From Okamejei kenojei (lineage: Eukaryota), in NCBI GenBank assembly GCA_035221665.1, contig CM069135.1, positions 29,202,001-29,266,000 of the forward strand: a DNA stretch of 64,000 nt. Direction: 5' to 3'. Within the stretch, counting starts at the first letter, position 1. Each line of letters starts with the position of its first letter. The notes under the pieces were generated by a model that was not told where the DNA came from, made no database searches, and saw nothing but the letters and a program-made list of their open reading frames with translations. Both the position numbers and the translations under genes were made by a program. Below, piece after piece: positions 1-64,000 of the stretch.

Positions 1-46
1 GGAAACCTTTGTTACTGCCAAACAACTGTTTTTTAAAGGATGCTGT

Positions 47-1802
47 ATGGCATGCATCGATCTCAAAGGTGCATACTATTCGGTACCCATTCACGGGGAT
101 CACCAGAGGTATTTGAAGTTTAACTGGATGGGGCAACTGTGGCAGTTTAAAGCGTTGCCTAATGGGTTAACATCAGCCCCCAGATTATTTACCAAATTAT
201 TAAAACTGGCACTTGCACTTCTAAGAGCTCAAAAATATATTGTTATGGCATACTTGGATGATATCCTAATCATAGGGAAAACTGAAATGAGCAAAATTAG
301 CTGTTTCAGCCACTAAACTCTTGTTTGAGAGATTGGGGTTTCTCATCCATCCAGATAAATCTAAGTTGATACCATCCACAATTATTGATTATTTCGGGTT
401 TACTATTAACTCTGTTCACATGTCTGTGACTCTGCCCTGGGGCAAGAGATTAGAATTAATAGAAGCCTGTAACAGCCTTGTTGTTGTTGAGAAACCGTCT
501 ATTCGACAAGTGGCCAGGGTAATTGGCAGAGTAGTGGCTGCATTTCCAGCCTCACAGTTTGGACCTTTGCATTATCAGAATTTACAACGTGCAAAGGAGC
601 AAGCACTCAAAGATCATGCAGGTAATTTGAACAGACCCATGCGATTACCAGCCGATGCTATTTCTGAATTACAATGGTGGACGACCAACGTTCGGCATTG
701 CTCCAATACCATTTTAGTCAGCAGACCTTCAGTTCTATTACAAAGTGATGCTCAAGGTTGGGGTGCTACTAATAGCATCTTTAATTGCGGTGGCAGATGG
801 GATATGCATGAGTCTTCATTGCTTCAGTCACGTGGTATTAATTATTTGGAGATGTTGGGTGCATTCTACGGGCTGAGGGCTTATTGTGCAAATATGCATC
901 ATCTGCATGTTCAACTTCAGATTGACAACACCACAGCGGTGGCATATATTAATCACATGGGTGGAATCAAGTCAGTATCCTGTGATAATTTGGCTAACCT
1001 TATTTGGCACTGGTGTATTGTAAGAAACATTTGGATTTCAGCTACTTACCTACCAGGTAGGCTCAATATAGTGGCGGACACCTGGTCACGGAAATTTAAT
1101 GACAACACCGAATGGATGTTGGACCATAAAGTGTTCACCGACATTGTTGCTCGGTATGGAACACCGGATGTCGATCCAGGCTTAATCACCAATTGCCAAA
1201 GTATAGTGCATGGGAGCCAGACCCAGGGGCAGTGGCGATGGATGCATTCTCGCTACACTGGGGAGGAATATCCTACATCACGTATGACAGATGTTTTGGA
1301 ATTTCTGTCCAGACTATTTTTTGATGAAAGACTGAGTTTCAGTGCCATCAATTGTGCCAGGAGTGCACCATCGTCATACTTATTGCTGGGGTCAGGACCC
1401 CACTCTGTCGGGTCTCACCCACTGATATCCCGGTTCATGAAGGGTATCTTCAACACCAATCCCCCCAGGTCAAGGTACTCGGAGATATGGGATGTGAACA
1501 TTGTACTGACGCTGCTTCGGCGGTGGGCTCCAACTACATCCTTGTCACTGGTCCAACTAACTTTTAAAGTAATTATGCTCATGGCGCTGGTTTTGGCACA
1601 ACGAGTCCAGACGTTGCATAAACTGCGACTGGACACAATGGTAACATCTACCAATAAAATAACTTTCTATGTGCATGACTTAGTCAAGCAGAGCAGACCA
1701 GGGGCATCAGGTCTCAAGTTGGAGTTTATGGCATACCCCATGGACCTTCGGTTGCGTGTAGTCACACATTTACTACAATGTATTGCAATGGATTCGATAT
1801 AG
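47..1802 (+). pseudogene. DIRS pol (RT/RNase H/partial methyltransferase) fused by deletion to YR N-terminal half
   Basis: ORFs 47-316 and 321-1802; frameshift near 290-320; small deletion near 1175 and a large deletion near 1268 joining MT to YR. Confidence 0.88.
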
Positions 1803-2062
1803 AACGTTTGAAAAATTCTCTAATTTGACCATCCTGCCACCGCAAGGATGTGGTCCAGTGGAACCTCCAAAACCCTCGCTGCTGATGTTATTGCAGCCCT
1901 GGTGGAGTGAGATTTAAAAATATCAATGTCCACATCTGCACAAGCCAAAACCTGTCTTAACCACCTCGAGATGGTCTGCACTGATACCCTCTTGTGAGTT
2001 TTTTTGTGACTAACAAGCACTGCTAGTTCAGTGCCTCTGAGGCTTTTTGTGACCTTAATATA
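1798..2062 (-). pseudogene. Inverted C-terminal catalytic half of the DIRS tyrosine recombinase
   Basis: Minus strand reads YIKVTKSLRG...VSVQTISRWLRQVL...FKSHSTRAA..SAA...ILAVAGWSN, the natural continuation of plus-strand ...VVTHLLQ. Confidence 0.88.
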
Positions 2063-2870
2063 ACCATATAACCAACCATATGACCATATAACAATTACAG
2101 CACGGAAACAGGCCCTCTCGGCCCTTCCAGTCCATGCCATCCATTTGTTTTCCCCTAGTCCCATCTACCTGCACTCAGACCATACCCCTCCATTCCCTTC
2201 CTGTCCATATACCTATCCACTTTACTTTTAAATGTTAAAATCGATCCTGCCTCCACCACTTCTGCTGGAAGCTCATTCCACACAGCCACCACCCTCTGAG
2301 TAAAGAAGTTCCCCCTCACGTTACCCCTAAACATCTGTCCTTTAATTCTCATGTCATGCCCTCTTGTTTGAATCTTCCCCACCCTCAATGGGAAAAGCTT
2401 ATCCATGTCAACTCTGTCTATCTCTTTCATCATTTTAAAGACCTCAATCGTCCCCCCTTAACCTTCTGCGCTCCAAAGAATAAAGACCTAACTTGTTCAA
2501 CCTTTCTCTGTAACATAGTTGCTGGAACCCTGGCAACATTCTAGTAAATCTCCTCTGTACTCTCTCTATTTTGTTGACATCCTTCCTATAATTAGGCGAC
2601 CAAAATTGTACACCATACTCCAGATTTGGTCTTACCAATGCCTTGTACAATTTTAACATTACTTCCCTACTCCTATATTCAATGCTCTGATTTATAAAGG
2701 CCAGCACACCAAAGGCTTTCTTTACCACCCTATCTACATGCGATTCCACCTTCAAGGAACTATGCACAGTTATTCCTAGATCTCTCTGTTCCACAGCATT
2801 CCTCAATTCCCTACCATTTACCATGTACGTCCTATTTTGATTTGCCCTGCCATGATGTAGCACTTCATCT
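2063..2870 (-). mobile_element. CR1/HER1-like LINE, 5'-truncated, young subfamily
   Basis: ORFs 2444-2893 and 2155-2433 (RDLGI, LYKALVRPNLEYGVQFWSP, LERRRLRGD, FFTQRVVAVWNELP); (ATATGGTT)n tail at ~2063-2090. Confidence 0.95.
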
Positions 2871-3113
2871 TGGCAAATTAGAGAATTTTTCAACCGTTCT
2901 ATAACAAACCCACTGCTAGGCCGGGGGTTTTTACTAATTCAATTTTAAATTCTGCCTTATAATTTACCCCGGATGTGAGGGGTCATTATTATTTCATATA
3001 TACCATTTTGTTTAATAAAAGCATCAGCATGCTTTAAATCCATGTCATGTCTGAATGCATTATAATTTCACTCCTCCTTGGTCAACTAACGCAGTGTGTG
3101 ACGCATGGACTCG

Positions 3114-4043
3114 TTTTTCGAGGATGTAACTAGTAGCGTGGATAGGGGAGAACCAGTGGATGTGGTTCTGGATTTCCAGAAGGCTTTCGACAAGGTCCCA
3201 CATAAGAGATTAGTATACAAACTTAAAGCATACGGCATTGGGGGTTCAGGATTGATGTGGATAGAGAACTGGCTGGCAAACAGGAAGCAAAGAGTAGGAG
3301 TAAACGAGTCCTTTTCATAATGGCAGGCAGTGACTAGTGGGGTACCGCAAGGCTTAGTGCTGGGACTCCAGCTATTTACAATATATATTAATGATCTGGA
3401 TGAGGGAATTGAAGGCAATATCTCCAAGTTTGCGGATGACACTAAGCTGGGGGGCAGTGTTAGCTGTGAGGAGGATGCTAGGAGACTGCAAGGTGACTTG
3501 GATAGGCTGGGTGAGTGGGCAAATGTTCGGCAGATGCAGTATAATGTGGATAAATGTGAGGTTATCCATTTTGGTGGCAAAAACAGGAAAGCAGACTATT
3601 ATCTAAATGGTGGCCGATTAGGAAAAGGGGAGATGCAGCGAGACCTGGGTGTCATGGTACACCAGTCATTGAAAGTAGGCATGCAGGTGCAAGGCAGTGA
3701 AGAAAGCAAATCATATGTTAGCTTTCATAGCAAAAGGATTTGAGTATAGGAGCAGGGAGGTTCTACTTCAGTTGTATAGGGTCATGGTGAGACCACACCT
3801 GGAGTATTGCGTACAGTTCTGGTCTCCAAATCTGAGGAAGGACATTATTGCCATTGAGGGAGTGCAGAGAAGGTTTCACCAGACTGATTCCTGGGATGTC
3901 AGGACTGTCTTAAGAAGAAAGACTGGATAGACTCGGTTTATACTCTCTAGAATATAGGAGAATGAGAGGGGATTTTAGAGAAACTTACAAAATTCTTAAG
4001 GGGTTGGACAGGCTAGATACAGGAAGATTGTTCCCGATGTTGA
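3114..4043 (+). mobile_element. CR1-clade LINE RT fragment, truncated at both ends
   Basis: DFQKAFDKVPH, SGVPQG, KFADDTKLGG, KCEVIHFG, RPHLEYCVQFWSP; no 3' tail. Confidence 0.95.
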
Positions 4044-4814
4044 AGAGTTCCACAACTGTTACCTGTGATTTCACACCGCTGCTTTGAAGATTGACGCGCA
4101 CGCAGGCAGGCGGGCTCTTCACGTAATCCCTCATCGTAACGCCTCATAAAATAAAGATCAAACCTCAAACTGGTAAGTTCTCATTTAATCTTACTATTCT
4201 CTCCACCACTGGTGAACCATGGTAGCATCTTCCAAACCTCTTGCTTCCTCATCTGATTTTTGGAACTCTTTTGCCTACGGTTGGGTGGGAGTAGCTTCAC
4301 CAAAAGGACTGCAGAAGTACCAAAACCTGGCTCACTACAGAATTCTCAATGGGCATTTGGGGATAGGCAATAAATATGGGCCTTACCTGAAGCTGTAAAT
4401 GAATGAATGATGCTTGATATTTCCTGCAGAAGCCTGTTCTACTGTGTTTGGGATCGCTACTGATAGACCTGGGTGAATAGGAGCTTGTGCAGAATTGCAA
4501 TGAGCAATTTTGTTTATTCATAGAAATGAATCTATGCCCAAAGTGTTGTGTTAGAAACCAGCTGGGAGAGGCCAACTTTCCATAATCTGAATGGGAAGTA
4601 ATTAACTAGTGATTTTATCCTGCACAAATATTTTTGCAGGTTTCTTAATACTGCTTTCAGTAGCTCTCTCATTGTGGTTTAAGCGGACCCTATGGTGATT
4701 TCCTAGAAGGTTTCAACATATGTTTTCTGTTCCCCGTGGCGTGTTGTGGTATCTTTACCCTGATCTCTGCAAGGTCACTAAAGTCAAGTTATCAACTTAT
4801 ATTCAACTTATCAC

Positions 4815-5170
4815 AAAGGGTAGCACAGTAGCACAGATAGTAGAGCCACTGTCTAACAGTTCCAGAGACCTGTGTTCAATGCCGACTTATGGTCCTGTCT
4901 GTGTGTAGTTTGCACGTACACCCTGTGACTGCCTTGTGTCCTCCACCCCCCGGGTGTTCTGCTTTCCTTCCCACATCCCAATGACATGTGGTTTGGTACG
5001 TTCATTGCCCCAGTGTGTAGATGAGTGATAGAATTTGGGGGGGGCGATTGTAGAGAGTGTGGGAAGAATACAAAACTGTGTCATTAGTGTAAATGGGTGA
5101 TGCATGGCTGGCATGAAGTCGATGGGCCAAAGGGCCAGTTTCCGAGATGTATTTCCCTATGTCTCTATGG
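4815..5170 (+). mobile_element. tRNA-derived V-SINE (HE1-like)
   Basis: tRNA-like head, GTAGTTTGCACGTACACCCTGTG core, CR1-like tail GGGCCAAAGGGCC. Confidence 0.75.
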
Positions 5171-5349
5171 TTTGTACGCATTATATGACAGATATTATTA
5201 TTCACTTCCAGGCTGCATGAATCATTTTCATGTTCAATTTAATCATATAAACGGGCTCTCAATTGAAATCACGGCTAATCCAAACTTGGCCTTATGAATT
5301 TCCCTCTTTCTCCCCACACTTCTTGGTACCCTTTTAATTTTAATATCTG

Positions 5350-5652
5350 TCAGTTCAGTTTAGAGATACAGAATATAACCCACACATGCACCAACTGCAC
5401 GCCAAGTAATGATCACCCCGTCACACTAGTTCTATGTTATCCCATTTTTTCATCCACTTTGTACACACTACGAGCATTTTACAGAAGCCAATTACCCTAC
5501 AAAACCGCACGGATTTGGGATGTGAGTGGAAACCGAAGGAAACCCACGTGGTCACAGGTAGAAGGTGCAAACTCAATACAGACAGCACCCAAGGTCAGGA
5601 TTGAACCTGGGTCTCTGGCTGTGAGGCAGCAGTGCATGTGCCACTGTGCACC
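5350..5652 (-). mobile_element. tRNA-derived V-SINE (HE1-like)
   Basis: Reverse-complement of the same SINE (GCAAACTC..ACAGACAGCACCC..GGATTGAACCTGGGTCTCTGGC). Confidence 0.8.
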
Positions 5653-6936
5653 CCTAATCAGTAGTGATCCTCTACCTTAAATACATCCAATGACTCCACC
5701 TCCATATTGCTCTGGGGCAAAGAATTCCCATACCATGACCCATCAAGGGAAGACATTTCTCTTAATCTCCATCTAAAATGGGCAATTCTTTATTGTGAAA
5801 CTCTGCTCTCAAGTCTGGATACCCCATCAACAGTCACTCGACATGTCCTTATGTCATATGTATGATGATGTTATTATGTAGATATTCACATGACCGATTT
5901 AGATGTATGTTGTCTTGGAACCACAGAGTCATGCAGCACGGAAACAAGCCCTTCAGTCCGCTGACTGCAGGCACCCATTTTCATCCAATCCTACAGGAAT
6001 CTTATTTTACTCATCTTATATGGTGGAAAATGATCTCATTATGCTCCAAGATGGCACCCAAGTCAGGCGACTCTTTGTGTGCTGGTCACAGAAGTGGATC
6101 GGCCATGATCGCATTGAATGGCGGTGCTGGCTTGAAGGGCCGTATGGCCTATTCCTGCACATATTGTCTATTGTCTATTATCTGCAATCATGCATTACAA
6201 TCGCTCCACCCTTTTAAATCTCTATTCCAACAGCTGATCTGTACATTGTGGACGGCTCGATTGTGATCATGTATTATCTTTCAGCTAACTGGTTAGCACG
6301 CAACAAAAGCTTTACGCTGTACCTTGGCACACGTGACAATAAATTAAACTAAACTAAACTAGACTAAACATTTCCATCATCCTCTCTAGATCTGCTGCTC
6401 AACTACCCGAGGGGTAATTTACAATGGTCAATTAACCCACGAACCTGCACGTCTTTGGGATGTGGAAGGAGATGGGAGCAAAACCTTTGTGGTCACAGCG
6501 AGAACATGCAAACTCCACACAGTGATCTAACGCAAACCCACTTCAGTGAGAGGTGGAAAAATGGCGTTGCTTTTCTGCCAAAAAACGTGGAGCCGCCGAT
6601 GTAATTGCTTTACACATGTCCAGGGCTGAGGTGGCAACTCAGGCGGTGCAATTATGCATTGGTGGAAAACTTTATCCACGACATGATCAGCCATGATCAC
6701 AATGAATGGCGGTGCTGGCTCGATGTCTATTTTCTATGGTCTATGACATGAGGTCTTCTACATCTTTACCAATACTTGGCCTGTATACAAAACTCTCACC
6801 TTAAACCAATGTCTTCTGGTTTTCGATTCCCCTAAATCCATTCCAAGTCTATCTTCCCTGAGCACTGGGGGATAATTACCCTTTGTCCATACTTCCTTGA
6901 TCGGCGGCTAACTCCAACAGGTTGTAGAATACTTAC

Positions 6937-7044
6937 AGGTCTGCATTTCAGCACAGTTATCCAATCTGCTCCAGCCTCTGACGGCATGTTTGCAGGCTCA
7001 TTTCTGGAGCCTGTCTCGATCTGTCTCCTGAGCAATTTCTGCAG
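6937..7044 (-). other. Candidate internal exon (108 nt, phase 0-0) of an unidentified transcript
   Basis: Minus strand: ttttccaattgcAG acceptor, open frame LQKLLRRQIETGSRNEPANMPSEAGADWITVLKCRP, GTAAGT donor; no homology recognised. Confidence 0.25.
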
Positions 7045-7596
7045 CTGCAATTGGAAAATCATCAAGCACAAACTGTAATGGAAGAACCGTGCCTTCAGTG
7101 CCCACATGGGAATCTTCAGGTGCAGTCTGAGCACTAAGCACATTTGCCTAATCAATTTCTGGTCTCCACAGACAATCCTTGCTCAATAACAATGTTAGTT
7201 CTGTGCAGGCAGCGTCCACGGTAGGGAATTCTCATTGCTGACTGTTATAATGCACCGTACAATTTATCACTTCAAAGCTTCACCTCAATAGGTCTTCAGT
7301 CTGACTGCGCTCTGTGCCAAAGTATAAGTAACTGAATTTCATGTCACAGTTACCCCTTTCCCATGATATAAAAAATGGCCATTTTGAGCCAGTGTGAGTG
7401 GAGCCCACGACCTTTCCCCCGACATGTCCCACAGTGGTCCTCGTGGGAGTGACGGTGGAGCTCAGATATCTCCCCCCCCCCCCCCTCCCTCCACCTCCCC
7501 TCCCCCCCATTCCCCCTTGTTAGCTGGAGCCATTCAGATGTTTTCTTGAAAGAAAGAATGTGTGAAAGGTCTGTGGAGTCTGCAGGAGGTGGTTGT

Positions 7597-7758
7597 NNNN
7601 NNNNNNNNNNNNNNNNNNNNNNNNNNNNNNNNNNNNNNNNNNNNNNNNNNNNNNNNNNNNNNNNNNNNNNNNNNNNNNNNNNNNNNNNNNNNNNNNNNNN
7701 NNNNNNNNNNNNNNNNNNNNNNNNNNNNNNNNNNNNNNNNNNNNNNNNNNNNNNNNNN
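7597..7758. other. Assembly gap
   Basis: Run of N. Confidence 1.
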
Positions 7759-8400
7759 TGTGTGTAAAAGTGTACATGTGATTGTATGCATAAGTAAGTG
7801 TGCATATGAGCGTAAGTGTGTGTATATGTGACTGTGTGTGAGAGTACATGCAAGTCAATATGAGTGTGCACATCCCACATGTGTGTATGCAGCAGCGTGT
7901 GAGCACGTCTGTAGGATTGTGTGTGCGATGGTGTGTGTGAGCAAGTGTGTGTGAAAGTATATGTTTGTAAAAATGTGTGTGTATCAGTGTATGAGCAAGT
8001 GAGTATGTGTGTGAGTATGCGAGAGAGTGCATGCATGTGAATATGTGTGTGAATGTGAATATGTGTGTGAGCGCAAGTGTATGAGCATGTGAGCGTGTGT
8101 GCGTGAGCACGGGGTTAGGAGGGAGAGATAGATCAGCCATGACGGAGTAGACTTGATGGGCTGAATGGCCTAATTCTACTCCTATCCCTTATGACCTTAT
8201 GACCTTATGTGTGTGTGCATGAGCATGTAAACGTGTATGTGAGGACATGTGTGTGTGTGTGTGCGAGTGCGCATGTATGTGCATGTATGTGCATGTATGC
8301 GCATGTATGTGCATGTATGTGCATGGATGTATATGTGATTATGTATATCTGAGAACCCATGAATGAGGGTGTAAGAGTGGTGAGTGTGTGAGCATGAGGG
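7759..8400. repeat. Degenerate (TG)n microsatellite with a short CR1/SINE tail at ~8110-8205
   Basis: TG/CA low complexity; GTGCATGTAT-type repeats at ~8270-8325. Confidence 0.9.
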
Positions 8401-8727
8401 GCAGGCGTGGTGACTGCTGGGTCAAGGTGTAAGGGAGGGTGATGATTACAGGCACCTGCTGACAGTGTGGTCAGCGCTAGTACAGCAATAGCACCAGATG
8501 GATGCATGAGGGGGACCTCTCACACAATGCAGCTGCATCAGTAGTATCGTTTGAGTTCTATGACTGTGAGAGAAGTCCCTGACCCCTTGTATTCGCCACA
8601 ACTTCACAATTCCCTGGCAGAGCTGAATATCCTGACATCCATTCTGACTGTGGTACAGAGGGCAAGCTTGTGGAGCTGTGAAGTCATTGCCAAATACTGC
8701 AGGTGTCGTTGTTGAAATTTTATGAAG

Positions 8728-8870
8728 NNNNNNNNNNNNNNNNNNNNNNNNNNNNNNNNNNNNNNNNNNNNNNNNNNNNNNNNNNNNNNNNNNNNNNNNN
8801 NNNNNNNNNNNNNNNNNNNNNNNNNNNNNNNNNNNNNNNNNNNNNNNNNNNNNNNNNNNNNNNNNNNNNN
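8728..8870. other. Assembly gap
   Basis: Run of N. Confidence 1.
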
Positions 8871-9254
8871 TAGAGAGGGCGAGCAAGAGAGAGAGGGAGA
8901 GGGAGAGAGAGAGATGACAATGTCATCTTTAGCAAATGAGGTCAAAGATGCATTATGTTAGCATCATGTCTCTGCCTTCATGAAAGGAGCAGATTATTTA
9001 ATACAGGTTAAAAGTCCAACGAGATGTTATGGGCAGGATTAGAAACATAGAGACATAGAAAATAGGTGCAGGAGTAGGCCATTTGGCCCTTTGACCCAGC
9101 ACCGCCATTCAATATGATCATGGCCGATCATCTAAAATCAGTATCCGTTCCTGCTTTCTCCCCATATTCCTTGATCCCGTTAGCCCTAAGAGCTATATCC
9201 AACTCTCTCTTGAATACATGTAATAGATAGAGAAGAGAGTGGAAATATTCGACC

Positions 9255-9446
9255 CAAGGAACTGCAGATGTTGGTTTACAAAAAAAGATGCAAAGCGCTG
9301 GAGTAACTAAGCGTGACAAGCAGCATCCCTGGTGAACATGGAGAGGCGACACTTCGGGTTGGGAACCTTCCTGCAACATCACCTATCCATGTTCTCCAGT
9401 GATGCTACGTGACCTGCTGAGTTACTCCAGAATTTTGCATCTTTTT
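9255..9446. repeat. Penelope-derived palindromic repeat, central ribozyme cores partly deleted
   Basis: Arms GCTGGAGTAACT..GCAGCATC..TGG and its reverse complement; same family as 11715-11935. Confidence 0.7.
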
Positions 9447-11714
9447 AAAATGGAAATATTAGCCCTACCGGGAGCAGGAAAGTCACGTGGTCCAGAAGGA
9501 ACGTCGCTTGGACGTATCTCTCCCAAGAGATACTCATGGTCTCTGCAAGTGGTGGGCTTGGCAAGAAACACTGCTCCCAAACAGTCTGATCCAGGGTGCT
9601 GGCCTGGATTAAATGCTCAGACTCAATCCATAAAGGAATGGGAGAAGGAGAATCTCCGTGCTCCTCTTGCAATACCACCGATGCAGAGATACATGGAATT
9701 ACATCAGGCTGTACAAATCACTTCGCAACGTTTTGGACATGAAAAATAAATCTACTTGGGTACATGTAATTATTCTTTGTACATGATTCATTGTTGATTA
9801 TTTATAATTATTAGGCTTTATTAACAGCCTGTGCTTTTATTATTAATGTGAATGTTGAAGATCATTTGTTTATTGATGTACATTTTTCAATTCAATTAAA
9901 TCACTCTCAGTCTGAAATGTAGGCTAAACATCTGCACATACTGTATAGCATTTTAATTTATAAGGAGAAGTTGGGAATGCCTTGATTGTTTTCTGTGGGG
10001 CATTGGAGACCAAGGGGAGATAAGTTGTGAGAGGCATAAATAGGGTGGACAGTCAGAACCCTTTTTCCCAGGGTAAAAATGTCAAATGCCAAATGCCAAA
10101 GGTCACAGCCTTAAGGTGAAGGGTGGAGGAGAAAATTTAAAGGAGACATGCGAGGCATTTTTTTTTACACACAGAGAGTGGTTGGCAGAAGTGATGGTGA
10201 AAGCAGATAGGATAGTGACATTCATGGGGCATTTAGACAGGCACACAGTGAGTGGAGGGAGGGAATTCTCTGCCACAGAAGGCAGTGGAGGCCAATTCAC
10301 TGGATGTTTTCAAGAGAGAGTTAGATTTAGCTCTTAGGGCTAAAGGAATCAAGAGATATGGGGAAAAAGCAGGAACGGGGTGCTGATTTTAGATGATCAG
10401 CCATGATCATAGCTGACTCAAAGGGCCAAATGGCCTACTCCTGCAACTATTTTTCTTTTTTCTATGTATCATGTGCAAGAAGATGGGGTTAGTTTCATCT
10501 GGTATCATGGCCGGCACACAGATGGTGGGCCAAAGAGTCTGCTCCTATGATGCACTCTTCCATGATCCATGTTCCTAACCATTTGATGTACCGGCTATGC
10601 GCTGAGAAATGTGACACATCTAGAAACTCCTAACGGACTATAATATTCCATTACAGAGTACTTTCAAGCTTAAGTGCATCCACGTTCAAACATGTAGGTA
10701 AAAAATGTAATTATGTTCCTCTCAGGCAAAATGCATGTGTTCTGAAGGTAGTTATTACATCTAGGCCAATTGAATCTGGGAATTGAGCCTAAGGGTACAA
10801 TAAAGAGAATTAACACACCATTACAATGTTAACATAACTAGGGGATTCATGTGTTAAATACAGTTTTAATATGCCTATTAACTCAGCAGGCAGCTCTGTC
10901 AAGCCACAGGAGTTAGAATAAAATACTGCCCTTCTCACCTGTCACGTTGCTGGTACATTGTTATAATGCTGTTCAGATACAGTCCATTATCTTTATGGAC
11001 TTGTTATACAACAGTATTCATCTGGATGAGCAGCAGCACCAACACTACATCAATGAAAACTTGCTGTCATGATTCAGGTACAAAACTCCTTCAAGGCTGA
11101 TCCTTTGCATTCTTATACCCGGTTAGAGTCTTGACATAAGGTCATGTGTGATAGAAGCAGAATTCGGCCATTCGGCCCATCAAGCCTACTCCACCATTCA
11201 ATCATGGCTTATCTATCTCTCCCTCCCAACCCGATTCTCCTGCCTTTTCCCCATAGCCTCTGACACCTGTGGTAATCAAGAATCTATCTATTTCTGCCTT
11301 GAAAATATCCACTGACTTGGCCTCCACAGCCTTCGGTGGCGAAGAATTCCACAGATTCACCACCTTGTCTGCCGGGACCTCACATTGGATCATCGGGGTC
11401 TTGTGATTTTCCAGCTGCTGAATTGTGGCAACTATTTACTGGTGTGTGCTCCAGGCAAGGATGCGTCTTCAGTAAAGTAACGCTCAGTAAAAGCGGGGAA
11501 TAGGTAGTATGAGACTACCTATTCACCAAGGAGTCTCATATGTCTGATACTTATGGCCACATGCAAAGGTGACACCCCAAATAAATACATTTTCCATTTG
11601 TAAGTGCATGGTTGACACTGAAATGACATCACAAATCAATGCTGGTGTCATACTCACTGCTCTGGAAACTTAAAAAATGTTTTTTTTTACAAATTATTAT
11701 CACTTTATCGAGTC

Positions 11715-11935
11715 AGACACAAAATGCTGGAGTGACTCAGTGGGTAAGGCTGCGTCTCTGGAAAAAAGGAATAGGTGACGTTTCGGGTCGAGGCCCTTCA
11801 TCAGACTGATGAAGGATCCCGACCTGAGACGTCACCAATTCCTTTTCTCCAGAGATGCTGCACTTCCTGCTGAGTTACTCCAGCTTTTTGTGCCTATCTT
11901 CGGTGTAAACCAGCATCTGCAGTTCCTTCTTACAC
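11715..11935. repeat. Penelope-derived palindromic repeat with two back-to-back hammerhead-like cores
   Basis: Long inverted arms centred on ...CTTCATCAG-A-CTGATGAAG... Confidence 0.8.
11777..11804 (-). ncRNA. Minimal type I hammerhead ribozyme core (Penelope-associated)
   Basis: Minus strand CTGATGA A GGGCCTCGACCC GAAA CGTC: C3-A9 box, helix II, GAAA, GUC triplet. Confidence 0.65.
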
Positions 11936-12109
11936 ATGTCATCGGGTCACTTGGAAACTTCCTCTCCATTATTGATTTATGAACAAGGTTCGCTGATTGA
12001 CGAGATAATCATAAATGGAATAATGGAATTATTTAATGGAATAATGGAGTAATAAGTCTCAGGCACAAAGTGCAGTGCTGTTGTTAAGGAACTTCAATAT
12101 CATTTGGGT

Positions 12110-12372
12110 TCCATACTGCGCCAGAGACCCAGGTTCGATCTTGACTACGAGTGCTGTTTATGTGGAGTTTGCACATTCTCCCTGTGACCGCTTTCCTCCG
12201 GGTGCTCCAGTTTCCACCCATATCCCAAAGATGTGTGGGTCTGTAGGTTAATTGGCCCTAGTGTGCAGGGAGAGGAAGGGAAATATAGAACTGGTGTGAA
12301 AAGGTGATCGATGGTCGGTGTAGGCTCGGTGGGCCAAAAGGCCTGTTTCCATGCTCTTTCTCTAAACTAAAC
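12110..12372 (+). mobile_element. tRNA-derived V-SINE (HE1-like)
   Basis: CCAGAGACCCAGGTTCGATC B-box-like motif, GGAGTTTGCACATTCTCCCTGTG core, (CTAAA)n tail. Confidence 0.8.
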
Positions 12373-13224
12373 TGGCCTAAGACTCAAGATATAAATTCAT
12401 TCAATGTCTTTTAAAAAATGGATTGGAGAGTAGTTTGTGTTCAAAGTTGTTGTGGGCAGCTAACAGGAGTCAAACAGTAATGCAGGTGGAGTCAGATAGG
12501 CTATTGTATGTAAGACAAGGAGATCTGACAGCGGGGGTGATTCCTTGCATTTTATTGTAAAAAGGATTGGAAAGGCTCAGCCAATTCTATTGATCTCATT
12601 GAAGCATGCAGCATTTTTGCTGGGCTTGAATGAAACACAGTGCTGGAGTAATTACGCAGGTGAGGCAACATCTGTGGAGGGAATGAATAGATGATGTTTC
12701 AGGTTGGAACCCTTCTTCAAACTCACCTTACTTGCCTGAAGAAAGGTCCTGATCCAAAAGATTACCTATGCACTTCCTCCATTGATGCTGCCTGACCTGC
12801 CGAGCTCCCCCAGCACTTTGTATTTTACTCAAGATTCCAGCATTTGCAGTTCCTTGTATCTCCTTTCTAATTGTCTTTAACAACTGAGATCCGGGCAGAA
12901 TGGTTTCCCTTGTTCGGGCGTTTAGTGCCAGCGTTAACTGTCTGGAAATAAGAGGTTGGCCATTGCAAATGGAAATGAGAAAATATTTCTTCACTCAGGT
13001 GGTACAGAATCTTAGGAATTCTCTGTCCAAGAGAGCTGTGGCATTCAGTCATTGAGTATTTTCAAGATAGAGACAGAAGATGTTTAGAAGTGGAGGGAAG
13101 TGAGGATGGTTTTGTACAGGAAAGTGGTGCTGAGGTGCATTGGCCACCATTATTGAATGGTGGAAAGGGCTCAGAGGGTTATTTTTCTGGTGTTCTTACA
13201 CGGAATAAGAATGAAATATCCTCA

Positions 13225-13975
13225 GAGAGCATGGAAACAGGCCTTTTGGCACAACTCGTCCATGCCGATCAAGATGCCCATCTCAGCTTGTCCCATTTGC
13301 CCGCATTTGGACCATATCCCTCTAAACCTGTCCTATCCATGTTCTTGTCCGAGTCTCTTTTAAATGCTGTTTTGGTACCAGCCCCAACTACCTCCCCTGG
13401 CAACTTGTTTCATTCACCTACCACATTCTCAGTGACAAAATTGCCCTATTAAATCTTGCCACCCTCAACTTAAACCTATGTCCTCTAGTTCTTGATTCCC
13501 CTATTCTGGGTAAAAGACTGTGCATTTAATCAATCTATCCCATTCATGATCTCATGCACCTCTATAAGATCACCCCTCAGTCTCCTGTGCTCCAAGGAAT
13601 AATATCCTAGCCGGCCCAATCTCTCCCTATAGCTCAGTCCTCCAATTCCTGGCAGCATCCGTGTAAACCTTCTCGGCACTCTTTCCAGCTTAATTACATC
13701 CTTCCTATAGCAGGACGACCAAAACTAAACACAGTACTCCAAATGTGGCCTCAGCAACCACTTGCAACACAACTGTAACATAATGTCCCAACATACTGCA
13801 TGTATTCAGTACTCTGTCTGATGAAGGCTAATGTACTAAAAGCCTTCTTTACTACCCTGTCTACCTGTATTCCTAGATCCTTCTGCGCTAAACCATCCCA
13901 AGGCCTATACCATTCGCGGTGAAGGTCCTGCCATTGTTTGATTTCTCAAAATGCAATGCCTCACACTTATCTGAA
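13225..13975 (-). mobile_element. CR1-clade LINE 3' fragment
   Basis: Reverse-complement of CR1 RT C-terminus and 3' UTR. Confidence 0.8.
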
Positions 13976-14094
13976 GTTCCTCTTTTTCATTTTAGCAAAA
14001 CCATGCTAGCTTCCCAAAGGGTCAGTAAGAAAATAGGTTTCAACTATAGAGACCTGAGCCTCCTGTTATTATGTTAAATGGCAGCAGTACTGAG

Positions 14095-14900
14095 ACGTTT
14101 TAGTTCAGTTTCATTTCGTTTATTATTGTCACATGTACTGAGGTGCAGTGAATAGTTTTTGTTTGCGTGCAATCCAGTCAAAGAAAAGACTATACATGAA
14201 TACAATCAAGCAGTCCATAAAATGTACAACATTTAGTGCAAGATAATTCAAGGATCTCCAATGAGGTATATGGGAGGTCAGTAGAGCTAATAGGACTCGA
14301 TGTTTCAGTCCCTGTAATAACACAGCATTCTTGCTATTTGCTGTGGGATTGGAGTGGTGAAAGGTAGGGTGGGTACGTCATCGGGGTCATCAGGTGGGCA
14401 CCCTCCTTCTTTGACGTTTCATTGATAATCCCACAACCTCTCCAGAGGGCTCAACAGTGATACCTGACATCCCAGGTACACCCCCTCAATTCCATACCCT
14501 CCTGTCTTCATCTTGCAGCCCAATTGTTGTCTCTCCTTTTGATCCAAATCCAATTGCTGCTTTTTTTCTGCAGAATTTGATAATGATTTGATTGCTTGTT
14601 GGAGGGAGCGACCCCTCACCCCCATTTTCTTTAATAGCCTAGTCATAGATGTAGCAACAAATCCCCTGCATCCCACTTCGACAGGGAAAATCTTGGTCTT
14701 CCAGTCATTCTGGGAAGCTCCAGTTGCCAGTTCAGAGTACTTGGTCTTTTACCTCTCATTAGCTCAAGCTGATGAGAGGACAGTTCAGTTGCCTGATAAC
14801 AGCGGGGAAGAAGCTGGTCCTGAATCTGGAGGTCCGTGTTTTCAAACTTCTGTACCATTTGCCGGATGAAAGCAGACGGAGATGGAGTGACAGGGGTGAG
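14095..14900 (-). mobile_element. Rex1/Babar-like LINE 3' fragment interrupted by a HERO-like fragment
   Basis: Minus SSGKWYRSLKTRTSRFRTSFFPAVIRQLN at ~14770-14865; 3' tail at 14095-14290 also present at ~6215-6365 and ~17640-17830. Confidence 0.7.
14372..14770 (-). mobile_element. HERO/NeSL-like LINE 3' fragment (restriction-like endonuclease)
   Basis: Minus strand, frameshifted: WKTKIFPVEVGCRGFVATSMTRLLKKMGVRGRSLQQAIKSLSNSAEK. Confidence 0.75.
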
Positions 14901-15819
14901 TCTACCATGTCTCCTAGGTGTTCAAGAAAAATATTTCTACTGGTGTGTCTGGGAAGTGTCATTGTGGGGGACACTACGTGGAAGTATCACAAGGCTTGGC
15001 TGCAATCTTCTCCACTGCTACATAGCCTGCTGCCACCGTATCACAACTTACGTATAATGATTCATGAAGTTCCAAACCGTGAATCTACACCTTGAATTGA
15101 ACAGGAATGGAACAAAAAGCTGAGAAAAATGAAAAGAAAAGCCGTGGGCCCCTCTTTCCAATTAGGGAGTCCCGTTTCTAACCATCGAGGGTTGCATCGT
15201 GGAAGAACAATCTGCAAATGCTGAGATACTTAAATATTAAAAATGGGTGTTGTCTTTAAAAATATTGATAAAATGCCCATATTGTTCAGATCTTAACTGC
15301 CAATGTGTACAAACCGTATCAACCAATGGTCAGTTCACAATTGTGGTGGTTCGTGAACAAAATATTAACTTGTGTATAACAGCAAACATTATCAAACGAG
15401 AGAGCTACCTTACTAATGCAATAAGCCAACATCAAATGAAAAGTGAAGCTATCAGTTCACAATTAATGTTGCTTTTTTCATCTCATCTTATTCTTCCAAC
15501 TCAGTTTTCCAGCTTCATGCTCACATCCACTCTGAAAGGTTTTGTTTCTTTTCATCTTATTTTTAGTATTTATTTCCCCTGGTTCATGTTCAAGTTAAAA
15601 TAAAAAGCAGCTGCCAATCAGCCAAGTAACATTTAAAATAGCGCAACAAGTTTCCATTGAGGAAAGCTCGTTATTATGACCTTGCAGTCAGACCCAATGA
15701 GAATAAGTGTTGCTTTCTACTGGGAAGCTTATGCTCTGCCATGTGTGTACAGCGTGTCAGTAAGATTCTGCAGTGGGCTTATAAAGCAACTGTAAATGTC
15801 CGTGGGACATGTGGATAGA

Positions 15820-16230
15820 GAAAAAAATAGGTGCAGAAATAGGCCGTTTGGCCCTTCAAGCCAGCACCGCCATTCAATACGATCATGGTTGATCATCCAA
15901 AATCAGTACCCCATTCCGGCTTTTTCCCCATATCCCTTGATTCCTTTAGCCCTAAGAGCTTAATCTACCTCTCTTTTGAAAACATCGTAAATTGGCCTCC
16001 ACTGCCTTCTACGGCAGAGAATTCCACAGATGCACAACTCTGGGTGAAGAAGAATTTCCTCATCTCGGTCCTAAATGGTCTACCCCTTATTCTTAAACTG
16101 TGACCCCTGGTTCTGGACTCCCCAAGGAGTTTTTCCTGCATTTAGCCTGTCCAATCCTTTAAGAATTGTATATGTTTATGAGATATCCTCTCATCCTTCT
16201 AAATTTCAGTGAATACAAGACCCATTCTTA
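15820..16230 (-). mobile_element. CR1 3' fragment
   Basis: Reverse-complement of CR1 3' ORF end and UTR (GCCAGCACCGCCATTCAAT). Confidence 0.8.
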
Positions 16231-17049
16231 AATCTAGGATCATCGTTCAGTGCCATAGCTGTTCTTGGTTATACTAGAACTTATTACAGCTGCAGTCACA
16301 CCCATCTTGGCTTGGCAGCAAGTTTGGGAAGTTAAACTCCATGCAATTTCTAGTTAAATGGATAGATTAAAGTCAGCATAGCAACAGCAGGTCTCCAAAA
16401 TGCTCGCCACAGCCCATTAAAAGTACAGAGACAAACTGCTTTAACATTTTTAATAAAATGAAACTGATGCGTCTGTAAGCTCACTTAACGTTGAACAGAT
16501 CAGGGTCAGTTTACAGGACTGATACCTGGATTTGGGCCGATTGCCTTTGGAGGAAAGATTGGACAGGCTAGGATTGTATTCACTAGAGTTTAGAAGAGTG
16601 AGCAGAGACGGGATTGAAATATATAAGATCCACAGGGTGAATATGGAGAGGATGCTTCCTCTTGAGGGAAAATAGCGATCAAGAGTTGACAGATTAAAAA
16701 TAAGGTACCAGCCATTTAAGACAGCGATGAGGTTGTGGGTTCTTTAAAAACTCCTCCAAGGACAGAGGAAGCAACATCTTTGAATAATTTAAGAAGAGGA
16801 AGATATATTATTGATAGGCAAGGTCTGGAGATAAGCAAGGAATGAGTTTACCAATTGAGCTTACATTGAGATAAGCCATGAACATATTGACGAGCAGCCA
16901 GCATTAGGAATCAAGTAGTCAGCTCATGCTCATGTATCTTGCAGGTGAGATTGTGCATTCAGAGGTTCCAGCATTTGTTATGCCACTGACGTCAGGAAAA
17001 TTGGTGGATTCTTCTTTGCTATTTTTGGAAATAATGGGATCACATTTAG

Positions 17050-17330
17050 GGCGGCATAGTGGTGCAGCAGGAGAGTTGCTGCTTTACAGTGCCAGAGACC
17101 CGGGTTCGATCCGGACTACGGGTGCTGTCTGTACGGAGTTTGCTCTTTCTCCCTGTGACCACATTGTTTTTCTCTGGGTGCTCCGGTTTCCTCCCACACT
17201 CCAAAGACATGCAGGTTTGTAGGTTAATTGGCTTCTGTAAGTCATCCCGAGTGTGTAGGATGGAACCACTGTGAACAGGCGATCACTGGTCGGCAGGGAC
17301 CAGTTTCCATACTGTATCTCTAAACTAAAC
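17050..17330 (+). mobile_element. tRNA-derived V-SINE (HE1-like), near full length
   Basis: GGGCGGCATAGTGGTGCAGC A-box-like, GGTTCGATCC B box, V-core, (CTAAA)n tail. Confidence 0.85.
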
Positions 17331-18553
17331 CACACAAAAAAATTGCTGCCTTCTACTGTGGGTACCATTCTAGAACCTATGGGATTTTAGACAACACCTA
17401 TTTTATCCATGTTCATGTCCTTCAAAACCTGCAATATTGGCCATCAGGTCCTGGGGATTTATCATCTTTCAGCCTTATCACTTTCTCCAAGACTTTTTTT
17501 TTTTTGTTTATGTTCATTTCTCTGAACTTATTCATTCCATATCTATATTACGCACTTTTGGGGGGATTTTCTGTGTCTCGCATGAAGACAATCACAAAAT
17601 ATTGTTTTACTCTTGTTTTACATTTTTCACAAATTTTATAGTTTAGTTTTGTTTATTGTCACGTGAACCAAGGTACAGTGAAAAGCTTTTGTTGCCTGCT
17701 AACCAGTCAGCGGAAAGACAATACATGATTACAATCGAGCCATCCACAATGTGCAGATACAGGATAAAGGGAATAATGTTTAGGGCAAGATAAAGTCCAG
17801 TAAAGTCCGATTAAAGATAGCCCGAGGGTCGGTTATGAACCGGCACTGATGTTTTCCAACAATCAACTTGAACCTCAAACAATTCAACTCTTTCACATAT
17901 TTTCCATAACTCAAATTATTTTTTTTAAATTTTTTTTTAAAAATTTATTTATTATAGAAACAAAATAATAACAGAGTACATTATTTTACTATAGTAAAAA
18001 ATACATAATATTAATGATCAATTCATACTATTAATATTATTTGTATTGTTCTTAATTATAAATTTCAAGGTTATATATTTTATATAACTAAAAATACATG
18101 ATACTAATAATACATTTATAATATTAGCAATATACTCATACTGTTAATACTATTTATTTTGTCTCTAATTTTAAGTATAATGCTAAATATTATGTGATTA
18201 ATAATATGAAATACTAGTAAAACTTTTATAATATTCATTATATTTTCGTAAAGTTAACAATATTTGTGTTATTGTATAATTGAAAATACACAATTTTATA
18301 TAATTAAAAATATAAGATACTAATAATATTCTCATGAAATTAATAATATTTGTATTCGTACCGGTATTAAGAGATTAATATCATTTGTTTCTATACTATT
18401 TTCTAGTTTTTTATATAGATAAAAGAAAATAGAAAATAGAATAAAGAATAAGAAAGGTTTGATGGTGAATAGAATATTCGTCATTAATTCGCCCTTAAAG
18501 ATATATTCATGATTTATTATATATATTTCTTCATCCATTCAAATATCCAGGCC

Positions 18554-21500
18554 TCAGTCAAGTCCTCGCGCCGAACCGTTATGACCCTGTAAATATTTAA
18601 TATACGGAGACCAAATCCTTCTGAAGAGGTCTAACCCATCTATAAGGATAAGCCTCAATCTCTCCAAATGGAGTGTCTCCGACATTTCTATATTCCACAT
18701 TTTGATTGTTGGGAATGCAGGGCCTTTCCAAAATTTAATATTAATTTTTTCCCAATTATTAGACAGTAGTCAATAAAAATTCTTTGATTCATTGTTATTA
18801 ATTGGTCAGTTTAAAATATTCCAAGTATAATTAACTTTGGGTCAGGAGTCATACTTATATTGACAACATTCGAAATTATCTTAAATATTTCATTCCAGTA
18901 TTCTACAATTTTTATACAGTTAGTAAATTAATGTGACAAATTTTCATCTGAAATTTGACATTTATCACATGTAGGAGATATCTTTGGGAAAATATAATGT
19001 AATTTAGATTTAGAATAATGTAATCTATGTAGTATTTTAAACTGTATAAGGGAATGTTTAGCATTTAACGAACAGTGATGTATATGTTGTAGACTTTCAT
19101 CCCATATTTCTGGTCTTATTATTTGACCTAATTCCTTTTCCCAAGACTCTCTATATGTTTCTGTTGATGGGGTATAATTTTCCAATAAAATATTATATAT
19201 ATATGATATCATTTTTTCCGTATTTGGATGTTTATTCAAGCATTCATCTAAAATTTCTGTCTTTCTATTTCTAAATTCTTGTATATTTGCAGAAGCATAA
19301 TTTCTAATTTGTAAATATCTAAAATATTCTTTATTGTGTAGCCCATAAATTTGTTGTAACTCTTGAAATGAAAGAAAAATATTTTCCTTATAAAGATCAC
19401 CCATCTTAGAAATTCCTTTATTTTTCCATTGTAAAAAAGCCTTATCCAACATTGAAGGTTTAAACACAAAAATTATTGGCAATTGTAAGACCTAATGGTA
19501 TAGATTTTAGTTTTAATGCTTTCTTTATTTGTTTCCAGATGCGGATTCCATTTTCTATTATCGGATTTTCATTATAAACTTTCTTAGCTACATTAGTGTT
19601 AGCAAATATTATAGAGCTAATTTCAAATGGAGAACAATCTTCTTTTTCCATATTTAACCAATTTGGTTTATTATCTAATTCTTCTATCCAAAAATTCATA
19701 TTTTAATATTAACTGCCCAGTAATAGAACATAAGATTTGGTAATGCTAATCCTCCGTTTATTTTAGATTTACATAAGTGTTTTTTATTTATTCTATGGCT
19801 CTTATAATCCCAGATAAAGTTAGTAATTATGGAGTCTACTTTTTAAAAAAAATTTAGGAAGATATATCGGAATTAATTGAAATAAATATAATAATTGTGG
19901 GAGAAAAATCATTTTTATTGCATTAATTTTACCTATCATTGAAATAGGTAAACTTTTCCAGTATAAAATATTCTTATTTAATTTATGCAATAATGGAGGG
20001 AAATTAAATTTAAATAAAGAGTCAAATCTTTTTGTAACAAAAATTCCAAGATATTTAATATTTTCATTTGTTATCTTAAAAGGAAATTGTTGTAATATAT
20101 GTAAATTCTTCACCGTTATTGGCATAAGTTCACTTTTATTCCAATTAATACTATATCCTGAAACATAGTAGATCCCAAATGCACCGCCATTCCGTATCCG
20201 TACCTGCCTTCTCTCCATACCCTCTGATCCCCTTAGCCACAAGGGCCACATTCTTAAATATAGCCAATGAAAACTTTCTCTGTGGAAGAAAGTCTTTCTC
20301 ATCTCGGAAATGATCCAAATTTTATTAGTTCAAATTTCGGATACTTATTTCTGGCTCAGTAATATAAAGTAATACATCATCCGCATATAAGGAGATTTTA
20401 TTCTTAGTATCTGTAGTATCATATCCATATATTTCCGGGTGTAATCTCACCCTCTGGGCAAGAGGTTCTATTGCGAATGCAAACAATAAAGGTGATAGAG
20501 GACAACCTTGTCTACAACCTCGAGATAAATTAAATTTAGTTGATAACATTCGATTTGTTGTTATTCTAGCTGTTGGGTTTGCATATAGTAATTTAATCCA
20601 AGTAATAAACTCCTCCCCCAGTTTAAAAGCTTCCATCACCGAAAATAAATAAGGCCATTCTACTTGTCAAAAGCTTTTTCTGCATCAAGCGAAATGACTA
20701 CTAAATCTTTTTTATCACCTCTTTTCGAATATATAATATCGAACAACCGTCTTAGGTTGTATGAAGAGTATCTTTTTGGTATAAATCCTGTTTGGTCGGG
20801 ATGGATTAGTTCGTTAACGACTGAACTCAATCTTTTTGCTAATATTTTTGATAATATCTTTTGATCTGTATTTAATAGAGCTATTGCTCTATATGATCCT
20901 GGTTCATCCAAATCTTTATTTATTTTAGGTATAAGTGTTATAATAGATTCATTCAACGTATCTGGTAATTTCTGTTGTGCATGTATCTGTTCATATAATG
21001 ATTTCAGGTATAGAACCATATAATCATGAAATATTTTTATAAAATTCCGAACCTATACCATCGGGTCCCGGTGTTTTACCGTTTTTTAATGATCTAATAG
21101 ATTCTTCAATTTCATTTATTGAAATATCAGCCTTTAATAATTCTCTGTTTTGTAAATCCAGTCCTTTCAGGTTACATTTTTTTAAGAATGCATCTATTTC
21201 TATTTTATTTACTGTTGCTTTAGCAGTGTATAAATTTTTATAATATTGCTTAAATCTTTCATTAATATCTTTAGGTTGTATTAATAATTCACCGTTTTGT
21301 GATTTAATCCTATGTATGATTTTTTTCCGCTTCAATTTTCCTTAGTTGTCGAGCCAATAATTTTTGGGGTTTGTCCCCAAATTCAAACTGTAATTATTTA
21401 GTATGTTGATAAAATTTTATCACTTGATCTGTATATATTTTGTTTAATTTATATTTCAATGTTACAATTTTATTATGTAATATTATATCTGGTTTTGTTG

Positions 21501-22507
21501 CATTCTGTATATCTAATTGTTTAATCTCCTTTTCTAAATCTTGTTGTTCTTTCCGAATCTTTTTGTTATGGAATGCTTGTGAAGAGATCATGATTCCCCG
21601 GAGAAATGCTTTAAATGTTTCCCATAATAAAGAACGGGATATCTCTGGTTGATCATTTATTTCAAAAAAAAATCTTAATTTGAGTTGTGATATATTCCTG
21701 GGTGGCTTTATTTTTTAAAATTTGTGGGTTAAGTTTCCACTGTCCTGAGTTTTCTATTTTACCATTGATTTTAATTTTAAATGTTAATGGCGCATGATCT
21801 GAGATTATAATATTATCATATTTAGATTCATAAGTAAGTGAAATAAGTTTTGCATCCACCAAAAAATAATCTATTCTTGAATAAGTTTTATGTACTGGAG
21901 AGTAAAAAGAATATTCTCGTCCCGTAGGGTTTTCTGTTCTCCAAACATCTTTAATATTGGTCGTTTGCATGTATGCATTTAATAAATCACTAGAATGTGA
22001 TTTAATTTTCCTTTGTTTTATAGATCTGTCTAAATAGGGATCCAATGTACAGTTAAAATCTCCTCCAATTATCAAATTATATTGTGTTAATTCCGGGATA
22101 TTGTTAAATACTTTCTTAAAAAACAATGGGCTATCAAAATTTGGTCCATATATATTAACAAAAATCATTTTTTCTGTATTTAATTCTCCTATCACAATAA
22201 TGTATCTGCCATCTTTATCAGCTATGGTTGATGTATGTTTAAATAAAATGCCTTTACGAAATAATATTGCTACGCCTCTTGATTTATGTGTAAAAGAAGA
22301 ATAATATATTTTATCTATCCATTTAGCTTTCAACCTGTTTTCCGCATCTTTTTTTAAGTGGGTTTCTTGAATATAAATTACGTCAGCTTTAATTGCCTTT
22401 AAATGTGCCAATACTTTTCCTCTCTTTATCGGTTCATTAATACCTTTAACATTCCAACTGCAAAACGTTAATCCCTCATTCCCCATATTTCTTTTTAAGT
22501 CTTGCAT
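18554..22507 (-). pseudogene. L1 ORF2 (APE endonuclease, RT, C-terminal Cys-rich domain), frameshifted
   Basis: SWNVKG, IQETHL, GGDFN, SRIDY, SDHAP (APE); KTPGPDG, SLDAEKAFD, RQGCPLSP, LYADD (RT); CDKC...H knuckle. Confidence 0.93.
20164..20306 (-). mobile_element. Internally deleted CR1 3'-tail fragment inserted in L1 ORF2
   Basis: GC-richer island matching the CR1 tail (CCTGCCTTCTCTCCATACCC..CCCCTTAGCCACAAG) splitting the FGS-FSGY motif; GAAA on both sides. Confidence 0.7.
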
Positions 22508-23871
22508 TTTTAAATTTGTAGAGATCTAATAGAGTCTAAGGATCAGCGCGATAGACCCAACCTTACACCTGAACCTTGAATAGATGAATTTTAAATCACT
22601 TTTTTGTCCCTCACGAATATATCTCCATTGGTACAATATATTACTCCATTCAAACCGAGAAATACAATAGATATGAAAGATAAATAAAGGATAGATTAAA
22701 GTGTTATGTGTAAAGGAGGAAAGAACTACATCTGGAATAGATGTAGTTTGTGTTAGCCATATTAACATGACTATCCATGTAATGACTTCCGTCATTGATG
22801 TTGTTAACTAGGCCAGCTCCTAGATTTGGGGAATTATTATTCCATAGCAATATTTTAACGGGGGTATAATATTAAGGGAAAAAGAAAAGGGGGTGGTAAT
22901 AGAAAAAGGAAGGGGAAAAGGATAGGATTAATCCTATAAAAGTATCTATATCTAAAGATGACTTAAAAATCTAAGTAATATTAAACATATCAAATATAAA
23001 AGGCTATATAAAAAAGAAAAATAACATACAATTAAGTCAATTCAAAAAAGGAAAATCAGTTGTTAATTATTAGTAATAGTGATTAGTAATAGTGAAACAA
23101 TCTTAATTAATAAAAAGAAAGGGAACAATAATCCTAATAATAAAACCGCGTTGTGATCTTAAAGTATATGTTATTTATTTATGTTAGTTATATGTTAGGA
23201 CTAATTATCAATTATCAATATCCAGATAACAATTTCGGATCTCATTTTATTCCTCTCCATTCCGTTCGACATTGTCCATTCCATCAAGTCCAATATTATC
23301 TTGTAGAATCTCACTGGGTGTTAAGAGTCCATGTTGGATATCTAAAAGTAGTAAGAGTAGTAAAAGTCAATATATTTGCTTGTAGATACTCTTCAGGTCT
23401 TGAATAACTCAAATTATTTTATCTTCCAAGTATTTATGCAATTTCCAATCTGAAAATTGAATTTGTATCCACCACCTAATCAGGCAGTACTTTGTAAATG
23501 TGTTTTGTATATACAAAAACAAACCACTGATGAGGTCTCTCTTCTTTTGGCCTTAATTTGATGTTCACTGATCATCATCCCCTCGTTCCTTGGATATGTT
23601 AAGCAAAGAGAAGCAATCTAAACCATGATTTTAAAACCTCTTTGCCTTTACTTCAGACATATCCACTACAGCTTCCCCAGACTATCCACATAACTGTGGT
23701 TCCTCATCCCTGCATCCATTCCAGTAACTTTATGAGATGTCCTCATCAAAACCTTAACATCCTTGCTCAAGTATGGCTCTCAGACAGTGCATAATATTCC
23801 TCATTCAGTTCCGCAGGAGTCAGCACCTCAGTTTATAATGTCCAGATCACACTTGTTCCCTTTAACCTTCT

Positions 23872-24351
23872 ATGTAGAAGATACACACAAAGTGCTGGAG
23901 TTACTCAGCGGGTGAGGCAGCATTTCTGGAGAAGAGGGATGGGTGATGTTCCAAGTCAGAACTATTCTTCAGACTGAAGGTAGATGGTGGGGAAGGGGAA
24001 AACTGGAAGTAGATCTGGCAATATATGAACCAAGGAAGGGTGGAGCCCATAATGACACATTGTTGGCTGGCGAAGAGGTGATAACAAAGGGATGCGATCA
24101 ATGGAACTAGTAGGATGGATATGATGGGGGGGGGAGGGGGGGGGGGGGGAAGAGAGGGAATACAAGGGTTACTTGAAATTAGAGAAATCAACGTTCATAT
24201 TGTTGGATTGTAAGCTGCCCAAGCGAAATATGAGATGCTATTCCTCCAATTTGCTTATGGCCTCACTCCGAAAGTGGAGGAGGCCCAGGACAGAAAGGTC
24301 AGTATGGGAATGGGAAGGGGAATTAAAACGTTTGGCAACCGGGAGATCAGT
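23872..24351 (-). mobile_element. Penelope-like element 3' end (GIY-YIG endonuclease C-terminus plus pseudo-LTR)
   Basis: Minus translation DLPVAKRFNSPSHSHTDLSVLGLLHFRSEAISKLEE*HLIFRLGSLQSNNMNVDFSNFK* followed by the repeat arm with a decayed CTGAAGA core. Confidence 0.8.
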
Positions 24352-25353
24352 TTTATTAACTACTATTTTATTTGATGGAAGATATTAACCTTCTATGTGT
24401 TTGGGGCGGGGAATGCTGAGAGTTACATTTCTTGATAATTGTAACTGGATTATGTTGAAGTAGACTTTCACTTTTCCAGCAGCTGTGTAACAAGCCTTTT
24501 CTATATATTTGTGTCTATTAGAAAGGCATAGATTGGAGTTAGAAGAAACGGGATTAAGTTTATTATTGCGATTTATACGTTAGGAAGCATTTTGTTTTGC
24601 TGGACCATTATTTCAGATTCAATGCTTGTGGCCAGAGCCATCAAGGTTCCGGTGACCACTGGGCATGTCTTGTCAATTGTCACAGCCACCCTCTGGTCCA
24701 CAAGCTTGGCTCCAACACCTCTCCTACCTGCATACAGATGGATAGACTGAAGGCAAGCATCGAGGACTGCCGAAACCAAACTCAGAACAATAAATAAATG
24801 TATTACACAACTCACTTCCATCTGCATCCAATAGAGAAAAAAAAAAGAATAAACCTTGTTGGGTTTTGCCATCTGTTGCGTATGACTTAATCCACGCTCC
24901 CCCTCCCCCCCCCACACACACACACACACCTCCCAACTTTTAGAAAGTGGTTTGTCTGTAGTACAGAAGCAGGGCTTATGTTGAGACATTGAGTGAGTAG
25001 CTCGCCAGCATCTGTTCCCATGCCAAGAATGCCTAACACTGGGGTGCATAGGTTTATGGTGAAAGGGACACGGTTTAAAGGGGATCTGAGGGGTAAACAT
25101 TTCATACAAACAGGACTTAGTATCTAGAATGAGCTGCCTGTGGAGGTGCAGGATGCAAGAACAGGGACAACATTGAAGAGGTATCTGGACAGGTACTTGA
25201 ATGAGTAAGAAATATAGAGTCAAGTCAAGTCAGGTCAAGTAACTTTTATTTCTATAACACATTTAAAAAACAACTCTCATTGGCCATAGTGCTTTATATT
25301 GGTGGAGGTACTAACGTTATACACCATTGGTTCATAGATTAAGTCCATACATA

Positions 25354-26961
25354 CAGTGGCTTGCAAAAGTTTTCATACCCCTTGAACATTTTCCACATTT
25401 TGTCATGTTACAACCACAAACGTAAATGTATTTTATTGGGATTTTATGTGATAGGCCAACACAAAGTGGCACATAATTGTGAAGTGGAAGGAAAATGATA
25501 CATGGTTTTCAGATTTTTTTACAAATAAAAAACTGAAAAGTGTGGCATGCAAAAGTATTCAGCCCCCTTTATTCTGATACCCCTAAATAAAATCCAGTGC
25601 ATCCAATTCCCTTCAGAAGTCACCTAATTAGTAAATAGAATCCACTTGTGTATAATCTAATCTCAGTATAAATACAGCTGTTCTGTGAAGGCCTCAGAGG
25701 TTTGTTAGAGAACATTAATGAACAAACAGCATCATGAAGCACAAGGAACACACCAGACAGGTCAGGGATAAAGTTGTGGAGAAGTTTAAAGCAGGGGTAG
25801 GTTATAAAAAAATATCCCAAGCTTTGAACATCTCACGGAGCACTGTTCAAATCATCCGAAAATGGAAAGAGTATGGCACAACTGCAAACCTACCAAGACA
25901 TGGCTGTCCACCTAAACTGACAGGCCGGGCAAGGAGAGCATTGATCAGAGAAGCAGCCAAGAGGCCCATGGTAACTCTGGAGGAGCTGCAGAGATCCAAA
26001 GCTCAGGTGGGAAAATCTGTCCACAGGACGACTATTAGTCGTGTACTCCACAAATCGGGCCTTTATTTGCAAGAAGAAAGCCATTGTTGAAACAAAGCCA
26101 TAAGAAGTCCCATTTGCAGTTTGCCACAAGCCACGTGGGGGACACAGCAAACATGTGGAGGAAGCTGCTCTGGTCTGATGAGACCAAAATGGAAGTTTTT
26201 GGCCTAAATGCTAAACGTTATGTGTGGCGGAAAACTAACACTGCACATCACCCTGAACACACCATCCCCACTGTGAAACATGGTGGTGGCAGCATCATGC
26301 TGTGGGGATGCTTTTCTTCAGCAGGGACAGGGAAGCTGGTCAGAGTTGATGGGAAGATGGATGGAGCCAAATACAGGGCAATCTTGGAAGAAAACCTGTT
26401 AGAGTCTGCAAAAGACTTGAGACTGGGGTGGAGGTTCACCTTCCAGCAGGACAACGACCCTAAACATACAGCCAGAGCTACAATGGAATGGTTTAGATCA
26501 AAGCATATTCATGTGTTAGAATGGCCCAGTCAAAATCCAGACCTAAATCCAATTGAGATTCTCTGGCAAGACTTGAAAATTGCTGTTCACAGACGCTCTC
26601 CATCCAACCTGACTGAGCTTGAGCTATTTTGCAAAGAAGAATGGGCAAAAATTTCAGTCTCTAGATGTGCAAAGCTGGTAGAGACATACCCCAAAAGACT
26701 TGCAGCTGTAATTGCAGCGAAAGGTGGTTCTACAAAGTATTGACTCAGGGGGGCTGAATACTTTTGCAGGCCACACTTTTCAGTTTTTTATTTGTAATAA
26801 AATTTGGAAATCATGTATCATTTTCCTTCCACTTCACAATTATGCACCACTTTGTGTTGGTCTATCACATAAAATCCCAATAAAATACATTTATGTTTGT
26901 GGTTGTAACGTGACAAAATGTGGAAAAGTTCAAGGGGTATGAATACGTTTGCAATCCACTG
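25354..26961 (+). mobile_element. Full-length Tc1/mariner (DD34E) DNA transposon with long TIRs
   Basis: TA|CAGTGGCTTGCAAAAG...TTTGCAATCCACTG|TA; roughly 200-bp imperfect TIRs; TA TSD. Confidence 0.97.
25734..26743 (+). pseudogene. Tc1 transposase with one frameshifting deletion near 26068
   Basis: Paired-like HTH N-terminus; WSDET, QQDNDPKH, PDLNPIE catalytic triad. Confidence 0.95.
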
Positions 26962-28364
26962 TAAATACATACACATAGACCTCCCTCAGAGGACGTCAAG
27001 AAAGGCTTGAGAGTAAAGATGAGTTTTAAATCTCGACTTAAAGGAGTCGATGGAGGGGGCAGTTCTGATGGGAAGAGGGGTGCTGTTCCACAGTCTAGGA
27101 GCTGCAACCGCAATGGCGCGGTCGCCTCTGAGCTTATGCCGCAGGACGTTCAATAACCCCAAGTCGGCCGATCTGAGGGACCTGGAGGTGGTGTGGTGGG
27201 TAAGCAGACTTTTGATGTAGGTGGGGGCAAGCCCGTTAAGGGATTTGTAGACATAAAGAAGGATCTTGAAATTTATTCAGAACCGCACAGGGAGCCAGTG
27301 GAGGGAGGCCAGAATCAGGGTGATGTGGTCCCTTTTTCGGGTGCCCATCAGGAGTCTCGCTGTGGCATTTTGGACCAGTTGCAGGGAAGATTGGCTGATG
27401 CCAATGTAAAGGGAGTTGCAGTAATCGACCTGGAGGAGATAAATGTGTGGATGATCTTTTCGAGGTCATCAAACTGGAGGAATTGTTTTATTTTAGCTAT
27501 CGTCCGAAGCTGGAAGAAGCTAGCTTTTACCACAGCATTGACTTGTTTGTCAAATTTCAATGCTGAATCAAATATCACGCCAAGGTTTTTGACGTGAGGT
27601 TTGAGTAATGGGGTAAGGCTTCTAAGGCTGCCTGCTATCATTTTGATTGAGTCCGAGGGGCCGAGAAGGATGACCTCAGACTTACTCTCATTTAGTCGGA
27701 GGAAGTTCTGGGCCATCCAACACTTTATATCCTCGAGGCAGTGGATAAGGTTAAGTAGATTTGATTAGAGAGGTGTGGAATTAATGAAGGTGATTGAGAT
27801 TAGTATAGATAGGCTTAGTATAGATAGGCATGATAGTCAGCATAGGCATAGTGGACCAAGGAGCTTGTTTCTAAGAGAGAGTTTCAAGAGAGAGTTAGAT
27901 TTAGCTCTTGGGGCTAAGGGAATCAAGGGATATGGGGTAAAAACCGGAACGGGATACTGATTTTGGATGATCAGCCATGCTCATATTGAATGGTGGTGCT
28001 GGCTTGAACGGCCGAATGGCCTACTCCTGCACCAATTTTCTGATATGTTTGCACATGTTTCTATGCCTCACAAGATGACCCTGGAATGCAAGGAGTAATC
28101 AGCTAGTAGAATATAGAAATGAGGAGCTGCAGATACTGGCTTACCAAAAAAAGACACAAAACTCAGCGGGTCAGGCAGCATCCCTGGAGAATGTGCATAG
28201 GTGATGTTTCAGGTTAGAGCCCTACTTCAGCAAGTCACTAGTCACTTGTGACTGCTAGTTCTCCAGGGATTCTTCCTGACCAGCTGAGTTCTCCAGGGAT
28301 GCTACTGTTTACAAAGTCACCAATTACCTGGAAAAGAGGCAAAAGGTCTGAGTGTCCTTGTGGA

Positions 28365-28580
28365 AACAATGAACTGCAGATGCTGGCTTACAAGAAAAAG
28401 ACACAAAGTGCTGGAGGAACTCAGTGGGTCAGGCAATTTCCCAGGGCACCATGGACAGGTGATGTTTCGGCTTGTGGCCCTTCTTCAGACTGAAGGAGTT
28501 GAGGGAAGAAAGCGAGTAAGGAAAGAAAGGTGAGGAGAAGGAGTGGAGCAAAAATTGGCAAGTGATAGGTGGATTGAAGT
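28365..28580 (-). repeat. Penelope pseudo-LTR fragment with hammerhead-like core
   Basis: Minus CTGAAGA AGGGCCACAAGCC GAAA CATC at ~28461-28488. Confidence 0.65.
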
Positions 28581-29544
28581 GAGGAGCGGTGATCGGCAAA
28601 TAATGCTGGCTTGGAGCCCCCTGCTGCTGGGAGGACTGAAATGTAAGCCCAGTCATCAACCAATCTGGATTGGAAAGTCAGTGCCCCTGGCATAAGGAGC
28701 CTCGATGGACGGGAGCATTCCTCTCAGGGTGGCAAAGGCAATGAGTGTGGCACGCAGTGGTGGGTGGTCCAGTGGGATAGATGCACTGGACATGGAGAGC
28801 GGACAGACCTCTCGGGGGGGGGGGCGGACAACGAGCGGATGGAGGTGAAGATGGAGGTGGAGTGAAGGAAGGTCAATCAGCGTGAACCACAGTGAGGGGG
28901 AGGGTGGAGAGGCCTCAAGTTTCACGAGGAGGCCTTATATTAGCCAGATAGTTGTTCCACAATAAGCCATGTGTGTGAATGATGTGACATTAGATTTTGA
29001 TATTGACACCATTGAGTATATAGCCCCGACCTCCAGCTGTTGTTAATATTTTCCTCCTCAACTTGTCAGTCCAACAACCGCAAATTGTGCACATTAAAAT
29101 ATCCCTTTTGTCCAATACTTCCAAGGTCAGAGCAGTGCAGTATAACAGATGCGATGATAAGAGTTAACATTATGTTAGGGCTTCACTGACATTCATTAAG
29201 AGCTGCTCGGTTGAATTATAGCTTTGTGACTCCTACACAGTGCCTGTGTGTATACATGCCATTTTAATGTATTATAAAGTCAAACAGTTTTTCCTCTGCC
29301 ACCCTTTAATACTATCATTAGCTCAATGGGAAGCACATGTGGCATTTTGTGGCAAGAGCACGCCATAAGTTATCCATCAGGCATCAAGTTAGTGCAGACC
29401 CGTGAGCCTGTAGATATTTGCACACAACACACTTTTCTGTTTTTTTTTTGTAGGGAGGGCTTTAAAAATGTGTGGTGTCATGTCACAGTAACGCACGGAG
29501 TGGCAGTGTGTTTCAGTTAATTGGAAATAGTAATCAGTCATAGA

Positions 29545-29965
29545 CTGAATAGGTGCACGAGGAGGCCATTTGGCCCTTCGAACCAGCACCTCCATTCACT
29601 GTGATCATGGTTGATCATCCACAAGCAGTACCCCGTTCCTGCGATTCCACTAGCCCCGAGCTCTATCTAACTTTCTTTTGAATGCATCCAGTGCATTGGT
29701 CTCCACTACCTTCTGAGGCAGATAATTCTACAAATTCACAACTCTCTGGGTGAAAAAGTTTTTTCTCATCTCAGTTTTAAATGGCCTCCCCTTTATTCTT
29801 GGACTGTGGCCCCTGGTTCTAGACTCCCCCAACATTGGGAACATTTTTCATGTATCTAGTTTGTCCAGTCCTTTTATAATTTTATATATTTCTATAAGAT
29901 ATCCTCTCATCCTTCTAAATTCCAATGAATATAAGCCCAGTCTTTCCAATCTTTCCTCATATGAC
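29545..29965 (-). mobile_element. CR1 3' fragment
   Basis: Similar to 15820-16230. Confidence 0.8.
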
Positions 29966-30280
29966 ATTGCACATGTGCTGATGGCTGGAACTGAGGAAAC
30001 TATTGACATGAGATGAATGTGGAGGCCACCTGCCGGCGTCTCTCTCTGACAGGGCCGGTGATTTGCATTCCTCTGGCCTGTTGCTCTGTGTGATATTTTC
30101 TAGCACTTCCCAGCTGAGCTTGATATTATGGAGACTTTCCGATCGCGCTCAACCCGACCCTGCCATATGATTAATAATCAGTCGCATGGGGGCTTCCGAG
30201 ACTCCTGCTGCCCCTTCATGTCTTTCCATAGCCACATTAAAAGAAAATAAACGTTTTTATAATTTGCCGCCTAGCCAATG

Positions 30281-30895
30281 GAGGTAAATGAGACGGTTGC
30301 CCACCTCTTTACAGAGTGCGGGTTTGCTAAAAGAGTCTGGAAAAAAATGCAAGGGTCCCTGGTACGCTTTATCCCGAACAGCTCCGTCACAGAGGACTCG
30401 GTGATTTACGGACTGTTCCCAGGGACACATTCAGAGACTGACATCGAGTGCTGCTGGAGGGTCATCAACTCGGTGAAAGACGCTCTTTGGTCTGCCCGAG
30501 CATTGTTCACCACCCAGCAGAGCGAGATGTCCGTCAGGGAATGTTGCCGACTGGCCCACTGCAGACTGCAGGAGTACGTGCTGAGGGACGCACTGAAGCT
30601 CGGTGCAGCCAACGCCAAGGCTCGGTGGGGGAGGGCCACAGTCTAACGCCCTTCCGCTGCTGGACATGGGGGGTATGGTATGGTGGAGACGCCCCTCAAT
30701 ATAAGGGAAGGTATCCCACGCCACTGTGGCACGAGTGGGGGACTGATTTGTGGAAATTTGGGGGAAAGAAATGTCTAAACTGTATTGATCTATTGTACAG
30801 CCTCCGAAAATGTCGGATGGATTTTCCGCAAGGCTAATGTATTGTATATATTTATCATTCGAATAAAGTATATTTTGAAATTAAAAAAAAAAAAA
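30281..30895 (+). mobile_element. Tx1-like (L1 clade) LINE 3' fragment with poly(A)
   Basis: ETVAHLFTEC..AKRVW zinc-knuckle region, INSVKDALWSAR; AATAAA then poly(A); AATG TSD at 30277-30280 and 30896-30899. Confidence 0.85.
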
Positions 30896-33516
30896 AATGT
30901 GCTTCCAACAAGCTAAATAAAGGAGAAATTAAAACCAAAGTTTTCTTTCCCCCTCTATGCTCCATCATTTTAAGCATTTGACAATCTTTGCTTCAGAAAT
31001 AATTCATGAGGAAAATCCACCTTCCCATGAGGGGATGCTTTAATGGTTTACAATACAACGTTCATTGCTCGCTTTTGTACGTCATTGAATAAGCAAAATA
31101 AAGCAAAGGAAGGCAGGCAGCAAGCACGGAGAAATGGGGTTTCATTGATTTAGGAACAGTTAAAATTCAGGTTTTGTCACAGTCCAGAATAGGAGATGCA
31201 ATATTCTGCAGCTTGGAGGGCTTGAAGAATATGGAGTTGCTATGGGGATCAATGGAGGGATTGTGAAGAAAGGGAAAATATTTATCGTCAAAATATTGCT
31301 TTAACAGTCTTGGCATGATTTACCACTTGTTAACCAGTGCAATATAAATGCATTTTATTTTTGTTTTGCTAATTATTACTTCCCACTCCTTATCATTCAT
31401 CAGAAATCCCTTTGCTCATTGATGTTCTGATCATCAGATTAATACTAGTGTGCTCTTGTCAGCACACTCCTACACACAATGACGAGAAGCAGTGGTGACA
31501 AAGATAGTCTCATTCCCTGTGAATGTGCTATCCATCTGGAAGAACCCACCATAGGTAATGAGCAAAAGAAAATATCAACAACATGGGCTTTGGAGATGCT
31601 TCATGTTAAGAAACCAATGCAGGTATCTTCCATCCTTAATATGATGATCAGGATGAGGAATCTCATGGACTAGGGAGTTTTGGGAGCTCCAGGATGTTGG
31701 GTGAATGGGATGGTGCAGGTGATATGGGTTTGGCTATGAGTGGCAATGTTTTGGATGACAGAGTCTGTGGAGATTGGAAGATGAAGGGTTGAGACTCTGA
31801 GGAGACTAAACTCTTGAGAGACCAATAGCATTTTAATTAGTTTAGCGTAGAGGTACAGAGTGGATACAGACCCATTAGCCCACCGGGTCTGTGCAGACCA
31901 ACGAACCCCCGTATACCAGTTCTACCCTACACGGGATGAGTAACGGAAGCCAATTAACCTACAAACCCGCATGTCTTGAACCCAGGTCTCCGACGCTGTA
32001 AATCAACAACTCTAGCTCTGTGCCAGTGTCGCCCCCAGGCATGGACAAATGTTTAGGAATCAGTGAGCTGAGCCACAGTGAAAGGAGGTTGCCCTGATGA
32101 TGAAGTAGATAGTAGAGGCTCATCTCGGTGTGCAATAAGATATCAGCCTATGCACGATCTGTTCCAGCCTCTGGTGCTAGGGAGGGAGCTGGAGTTGGTG
32201 AGTACATGAACAAGACTAAAAACTATTCTTTTGGTTTTGGTTTCCCAATGGGCAGCTGAAGGACATGTCGAGCTCATCAGTGCCATAGTTTAGAGGCGGT
32301 TCAGGGGAGTGAGGAAGGTGGTGGAAAATTGGAACTGAGTGAAAGTGATGCTGTGTTTCCAGATGGTACAAGACAGTCGAGGGTACAGGGTGCCTGTAGC
32401 AGTGGGAGACTGAATGATGTGAGCTGCAAATGCAAGAGAGGATAATGCTATAGTTCAATACAACACCATCGTGCCAATGCTGGTCAATTCATGGAACTAT
32501 CTAATCAGCAGTACTTTGCCTGCCAATTAAACTTCTATTACATATTCAGGCTTGAGCTAATGTAGGGTTGGGGAGTGAATGATGAGAGAAATATGTTATG
32601 GGAATAAGCTGGCATTGTCGTTGTGTGACCACTGTGCATTTGTGTTGCAGCAAAGATTACGGAGCGGTGTCTTATTCTGCCCCAGCGACCAACCAGGGTA
32701 CCTTCATATTGCTGAGTGAAAGGATGAGGTCTCTCTTGACTCGTACTCTCGAAGCTACATCAAGCATCCGTCTGACCTGCTTGCTATTTTAGCACTGGCC
32801 TCAATCAAACTGATTGGATCCACATTAGAAATAAAACAATGTTTGCTGGCATCGTACCATTGGCATGCAATTCAGAGTGCAGCCTAGCTTGACTCGAATG
32901 ACTAGCAGATTTGATAATGCAAGTCTGGTATATGCCAGATATCCAGGCTGTTACGATCTTACTCGCTTGTTAAAAAGCGAGCTGTTGGCAACCTTTAATT
33001 GGCAACAAAAAGAGATGAATCCCTCCTTCATAACGTACTAATGGATCAGGCCACAGTCTCCTGGCTGGTCTTCTTGCTAATCGGTTATAGCCAGAGACTG
33101 GCAGAGCTCCCAGTAAGTGACATTGTGCCGTGTCTTTACAATGGGCTCCAGTGGCAGTCTGTCAACACCACTTCAAAAAACACATCAGGATTGGCAGCAA
33201 TTAATTAACAGGCATTCCAGCGGTGACTAGACTTAGAGATGGGATCTCCACGTACGCAAAGCCACCTATTCCTTGGACAGGAACTGGATTCCTCCAATAA
33301 ATCCCTTCTGCACCCTCTCCGTCTTGTTATCCCACCCAAAGAGTGGTGCCCAGAATTGGATGTAATATTCCTCTTGAATCTCATTTGTGTCTCAGTTGTT
33401 TCCTACAACTTCCTTTTTCTTGCACTTTATTTTTTTCCAATAATAAAACCAAGAATACTCTTTGATTTGCATTCATCAGTAAGATGCAACTGAATTCCAA
33501 TGGTGTGGTGCATAAA

Positions 33517-33990
33517 ACGGAAGAAGGGTCTCGACCCGAAACGTCACCCATTCCTTTTCTCCAGAGATGCTGCCTGTCCCTCTGAGTTACTACAACAATT
33601 TGCGTCTATCTTTGGTTTAAACCAGCATCTGCAGTTACTTCCTACATAAAACAGAGGAGTGTTTTCTATCACATCTATCACAAAGTCCACTGGTCTTAAA
33701 GAACTCTGTGGATTGTGCAATTTTTACAGTCACCAAGAAGCTGGAAAAGAGGCAAACAGTCTGAATATCCTTGCAGGAATAATGAACTGCAGATTCTGGT
33801 TTACAAAAAAAGATGCAAGGTGCTGGAGTAACTCATCATGTCAGGCCGCATTCCTGGAGAATGTGGATATGTGATATTTCAAGTCAGGATCCTGCTTCAG
33901 ATTGAAGAAGGGTCCTGCCCCAAAATGTTACCGACCCCTGTTCTCCAGGGATGCTGCCTGACCCACTGAGTTACTCCAGCATTTTCAGAG
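33517..33990. repeat. Cluster of Penelope pseudo-LTR repeats (single arm 33517-33650, palindrome 33780-33990)
   Basis: GAAGAAGGGTCTCGACCCGAAACGTCACC; inverted arms around CTTCAG-A-TTGAAG. Confidence 0.75.
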
Positions 33991-35867
33991 TTTCCCTTGC
34001 ATAAGAGGCGATTGTTCTTGAACAAGGTCTGAACAGGCTTTGACAGCAGAGTCTTTTATTGTAAGAAGTCTCTTAGCAGATTTTACAGCAGAAGCAAAAC
34101 ATGGAATAAGATGAGGCATGAAAAATCTGTTACAGATTGCTGTCAGTCCAGTCCATCTTCAAGTCGATGATTTAATCAAAATTAACACAGAGGGAAATAC
34201 AGCTCAATACGGCTCGCAGAAACTATTATATTCTTGCCCTTTCCTGTGCAGACATGAAAGATTGACCTTTTGTTTTATGTACAGGTGGGAATACTTTGCA
34301 AGAAAAACAGGTGTGCTTAGGAACTAGAAACCACGCTGTGTGGCATCACAATCCCTTGATAAACCACGTGGTTGCAACGTTTCTTTGTGGTCGTACTTGG
34401 CTCTACAATAAACAAGTTATCTCGCAGCTGTGAAAATTGTGACCCCCACAATGTCATTCAAATTAAAAACCCAAGGAAAATTAAAAAAAAAATCCTTTGA
34501 AAGTAAAACATGAATCATACTGCTTTTGTTTGGACAGTTCAGAATTATGTACAGCTAGGTATACAACTCCTTCCTTTAATGTAGCAACCTTTTCATTTAA
34601 TCAAATTAAAGATTGGCTTTATTTCCAGGAAGTACCAAGTTTGAGGCTTAAGTTGTTTATTGATTCCTTCGTGTTAAACCTGCTTTCCACCTCTCTTGCT
34701 TTGACATTTTTGTCTTCCCTTTAAGGTAAAAATAATGTCCCATCTCCAAGTGGGACAGCACTAATGCCACAGTGTTATAATCTCTTATCAATAGTCAGGG
34801 CTTTTTAGTGGCTTTTGGTGGCTTTGGGCCTCTTACAGTTTGTAGATCACTGTGCTTAAGAGGAACTGAGAAATGTTTAAGATACTACAGTAGTTGCAAG
34901 TGGACAGAAACAAAGACAGGTTTTCAGTCAAACTGTTGCCAGTGTCGGTCTTCTTTATTTTACAAAAGTACACTGCACATACCCACACACATATTCACAA
35001 GACTGATAAGATAATGAATATTTAACATGACACAAATCACCCAATTTGGTACGCAGTTGTTAAAGGTACAGTTACCATTATACACACTACAACAGTGGAG
35101 CAAGACTTGGGGTCATGGCGTCACTCCAAAGACCTGGGTTTGATCCTGGCAGCAGGCAATGTCCATGTGGAGTTTGCAAGTTCTCCCAGTGTCTTCCTGT
35201 TTCTCTTGGATGCTCCGGTTTCCCCCAATATATCAGTTTGGCTACTGTAAGTCACCCCTCAGAGTGGCTAATTGCACCAAAGAAACAAAAGGGAGTTGAT
35301 AGGAATCTGTGAGAGAGCAGACATTTGCAGGTGTAAAGGGAGATAAGGAAGAAGTGATTGGGATAATGGAATTGTATCCCTGAGAGATGGTATGTATCTG
35401 ATCTCCCAAGGGCACGACACATTATGCAGTGCTATGCACACTGTACCCATTAATCAATATGACCTTTAAATCCATTGCTTTGTAGCTATAAATGCCATAG
35501 TCAAGATTTTCATTCCCCCAAATGCACTTTATTCATTATGTGTATAAATGGGACAGGTAATTATCTTCATGCATTCTGCGAAACAATTCAATGCATTCAC
35601 TTACGATGAGTCAATGCCGCTCACATTTCCACCTTAAACACTACATTCATGCAGCCTTTGAGAGGTTGTTACACAGTGTCCAGTGACAGCAGGATCCAGA
35701 CTATGATGCCTCCCCACAGTGTCTTTGTGGTGGCCACACTGAGCTTCAGCCATCCTCCAGCACGCATTCCCGCACCATAAAGTGCTCTCGGCGATATTTG
35801 CCTAAGGACATCTCCTTCCACTGGAAGACCAACAAATTTCAGGTAGACCCTGGGGTAAAAAAAAGTT

Positions 35868-36190
35868 TTTATTTAGTTTAGTTTTGTTTAGAGATACAGC
35901 GTGGAAACAGGCCCTTCGGCCCACTGAGTCCACACCGACCAGCGATCCCCGCACATTTACACAACCCTACGCACACTAGGGACAATTTTACATTTTTTAC
36001 ATTTATACCAAGCCAATTTACCTACAAACCTGTACATCCTTGGAGTGTGGGAGGAAACCGAAGATCTCTGTGAAAACCCATGCAGGTCATGGGGAGAACG
36101 TACAAACTCCGTACAGACAAGCACCCGTAGTCAGGATCGAACCTGGGTCTCTGGCACTGTAAGACAGTAGCTCTATTGCTGCGCCACCGC
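35868..36190 (-). mobile_element. tRNA-derived V-SINE (HE1-like), near full length
   Basis: Reverse-complement A/B box head, V-core and (CTAAA)n tail. Confidence 0.85.
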
Positions 36191-36263
36191 TTTTTGCTAA
36201 ACCACTATTAGACTTTGCATGAACTATTACATTCAATTTTTTGTTACCGCGCTTAAATTGTAA

Positions 36264-36798
36264 AAATACATCTCTTGATGCTCCTGAACACATCATCAGT
36301 GATGTAACCTGGGGTTATTGGGTGTTTCTGGGTCTTTCAACATCAGACACCCTCACCCAGGCAACCCAGCCGTGGTTGATCAGACCACGACTTGTGTTCA
36401 GGTGGCATTTGCGCCTCCCCATGGACCTCCTCTCCTGATCCAGAGCCATCCCGAGACTTTCTCCGCTGCCTCTGTGGTGTTTTTGATGGCTCTTCTCTTC
36501 TCCACTCCATTGATGCCCAGTGCACTCAAGGCTTTGTGGAGCGATTGCCCTGCAAAACCTCTGCAGCCAACCTCGATGGGCCTTGATACACCTTGCCTTC
36601 CAGCCCTGCTTACGGCAGTCTATGACCAGCTCTTCGTACTTGGTCATCTTCCTATCATGCGTCTCTTCCAGACGATCCTCCCACGGCACTGTCAGTTCCA
36701 ACAAGACAATATTTTTGGTCGCCTCTGACACTAGGAGGATGTCTGGGCTCAGGGTGATTGTGAACTTCAGCTGTTTCACCAGGTCTACAAAAAGCTGC
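36264..36798 (-). mobile_element. HERO/NeSL-like LINE 3' fragment (restriction-like endonuclease)
   Basis: LSPDILLVSEATKNIVLLELTVPWEDRLEE...KYEELV..C..QGWKA. Confidence 0.88.
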
Positions 36799-37709
36799 TA
36801 GTTTGAATGTAATGGGTGTTTGTCATCTTGGAGAGGATAGAAAATAAGATCTGGTCCCAGAATGAGGGACTGCAAGATCTGGGGAAGCTAGAGACTTGTG
36901 TTTGTTCTCCGAGAATGAGTATATTTTTAAGCCACAAATTGTTCCAAGCAGGTTCAGCTCGCAGTCAAGTACAAATCTGAAAACAATTAAATATTTGCTA
37001 TTTATCATCTTTTATAATTTTTGTTGCGTTCTCCCAGAGTTAAAGGTTCAAAATTATGTATTAAAACATCTTGAATCAATTGTGCCTCAACAACTGTTTT
37101 CTCCCAACAACAGCAGCAGAAGCAGATTCAGTAGTAACTTTGAAAAGAGAATTGAGTAAACACTTAAAATGGAAGTGTTTGTAGGACAATGGTGAAAGGA
37201 CAGTGCATTGCAACTAATGGACCAGTGCTTTCAAAGGGACAGCATCAGCATAATGGCCGAATGAGCTCTTTTTGTTTCTATGAGAAAGAGGGAGTAGAGA
37301 ATAAGAAAAGGTGGAAAGGGCAAAAGAGAAGTGAAAACAATTTCTACAAAGAAGCCTTTTAAAAGTAGAGAGAGGTGACTGTAGTTGGCAGTAAAGTTTT
37401 CATTGAGATTGACCTAACTGCAAATTGGAGTGAATATGACTGTCGGTACCTTTTTCCCCAGGGTGGAAATGTCAAACACTGGAGGGCATAGCCTTAAGGT
37501 GAAAGAGGCAGAGTTTAAAGGAGATGTGCGAGGTAAGTCTCTTTGCACAGAGAATAGTGGGTGTCTGGAACGCACTGCCAGGGAGTCATGATGGTGGAGG
37601 GAGATACAATAATGGAATTCAAGATGCTTTTAGATAGGCACATAGATATGTGGGGAATGGAGGAATACGTATTATGTGCAAGCAGAGGAGATTAGTTTAA
37701 GTTGATATC

Positions 37710-37950
37710 ATAGGAAGGAACTGCAGATGCTGGTTTAAACCAAATATAAACATAAAATGCCAGAGTAACTCAGCGGGATAGGCAGCATCTCTGGATAGAA
37801 GGTCGAGTCCCTTCTTCAGACATGTTGGCTGAAGGAACTATTCAATCCTTCTGGAGAAGTGTCCCGACCTGAAATGCCACCTATCCATTTTCTCCAGAGA
37901 TGCTGCCTGACTGACCTGACCCGCTTAGTTACTCCACATATTGTGTCTCT
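37710..37950. repeat. Penelope-derived palindromic repeat, decayed
   Basis: GAAGGAACTGCAGATGCTGG arm and inverted arm. Confidence 0.7.
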
Positions 37951-40434
37951 CCTGGTGATTGAGATGCAGGCAAGGCACTAATTGCTGCTCATGGGTTGTA
38001 TTCATGTGCAGCGAGCCTGTGGCTGATCGTTGGTCGTCATGCGAACAGAGGTCTGATATCGTCAATGGTTAGTGCTGGTTAAAGGCAGACTGGGCCTCGT
38101 TAAATGGCTAAGGCATTGAAGCTGTAAGAAGTGGGTTGTCGATGGTATCTGTTTGAGCACTTGCTGAATGTGGCCGATGCGACGGCCTGCAAAGTTGTAC
38201 TTCCTCGGGATGCCCTCTGGAGGGGGCGGAATCAGCCGCAGTCCATGAAGATGCCTGAGTTCACGTGAAAACCACTCAAGGTGACGTGCGTGTAGTCAAC
38301 AGCTCCTTGCACCATGGGGACTCTTGCGAACCAAGCAAACTTCAGTGACTACAGGCGGTATGACCATCTGGCCTCTTCTCCTCTACGTTTCCAGGCCAGA
38401 TGAGGAACCCTGACCCAAAACATCAACTGTCCATTTCCCTCCACAGCTGCTGCCTGATTGTATACATTTCGGAATAGTTCCCTCCAGTTTATATCACCTA
38501 TCCGAATACGTTCTACCAAAATGCAACACTTCATGGTTATTAGTGTTATCATGGTTATCATGGTTAAATGCAACACTTCATGGTTTCACACAGAGAGTGG
38601 TGAATCTGTGGAATTCTCTGCCACAGAAGGTAGTTGAGGCCAGTTCGTTGGCCATATTTAAGAGGGAGTTGGATGTGGCCCCTGTGGCTAAAGGGATCAG
38701 GGGGTATGGCGAGAAGGCAGGTACAGGATACTGAGTTGGATGATCAGCCATGATCATATTGAATGGCGGTGCAGGCTCGAAGGGCCGAATGGCCTGCTCC
38801 TGCACCTAATTTCTATGTTTCTATGTTTCTATGTTAGCATTAACTTTCATCTCTAATCTTGCTGCCCATTCATTTATAGATTTCGGGACTGAGTGCAGGG
38901 AAAATGCAATCATTGCACCCTTGTTCAAATTGTTTTGCAGAAGCTGCCGCCAAAAATATTTCCCTGAAGATTATGCTTCTCACCCACATGTCCATTCCTT
39001 CTTCTGGCATCAACCATATTTCCTACTTCCCATCATTCTAAATTCTCAAGAGGCAAACGTTGTGGGCTGTCTCTGCCTGCAAGCAATAAACTGCAGCACC
39101 ACCCTTCAACTCACCAGAAAAAAAACCTTAATCCCACTCACACTCCTTTGAGACTAGTTTTGGCTGAGCATAAAAGGGTTCAGAGCGCAGGTACAAATAT
39201 AGGCAACACCTGGAGCATGTACAGTAATTCATCACTGAGCTTGGAAGTAATTTGTGATGTTTTTGAAAGGTTCTTGTGGAAGGCTTTTCATTCGTTTAAT
39301 GTGTGTTCAGCTTTGTGAGATTTAAAGGTTTGACTTTGATAACCAAGAATAATATCGCTGCCACAAATTAAAAGCTCAACTAGTGTGCTCTACATCTGTG
39401 GATTGTTAGTCCAAGTGTCCAAACACCATGAATGAGACGGGGCTGGCAAGGAGACCATTGGATGCCCTGTGCAGAACCTCCTTTGCCAGCAAGAGGATGT
39501 TGGCTTGCACTTGAATAAAATGCTATGTGGAGTCACAGAGAGATGCAGCAGGAAAATAGGCCCTTCGGCCCACCGAGCACATGCCGATCATTAACCGCCC
39601 ATTCACGCAATTCCGACAATAATCCCATATTTTGTTCTCACCGCATTCCCATCATCTTCCTCAGATTCTACCTCTCACCTACACTCTAGGGGATAACTCA
39701 CAGTGACCAATTATCCTACCAACTGGCAAGTCTTTGGGATGCGGGAGAAAACCGGAGCACCTGGGGAATTTAATGTGTAGTGGCCATTTAGCTTGTTTTG
39801 CATGTCATTGATGATGGCATGTGTCCTTAAATTTGAGACTGCCCGTTATGTTGTGTATGGGATTTATGATGTGATTGTGGGCGTGTTTGGAGCTAAGATG
39901 CTTGCGCAGAAGTTTTGATTTTAGTGTAGTTTTGTAGGTTAACCCTTCGACCATGTGAGACCAAAGGAGATCATGCGAGGTCTAAAGGAGATCATGCGAG
40001 ATGTAAAGGAGACCATGCAAAGTGTGACTGGGACACGTGGAGTTTTTAATGTTTAAAGCAACAAGCTGGAATTCGATGAAGATTGCAGTAACAAGTCTCG
40101 GAGAAATTTGGATGTATCTCACTGTTTTCTATCAACCATAAAGCATTTATTAATCTAAAGACTGTGTGTTGAAGCCATATCTGCGAAGAAGCTCTGAAGG
40201 TCTCTGTGAGTAAGCTGGCATGCGTATTGAAGATATTCCGCTTATCCCTGCTCATCCATTTAGCAGCTAGAGAGTTAATTTCTCGAACGATGTAAAAATC
40301 TTCCGCTACACATGCGGCCACAGGGAGAACGTGTAAACTCTAGATTTGAGGTCACGATTTAATATCTCCTGTGTTGTGAGGCAGCAGCTCTATTGGGTGT
40401 GCCACCATGCTGCTCAATTTTTCACACTATCCTG

Positions 40435-41290
40435 TATCACTAACTTTTTTGAGGGAGTGATGAAGGAGATTGATGATCGATTGATGATTGGTGGGGGTCA
40501 TGTACATGGATTTTATAAGTCTTTTGATAAGGTCCTTCATGGTAGGCAGATCCAGAAAATTAAGATGTTGGAGATTCAGGATAACTTGGTCGTATGCATT
40601 CAGAACTGGTTTATTCATAAAATACAGAGTTTTGTGGTGGAAGTTAGATATTCGGCTGGAGGGCTGTGACCAGTGAAGTTCTGTAGGGATCTGTGCTGGG
40701 ACCTCTGCTGTTTGTGATACTGTATATATGAATGACTTGGATATAAATGTGGATGGGTTGGTGAGTATGTTTGCTGACAACACCAAAATTAGAGGAGCAA
40801 TGAGAAATGCTCTCAGAAGATATAGCGGGAGATGGATCATCTGCAGAAATGGGTGGAGAAATAGCAGATGGATTTTAACCCAAGCAGTGTGAGGTGTTGC
40901 ACTTTGAGAGGTTGAATATAAGGGGAAAGTATACAGTAAATGCCAAGACCCTTAACATCCTGTGCAGAGGGATCTTGGAGTCCAAGTTCATAGCTCATTG
41001 AAGGTGGCAGCATGAGTAGATAGGGTGGTGAACTAGATGTATGATATGCTTGCCTTCATTGTAGGAGCATTGGATATAAGAAGCATTGGCTCTATCACCT
41101 TTTGTTTAGGCTGCATTGGGAGTATTGCGTGCAGTTCTGGTCACCCCATTACAGGAAAGGTGGAGGTTTTGGAGATGATGCAGAGGAGGTGTACCAGAAT
41201 GCTGCCTGGCTTTGATAGTTTCAGCCTCAGGGAGAGATTGGATAAATTTGGATTGTTTTCTCTGGAACTTTGGAATTTTGAGGGGAGACT
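40435..41290 (+). mobile_element. Old CR1 RT fragment
   Basis: Degenerate TNFFEGV, YMDF.KSFDKVLHGR, MFADNTKI, QFWSP motifs. Confidence 0.8.
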
Positions 41291-41292
41291 TA

Positions 41293-41854
41293 AGGGCCTG
41301 TCCCACCAGCATGCGACTGACTGACCTAATGTGGTCGCTTGAGCCATACGGCCTCGCGGGGCTGGTCCCACTTCGATCGCCGGAGCTGTACGGAGTTGTG
41401 CGGGGCTGGTCCCGACATCGTACGGGGCTCCGAAAAACTGACAATGTTCAAAAATCCCGCGCGGCAACGGTCTGTCGGTCCGCAGCAGCATTGAGGCCGT
41501 ACGCAGCGCCTTGACAGGCGTACGCAGCGTCTTGACAGCGTACGCAGCGTCTGGATGCCTTACGCTGCGTCTTGACAGCGTACGCAGCGTCTTGACAGGC
41601 GTACGCAGCGTCTGGATGCCTTACGCTGCGTCTTGACAGCGTATGCCTAGCGCGTGGCGTTGCTCGATGACGTCACCGCTCGGCGTGCCGTTGCGTGATG
41701 ACGTCACCGCCCGACGCCGTGCGACGTCCAAATTCAGTCGGCCCGCCTCCTGCCCAGCTGATTGGTGAGTATGATGTCGGGACCAGCTGCATAAGGCTCC
41801 ACCACATTTGGTCGCACTCGCCGCATGCAGTCGCATGCTGATGGGACAGGTCCT
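41293..41854. mobile_element. PIF/Harbinger-like MITE with internal tandem repeat
   Basis: TIR AGGGCCTGTCCCACCAGCATGCGACTG / CAGTCGCATGCTGATGGGACAGGTCCT; TTA TSD; ~20-bp CTTGACAG(G)CGTACGCAGCGT repeats at ~41500-41645. Confidence 0.85.
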
Positions 41855-42334
41855 TTAGTCATAGTGTCACAGAGTGAAGCAGTGTGGAAACAGGCCCTTC
41901 AGCCCAACTTGCCCACAGGCAGATGAGATTAGTTTAACGGGATTATGTTACAGCAGAAACATTGTATGCAAAAAGGCCCATTCCTGTGCTGTACTATTCT
42001 GTGTTCTAGGTTCTATCCTGTATCCACTTAAAATCCCAGTATTCCATGACAAAATTCTGAAGTTAAATGTTATCTCATGACTTATATTTGTAACAATAGA
42101 TGAGTTATTTATTAATAACGTACTTGCAACCTCTGCATCAGTAATTTGGCATTTGGATGGAACTGTCAGACTTCTGTCCTTAATTAGTTCCCTCTTGAGC
42201 AGTGGGCAGTCTATATTCCGCTGCGATTATGCAAGTAGAAAGTATTGCACCCTTGCAGCATATTGCAGGTTACTCAAACTCAATCGATTTCTGGGAACCA
42301 CGACATCTTCCCTCCTTAACATCCACAGCATCGT

Positions 42335-42362
42335 CTGAAGAAGGGTTCCAACCCGAAACGTC
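42335..42362 (+). ncRNA. Minimal type I hammerhead ribozyme core (Penelope-associated)
   Basis: CTGAAGA A GGGT TCCA ACCC GAAA CGTC at the start of a pseudo-LTR arm (to ~42462). Confidence 0.65.
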
Positions 42363-43303
42363 ACCCATCCTTTTTCTCCATAGATGCTGCCTGACACACT
42401 GAGTTACTCCAGCACGTTGTGATTATCTTCGGTATAAACCAGCATCTGCAGTTCCTTCCTTAACAATTGTTTGATTTTCCTGATGAATCAGAAAAATAAT
42501 GAGCAGGAGCAGGAATAGATTACTCGGCCTTTCAAGCCTGCTCCACCAAGTCAGAACTGATTTTCTACCTCAGGGTACAGGGTATCTAACTGTAGTATAC
42601 TCATATCCCTTGATTCCTTTAAAGGCCAGAAATCTATTGATCTCCGCTTTGATTCAACATAACAGTCGAGCCTCCCCAGCATAGGGGATTCCTAAAATTC
42701 ATTGCCATCTAGAACTCCAAAGATCCACTGCCTTCTGGAATTCTGGAACTCCAAATAGCCACCATTTTCTATGCTCGCAAAGCTCCACCGCCCTCTGGAA
42801 TTAGCAAAGGTTTCAATTAGATCCCCTTTCATTTTACTAAACTCTAGAGAATGCAGACCTAACGGGACACAGAGACTCTATTATCTGTGTAACCCTACTT
42901 GTGGATTTTCTCTGCACTGACGCAATGAACAGTATGCATTTCTTTAGTGTAGGATTTGAAAAATGGTGCACAAACACCAGGCCGATATATATATAAGAAG
43001 TTGCACCAACTTCTTTATTTCAGTACTCAAACCTTCTTGTAATTAAGACCAATATACCCTTTGCCTTCCGGATCACTAGCTTCACCTGCATGTTGACTTT
43101 TAACCTACAAGGATTGACTTGTCTCTCTGAGCATCAACACTACCCAATCCATCACCATTTGAAAAATGCTCATGGTTTTTTGTTTGGTGCACCAAAGTAC
43201 TGTATTTGTATTGACATTTTTCCACATCTGCCCAGTTCTGACATGTTCACGGAGTTTGTCCATATCCCCATGAATCTCCTTTATACCTTTCTTCCTACAC
43301 ATA

Positions 43304-43507
43304 CAGTGACTCCAACTCTCCCGCTTTCGGCGAGAGATCGCCCGCTGAAAGGGCATTTTCGCAAAATCTCTCGCTCTCCCGCTTGAGATATAATTTCTCC
43401 CGCCCGGGAGGGAGAAATTATATCACAAGCGGGAGAGCGGGAGATTTTGCGAAAATGCCCTTTCAGCGGGCGATCTCCCGCCGAAAGCGGGAGAGTTGGA
43501 GTCACTG
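43304..43507. mobile_element. 204-bp near-perfect palindromic MITE
   Basis: CAGTGACTCCAACTCTCCCG...CGGGAGAGTTGGAGTCACTG; CACATA direct repeat at 43298-43303 and 43508-43513. Confidence 0.9.
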
Positions 43508-44640
43508 CACATAATCCCTCCTGGGACTGTGCCATCAGATTCATTGGCTGCTTCCTTAAGCATCGCCCTTAATGGGTTCCATTTGTGACTGCAGTCTGTC
43601 AATGTGATAACCATTTAGATGCCAGCATGTGCCCATCATGAACTTTATGCAGGTTGCTCAGTGTAAGCACATCAAGGGAGGGCAGACTTTCCATAATCAC
43701 TTTCATTTTTTGATGATTAGATTACTTTCAGGCCATGCATTACCATAGCTCATAGAACGTAAAGAAGACCAACACAGGAACAGGCCAAACGTGATGCCAA
43801 GCTAAGCTACCCTCATCTGCATGCACAAGAAACATATACCACCATTCCCTGCACATCCGTGTGCCCATCTGAAAATCTCTTAAATGCCACTATTGTATCT
43901 GCCTCCACCATCAATCCTGGCAGTGGGTTCCAGGCACCCATCATCCTCTGTGTAAAACAATAGTGCCCTGCACATTTATTTGAAACTTTGCCCTTTCATC
44001 TTAAAAATATGTCTTCCAGTCTTTGCCATTTCTAGCCTGGGAAAAAGGTTCTATTGAAGCCTCTCATAACTTGACATACTTCAGTCAGGTCTCCAACTCA
44101 GCCTCCAACACTCCAGAGAAATTTTGCTTTGCGCAGCACTGATTTTGCTAAGTGTTATCATTTTGTGTACTATATCTACATCACATAAGTAATATGCTGT
44201 TCTGCCACTTTTTCTTTGCGACTGGTGAGTCATTTGTCAGGATTATATATGTTATCGGGAAATTAAACACCAATCGTCTGTTGAAATCGTGAAGAATATC
44301 AACAGTCACCTGATATTATGTAGAAGGTCATGTTAGAATTCTTGGATTTCAATATCATTTGTGATAAAAACCTGCCTCTCAACAGTTTATTAATGAAATA
44401 TCCTGGCATTTCCTCCATGAGGTGCAGTAACATGACACAAAGATTATTGTAAATTTGCTTCCACATCACATTGTTTAATGGGTCTTTGTCAATCAGTAGA
44501 TTTATTCATGGATTATAAATATATTGACAAATATGATGAATAACTAAGGCATATTTAGAACAATCAGAATTATTGTTTGGGCAGAAAAAGCTGGAGTAAC
44601 TCATCGCGACAGGCAACATCTCTGGAGAGAAGGAATGGGT

Positions 44641-44668
44641 GACGTTTCGGGTCGAGACCCTTCTTCAG
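44641..44668 (-). ncRNA. Minimal type I hammerhead ribozyme core (Penelope-associated)
   Basis: Minus CTGAAGA A GGGT CTCG ACCC GAAA CGTC within a Penelope 3' repeat (~44590-44721, resuming ~46262-46385). Confidence 0.65.
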
Positions 44669-44721
44669 ATTGAAAGTCACGGGAAAGGGAAATGAGAGAT
44701 ATAGACAAAGATGTAGAGATA

Positions 44722-46261
44722 TCTATGTTACTAAAAGTCTGATCTTGACCACTCCCTGTTGTTCTGTATATTGATTTTAGAAAAAACGCTGCCACTTACG
44801 GCTGTGATTTGTGGCCATCTTACTCAGAGTCCCCCTCCGCTGCGCAGGACAAGAGGATTTTTCCCATCGATGAAAAATAAAAAAGTTATTAGTGTTTAGA
44901 AAATGTTGAGATTCTCTCTCCTGAAGGCCACGCCCCTTCCGGAGGGACTATAAACCCAGAAGTATTTAGTGCCTCAGTCAGTCTCTGCAAGATGGGGGAG
45001 CGAGAGTGTCACGTCTCTCAGTCTGAGCTGTGAATAACACTGAACGCATGTCCGCCTGCCGAGAGCTTTTACTAGAGTCGGGCCCTGTATTAGAGCTCTC
45101 TCTCTCTCTCCCTGGGCTCTCCACTTTTCGCAGCACCCTCGCTCACCCGGCTCACCTCCTCCTCTCCCCCCTCCCACACACCCCCTTCTCCTCTCTCCCC
45201 TCTCCTCTCTCTCCCCCTTCCCACCTCATCTCACCCCCCCTCCTCTCTCCCCCCTTCCCCCTACTCTCTTCGCCCCTCCTCTCTCCCTTCTACTCTTGCT
45301 CCACCCTTCCCTCCCCCCTCTAACCTCCCTCCTCTCTCTCTCTCCCTCCTCTTCCCCCTCTCCCCCTCTACTCTCACCCCTCACTCCCCCCATCCCCCTT
45401 CCTCCCCCTCCTCTCACCCCCCACCTCTCTCCCGCCCTCCTCTCTCTCCCTCCTCTCTCCCCCTCCTCTCTCCACCCTCCTCTCTCCCCCCTCCTCTCTC
45501 TCTTCCTCCTCCCTCCCTCCCCCACCTCCCCCTCTACTCCCCATCTCTCCCTCTCTACTTTCTCTCCGCCTCCATCCCCCCTCTCCCCTCTCCTCCCCTC
45601 TACCCCCACCTCTCCTCCCTTCTCCTCCCTCTGTCCCCCTCCCCCCTCTGCCCCACCATCCCCACCACCCCCTCGACCCCCTCCTCCTCCCCCTCCACCC
45701 CTCCCTCCCCCCCACTCCTCCAACCCTCCTCTCTACCCCATCCTCTCTCCGCCCTCTCTCCCCCTTCCTCTCTCCCCCCTCCTTTCCCCTCTACTCTCTC
45801 TCCACCTCTCTCCCTTCCCCACTCCCCCATCCCCCTCTCCCCCCCCTCTCCCCCCCCCCCTCCTCTCTCCCCCTCATCTCCCCCTCCTCTCTCCCCCTCC
45901 TCTCTTCCCCCTCCTCCCCCTTCCACTCTCCCCTCTACTCTCCCCCCTCCCTCCCTCCTCTCCCCCCACTCCTCCAACCCTCCTCCCTACCCCATCCTCT
46001 CCCCTTCCTCTCTCTCCCCCTCTCTTTCCTCTACTCTCTCTACCCCCTCCCTCCCCTCCTCTATCCCGCCCTCTCTCCCCTCCTCTCTCCCACATATCTG
46101 AAGTCCCTCTCCCCTACACCCCCCTCTGTTTGCCCCCCACTCCCCCACTCTCCTCTCCTGCTCTCACCCCCCCATGTGTGTGTGGGGGGTGGTTAGTGTG
46201 TGTGTGACACCGTAGGCCGCCCCCCAAGGGGACGGGACCCAACGGGTCCCCCTTGGTCTAA
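44722..46261 (+). mobile_element. Non-autonomous Helitron-like element
   Basis: 5' end A|TCTATGTTACTAAAA; 3' GC hairpin GGGACCC-AAC-GGGTCCC (46234-46250) then GGTCTAA (CTRR); splits a Penelope repeat. Confidence 0.75.
45150..46172. repeat. About 1-kb C/T-rich polypyrimidine low-complexity tract
   Basis: Almost exclusively C and T on the plus strand. Confidence 0.97.
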
Positions 46262-46759
46262 GATATATATAAAACAATGAATGATAGATATGCAAAAAAG
46301 TAACGGTGATAAAGGAAAGGCCATTGTTATCTGTTTATTGGGTGAAAATGAGAAGCTGGCGCGACTTGGGAGGGGTGGAGAGAGAGGGACTTCAGATATG
46401 TGCCACGCTGACCAATTGATTCTTCTGCTGCTTCCCTTGTACAATGGACAGTTGTCTCCTGTCATGCATTCAGCGGTGGGGTGAAGTATTATAGTCACTA
46501 CAGGTTTTGCTTCGATGTACTAAAGTTAGTTTAGAGTCATAGAGCATGGAAACAGGCCCTTGGCACAACTCGCCGACATTGATCAAGGTGACCATGAGAG
46601 TTAATCCCATTTTCCCGCTTTTGTCACATAACCCTGTAAACCTTTCCTATTCATGTACCTGTCCAGGTGTCTTTTTAATATTGTATTGCACCTGCCTCAC
46701 CCACTTTAGCTGGCAGCTCATTCCATACACCCACCACCCTCTGTGTGAAAAAGTTGATG

Positions 46760-48472
46760 GGTGAACGGAAGGAGCAATCACTCTAATAGGATTAGAAACA
46801 TGCCCTCACTCAAATGGGATTATATTATAAACCACCTAAAACCAGCAGAAGAAAGTGGATCAGATATGTAGACAGATTATGGAAGGATGCAAGGACAACA
46901 GTGAAGGAACTTGTTTTAGTGGATGACTTTAACTTCCACAATATTGACTGGGACTTACTCAGAGTAAGAGGATTGGACGGGGCAGAATTTGTTTCCAAGT
47001 AGGTTTCCTTAAACAGTATTTGGATAGTCCAACTTGAGGAGGGACCTTACTGGACATTGTATTGGCGAACAACCCTGGCCAGATGACTGGTGTTACGGTG
47101 TTACTGGTTGAAGAGCATTTTGGAGATAGTGACCACATTCTAGAACTTTTAAGATTGTTTGGAATAGGGATAGGTCTGGGGAGGACTGCCGAAGGAAGGA
47201 ACTGTTTATACGGAAGATAGGCACAAAGTGCTGGAATAACTCAGTTTTTCTCCAGAGATGCTGCCTGACCCGCTGAGTTACTCCAGCACTATCTTCGGCT
47301 GTCGGAAGATACTCTATATAGACCAGCTACAGAAAAGGGTGATAAATGGAGTTTAATGTAAGGGGAAAGTATACTGTTAATGGCAAGACCCTTATTTGTA
47401 CCTAAGATTATTTGTACCCATGTGCTGTGTGCATTCCTGTGTATGTCTGTTTCATTTTGTGATTTTAACTACCTGCTCTGGTCTGTACAGCACTTTGGTC
47501 AACGTGGTTTGATTTTAAATGTGTCTTTATAAATAAATTTGATTTGATTTGATTTTAACAGCCTTGATGTGCAGAACGATTTAGGAATCCAAATTCATAA
47601 CTCACTGAAGGTGGCAGCACAAGTAGATAGGGTGGTAAAGAAGGCATATGGAATGCTTGCCTTTATTGTAAAGGCTCTGTCCCACGATGCGAGTTTACCC
47701 AAGAGCTCTCCCGAGTTTAAAAAAAAAATCAAACTCGTGGTAAGTACGTAGAATGCACGTAGCGGGTACGTCGGAGCTTGTGGATGTCTCGTGGTGGCTC
47801 GTAATGCTAACGGCAGGTACTCGGGAAACGCGGAAACGCGTGAAGTTTTTTCACTAGTGTGAAAAATTTCCAAGAGTAAAAAAATACTCGTACCATGAGT
47901 TTGATTTTTTTTGGGTGAACTCACATCGTGGGACAGGGGCTTTAGGAGTATTGAATATATGAGTCAGGAAGTCATGGTGCAGCCCAATAGGACTTTGGTT
48001 AGGCTGCTTTTAAAATATTGCGCGCAGTTCTGGTCGCCCCATTATAGGAGGATGTGGAGGCTTTGGAGAGGTGCGGTGGAGTTGACCAGAATGTTGCCTG
48101 GATTAGGGGGTTTCAGCTACAAGGAGAAGTTGGATAAACTTGGATTGTTTCCGCTGCAATGTCGGAGATTGAGGGAGAAGTGTATAAAATGATATGAGGC
48201 ATAGGTAAGGTAGACACAACCTTGTTCCCAGGATAGAAACGTCCAACGCTAGATAGGTATAAGGTGAGAGGAGGAAAGTGTAATAGAGATGTGCAGGGCA
48301 GGTTTTTCACACAGTGCCTGGAATGCATTGCCAAGGGTGGTGGTGGACGTAAGTATAATAGTGGTGTTTAAGAGGCTTTTAGATAGGCACATGCAAGTGT
48401 AAGGAAATAAGGGATATGGCACGAAAATTGTGGGCCGAGGGGCCATTCCTGTGCTGTACTGTTCTATGTTCT
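46760..48472 (+). mobile_element. Fragmented CR1 LINE with nested insertions
   Basis: APE piece GLYYKPP..DDFNFHNIDW; RT C-terminal NDLGIQIHNSLKVAAQVDRVVKKAYG, YCAQFWSPHY; (TTCTATG) tail. Confidence 0.75.
47672..47941. mobile_element. PIF/Harbinger-like MITE
   Basis: TIR AGGCTCTGTCCCACGATGCGAGTT / AACTCACATCGTGGGACAGGGGCT; TWA flanks (TAA left, TTA right); interrupts CR1 at LAFI|.SIEY. Confidence 0.8.
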
Positions 48473-49024
48473 ATAAGAATGAACATTTTAAACCACCAAT
48501 ATATGCAAAGCTCAGTAAGTTTCAACCCCAAAAAATGATATGGAATGTTGGCAGATCATGCAGTCCAAATGATGTGTGATTGCATTTTGCATGAAGCTGC
48601 TTCATAATTACATTAATTCCTTTCTTTTGCTGTATTCTTCCTCACAATGCATCAATTCTCACTCTACACACATCAATGCCACCACTTGGCTGCAAATTCA
48701 AAGTTATCGTTGCAATCTGCTTAAACACCTCATAATTTGCGATTTTATTTCTTATATTTGTGCACCCTGGTTCAAGACTTTTCCATAAGTAGAAACAATT
48801 ACTCCACATCCAAATTTAAAAACCAACAGTTAATTCCCTCTCAATTTTCTGTTTTGCACAAAGGAACCCCAGTCTGCTTAATCTTTCCTGAATGTAACAG
48901 CCTTGTAAATCTTTACTGTGTTTCATTCAGGGTTCCAACGTGCGATATGTAATTAAAAGATCACAATTGTTAAAAATACACTATGCTCATTTCAGCTAGA
49001 AATCTATACAAATTTCTAATTAAA

Positions 49025-51413
49025 CCCCCATCATAACAGCCGTCTACATACCACCACATGCAGGCACCGGCGCGGCACTATCGGTCCTACACGATGTGTT
49101 ATGTCGGCATCAGAACAAGCATCCTGACGCGGCAATGGTGGCGGCTGGGGATTTTAATAGGGTAAACCTCAAGAAAGTTATGCCTAACTTCAGCCAACAC
49201 ATTACATGTGTCACCACGGGGGAATTAACTTTGGACCACTGTTGTACACCATTCAAGAAAGGATACAAGGCCGTTTCTCTCCCTCCTTTTGGAAAATCTG
49301 ACCATGTCGCCATTTTCCTGCTGCCAGTGTATAAACAACGGAAAGTACGGGAAGCGGCAGTGACGAGGGACGTAAAGCGGTGGTCTGACCATTCACAGAC
49401 AATGCTGCAAGATGCACTGAACGATGTCGGCTGGAATATGTTCCAATCAAGTTCCAGAGATGTCAGTGAGGTTGCAGAAGTTGTCACGGACTTCATAGTA
49501 ACACTGGTCGACAACATCGTCCCCACGGTAAGGGTCATCTTCTTTCCTAACCAAAAACCCAGGGTTGACAGATCCATTCACGTCGCTTTGAATTACTGCT
49601 GCTTACAACTCTGGCCTGGCATCCGGTAACATGGATGACTACAAGGCAGAGTCCTATCGACTGCGAAGGGCAGTGAAGGATGCAAAAAGGAGGTACAGGG
49701 ACAGACTACCAGAGCAGCCCCCCCCCCTCATCCGGGAGTGCCGCCGCCTCCTTAGCTGATGACCTGAACTCTTTCTATGCACGATTTGAGGTGGGCAACA
49801 ACACCCCTAGCTTGCCTGCTAACAACAACATCGTCAGCACGCTGGCTAGCGAGGCTGGAGTGAGGCACACTGCTGGGGATGAGCACACATTCTCGGTGTC
49901 CGAGCACGACGTGAGGAGCGCTCTCTCGAGTGTGAACACGAGGAAAGCTGTAGGCCCAGGTGGTATATCTGGGCGAGTACTAAAGTCTTGTGCTAATCAG
50001 CTAGCTCCAGTGTTCACCACAATATTCAACTTCTCCCTGGCCAAGTCCATGGTCCCTACCAGCATCAAGAGATCCACTATGGTCCCAGTGCCTAAGAATG
50101 CCTCTCCAGCCTGCTTGAATGACTACCAACCAGTGGCCCTCACCTCAGTGGTCATGAAATGCTTCAAGAGGCTGATCAAGGACTACATCTGCGCTTTCTT
50201 CCCTCGCACCATGGATCCGCTGCAGTTCGCATACCGTCCGAACAGATCCACGGGTGATGCGGTCTCCCAGACTTTGCACACCACACTCTCGCCTTAATAG
50301 TCAGAAGGGGGGCTGCCGTTCATTGATTTCAATTCAGCTTTCAATACGATAGTCCCCACCAGACTTGCTGATAAGCTGCTGTAACTGGGACTGAACACTC
50401 CCCTGTGTGCCTGGGTCCTGGACTTTCTGACCACCAGGCCCCAAGTGGTCAAGATGGGGAGACAAACCTCCAACCCCATTACCCTGAACACAGGAACCCC
50501 CAGGATTGCGTCCTCAGCCTCCTACTGTACTCCCTGTACACACATGACCGTGTGGCCAGGCTCAGCTCCAACTCCATCATCAAGTTTGCTGATGGGCCTG
50601 ATCTCCGATAATGATGAGAAGGCCTACCTGGAGGAGGTGGCTGACCTGGCACTCTGGTGTCAGAACTACAGCCTCCTCTTGAATGTCATTAAAACTAAGG
50701 AGCTGATTGTGGACTTTAGAAGGGCTCAACATCCGAGGACGTACACGCTACTGGGGATTAATGGGATTACTGTGGATAGGGAGAACAGCTTTAAATACCT
50801 GGGAGTCCACAGCACAGAGGATTTGATATGGACAACGCACACTGCCACGCTGGTGAGAAAGGCAAGGCAGTGCCTTTACTACCTCAGGCAGCTGAGGAAA
50901 TTCAGAGACTCTCTGAGGATCCTTGAATCCTTCTACCCTGTGCTGTAGAGAGTATCCTGACCAGAAACATCTCTATCTGGTTTGGTAACAGCTCTGCCCA
51001 GGACAGGAAGGCTCTGCAGAGAGCAGTGCGCTCGGCCGAACGCACCATGGGAATTACACTCCCCCCCTCCCCCCCTTGCGGGACTTATACACCGGGGGTG
51101 CAGATCCAGAGACTGCAGGATTATGAAGGACCCCCATCACTCCAGCAACGGACTGTTCCAGCTGCTGCGGTCAGGGAAGCGCCCCCGCTGTCACGCAGCA
51201 AAAACAGAGGCTGAGACGGAGTTTCTTCCCATAGGCCATCAAGACTGTAAACTCTGATCTCACCAGGGCGTAAATACTGCTGCCTCTTTTAATGTAAATC
51301 CTGGTTTTGTGCTGTTCTGTTCTATTGTTTTGCACAATCCCGCAAGCATTGCCACTTTCATTTCACTGTACATCTCGTATGTGTATGTGACAAATAAAGT
51401 TGACTTGACTTGA
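49025..51413 (+). mobile_element. Rex1/Babar LINE, 5'-truncated and degenerate
   Basis: AVYIPP, AGDFN, LDHC, GKSDH (APE); LNDYQPVALTSVVMKCF, DPLQFAYRPNRST, DFNSAFNT, KFAD; AATAAA plus (TTGAC)n tail. Confidence 0.93.
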
Positions 51414-51984
51414 TTTTTAGTTTAGTTTAGAAATCTAACATGGAAACAACTTACTTGGCCCACCGAATCGATCACCCATTCACACTAATTCTATGTTATC
51501 TCACTTTATCATCTACTCCCTATCCCGTTAGGGACTATTTTACAGAGATCAATTAAGCTACCACCGTGCACGCCTTTGGGATGAGGGAGGTAACCGGAAT
51601 ACCCAGAGGAGACCCACGCAGTCACAGGGAAAATGTGCAAACTCCACATAAACAGCAGCTGAGGTCAGGATTGAACCCAGGTCTGTTGCACTGTGAGTTA
51701 TCAGTACCAGTTTGTGCACTCTTTTCCATCGGATACAGCAAGGAAACTGGTCCTTCGGCCCAATGAGTCCATGCTGACCATCGATTGACCCTTCATACTA
51801 GTTCTATGTTTTCTCACCTTCGCCTGCACGTCCTACACATTACATACCACTCATGGAAGAGTCTACGGTTCCCATGTGGCCTCATCAGGCACTTCAGAAA
51901 CCATAGAATCAGAGCAGAAAAGATCACCATTAATCTGAAGGAACTGCACAAGAAGAAGAAGAACACAAAAAGCGAATCAAATTA

Positions 51985-52290
51985 TGGTGGCACGGTGGTG
52001 CGGCAGTAGAATTGCTGATTTACAGCGTTCGCAGCGCCGGAGACCCGGGGTCTATCCTGACTACGGGTGCTGTCTGTTCGGAATTTGTACATTCTCCTCG
52101 TGGCTGCGTGGAGGAATGCACACATTGGAGTCTTTGGAGCGCGGTTTCCTCCCACATATGTAGGTTCATTGGCTTGGTTGTGAATTGTTCCTGGTGGGTG
52201 TAGGATAGTGTTAATGTGGAGGGTTCGCTGGCCGGCGCGGACTCGGTGGGCCAAAGGGCCTGTCTCTAAAACTAAACTAAAACTAAAGTC
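51985..52290 (+). mobile_element. tRNA-derived V-SINE (HE1-like)
   Basis: GGTGGCACGGTGGTGCGGCAG head, V-core, (CTAAA)n tail. Confidence 0.8.
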
Positions 52291-55200
52291 ACAAAACAAA
52301 TCTTAAAGTTGCCTTAATCAATCATGAACAAGTATGAAGAATGGCTCCGACTCGAAATGTCAACCTACTCCTTTTCTCCAGAGATGCTGCCTGAGTTGCT
52401 CCAGCACTTTGTGTCTATCTGAATAAATCATTATTGTATTTTTTCCACTTTAATGGTGTTGAACTCAAATTGCAGCTGCCCAGGAGATGTGGGATATCAT
52501 TTAAAGCATGGGGCAAGTGCAAAAAAACAAAAAAAAACAGGAGTGGGTGAGAGAGAGGGGCAATGAGGGTGAGAGGGAGGGCTGGCAGTGGCACATAGAT
52601 CCCCAGTCTCATGGAGTGAGTCCCTGTGACAGAGTGTGTCCCCAGCTCCTCGAACCAGAAGCAGCTTCTGGACCCCGATCCTGATCCATGCCCATTCACA
52701 GAGGCCTGATCTTCACAGTTGCCTCCCTCGGTGCTGCAACGCTGCTATGATTCTAATCCGACATCGCTACGCTCTTGCCTCGTGTGATCACTGAAGGGCA
52801 GAAGCAGCAAATAAAAATACAGTAAAATGGCGCTGATTCCCGGAAATCTCAAACTGATCTTAAGCCATGAGCCCAACGCTAGAATTCTATCCTTTACGAC
52901 ATTATGATTAATAGGAAGAATGTCCTTGCAGCCTGTAAACGAAGTACGTTTTCAACCTGTAACATCTGTGAAGGTAATTTAGAGGATGTTTCTTTCATTT
53001 TCTTTACTTTTTGACCTTCTTGGTCCCTCTTGCATAACATTTCATTTCCTGACCACAAGGACTGCAGGAAGCCTTGCCTCCTGGCAACATCACTCTCGGA
53101 CAGCCTGCCAAGAAGTATGCGTGAGAGGTGTGGATTGATGCCCTATGCAGACCTCCGTCTTGAAGCTCCTTGCTTCCAATTGCTCCCTCCCTTGGCAGCT
53201 TGGCTTTGATCACCAGCTCTGCAGGTGGGGGAAACATAACTGTTAAGATTTTGCCACATCACCCCACGCAGCAGAGAGAACATGACTTCATCACCTTTGA
53301 GCACTGAAGAATCCTGGCTTACATGCTATCTTTGAAGAAAACTGTCTATAATAATATCACATTTTCTTCTTGAAAGAAGCACTGACTTTCATTGTTGAAA
53401 TCTGGATGAATTAGCTGAATTCCAAAGTCTGGTTCTTTATTCAAACCGTATTCGTTGTTACTCGTGGTAGTTTTACAACCTAAAGGTTTTCTTATGAAAG
53501 GTGAATGCTACCCAGAGAATCATTGGAAAATGCTGCAAGCGGGAAAATGGTGTTGAGTATTCCTGCAGATTATATTGTGCAGAGACACCCACCTCTGCTC
53601 TTTCACTCAAGAAGAACGACATATTAACATTTTTGGATTCTTGTTGTTAAATTCTAATTAATATAACAGTGCTTCACAGGAATAGATTCTTCAGCCCATG
53701 ATGTCTGTGTCGAGCATGATGCCAATTTAAACTAATCCCATCTGCCTGCACAGAGTCTGCAAACTACCATTCCAGTCTGTCTAAATTCCTCTTAAACTTG
53801 CTATTGTATCTGCTTCGACCACCTCCCGTGCAGTGCGTTCCAGGCAACTACCACCCTCTGTGTAAAAATGTGCCTCCTAAAACTCCTTTCAACTCTCCCC
53901 CTTTCACCTTAAAGCTATGGCGTCTATTAATTGACGTTTCCACTTTAAATGAATAAGACTGACTGTTCACCCTGTCTTATGCCTCTCATAGGTTTAGGTA
54001 TGATAAATATTTTATTTAATTTCTAACTTGATCAGAGTGAATTAAGAATGTTATGGATTTATAAAATATATTGTAGAATAGAGTAAGACTACTGAATTTG
54101 CATCTGAGCCTACAAATCTGCAGATTAGAACAGGGATTAGAGAAAGTTGCTGGGGTGAATATCGCTGGCTGCATAGAGTTGCTCTGGTCTTGAGGTAAAA
54201 CTACACGTAATCTCAGACTTTGCATATGTTGCCGATCATGCGAGTTTGAGATCAAGTGACTGTTGGCACCCCATCTCACTGACACTCTGATACTATATCA
54301 AAACAAACCTGTAAGGATTGAGATTCTGTGCTTACAGATAACAGGCAAAGCAGAATGATAAGAGTAATTAAATAATGTGGATATGGGGAGAAAGCAGGAA
54401 TGGGGTGCTGGTTTTGGATGATCAGCCATGATCATATTGAATGGCGGTGCTGGCTCGAAGGGGCCGAATGGCCTACTCTTGCACCTCTTTTCTATGTTTC
54501 TATTTTTCTAAATTATCTTATTTTCTGTTCATAGATTATTTAACTATTTCTAGTGCTTTTGTGTTTTTAATTAACTAAATGAGAAGTTTATTAGTTTATT
54601 CACTCACTTGCTCTTTATAAATATCTCATACGTTTTAAGGAGGAATCCCAAAAACTCCATGGCATTGAACACAACGCATTGGCGTAACTTAGGGAATTGG
54701 CCAGCATTTTGGAGGATATGGACAAGCAACCTTTTATGGGTTGGGACCATTCTTCAAACCCTTCCCCTACAAGGCTCCATGGCATTGTTGGATCTGAGCA
54801 TGGATAGAGTAGATTGTAGGAAAGGAGAGGTAGAGGGCGTTGATTAGGATAAGGGGGCAAGAGTTTTAAAAGGGATCGGAGTAGGTATCTTTTCACCAAG
54901 AGAGTGTTTGAAATCTGGAACATGCTGCTGAGGGGGAATTAAAAATTCATACGTGTCTTAATGTGAACTTGAATGACCAAGACATAGAGGACTACAGATC
55001 AAGGGCTGTCCTGCCGATTGCTAACCATTTTAACTCCCCTTTCCATTCCCATACTGACTGCAGCTAAAAGCTGCAACATGACATCCTGGCTCTTATACAC
55101 AATGTCTCAACAGGTGAAGACTTATACCATCCACCTTCTTTCCCACTCCATCTACCTGTGTTGCCAATTTCAGCGAGCGATCGACTTGAACCCCCAAATC

Positions 55201-55686
55201 CCCCTGCACATCAATCCTGTGCTTCCTCTGCCACATAGGAAGAGATGCTCATACATTTCTCATCTGCAACATTGATCTGGGACCTAGACTTACTGGCACC
55301 ATTCAGCAGCTGTCTTGTTATATACAGAAACACAAACTTGACCAAAATGGCCTTACAATGCATGAATCCTCTGCTAAAGTTTGGTTCTATTTTGGCCAGG
55401 ATTTACATTCTTCCCTTTTATCATATGATAACCATCATTTATGATAACTACACTGGTGACTGTTACATTCTATCAAACATATTAGCAACAAGATGATGAT
55501 GTACCTTCCCAGAATCTCATCAAGCTTCCCAAGTTTTCATGGGCGCAGCTTCATGAGTTCCATCTGATGAGTCTTCACCTCCTGAGTTTTCGTGGGCGTA
55601 AATCCCCTCCATCTGTGTTGCCAATTCATCTGAGCTTGATCCATAGTAGAGTATAAAGTACCTAGAAGAACCTGAGATAAAGTAAG

Positions 55687-56800
55687 TTAGCCGTCCATAC
55701 TTCCACTGATACTCTTACAGTGGTGGAGATATACCCAGGCATTCCTTTTATCCATTGTCAGCAGAAGGCCTCTCTCTGTACACTGCTCCTACTCTATGAT
55801 ACATTCCTTCCCACACTATGATTCTAGCTAAATGTAGTCAGTTATCTCCGCAGTCACATGGTGGTTTCCAATGAAGGTTCCTCATAAATAGAGAGTCAAC
55901 AAAATAGAGAGAGTACAGAGGAGATTTACTAGAATGTTGCCAGGGTTCTAGCAACTCTGTTACAGAGAAAGGTTGAACAAGTTAGGTCTTTATTCTTTGG
56001 AGCGCAGAAGGTTAAGGGGGGACTTGATTGAGGTCTTTAAAATGATAAAAGGGATAGACAGAGTTGACGTGGATACGTTTTTCCCATTGAGGGTAGGGAA
56101 GATTCAAACAAGAGGGCATGACATGAGAATTAAGGGACAGAAGTTTAGGGGTAACGTGAGGGGGAACTTCTTTACTCAGAGGGTGGTGGCTGTGTGGAAT
56201 GAGCTTCCAGCAGAAGTGGTGGAGGCAGGATTGATTTTAACATTTAAAAGTAAAGTGGATAGGTATATGGACGTGAAGGGAATGGAGGGGTATGGAGGGA
56301 ATGGAGTAGGTAGATGGGACTAGGGGAAAACAAATGGTCGGCACGGACTGGAAGGGCCGAGAGGGCCTGTTTCCGTGCTGTAATTGTTATATGGTTATAT
56401 GGTTATATGAATTTCAGCTGGGTTCAGTCCAAATTTCCCTACAGGCATGACTCTTACTCAAAACAACCATGGGGAATGCTTCAATTCAGCCAAATTCAGT
56501 CTCAGCCTTTAATTTACCATTTTGAGTTTCAGGGCCTGTCTTACCCCTTATCAATTCACGGCTTGTGGTTGATAAGCACAATTCAATTCAATTGCTGTGG
56601 AATTCCCAGCTGTTTAACTTCATCAATTTATTTCAATATATTGTGGATCATTATTTAAAATCAAGCCAAATAAGGATGCCAAATCTAGCGACAATTTTCT
56701 TTACACCTTGATAATAGTAGCCGCTTTATTATCAAGGGTTGGATGAATTTCGATCCACCGGTCAAATACATCGACTCTGACAACAAGTACCCACTCCCCT
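55687..56800 (-). pseudogene. Retroviral integrase remnant split by a CR1 insertion
   Basis: Manual translation across frameshifts: WVLVVRVDVFDRWIEIHPT; IVARFGILIWLD; QLGIPQQL..CAYQPQA; GLNPAEI; after the CR1, KRNAWVYLHHCKS. Confidence 0.75.
55895..56409 (+). mobile_element. CR1/HER1-like LINE 3' fragment, same young subfamily as 2063-2870
   Basis: Near-identical peptide (FPLRVGKIQTRGHDMRIKGQ.FRGNVRGNFFTQRVV) and (ATATGGTT)n tail. Confidence 0.95.
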
Positions 56801-57833
56801 CATACTTCTTCTAACCCAATCCAACTGTTTCTAGCAACTCTTTTTCTAAGTGGTCAGCATCGACTTCCTGAAGGGAAGCTTTGTCATTTGCACTTCCTCA
56901 TTTCTTATTATTTTTATGCCATCTCTCACGTTCCTTGGATATTCATTCATGTTCTACAATATTGGACCTCTGCCAAGTTCTGTCCTTCCCTTGATTTCTC
57001 TAAACAATCCTTCCCATCTCTGTCTGTCTGTCTGTCTGGGGGTGAGACAATATAATATACCAGGTTAATACTCAATTCCAAATACTTTTAAGCCATATCT
57101 CATAAGCCATTTCCAAACATCAATTTTTTAAGTCCTTCCAATACATTACTATACAATTTGAGGGATCTAATTTAGAGATGATCAATTTTACCTCACTCCC
57201 CAGGTAATGGCGTGTAATGGGTAGTACTGTCCTGAAGGCACAACAACTCAACAAAAAGTTATTAAACAAGTTTACAATTGCTCATATTCCTCACTCCTAC
57301 ACCCTCCTGCGCAATATATTCCTTTCTTCCTCTCCCTAGTGCCAATCTGAATTCTTTTTACTTCTTTTTCTTTTTCTTTTGACACCAGCTACTTTGTCTC
57401 TTTTCTTAGTTTTTTTACTTTTTTTAATGCTCCCTTTGTATCGGTGGGCTGTTCTTGATCCCACTCTGATACAATTAAGGCAGTTTTTTGGAATGCTACC
57501 TCTTCTTTATAACTTCCTTCCAGGTATTTGTAAGGGTTTTTCATTGTTCTGATTTTGAATATTGTTTTTTATTATTTCCCCTGGACCATCTCAGTGTTAT
57601 GAAGAGGGTATGTTCTATTCCCTCAGATTTCATTCATGGGTTCTGAGGCAGGGGCCAGGTTACTTTGTCCACACTTTGGACTGGCTGGCAGATCAGGACA
57701 ACAGAAATGGATTTGACTGGGATAAAGGTGTTTGGTTTCCCGCCCCCTGATCCTCTGGCCAGCGTCCTCTCCTTTGATCTTCAGGGTCCCAAGTGTCCCT
57801 ATATCCCCAATGGATCTACCGACTTCTTGGACC

Positions 57834-58571
57834 TCATGACCCTCTCCTTCGACCCCTTCCTCCTCTTCGTTCTCTCATGGGGCAAGCTTTGCTCCAATGC
57901 CACGTCTCTCCACAGACATAACACTGATCTGGCCTAACTGTTCTGTAACTTCTCCAGTGGAACAGAGGGAAAACAGGCTCCCGAACAGGCATGTCCATGA
58001 GATAATTGGGTGGGATCCAAGCCTCAAACTCTTCTTCTTTTGATTTAACTTCCAATTTTGTATCAATTCCACTGGTCCCTGGAACTAATTTGTGAGGCAG
58101 TAAAAACAGCCTTTTCTCTTTTGTTACCCCCCTCACTAAGGCTTCATATGTAGGGTACCCTAAAGTTGTCAAGAATTTAGCGTATTCCTTAGGGGTGATC
58201 AATCGTTTCACTGTCTCCCGTAAGCTTCGAGAGTCAGGGTGAGTTTCATACAGATTGAGTTTCAAATATTCCCCAAATGAAGTAGATAAATGGTTTCCAT
58301 CTGGATTTTTATTCATGGTCGTTGTTGAACTGGGCTCCGATGCAGTGGGGGTGTCTGTAGCCCGGGGATGGTTTGCACCTACTGTACTATCCAAATCAAA
58401 ATTAGGTGTAGGCACCTTCCTAACAGGGAATTGCCTATGGGGAATTTGTTCTGCTTCCATGATACTGGTGATATCAGGATTGGCTATCTTATAGCCCGTT
58501 CTTGTCTCACCCTCAGAAGCGCTGCTTCCTTTGCTAAAGGGATCCCTATATTTTGTAAGTGATTCCTTCAA
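57834..58571 (-). pseudogene. Gag-like ORF fragment with CCHC zinc knuckle
   Basis: CYVCGETWHWSKAC matches CX2CX4HX4C, followed by R/G-rich RERRGGRGRRRG; an upstream fragment is likely at 58857-59126. Confidence 0.72.
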
Positions 58572-60969
58572 TTCTCCTGCTGTCTATTTAATTTGTTCTG
58601 GTACTGGCTTACAAGGAACCTTATTCCTTGCTCCCTGACTCACTACACTATCCTTTGCCAGTGAAGCAATCAGGGCCAGAGAATCCTTTTCCAATGTCTC
58701 CGTTCCAGGCTTAAATTTAGTGTGTGGAGTCAACGATGCCTTTGACTCCACTCGAGCGCCCTGTTCACAAGCTGCACAAGGTACCTTACGACTAGAAACA
58801 TGAGAGGGTTGAGAGGAAGGCTGTGATTCTATACCAAAATAATCTGCCCATCTTTTTCAATACGGGGCTCCCTTCCCTTCAAGGTCCACACTAACCACCG
58901 CGTTCTTGCTAAATTTAATTGTCGTCGGGGCCAATTCCCCTTTAAGAGTCTCTGCTCTTCCCTGCTCCTGCTTTTGTTCTTTAATATCTTTCTCTTTCTT
59001 TTTAGAAATACCCAGAGAAGGACCAGCTCCAGCTTCCTCCAGCTCTATCCCCAGTGTTGAGGCTGCCTTCCTCCAATTTGTTAGCCTAAAAACTTCTTTG
59101 TTCACTTTCCTCTCCGTATAATACATTCTCCATACTTCTATAAGTTTGTTTCCTTATTCACTATCCCCTCACTGCCGGATAATTTTCTCTATGTACCTTA
59201 TCCCCGTCACTGACTCCAGGCCACCCATCGGCCATAATTCACTTCCTAACTCTTTGTTTGACTTTCCCAAAAAATGTCATAACCTCTTGGCTTTTTGAGG
59301 GAATTCATTACATATTATTTGTAATGGGCTTTCAGAAGTGGTAGTTATATCCTTCTCCAGGCTATCCCCATGTCTTTGCACAATAGAAACAATAGAGGTA
59401 CGTTTCTGAGTCACTCACACCTCTTCAATAATTCACTCCTCCCTTTCAGTCTCCGAGGTTACCAAGATCGCTCCTGGACAATAGCCAACGTCTCCAAAAC
59501 AGTCTCACACCTTTCTCACAAAATAACACAGTCAATCTTTCCAATCTACTATTCAATCGCTATTCAATCGTTCTGTTCATTTGCTCTATTCAATCGCGCA
59601 CCCAACTCTCTTATCAGTTCCTTCTCATTCACAACCACTCATCCAACTTGTAAACAGTTCCAGAAGAATCCTCAGTCTCCCAGATTAAGGTGCTTAATAT
59701 TCAAATATACTTTTTTAGCAGCAGTCTCTCACACTCAAAATACTTTAATTTAACGTAGACAAATAAACCTAAACCACGCAAGCAAAACTATACCCAAGCA
59801 AGAAACTATAGCACCTATTATAAGTAAACAGAAACACACTCCAATATAAACTACAAGTATTCACTTATTATCACAAGTAAATCACACTCTATTTTAATTC
59901 CTCCTGGTGTTGTGCTTGGTCAACGGAACAATCCCTTCCCCAAAGCAATCGATCTGAAGGATACGAACCCTGATCGAACAACCATGAATCGGACTCCAAT
60001 AATAATAATACGATCCCAACTAAATTCTTATATATTCACTTTAACCCACTTTTACCCCAGTTTTCTAATACCCCAAATCTTTAAGCAATACACAATCAGT
60101 ACAATGAAACAATTCACGATCTTAACACACTCCAAATGTATTTTACAAGCATCAAAGTATTTATACAAAATTCAACTCTGAAAGAAATATGTACACATGA
60201 AATTTATTAAATTCTACCACCGGCGATGCAATACACAACACACACAATACAGCAATAACAGCAATCTTTAATATACAGTTTCCAAAAGCAAATCACAATA
60301 TTTCAATCCCGCTTTGCACTTCTATCAACCAGTAAACCTCTCCCTCCGCTACAGGCAAATACTATTATAACTTTTAAGAAACATTTAGACAGGTGCATGG
60401 ATAGGATAGATTTAGAGGGATATGGGCCAAAGGCAGGCAGGTGGAACTAGTGTTGATGCTAGTCAGTGTGGCCAAATTGGGCCGAAGGGCCTGTTTTCAT
60501 ACTGTATGACTATGACTCTAGGGATGGGGACGAGGTCACAATGGAGAAATGTCAACTTTAAAGTAAGTGGGTGTGATTGTATTAACTGGGTAATGTCATA
60601 GCATTCACAAACATTCTGGAATTACATTTTTCCCTGCTGGAGAATTCCATCATTGTATAGTAATCACTTCTATGACCCAGTTATAGTCTGGTAAAGCAAC
60701 CTTCATATAAACCCAGATGTTTAGTTTATATATATGATGAACTTGCAAGCCTTGTTCAATTACCAGTTAACTTGGGTTTTTTTCCCTCCAGAATTTGTTA
60801 TGTTTAAAAACCAATTCATTTTAATTTAGTTTGCCGGATTGAACAACAATGTGCTCAAATTATTTTCTGAATTGTCATAACATTTTAAATATCTCGGATG
60901 AAACATTACCTTGTCAGATGGCAAATTCAGGGCTCCTTGTTGCAATTTAAGATTTTGCAAACCTGACAA

Positions 60970-61280
60970 CAGTTTAGTGTGTTTAGAGATACAGCATGGA
61001 AACAAGCCCTTCAGCTTATCAAGTCTACCACCACCTTCACATTAAGTATCCCATTTTCTCATCCACTCCCTACAAACCAGGGGCAATATACAGAAGCCAA
61101 TTAACCTACAAACGCGCATATCTTTCGATTTGGGAGGAAACCGGAGCACCCGGAGGAAACCTATGTGGTCACGGGGAGAACGTGCAAACTGCACACAGAC
61201 AGCAACCAAGGTCAGGATGGAACTCGTGTCTCTGGCGCTGTGAGTCTGCAACTCCACCAGAAACGTCACTGTGCCGCCAC
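60970..61280 (-). mobile_element. tRNA-derived V-SINE (HE1-like)
   Basis: Reverse-complement V-core (CACGGGGAGAACGTGCAAACT) and head. Confidence 0.8.
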
Positions 61281-61807
61281 AGGTTGGTGAGGATTTGGTT
61301 AAAAAATGCTGGAGGTCAGTAGTAAAACTCTGGTAGCAGAACAGAGCAAGAATGGAACAAGAATTAATCCCTATTACATCTGGAGCCCCTCACAAGTAAG
61401 GGAGACTGGAAATCTGCAGGAACAATGATTGCCTTGAAAGATCTGAGTACAGGTTAATAGCTGTTTTCATAAATGCTGTTAACATTTGCAAAAATAATAA
61501 GAATACCCTACGCAACAATGCACCTATTAAGAACCAGAAAGTGGGGTCAAATGAGGTATTCAGTGAAAAATATAAATTAACCCCATCGCCACCAATGAGA
61601 CTGAAAGCTTACTTTAATCAGGCTTTTGATAGAACGATACACTTGCCACTTAATTTGCATTCCATCCATGCTCACATTTTCAAAGGGATAATATTCAGCT
61701 TTTATGCTACTGAGCATCTGAAGGTAGATGTGAATGGACAATAAAAGCAGGTGGATTCAGCAGATCCCACTGACCCATTTCAAGAACCAAGTGTGTCAAT
61801 GCAAACA

Positions 61808-62300
61808 CAAAGAATTGCAGATGCTCTATTACAAAAAAAAAGACACAAAGTGCTGGAGGAACTCAGCGGGTTAGGAGGTATCTCTGGAAGACAATCATAG
61901 GCGATGTTTCAGATCGAGACCCTTCTGCAGACTGATTATAGTAGGATGGGGGGAGGAAAGTGGAAAGTGGGGGGGGAGGTGGGGGAAAGCTGAGGAAAAG
62001 AGGTGGGGCGGGACAAGGCTTGGCAAGTAACAGGTAGATGTGGGTGAGGAGGGGTTTTGATGAGCAGATGGATGGACAAAGGCCAGAGATGCAAAGAAGA
62101 CAAAAGACTGTAATAAGAGTGAAGCCAGAGGAAGGGATAAAGATGGAAGATGCCAGGGAGAAGGAGAGAAGGAATGGATGATGTTTTGGGTCGAGGCCCT
62201 TCTTTGGACTACACTCTTCATTCTCTAGAGATGCTGGCTGTCCGGCTGAGTTACTCCAGCATTTTGTGTCCATCTTCACCAGTATCTGCAGTTCCTACAC
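61808..62300. repeat. Penelope-derived repeat with tandem and inverted pseudo-LTR pieces
   Basis: GAATTGCAGATGCT..GACACAAAGTGCTGGAG arm, two decayed ribozyme cores, inverted arm at ~62220-62300. Confidence 0.7.
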
Positions 62301-62964
62301 AGTCCTGGTTCCCAGCTATTTTACTGTCGAGCTTCCTTTCCAAGTATCGAAATTACAGTTGAATCCGCTTCCACCACTTTCCAAATCACAATTCAATGTG
62401 TAAAAAACATCTCCCCATTTCTCATAGGGATGTTTCATTGCTTATTTTAAATCCGATCTTCCTGTCGGGTTGAACAGTTTGCCCTAGACTTTGCTACCAA
62501 AAGCCTTTGTAACATCTCTGCTAAATTTCCTCTGAATGCTCCCTGTTCCAAGCGGAACAATCCCAGCTTCTGTAGTCGCTAAACTGCTTGATCGTGACCT
62601 CATTCAAGTAAATCCCTTCTTCCCCAATTTTTCCAACCAGCAGCAGTACCTAGAGATATGATGTCAGCCTATTAAGATGCACTGCAAGATCTACTGCATG
62701 CGAAAGAGTGAGAGCAGCAAAAGAAAATGAAAACACTGCCCATACTGGAAATTTGAAATAAAAAACCCAGACAATACTGGAAACATTCAGCATCTCAGAT
62801 AGCATCTCATAGAGACATGAAACAGCATAAAAATAGAATATTTTGCCCAACTTGTTAATGCAACCAAGATGCCTATCGACACTAATTGCATTTTCCTGCA
62901 TTTTGCTTATATCCCTCAAAAATGTGCCTATCCATGTCCCTATTCAAATGTCTTTTAAATGTGG

Positions 62965-64000
62965 TTTTACTTCGGAGTCACGTGAGTGATTCCGTGAAGA
63001 AGACCTGCCAGGCCGCATGCGCACCATGACGTCAGCCGCATTGACGCACGGAGGCTGCAAGGAACAGAGCTCCTCCAGCGGTAAATATTCAGACTCCAGG
63101 TAAGTGACAAAACTTTCACTAGAGTTCGAGTCCGTGCTGGCCGGTACGCTTATCTGCCGATCGCTAGCATGGACAAAACAGGGAAGGGAAAGCGGCGAGT
63201 CGCAACCAGCTGCGGCAGCTCAGGCATGGAAGCGCTGCCTCATACCCCTGTACAGTCGCTAGCTACAGAGTTAGAGACTGCAGACTTAGTGCTACACAGC
63301 ACAGAGCCGCCGCCATTAGGGCGCAAGGCACCTGAAAAGTCTGCTAGGACCACGGAGTCGGGGGATGATTCCTCACCGGGGCTGGATAGAGTGTGTTCAC
63401 ACCTATCCCAAGTGGAGGAGCTGTTGCACACAGTCCTCCGGAGAACTTCACTCCAACAGAAGGAGTGTCAGCGCCTCTCAGAGCCAGAGGCGCCATCAGC
63501 AACAGTGCTGCCAGATAACCCTTTCACTTTTGAAGGGAGTGCAATGGGTCAGATCAGTCCTGATCCCGAATCTGATGGGGAGGTTCAGCCAGGAGAAACA
63601 GTGGAGTTACCAGATGTTCCACCACTGGCACTACCATATGCTGTCCCGTCAGGAGCAGAGGAGCCGCTAGATAAAGAGCTGGCCGCCACAATAAATTACA
63701 TGGCGTCTCATCAGCTCCAGGAGCTCACTATGGATGAGACAGCCAAAAAACATGAGCCTCCAAGCAACTGTGAATTGTTAAAAGTACCAACTGTGAATCA
63801 GGTTATATGGGGACAGATGGGACCCGGCATGTGAAGTCAAGAGATTAAAATGCAGAGGATCCTAAAATTATTGGCTTCTGGCATTACGGCATTCGCAAGA
63901 ACAATGGATGGTGGTTATGTGACCAGAAAACGTCAAGAGGCTCTAGCGTTGCTATGTAATACCCATTTTGAGATCAATTGTCTTAGGAAAAGGGCTATTA
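62965..64000 (+). mobile_element. Second DIRS element, 5' end (left terminal repeat and gag-like ORF1), runs off the window
   Basis: Starts TTTTACTTCGGAGTCACGTGAGTGATTCCGTGAAGA; similar to the reverse complement of 4090-4130. Confidence 0.8.
63169..64000 (+). pseudogene. DIRS gag-like ORF1 with in-frame stop at 63832-63834
   Basis: PPSNCELLKVPTVNQVIW; frame continues past TGA as SQEIKMQRILKLLASG...ALALLCNTHFEINCLRKRAI. Confidence 0.72.

Follow-up and report, generated by a model that had tools for sequence, protein, structure and literature searches.

Minimal hammerhead motifs in the genome of the cartilaginous fish Okamejei kenojei very probably belong to the pseudo-LTR of a Neptune-type Penelope-like retrotransposon

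The stretch of Okamejei kenojei DNA analysed in this study (contig CM069135.1 of assembly GCA_035221665.1, positions 29,202,001 to 29,266,000; 64,000 nucleotides, hereafter the window) carries two nearly identical motifs resembling minimal hammerhead ribozymes, raising the questions of which element they belong to and whether their dispersed copies cut RNA. An initial annotation, made from the letters alone, had described two cores differing in the helix II loop alone, with helix III cut down to an ACGU palindrome, an extra A after A9 and a weak helix I. The description holds letter for letter at both sites: the 28-mers at 42335-42362 (+) and 44641-44668 (-) match the pattern, their sole difference is the helix II loop (TCCA vs. 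CTCG), and helix I is indeed short in both (Table 1). The catalytic core CUGANGA...GAAA...UH and the G10.1-C11.1 pair are present in the two cores, as are the palindromic 15.2-16.2 positions (ACGU), the missing loop 3 and the extra nucleotide after A9, the last of which recurs in 20 of 20 descriptor hits sampled genome-wide. Within the window the annotated pattern gave two exact matches and seven at no more than three mismatches, and a minimal-hammerhead descriptor was passed by the two named cores only; neither search gave a match in 100 dinucleotide shuffles. An Rfam search of the window, in which the covariance model has a closed helix III, returned no hammerhead family at E<=1. Judged by their letters, the motifs are minimal type I, dimer-type hammerheads with an extra A.

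Because they are encoded on opposite strands, the two named cores are not dimer partners within one transcript; a single transcript would instead hold one ribozyme and one antisense copy, and the sense/antisense duplex of the two is predicted at -124.5 kcal/mol. The ACGU:ACGU duplex is predicted to be modestly favourable (-3.1 kcal/mol), and the best predicted fold of the + copy (42335-42362) sequesters the core. Within 42337-42376, a pyrimidine run past the cleavage site is complementary to the purine run of the core; the predicted alternative fold that pairs the two would turn the ribozyme off.

Each named core forms the 5' end of a ~130-nt interspersed repeat, and a profile of this repeat matches the window 26 times; the initial annotation had counted more than ten intact or decayed copies in 64 kb. 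The copies are collected in Table 1. For the copy at 42333..42465, a possible 9-nt target duplication (42313-42321 / 42457-42465) is ambiguous because it overlaps the element end. The copy holding the core at 44641 runs on into the 3' UTR of the parent element discussed below, the next piece of which (46267..46386) is set apart from it by ~1.5 kb of other sequence. In the inverted pair at 11710..11929, the core at 11777-11804 (-) keeps every catalytic letter with a helix II of 3 bp.

Table 1. Hammerhead cores, repeat copies and element remnants in the window, named according to the pseudo-LTR reading argued for in the text.
Feature	Position	Strand	Remarks
Intact minimal hammerhead core	42335..42362	+	CUGAAGA, extra A, 4-bp helix II, GAAA, ACGU palindrome, GUC cleavage triplet; helix I 2 bp
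Intact minimal hammerhead core	44641..44668	-	Majority sequence of the family; helix I 1 bp
Solo pseudo-LTR fragment with 30-nt 'tail'	42333..42465	+	Begins 2 nt before C3
Pseudo-LTR fragment, untailed, plus ~50 nt of upstream 3' UTR of the element	44582..44721	-	blastn to L237 full-length unit
Next upstream piece of the element's 3' UTR	46267..46386	-	Unit positions 3795-3918
Broken remnant, GIY-YIG endonuclease C-terminus of the element	24172..24366	-	tblastn, 62-65% aa identity, E 1e-21
Decayed pseudo-LTR/hammerhead copy	23873..23976	-	~200 nt downstream of the endonuclease remnant 24172..24366
Back-to-back inverted pair	11710..11929	both	11710-11808 - (short end), 11802-11929 + (with tail)
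Tailed copy, core inactivated	33518..33641	+	U4 to G in core 33518-33545
Back-to-back inverted pair, decayed	33781..33997	both	Profile match
Back-to-back inverted pair, decayed	9256..9454	both	Profile match
Back-to-back inverted pair, decayed	12629..12855	both	Profile match
Three decayed copies	28122..28492	both	28122-28230 -, 28258-28296 +, 28368-28492 -
Back-to-back inverted pair, decayed	37714..37956	both	Profile match
Partial copy, decayed	38397..38457	+	Profile match
Back-to-back pair, truncated downstream of core	47202..47292	both	Profile match
Decayed copy	52331..52422	+	Profile match
Decayed copy	54666..54759	-	Profile match
Decayed copies	61809..62296	both	61809-61934 -, 62163-62210 -, 62217-62296 +

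The window also holds other sequences. A near-perfect 102-bp palindrome (96%, no spacer) at 43304-43507 is MITE-like; its Rfam miRNA matches fall below gathering scores and it had no match in a 600-kb genome sample. Terminal inverted repeats of 186 nt at 25389-26927 flank a 234-aa frame (26039-26743, +) that we take to resemble a Tc1/mariner transposase. The long frames at 291-1802 and 63085-63834 presumably resemble DIRS-type retroelement proteins, and an AT-rich stretch at 18928-22525 (GC 25-33%) carries on its minus strand what we assume to be pieces of an L1-like endonuclease/reverse transcriptase frame. A 249-aa frame with a CCHC zinc-knuckle at 57834-58583 is presumably a gag-like remnant. 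No host exons were evident among the window's open reading frames of at least 130 aa.

The initial annotation did not connect the motifs with a mobile element. The repeat is very probably the pseudo-LTR of a Neptune-type Penelope-like retrotransposon, copied as short 5'-truncated insertions, with cleavage that would be weak, in dimers or protein-aided, and with dispersed copies that are likely inert. The association of such motifs with Penelope-like elements has been published (PMC4209133). Within the window itself, the endonuclease remnant at 24172-24366 followed by the decayed copy at 23873-23976 links the repeat to the element. Elsewhere in the genome, a reverse transcriptase/GIY-YIG frame ends 110-220 nt upstream of the match at two of the ten exact-match loci examined first; the core is located 100-240 nt past the stop of this open reading frame, and in nine of the best 12 endonuclease loci found with the element protein as query it lies within ~120 nt of the stop. 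Twenty long-ORF loci were fetched, 19 of them with a qualifying frame; in each of the 19 the repeat follows downstream of that frame, on its strand. In three of these 19 (L229, L237 and L240) the repeat stands at both ends, 3.9-4.4 kb apart, with L237 being a 99.5% identical tandem with a unit of 3,962 bp and an inverted truncated copy upstream. The second core of the tandems lies ~165 nt before the start codon (in L237, the start codon is ~165 nt after C3). An ATG 22 nt past the cleavage site was rejected as a conserved start, the frames differing between subfamilies.

The protein of the element is consistent with this assignment. The 769-aa frame of locus L227 is unbroken and contains DKG, YIDD, a CX4CxxC linker and GIY-YIG, and Pfam RVT_1 and GIY-YIG match the element protein with scores under the curated cut-offs; the closest protein relatives are from skates, rays and sharks. 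The traits of endonuclease-bearing (EN+) Penelope elements are also present, namely tandem or partial-tandem pseudo-LTRs, an inverted 5'-truncated neighbour and a 30-40-bp tail. The linker of L227 (CNRKKCNTC) fits the CX2-5CxxC before GIY-YIG that marks Neptune and Nematis and is absent from Penelope and Poseidon according to PMC8557442, which places the element with Neptune/Nematis; a Poseidon-like identity was dropped on the same motif. The linker and the host group together suggest Neptune rather than Nematis. The L060 family, top of the genome Pfam GIY-YIG ranking, was rejected as the source of the repeat, which it does not match. This locus (G000:C43:13000-22999) represents a second, very young Neptune-type family with a 759-aa frame and a ~6.3-kb tandem unit, 28% identical to the repeat's element; its matches lie near the starts of contigs C11, C14, C17, C43 and C111, often within 40 kb of the contig start, and neither the repeat profile nor a simple hammerhead pattern matched it.

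The loop-less helix III, the extra A and cleavage as dimers are the published Penelope signature, so the class of motif is already known. The minimal hammerheads of Penelope-like elements, reported by Cervera and de la Pena (2014, PMC4209133) and by Lunse et al. (as cited in PMC6765202), lack loop 3, have palindromic 15.2-16.2 positions and an extra base between 9 and 10.1, and occur in the repeats of fish Xena, Poseidon and Neptune elements, mostly as dispersed singles; their monomers were inactive and their dimers weak. The motif described here shares with them the type I core, the G10.1-C11.1 pair, the pseudo-LTR position and the dispersed single copies. In contrast to the many variable families reported there, one sequence dominates here, helix II has only 4 bp and helix I only 2 bp (as also in D. 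virilis), and the host is a cartilaginous fish, of which the available text of PMC4209133 names none. A second comparison is the anole Poseidon element PAc (Frangieh et al. 2024, PMC11167929), whose ribozyme cleaved only with protein and was dispensable for insertion, and whose reverse transcription begins at two internal sites that define the tail. In both systems the repeat carries a hammerhead, 3' ends fall at two internal points spaced 30-40 nt, insertion proceeds from uncleaved RNA and no RNA-seq ends lie at the cleavage site. Unlike PAc, whose start codon is at helix II, the present element has its start codon ~165 nt downstream of C3; additionally, its protein has the Neptune/Nematis CX4CxxC linker, and its 5' ends cluster at the ribozyme edge, for which the available text of PMC11167929 describes no counterpart.

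The scale of the family distinguishes it further. With an intact paired core defined as all catalytic letters plus a paired helix II, the 2.76-Gb genome holds 80,003 (68,043 with U-A, 11,795 with U-G and 165 with C-G at pair 10.4-11.4), and a further 1,579 cores have a C.A mismatch at that pair; one exact 31-mer of the repeat occurs 13,437 times, with none in a reversed control. A sample of sixty 10-kb stretches on a fixed grid (600 kb in total) yielded 251 copies, against none in a reversed control, and 20 cores intact by the descriptor; these numbers extrapolate to ~1.15 million copies and ~92,000 intact cores, totals that are rough since the grid skips small contigs and chromosome ends. Compared with the printed counts that were found, 4,000 in coelacanth and 9,000 in Xenopus (PMC4209133), the number of intact cores is about ten times higher. 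A literature search covering few subscription papers found none on hammerhead counts in cartilaginous fish, and the searchable supplementary files of PMC4209133 contained no shark or skate terms. Minisatellites at L006, L007 and L188-L192 are made of a ~54-nt segment that lies past the ribozyme in the repeat (model positions ~37-98) and does not include the core.

The large number of copies allows the manner of insertion to be read from their ends. Copies have two 3' end points, at ~95 and ~128 nt, and solo copies are flanked by 11-25-bp target duplications. Among 80 close neighbours in the 600-kb sample, 51 are back-to-back inversions and 18 are direct tandems, and 36 of 42 classifiable back-to-back pairs combine one tailed with one untailed arm (expected 21, p=1e-6), which fits priming at two sites on opposite target strands. 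Only six of 251 copies begin at model positions 30-36 around the cleavage site, with ~9 expected from neighbouring positions; this absence of an excess argues that the templates were uncleaved. At several 5' junctions (L140, L154, L159, L160, L162, L086 and L097), untemplated purine-rich bases, often several, stand between target duplication and element. Splicing was rejected as the origin of the 5' ends, with no spliced copies joining the ORF end to the core against 5,678 unspliced ORF ends and no common upstream exon. In the proposed mechanism, the element protein would prime reverse transcription at two internal sites, as shown for anole PAc, often on both target strands, yielding back-to-back pairs with one tailed and one untailed arm, and copying would run through the uncleaved ribozyme, stopping preferentially just 5' of it. 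In a master transcript, two cores ~4 kb apart would swap strands, with ACGU:ACGU as a 4-bp helix III, and cleavage is likely weak, in dimers or protein-aided, in transcripts of tandem masters.

Conservation was considered separately for inserted copies and for the masters. Of the 251 sampled copies, 119 span the model; in these, divergence is 7.5% at non-CpG core letters and 8.4% at downstream non-diagnostic sites (p=0.55), and 24-31% at the core CpGs (C11.1-G12 and C15.2-G16.2). The share of copies in which the 11 non-CpG core letters are all unchanged is 43.7%, and random sets of downstream letters give 40.8% (34.5-47.9%). Inserted copies therefore decay neutrally. Among subfamilies, a second allele above 12% occurs at none of 17 non-CpG core and helix II sites vs. 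16 of 50 downstream sites (p=0.007; for the core alone 0 of 11, p=0.052) and at both helix II loop sites. Where subfamilies do differ within the ribozyme, the substitution either preserves a base pair or is an allowed one (A11.4 to G and A1.1 to G, each opposite U, and C17 to U). The subfamily clusters were built on downstream positions, which makes Fisher tests on those clusters circular, and such tests were not used. Decay of the core at the pace of its flanks even among young subfamilies, which the initial annotation had named, together with a lack of cleavage, as refuting its reading, is thus found among copies and not among subfamilies, between which the core is invariant.

Within the genome, helix changes are one-sided and pair-keeping only, in a family whose helix I has 1-2 bp: a compensatory U-A to C-G change at 10.4-11.4 is no commoner (165) than point decay predicts (C.A 1,579 vs. 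68,043). Metagenome contigs (10 of 64 parts scanned) provided 124 loci in 103 distinct contexts, 102 of which were used, one being too short. At pairs left free by the search pattern, covariation was seen at 10.3-11.3 (93 of 102), 10.4-11.4 (76 of 102), 2.1-1.1 (96 of 102) and 2.2-1.2 (93 of 102), with shuffles giving ~40-45, although these rows include related families and the counts overstate independence. H17 is not G in 96 of 102 contexts, and 17 of the 124 loci match Penelope proteins (reversed control 0). Combined, the results argue that the minimal hammerhead architecture is a real, selected RNA fold. Core and helix II are invariant between subfamilies and the same architecture covaries in unrelated sequences, indicating that selection acts on master elements and not on dispersed copies. 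Selection on masters would thereby maintain the core, and CpG methylation decay after insertion would strike G12 and the helix III palindrome first. The helix I of the family (2 bp) is shorter than in most related metagenome motifs (3-4 bp); together with the core-sequestering fold of the + copy, this leaves room for a ribozyme that has lost catalysis and is retained in some other role.

One such role was considered for the clustering of 5' ends, for which the pseudo-LTR explanation gives no reason and on which a literature search covering few subscription papers found nothing. Approximately half of the copies reaching the core end no more than 8 nt upstream of it. In the youngest subfamily, the loss per nt is 2.7% along 9 nt within the core (counts of 32,288 to 25,144), 7.9% along the 8 nt before C3 (25,144 to 13,052) and 1.1% along the next 9 nt upstream (13,052 to 11,787). 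Of 142 sampled copies reaching the core start, 108 lack the upstream UTR and begin at or near AGT, keeping A, G and T at -3 to -1 in 62-79% and having random letters beyond -4. Among copies holding the start-codon region and reaching the core, nine of 17 end between +4 and -7 (a set from 30 of 521 loci examined, with two pairs sharing an insertion and one copy scored by eye). It is possible, though improbable, that the motif is kept in masters mainly as DNA, overlapping an internal RNA polymerase II core promoter with RNA starting at the A three bases before C3, and that the short copies are for the most part run-off cDNAs whose priming took place in the 5' repeat. The confinement of the steep loss to the 8 nt before C3 and the many copies stopping at the core edge favour this. 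With that A as +1, moreover, the DNA holds an exact Initiator (YYANWYY/TCAKTY), an exact CGANC (Bridge part I) at +18-22, nine of 12 MTE letters at +18 (the top score among 139 offsets, with a chance of 0.003 per site) and five of six DPE letters in register, with consensus letters taken from PMC4581360 (Table 1) and PMC8384218. There are also precedents: the D. virilis Penelope repeat holds a TATA-less internal promoter (PMC2377424), and in the trypanosome LINE L1Tc one 5' sequence is both internal promoter and ribozyme (Pr77/L1TcRz, PMC3383444), although there the ribozyme is HDV-like and its dual role experimentally shown, whereas a promoter role for the present hammerhead would follow from its letters.

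Several observations weigh against a promoter. There is no clean cap G, the base before AGT being C in 27,125, A in 2,449, G in 2,143 and T in 1,214 copies; junctions often have several untemplated purines, the ends spread over ~8 nt, and all three two-repeat elements (L229, L237 and L240) extend 25-380 nt upstream. The 9/12 MTE score is reached at 45 of 3,950 unit positions, and GAAACG alone resembles MTE; the TCAGT and loop letters are not kept in unrelated metagenome cores, and RNA starts show no pile-up in one raw run (X24). Ends would cluster in the same way if reverse transcriptase stopped, or a fold-back formed, at the TCAG-N-CTGA mini-palindrome. A promoter would be compatible with the pseudo-LTR explanation, to which it would add a second role. 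The fuller version, in which the hammerhead DNA would double as core promoter, with the Initiator falling on the 5' strand of helix I and Bridge/MTE on the loop and stem of helix II, RNA would start with the ribozyme, and internal priming in the 5' repeat would mass-produce SINE-like run-off copies of ~100-130 nt, is slightly more doubtful still.

Far less probable is that the tens of thousands of intact dispersed cores form a working reservoir cutting host transcripts through trans or tandem dimers. The 80,003 intact paired cores, the modestly favourable ACGU duplex and the abundance of the family in polyA RNA (13,231 reads in ~6% of run X24) would suit such a role. However, the core is not conserved over its flanks after insertion, two same-strand intact cores occur in only three of the sixty sampled 10-kb stretches, published monomers did not cleave and dimers were weak (PMC4209133), and eight of nine Xenopus dimers showed no cleavage (bioRxiv 10.64898/2026.07.22.740005). 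The X24 reads are equal on both strands, 99% run into unlike flanks and their ends are nowhere concentrated, which together suggest passive transcription; RNA ends did not pile up at the cleavage site in the ~6% of the run that was read, a weak test in a fragmented library, and few reads are 99% alike, so X24 may come from another species (related or the same organism). The very large reservoir proposed initially is thus borne out as a count of motifs and not as working ribozymes, given neutral decay, few same-strand partners and no cleavage-site excess. The dispersed copies are likely inert passengers, or inactive relics.

Retrozymes, which a 2026 preprint (bioRxiv 10.64898/2026.07.22.740005) links to Penelope repeats with one chondrichthyan included, resemble the repeat in being non-coding and derived from Penelope repeats with a type I hammerhead (see also PMC7229834). 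That the repeat is itself a non-LTR retrozyme, a non-autonomous tandem unit circularising by self-cleavage, is nevertheless hardly credible: it is short and occasional direct tandems occur (18 of 80 close neighbours), but retrozymes are head-to-tail units with a ribozyme in each, whereas the copies here are mostly solo or inverted and truncated (a back-to-back arrangement in 51 of 80 neighbours), begin elsewhere than at the cleavage site and run colinearly with the end of the autonomous element, and the 600-kb sample contained no head-to-tail unit-length arrays running from cleavage site to cleavage site.

With the repeat read as the pseudo-LTR of a Neptune-type element, what this study adds to a known class of motif is scale and statistics, the intact cores being numerous enough for a mechanism to be read from insertion ends. 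These ends indicate uncleaved templates, inverted pairs arising from two priming sites and a copying stop at the 5' edge of the ribozyme. If the promoter-ribozyme reading were true, the ~1 million insertions would be its product and the ~80,000 intact cores would be promoter-ribozyme cassettes, an expansion of a ribozyme motif larger than any other found on record for a vertebrate, and the conservation of the motif would be accounted for though insertion needs no cleavage. What Penelope hammerheads do is still described as unclear (PMC8557442); the young, 99.5% identical tandem L237 and the near-intact open reading frames of this family make their role directly testable.
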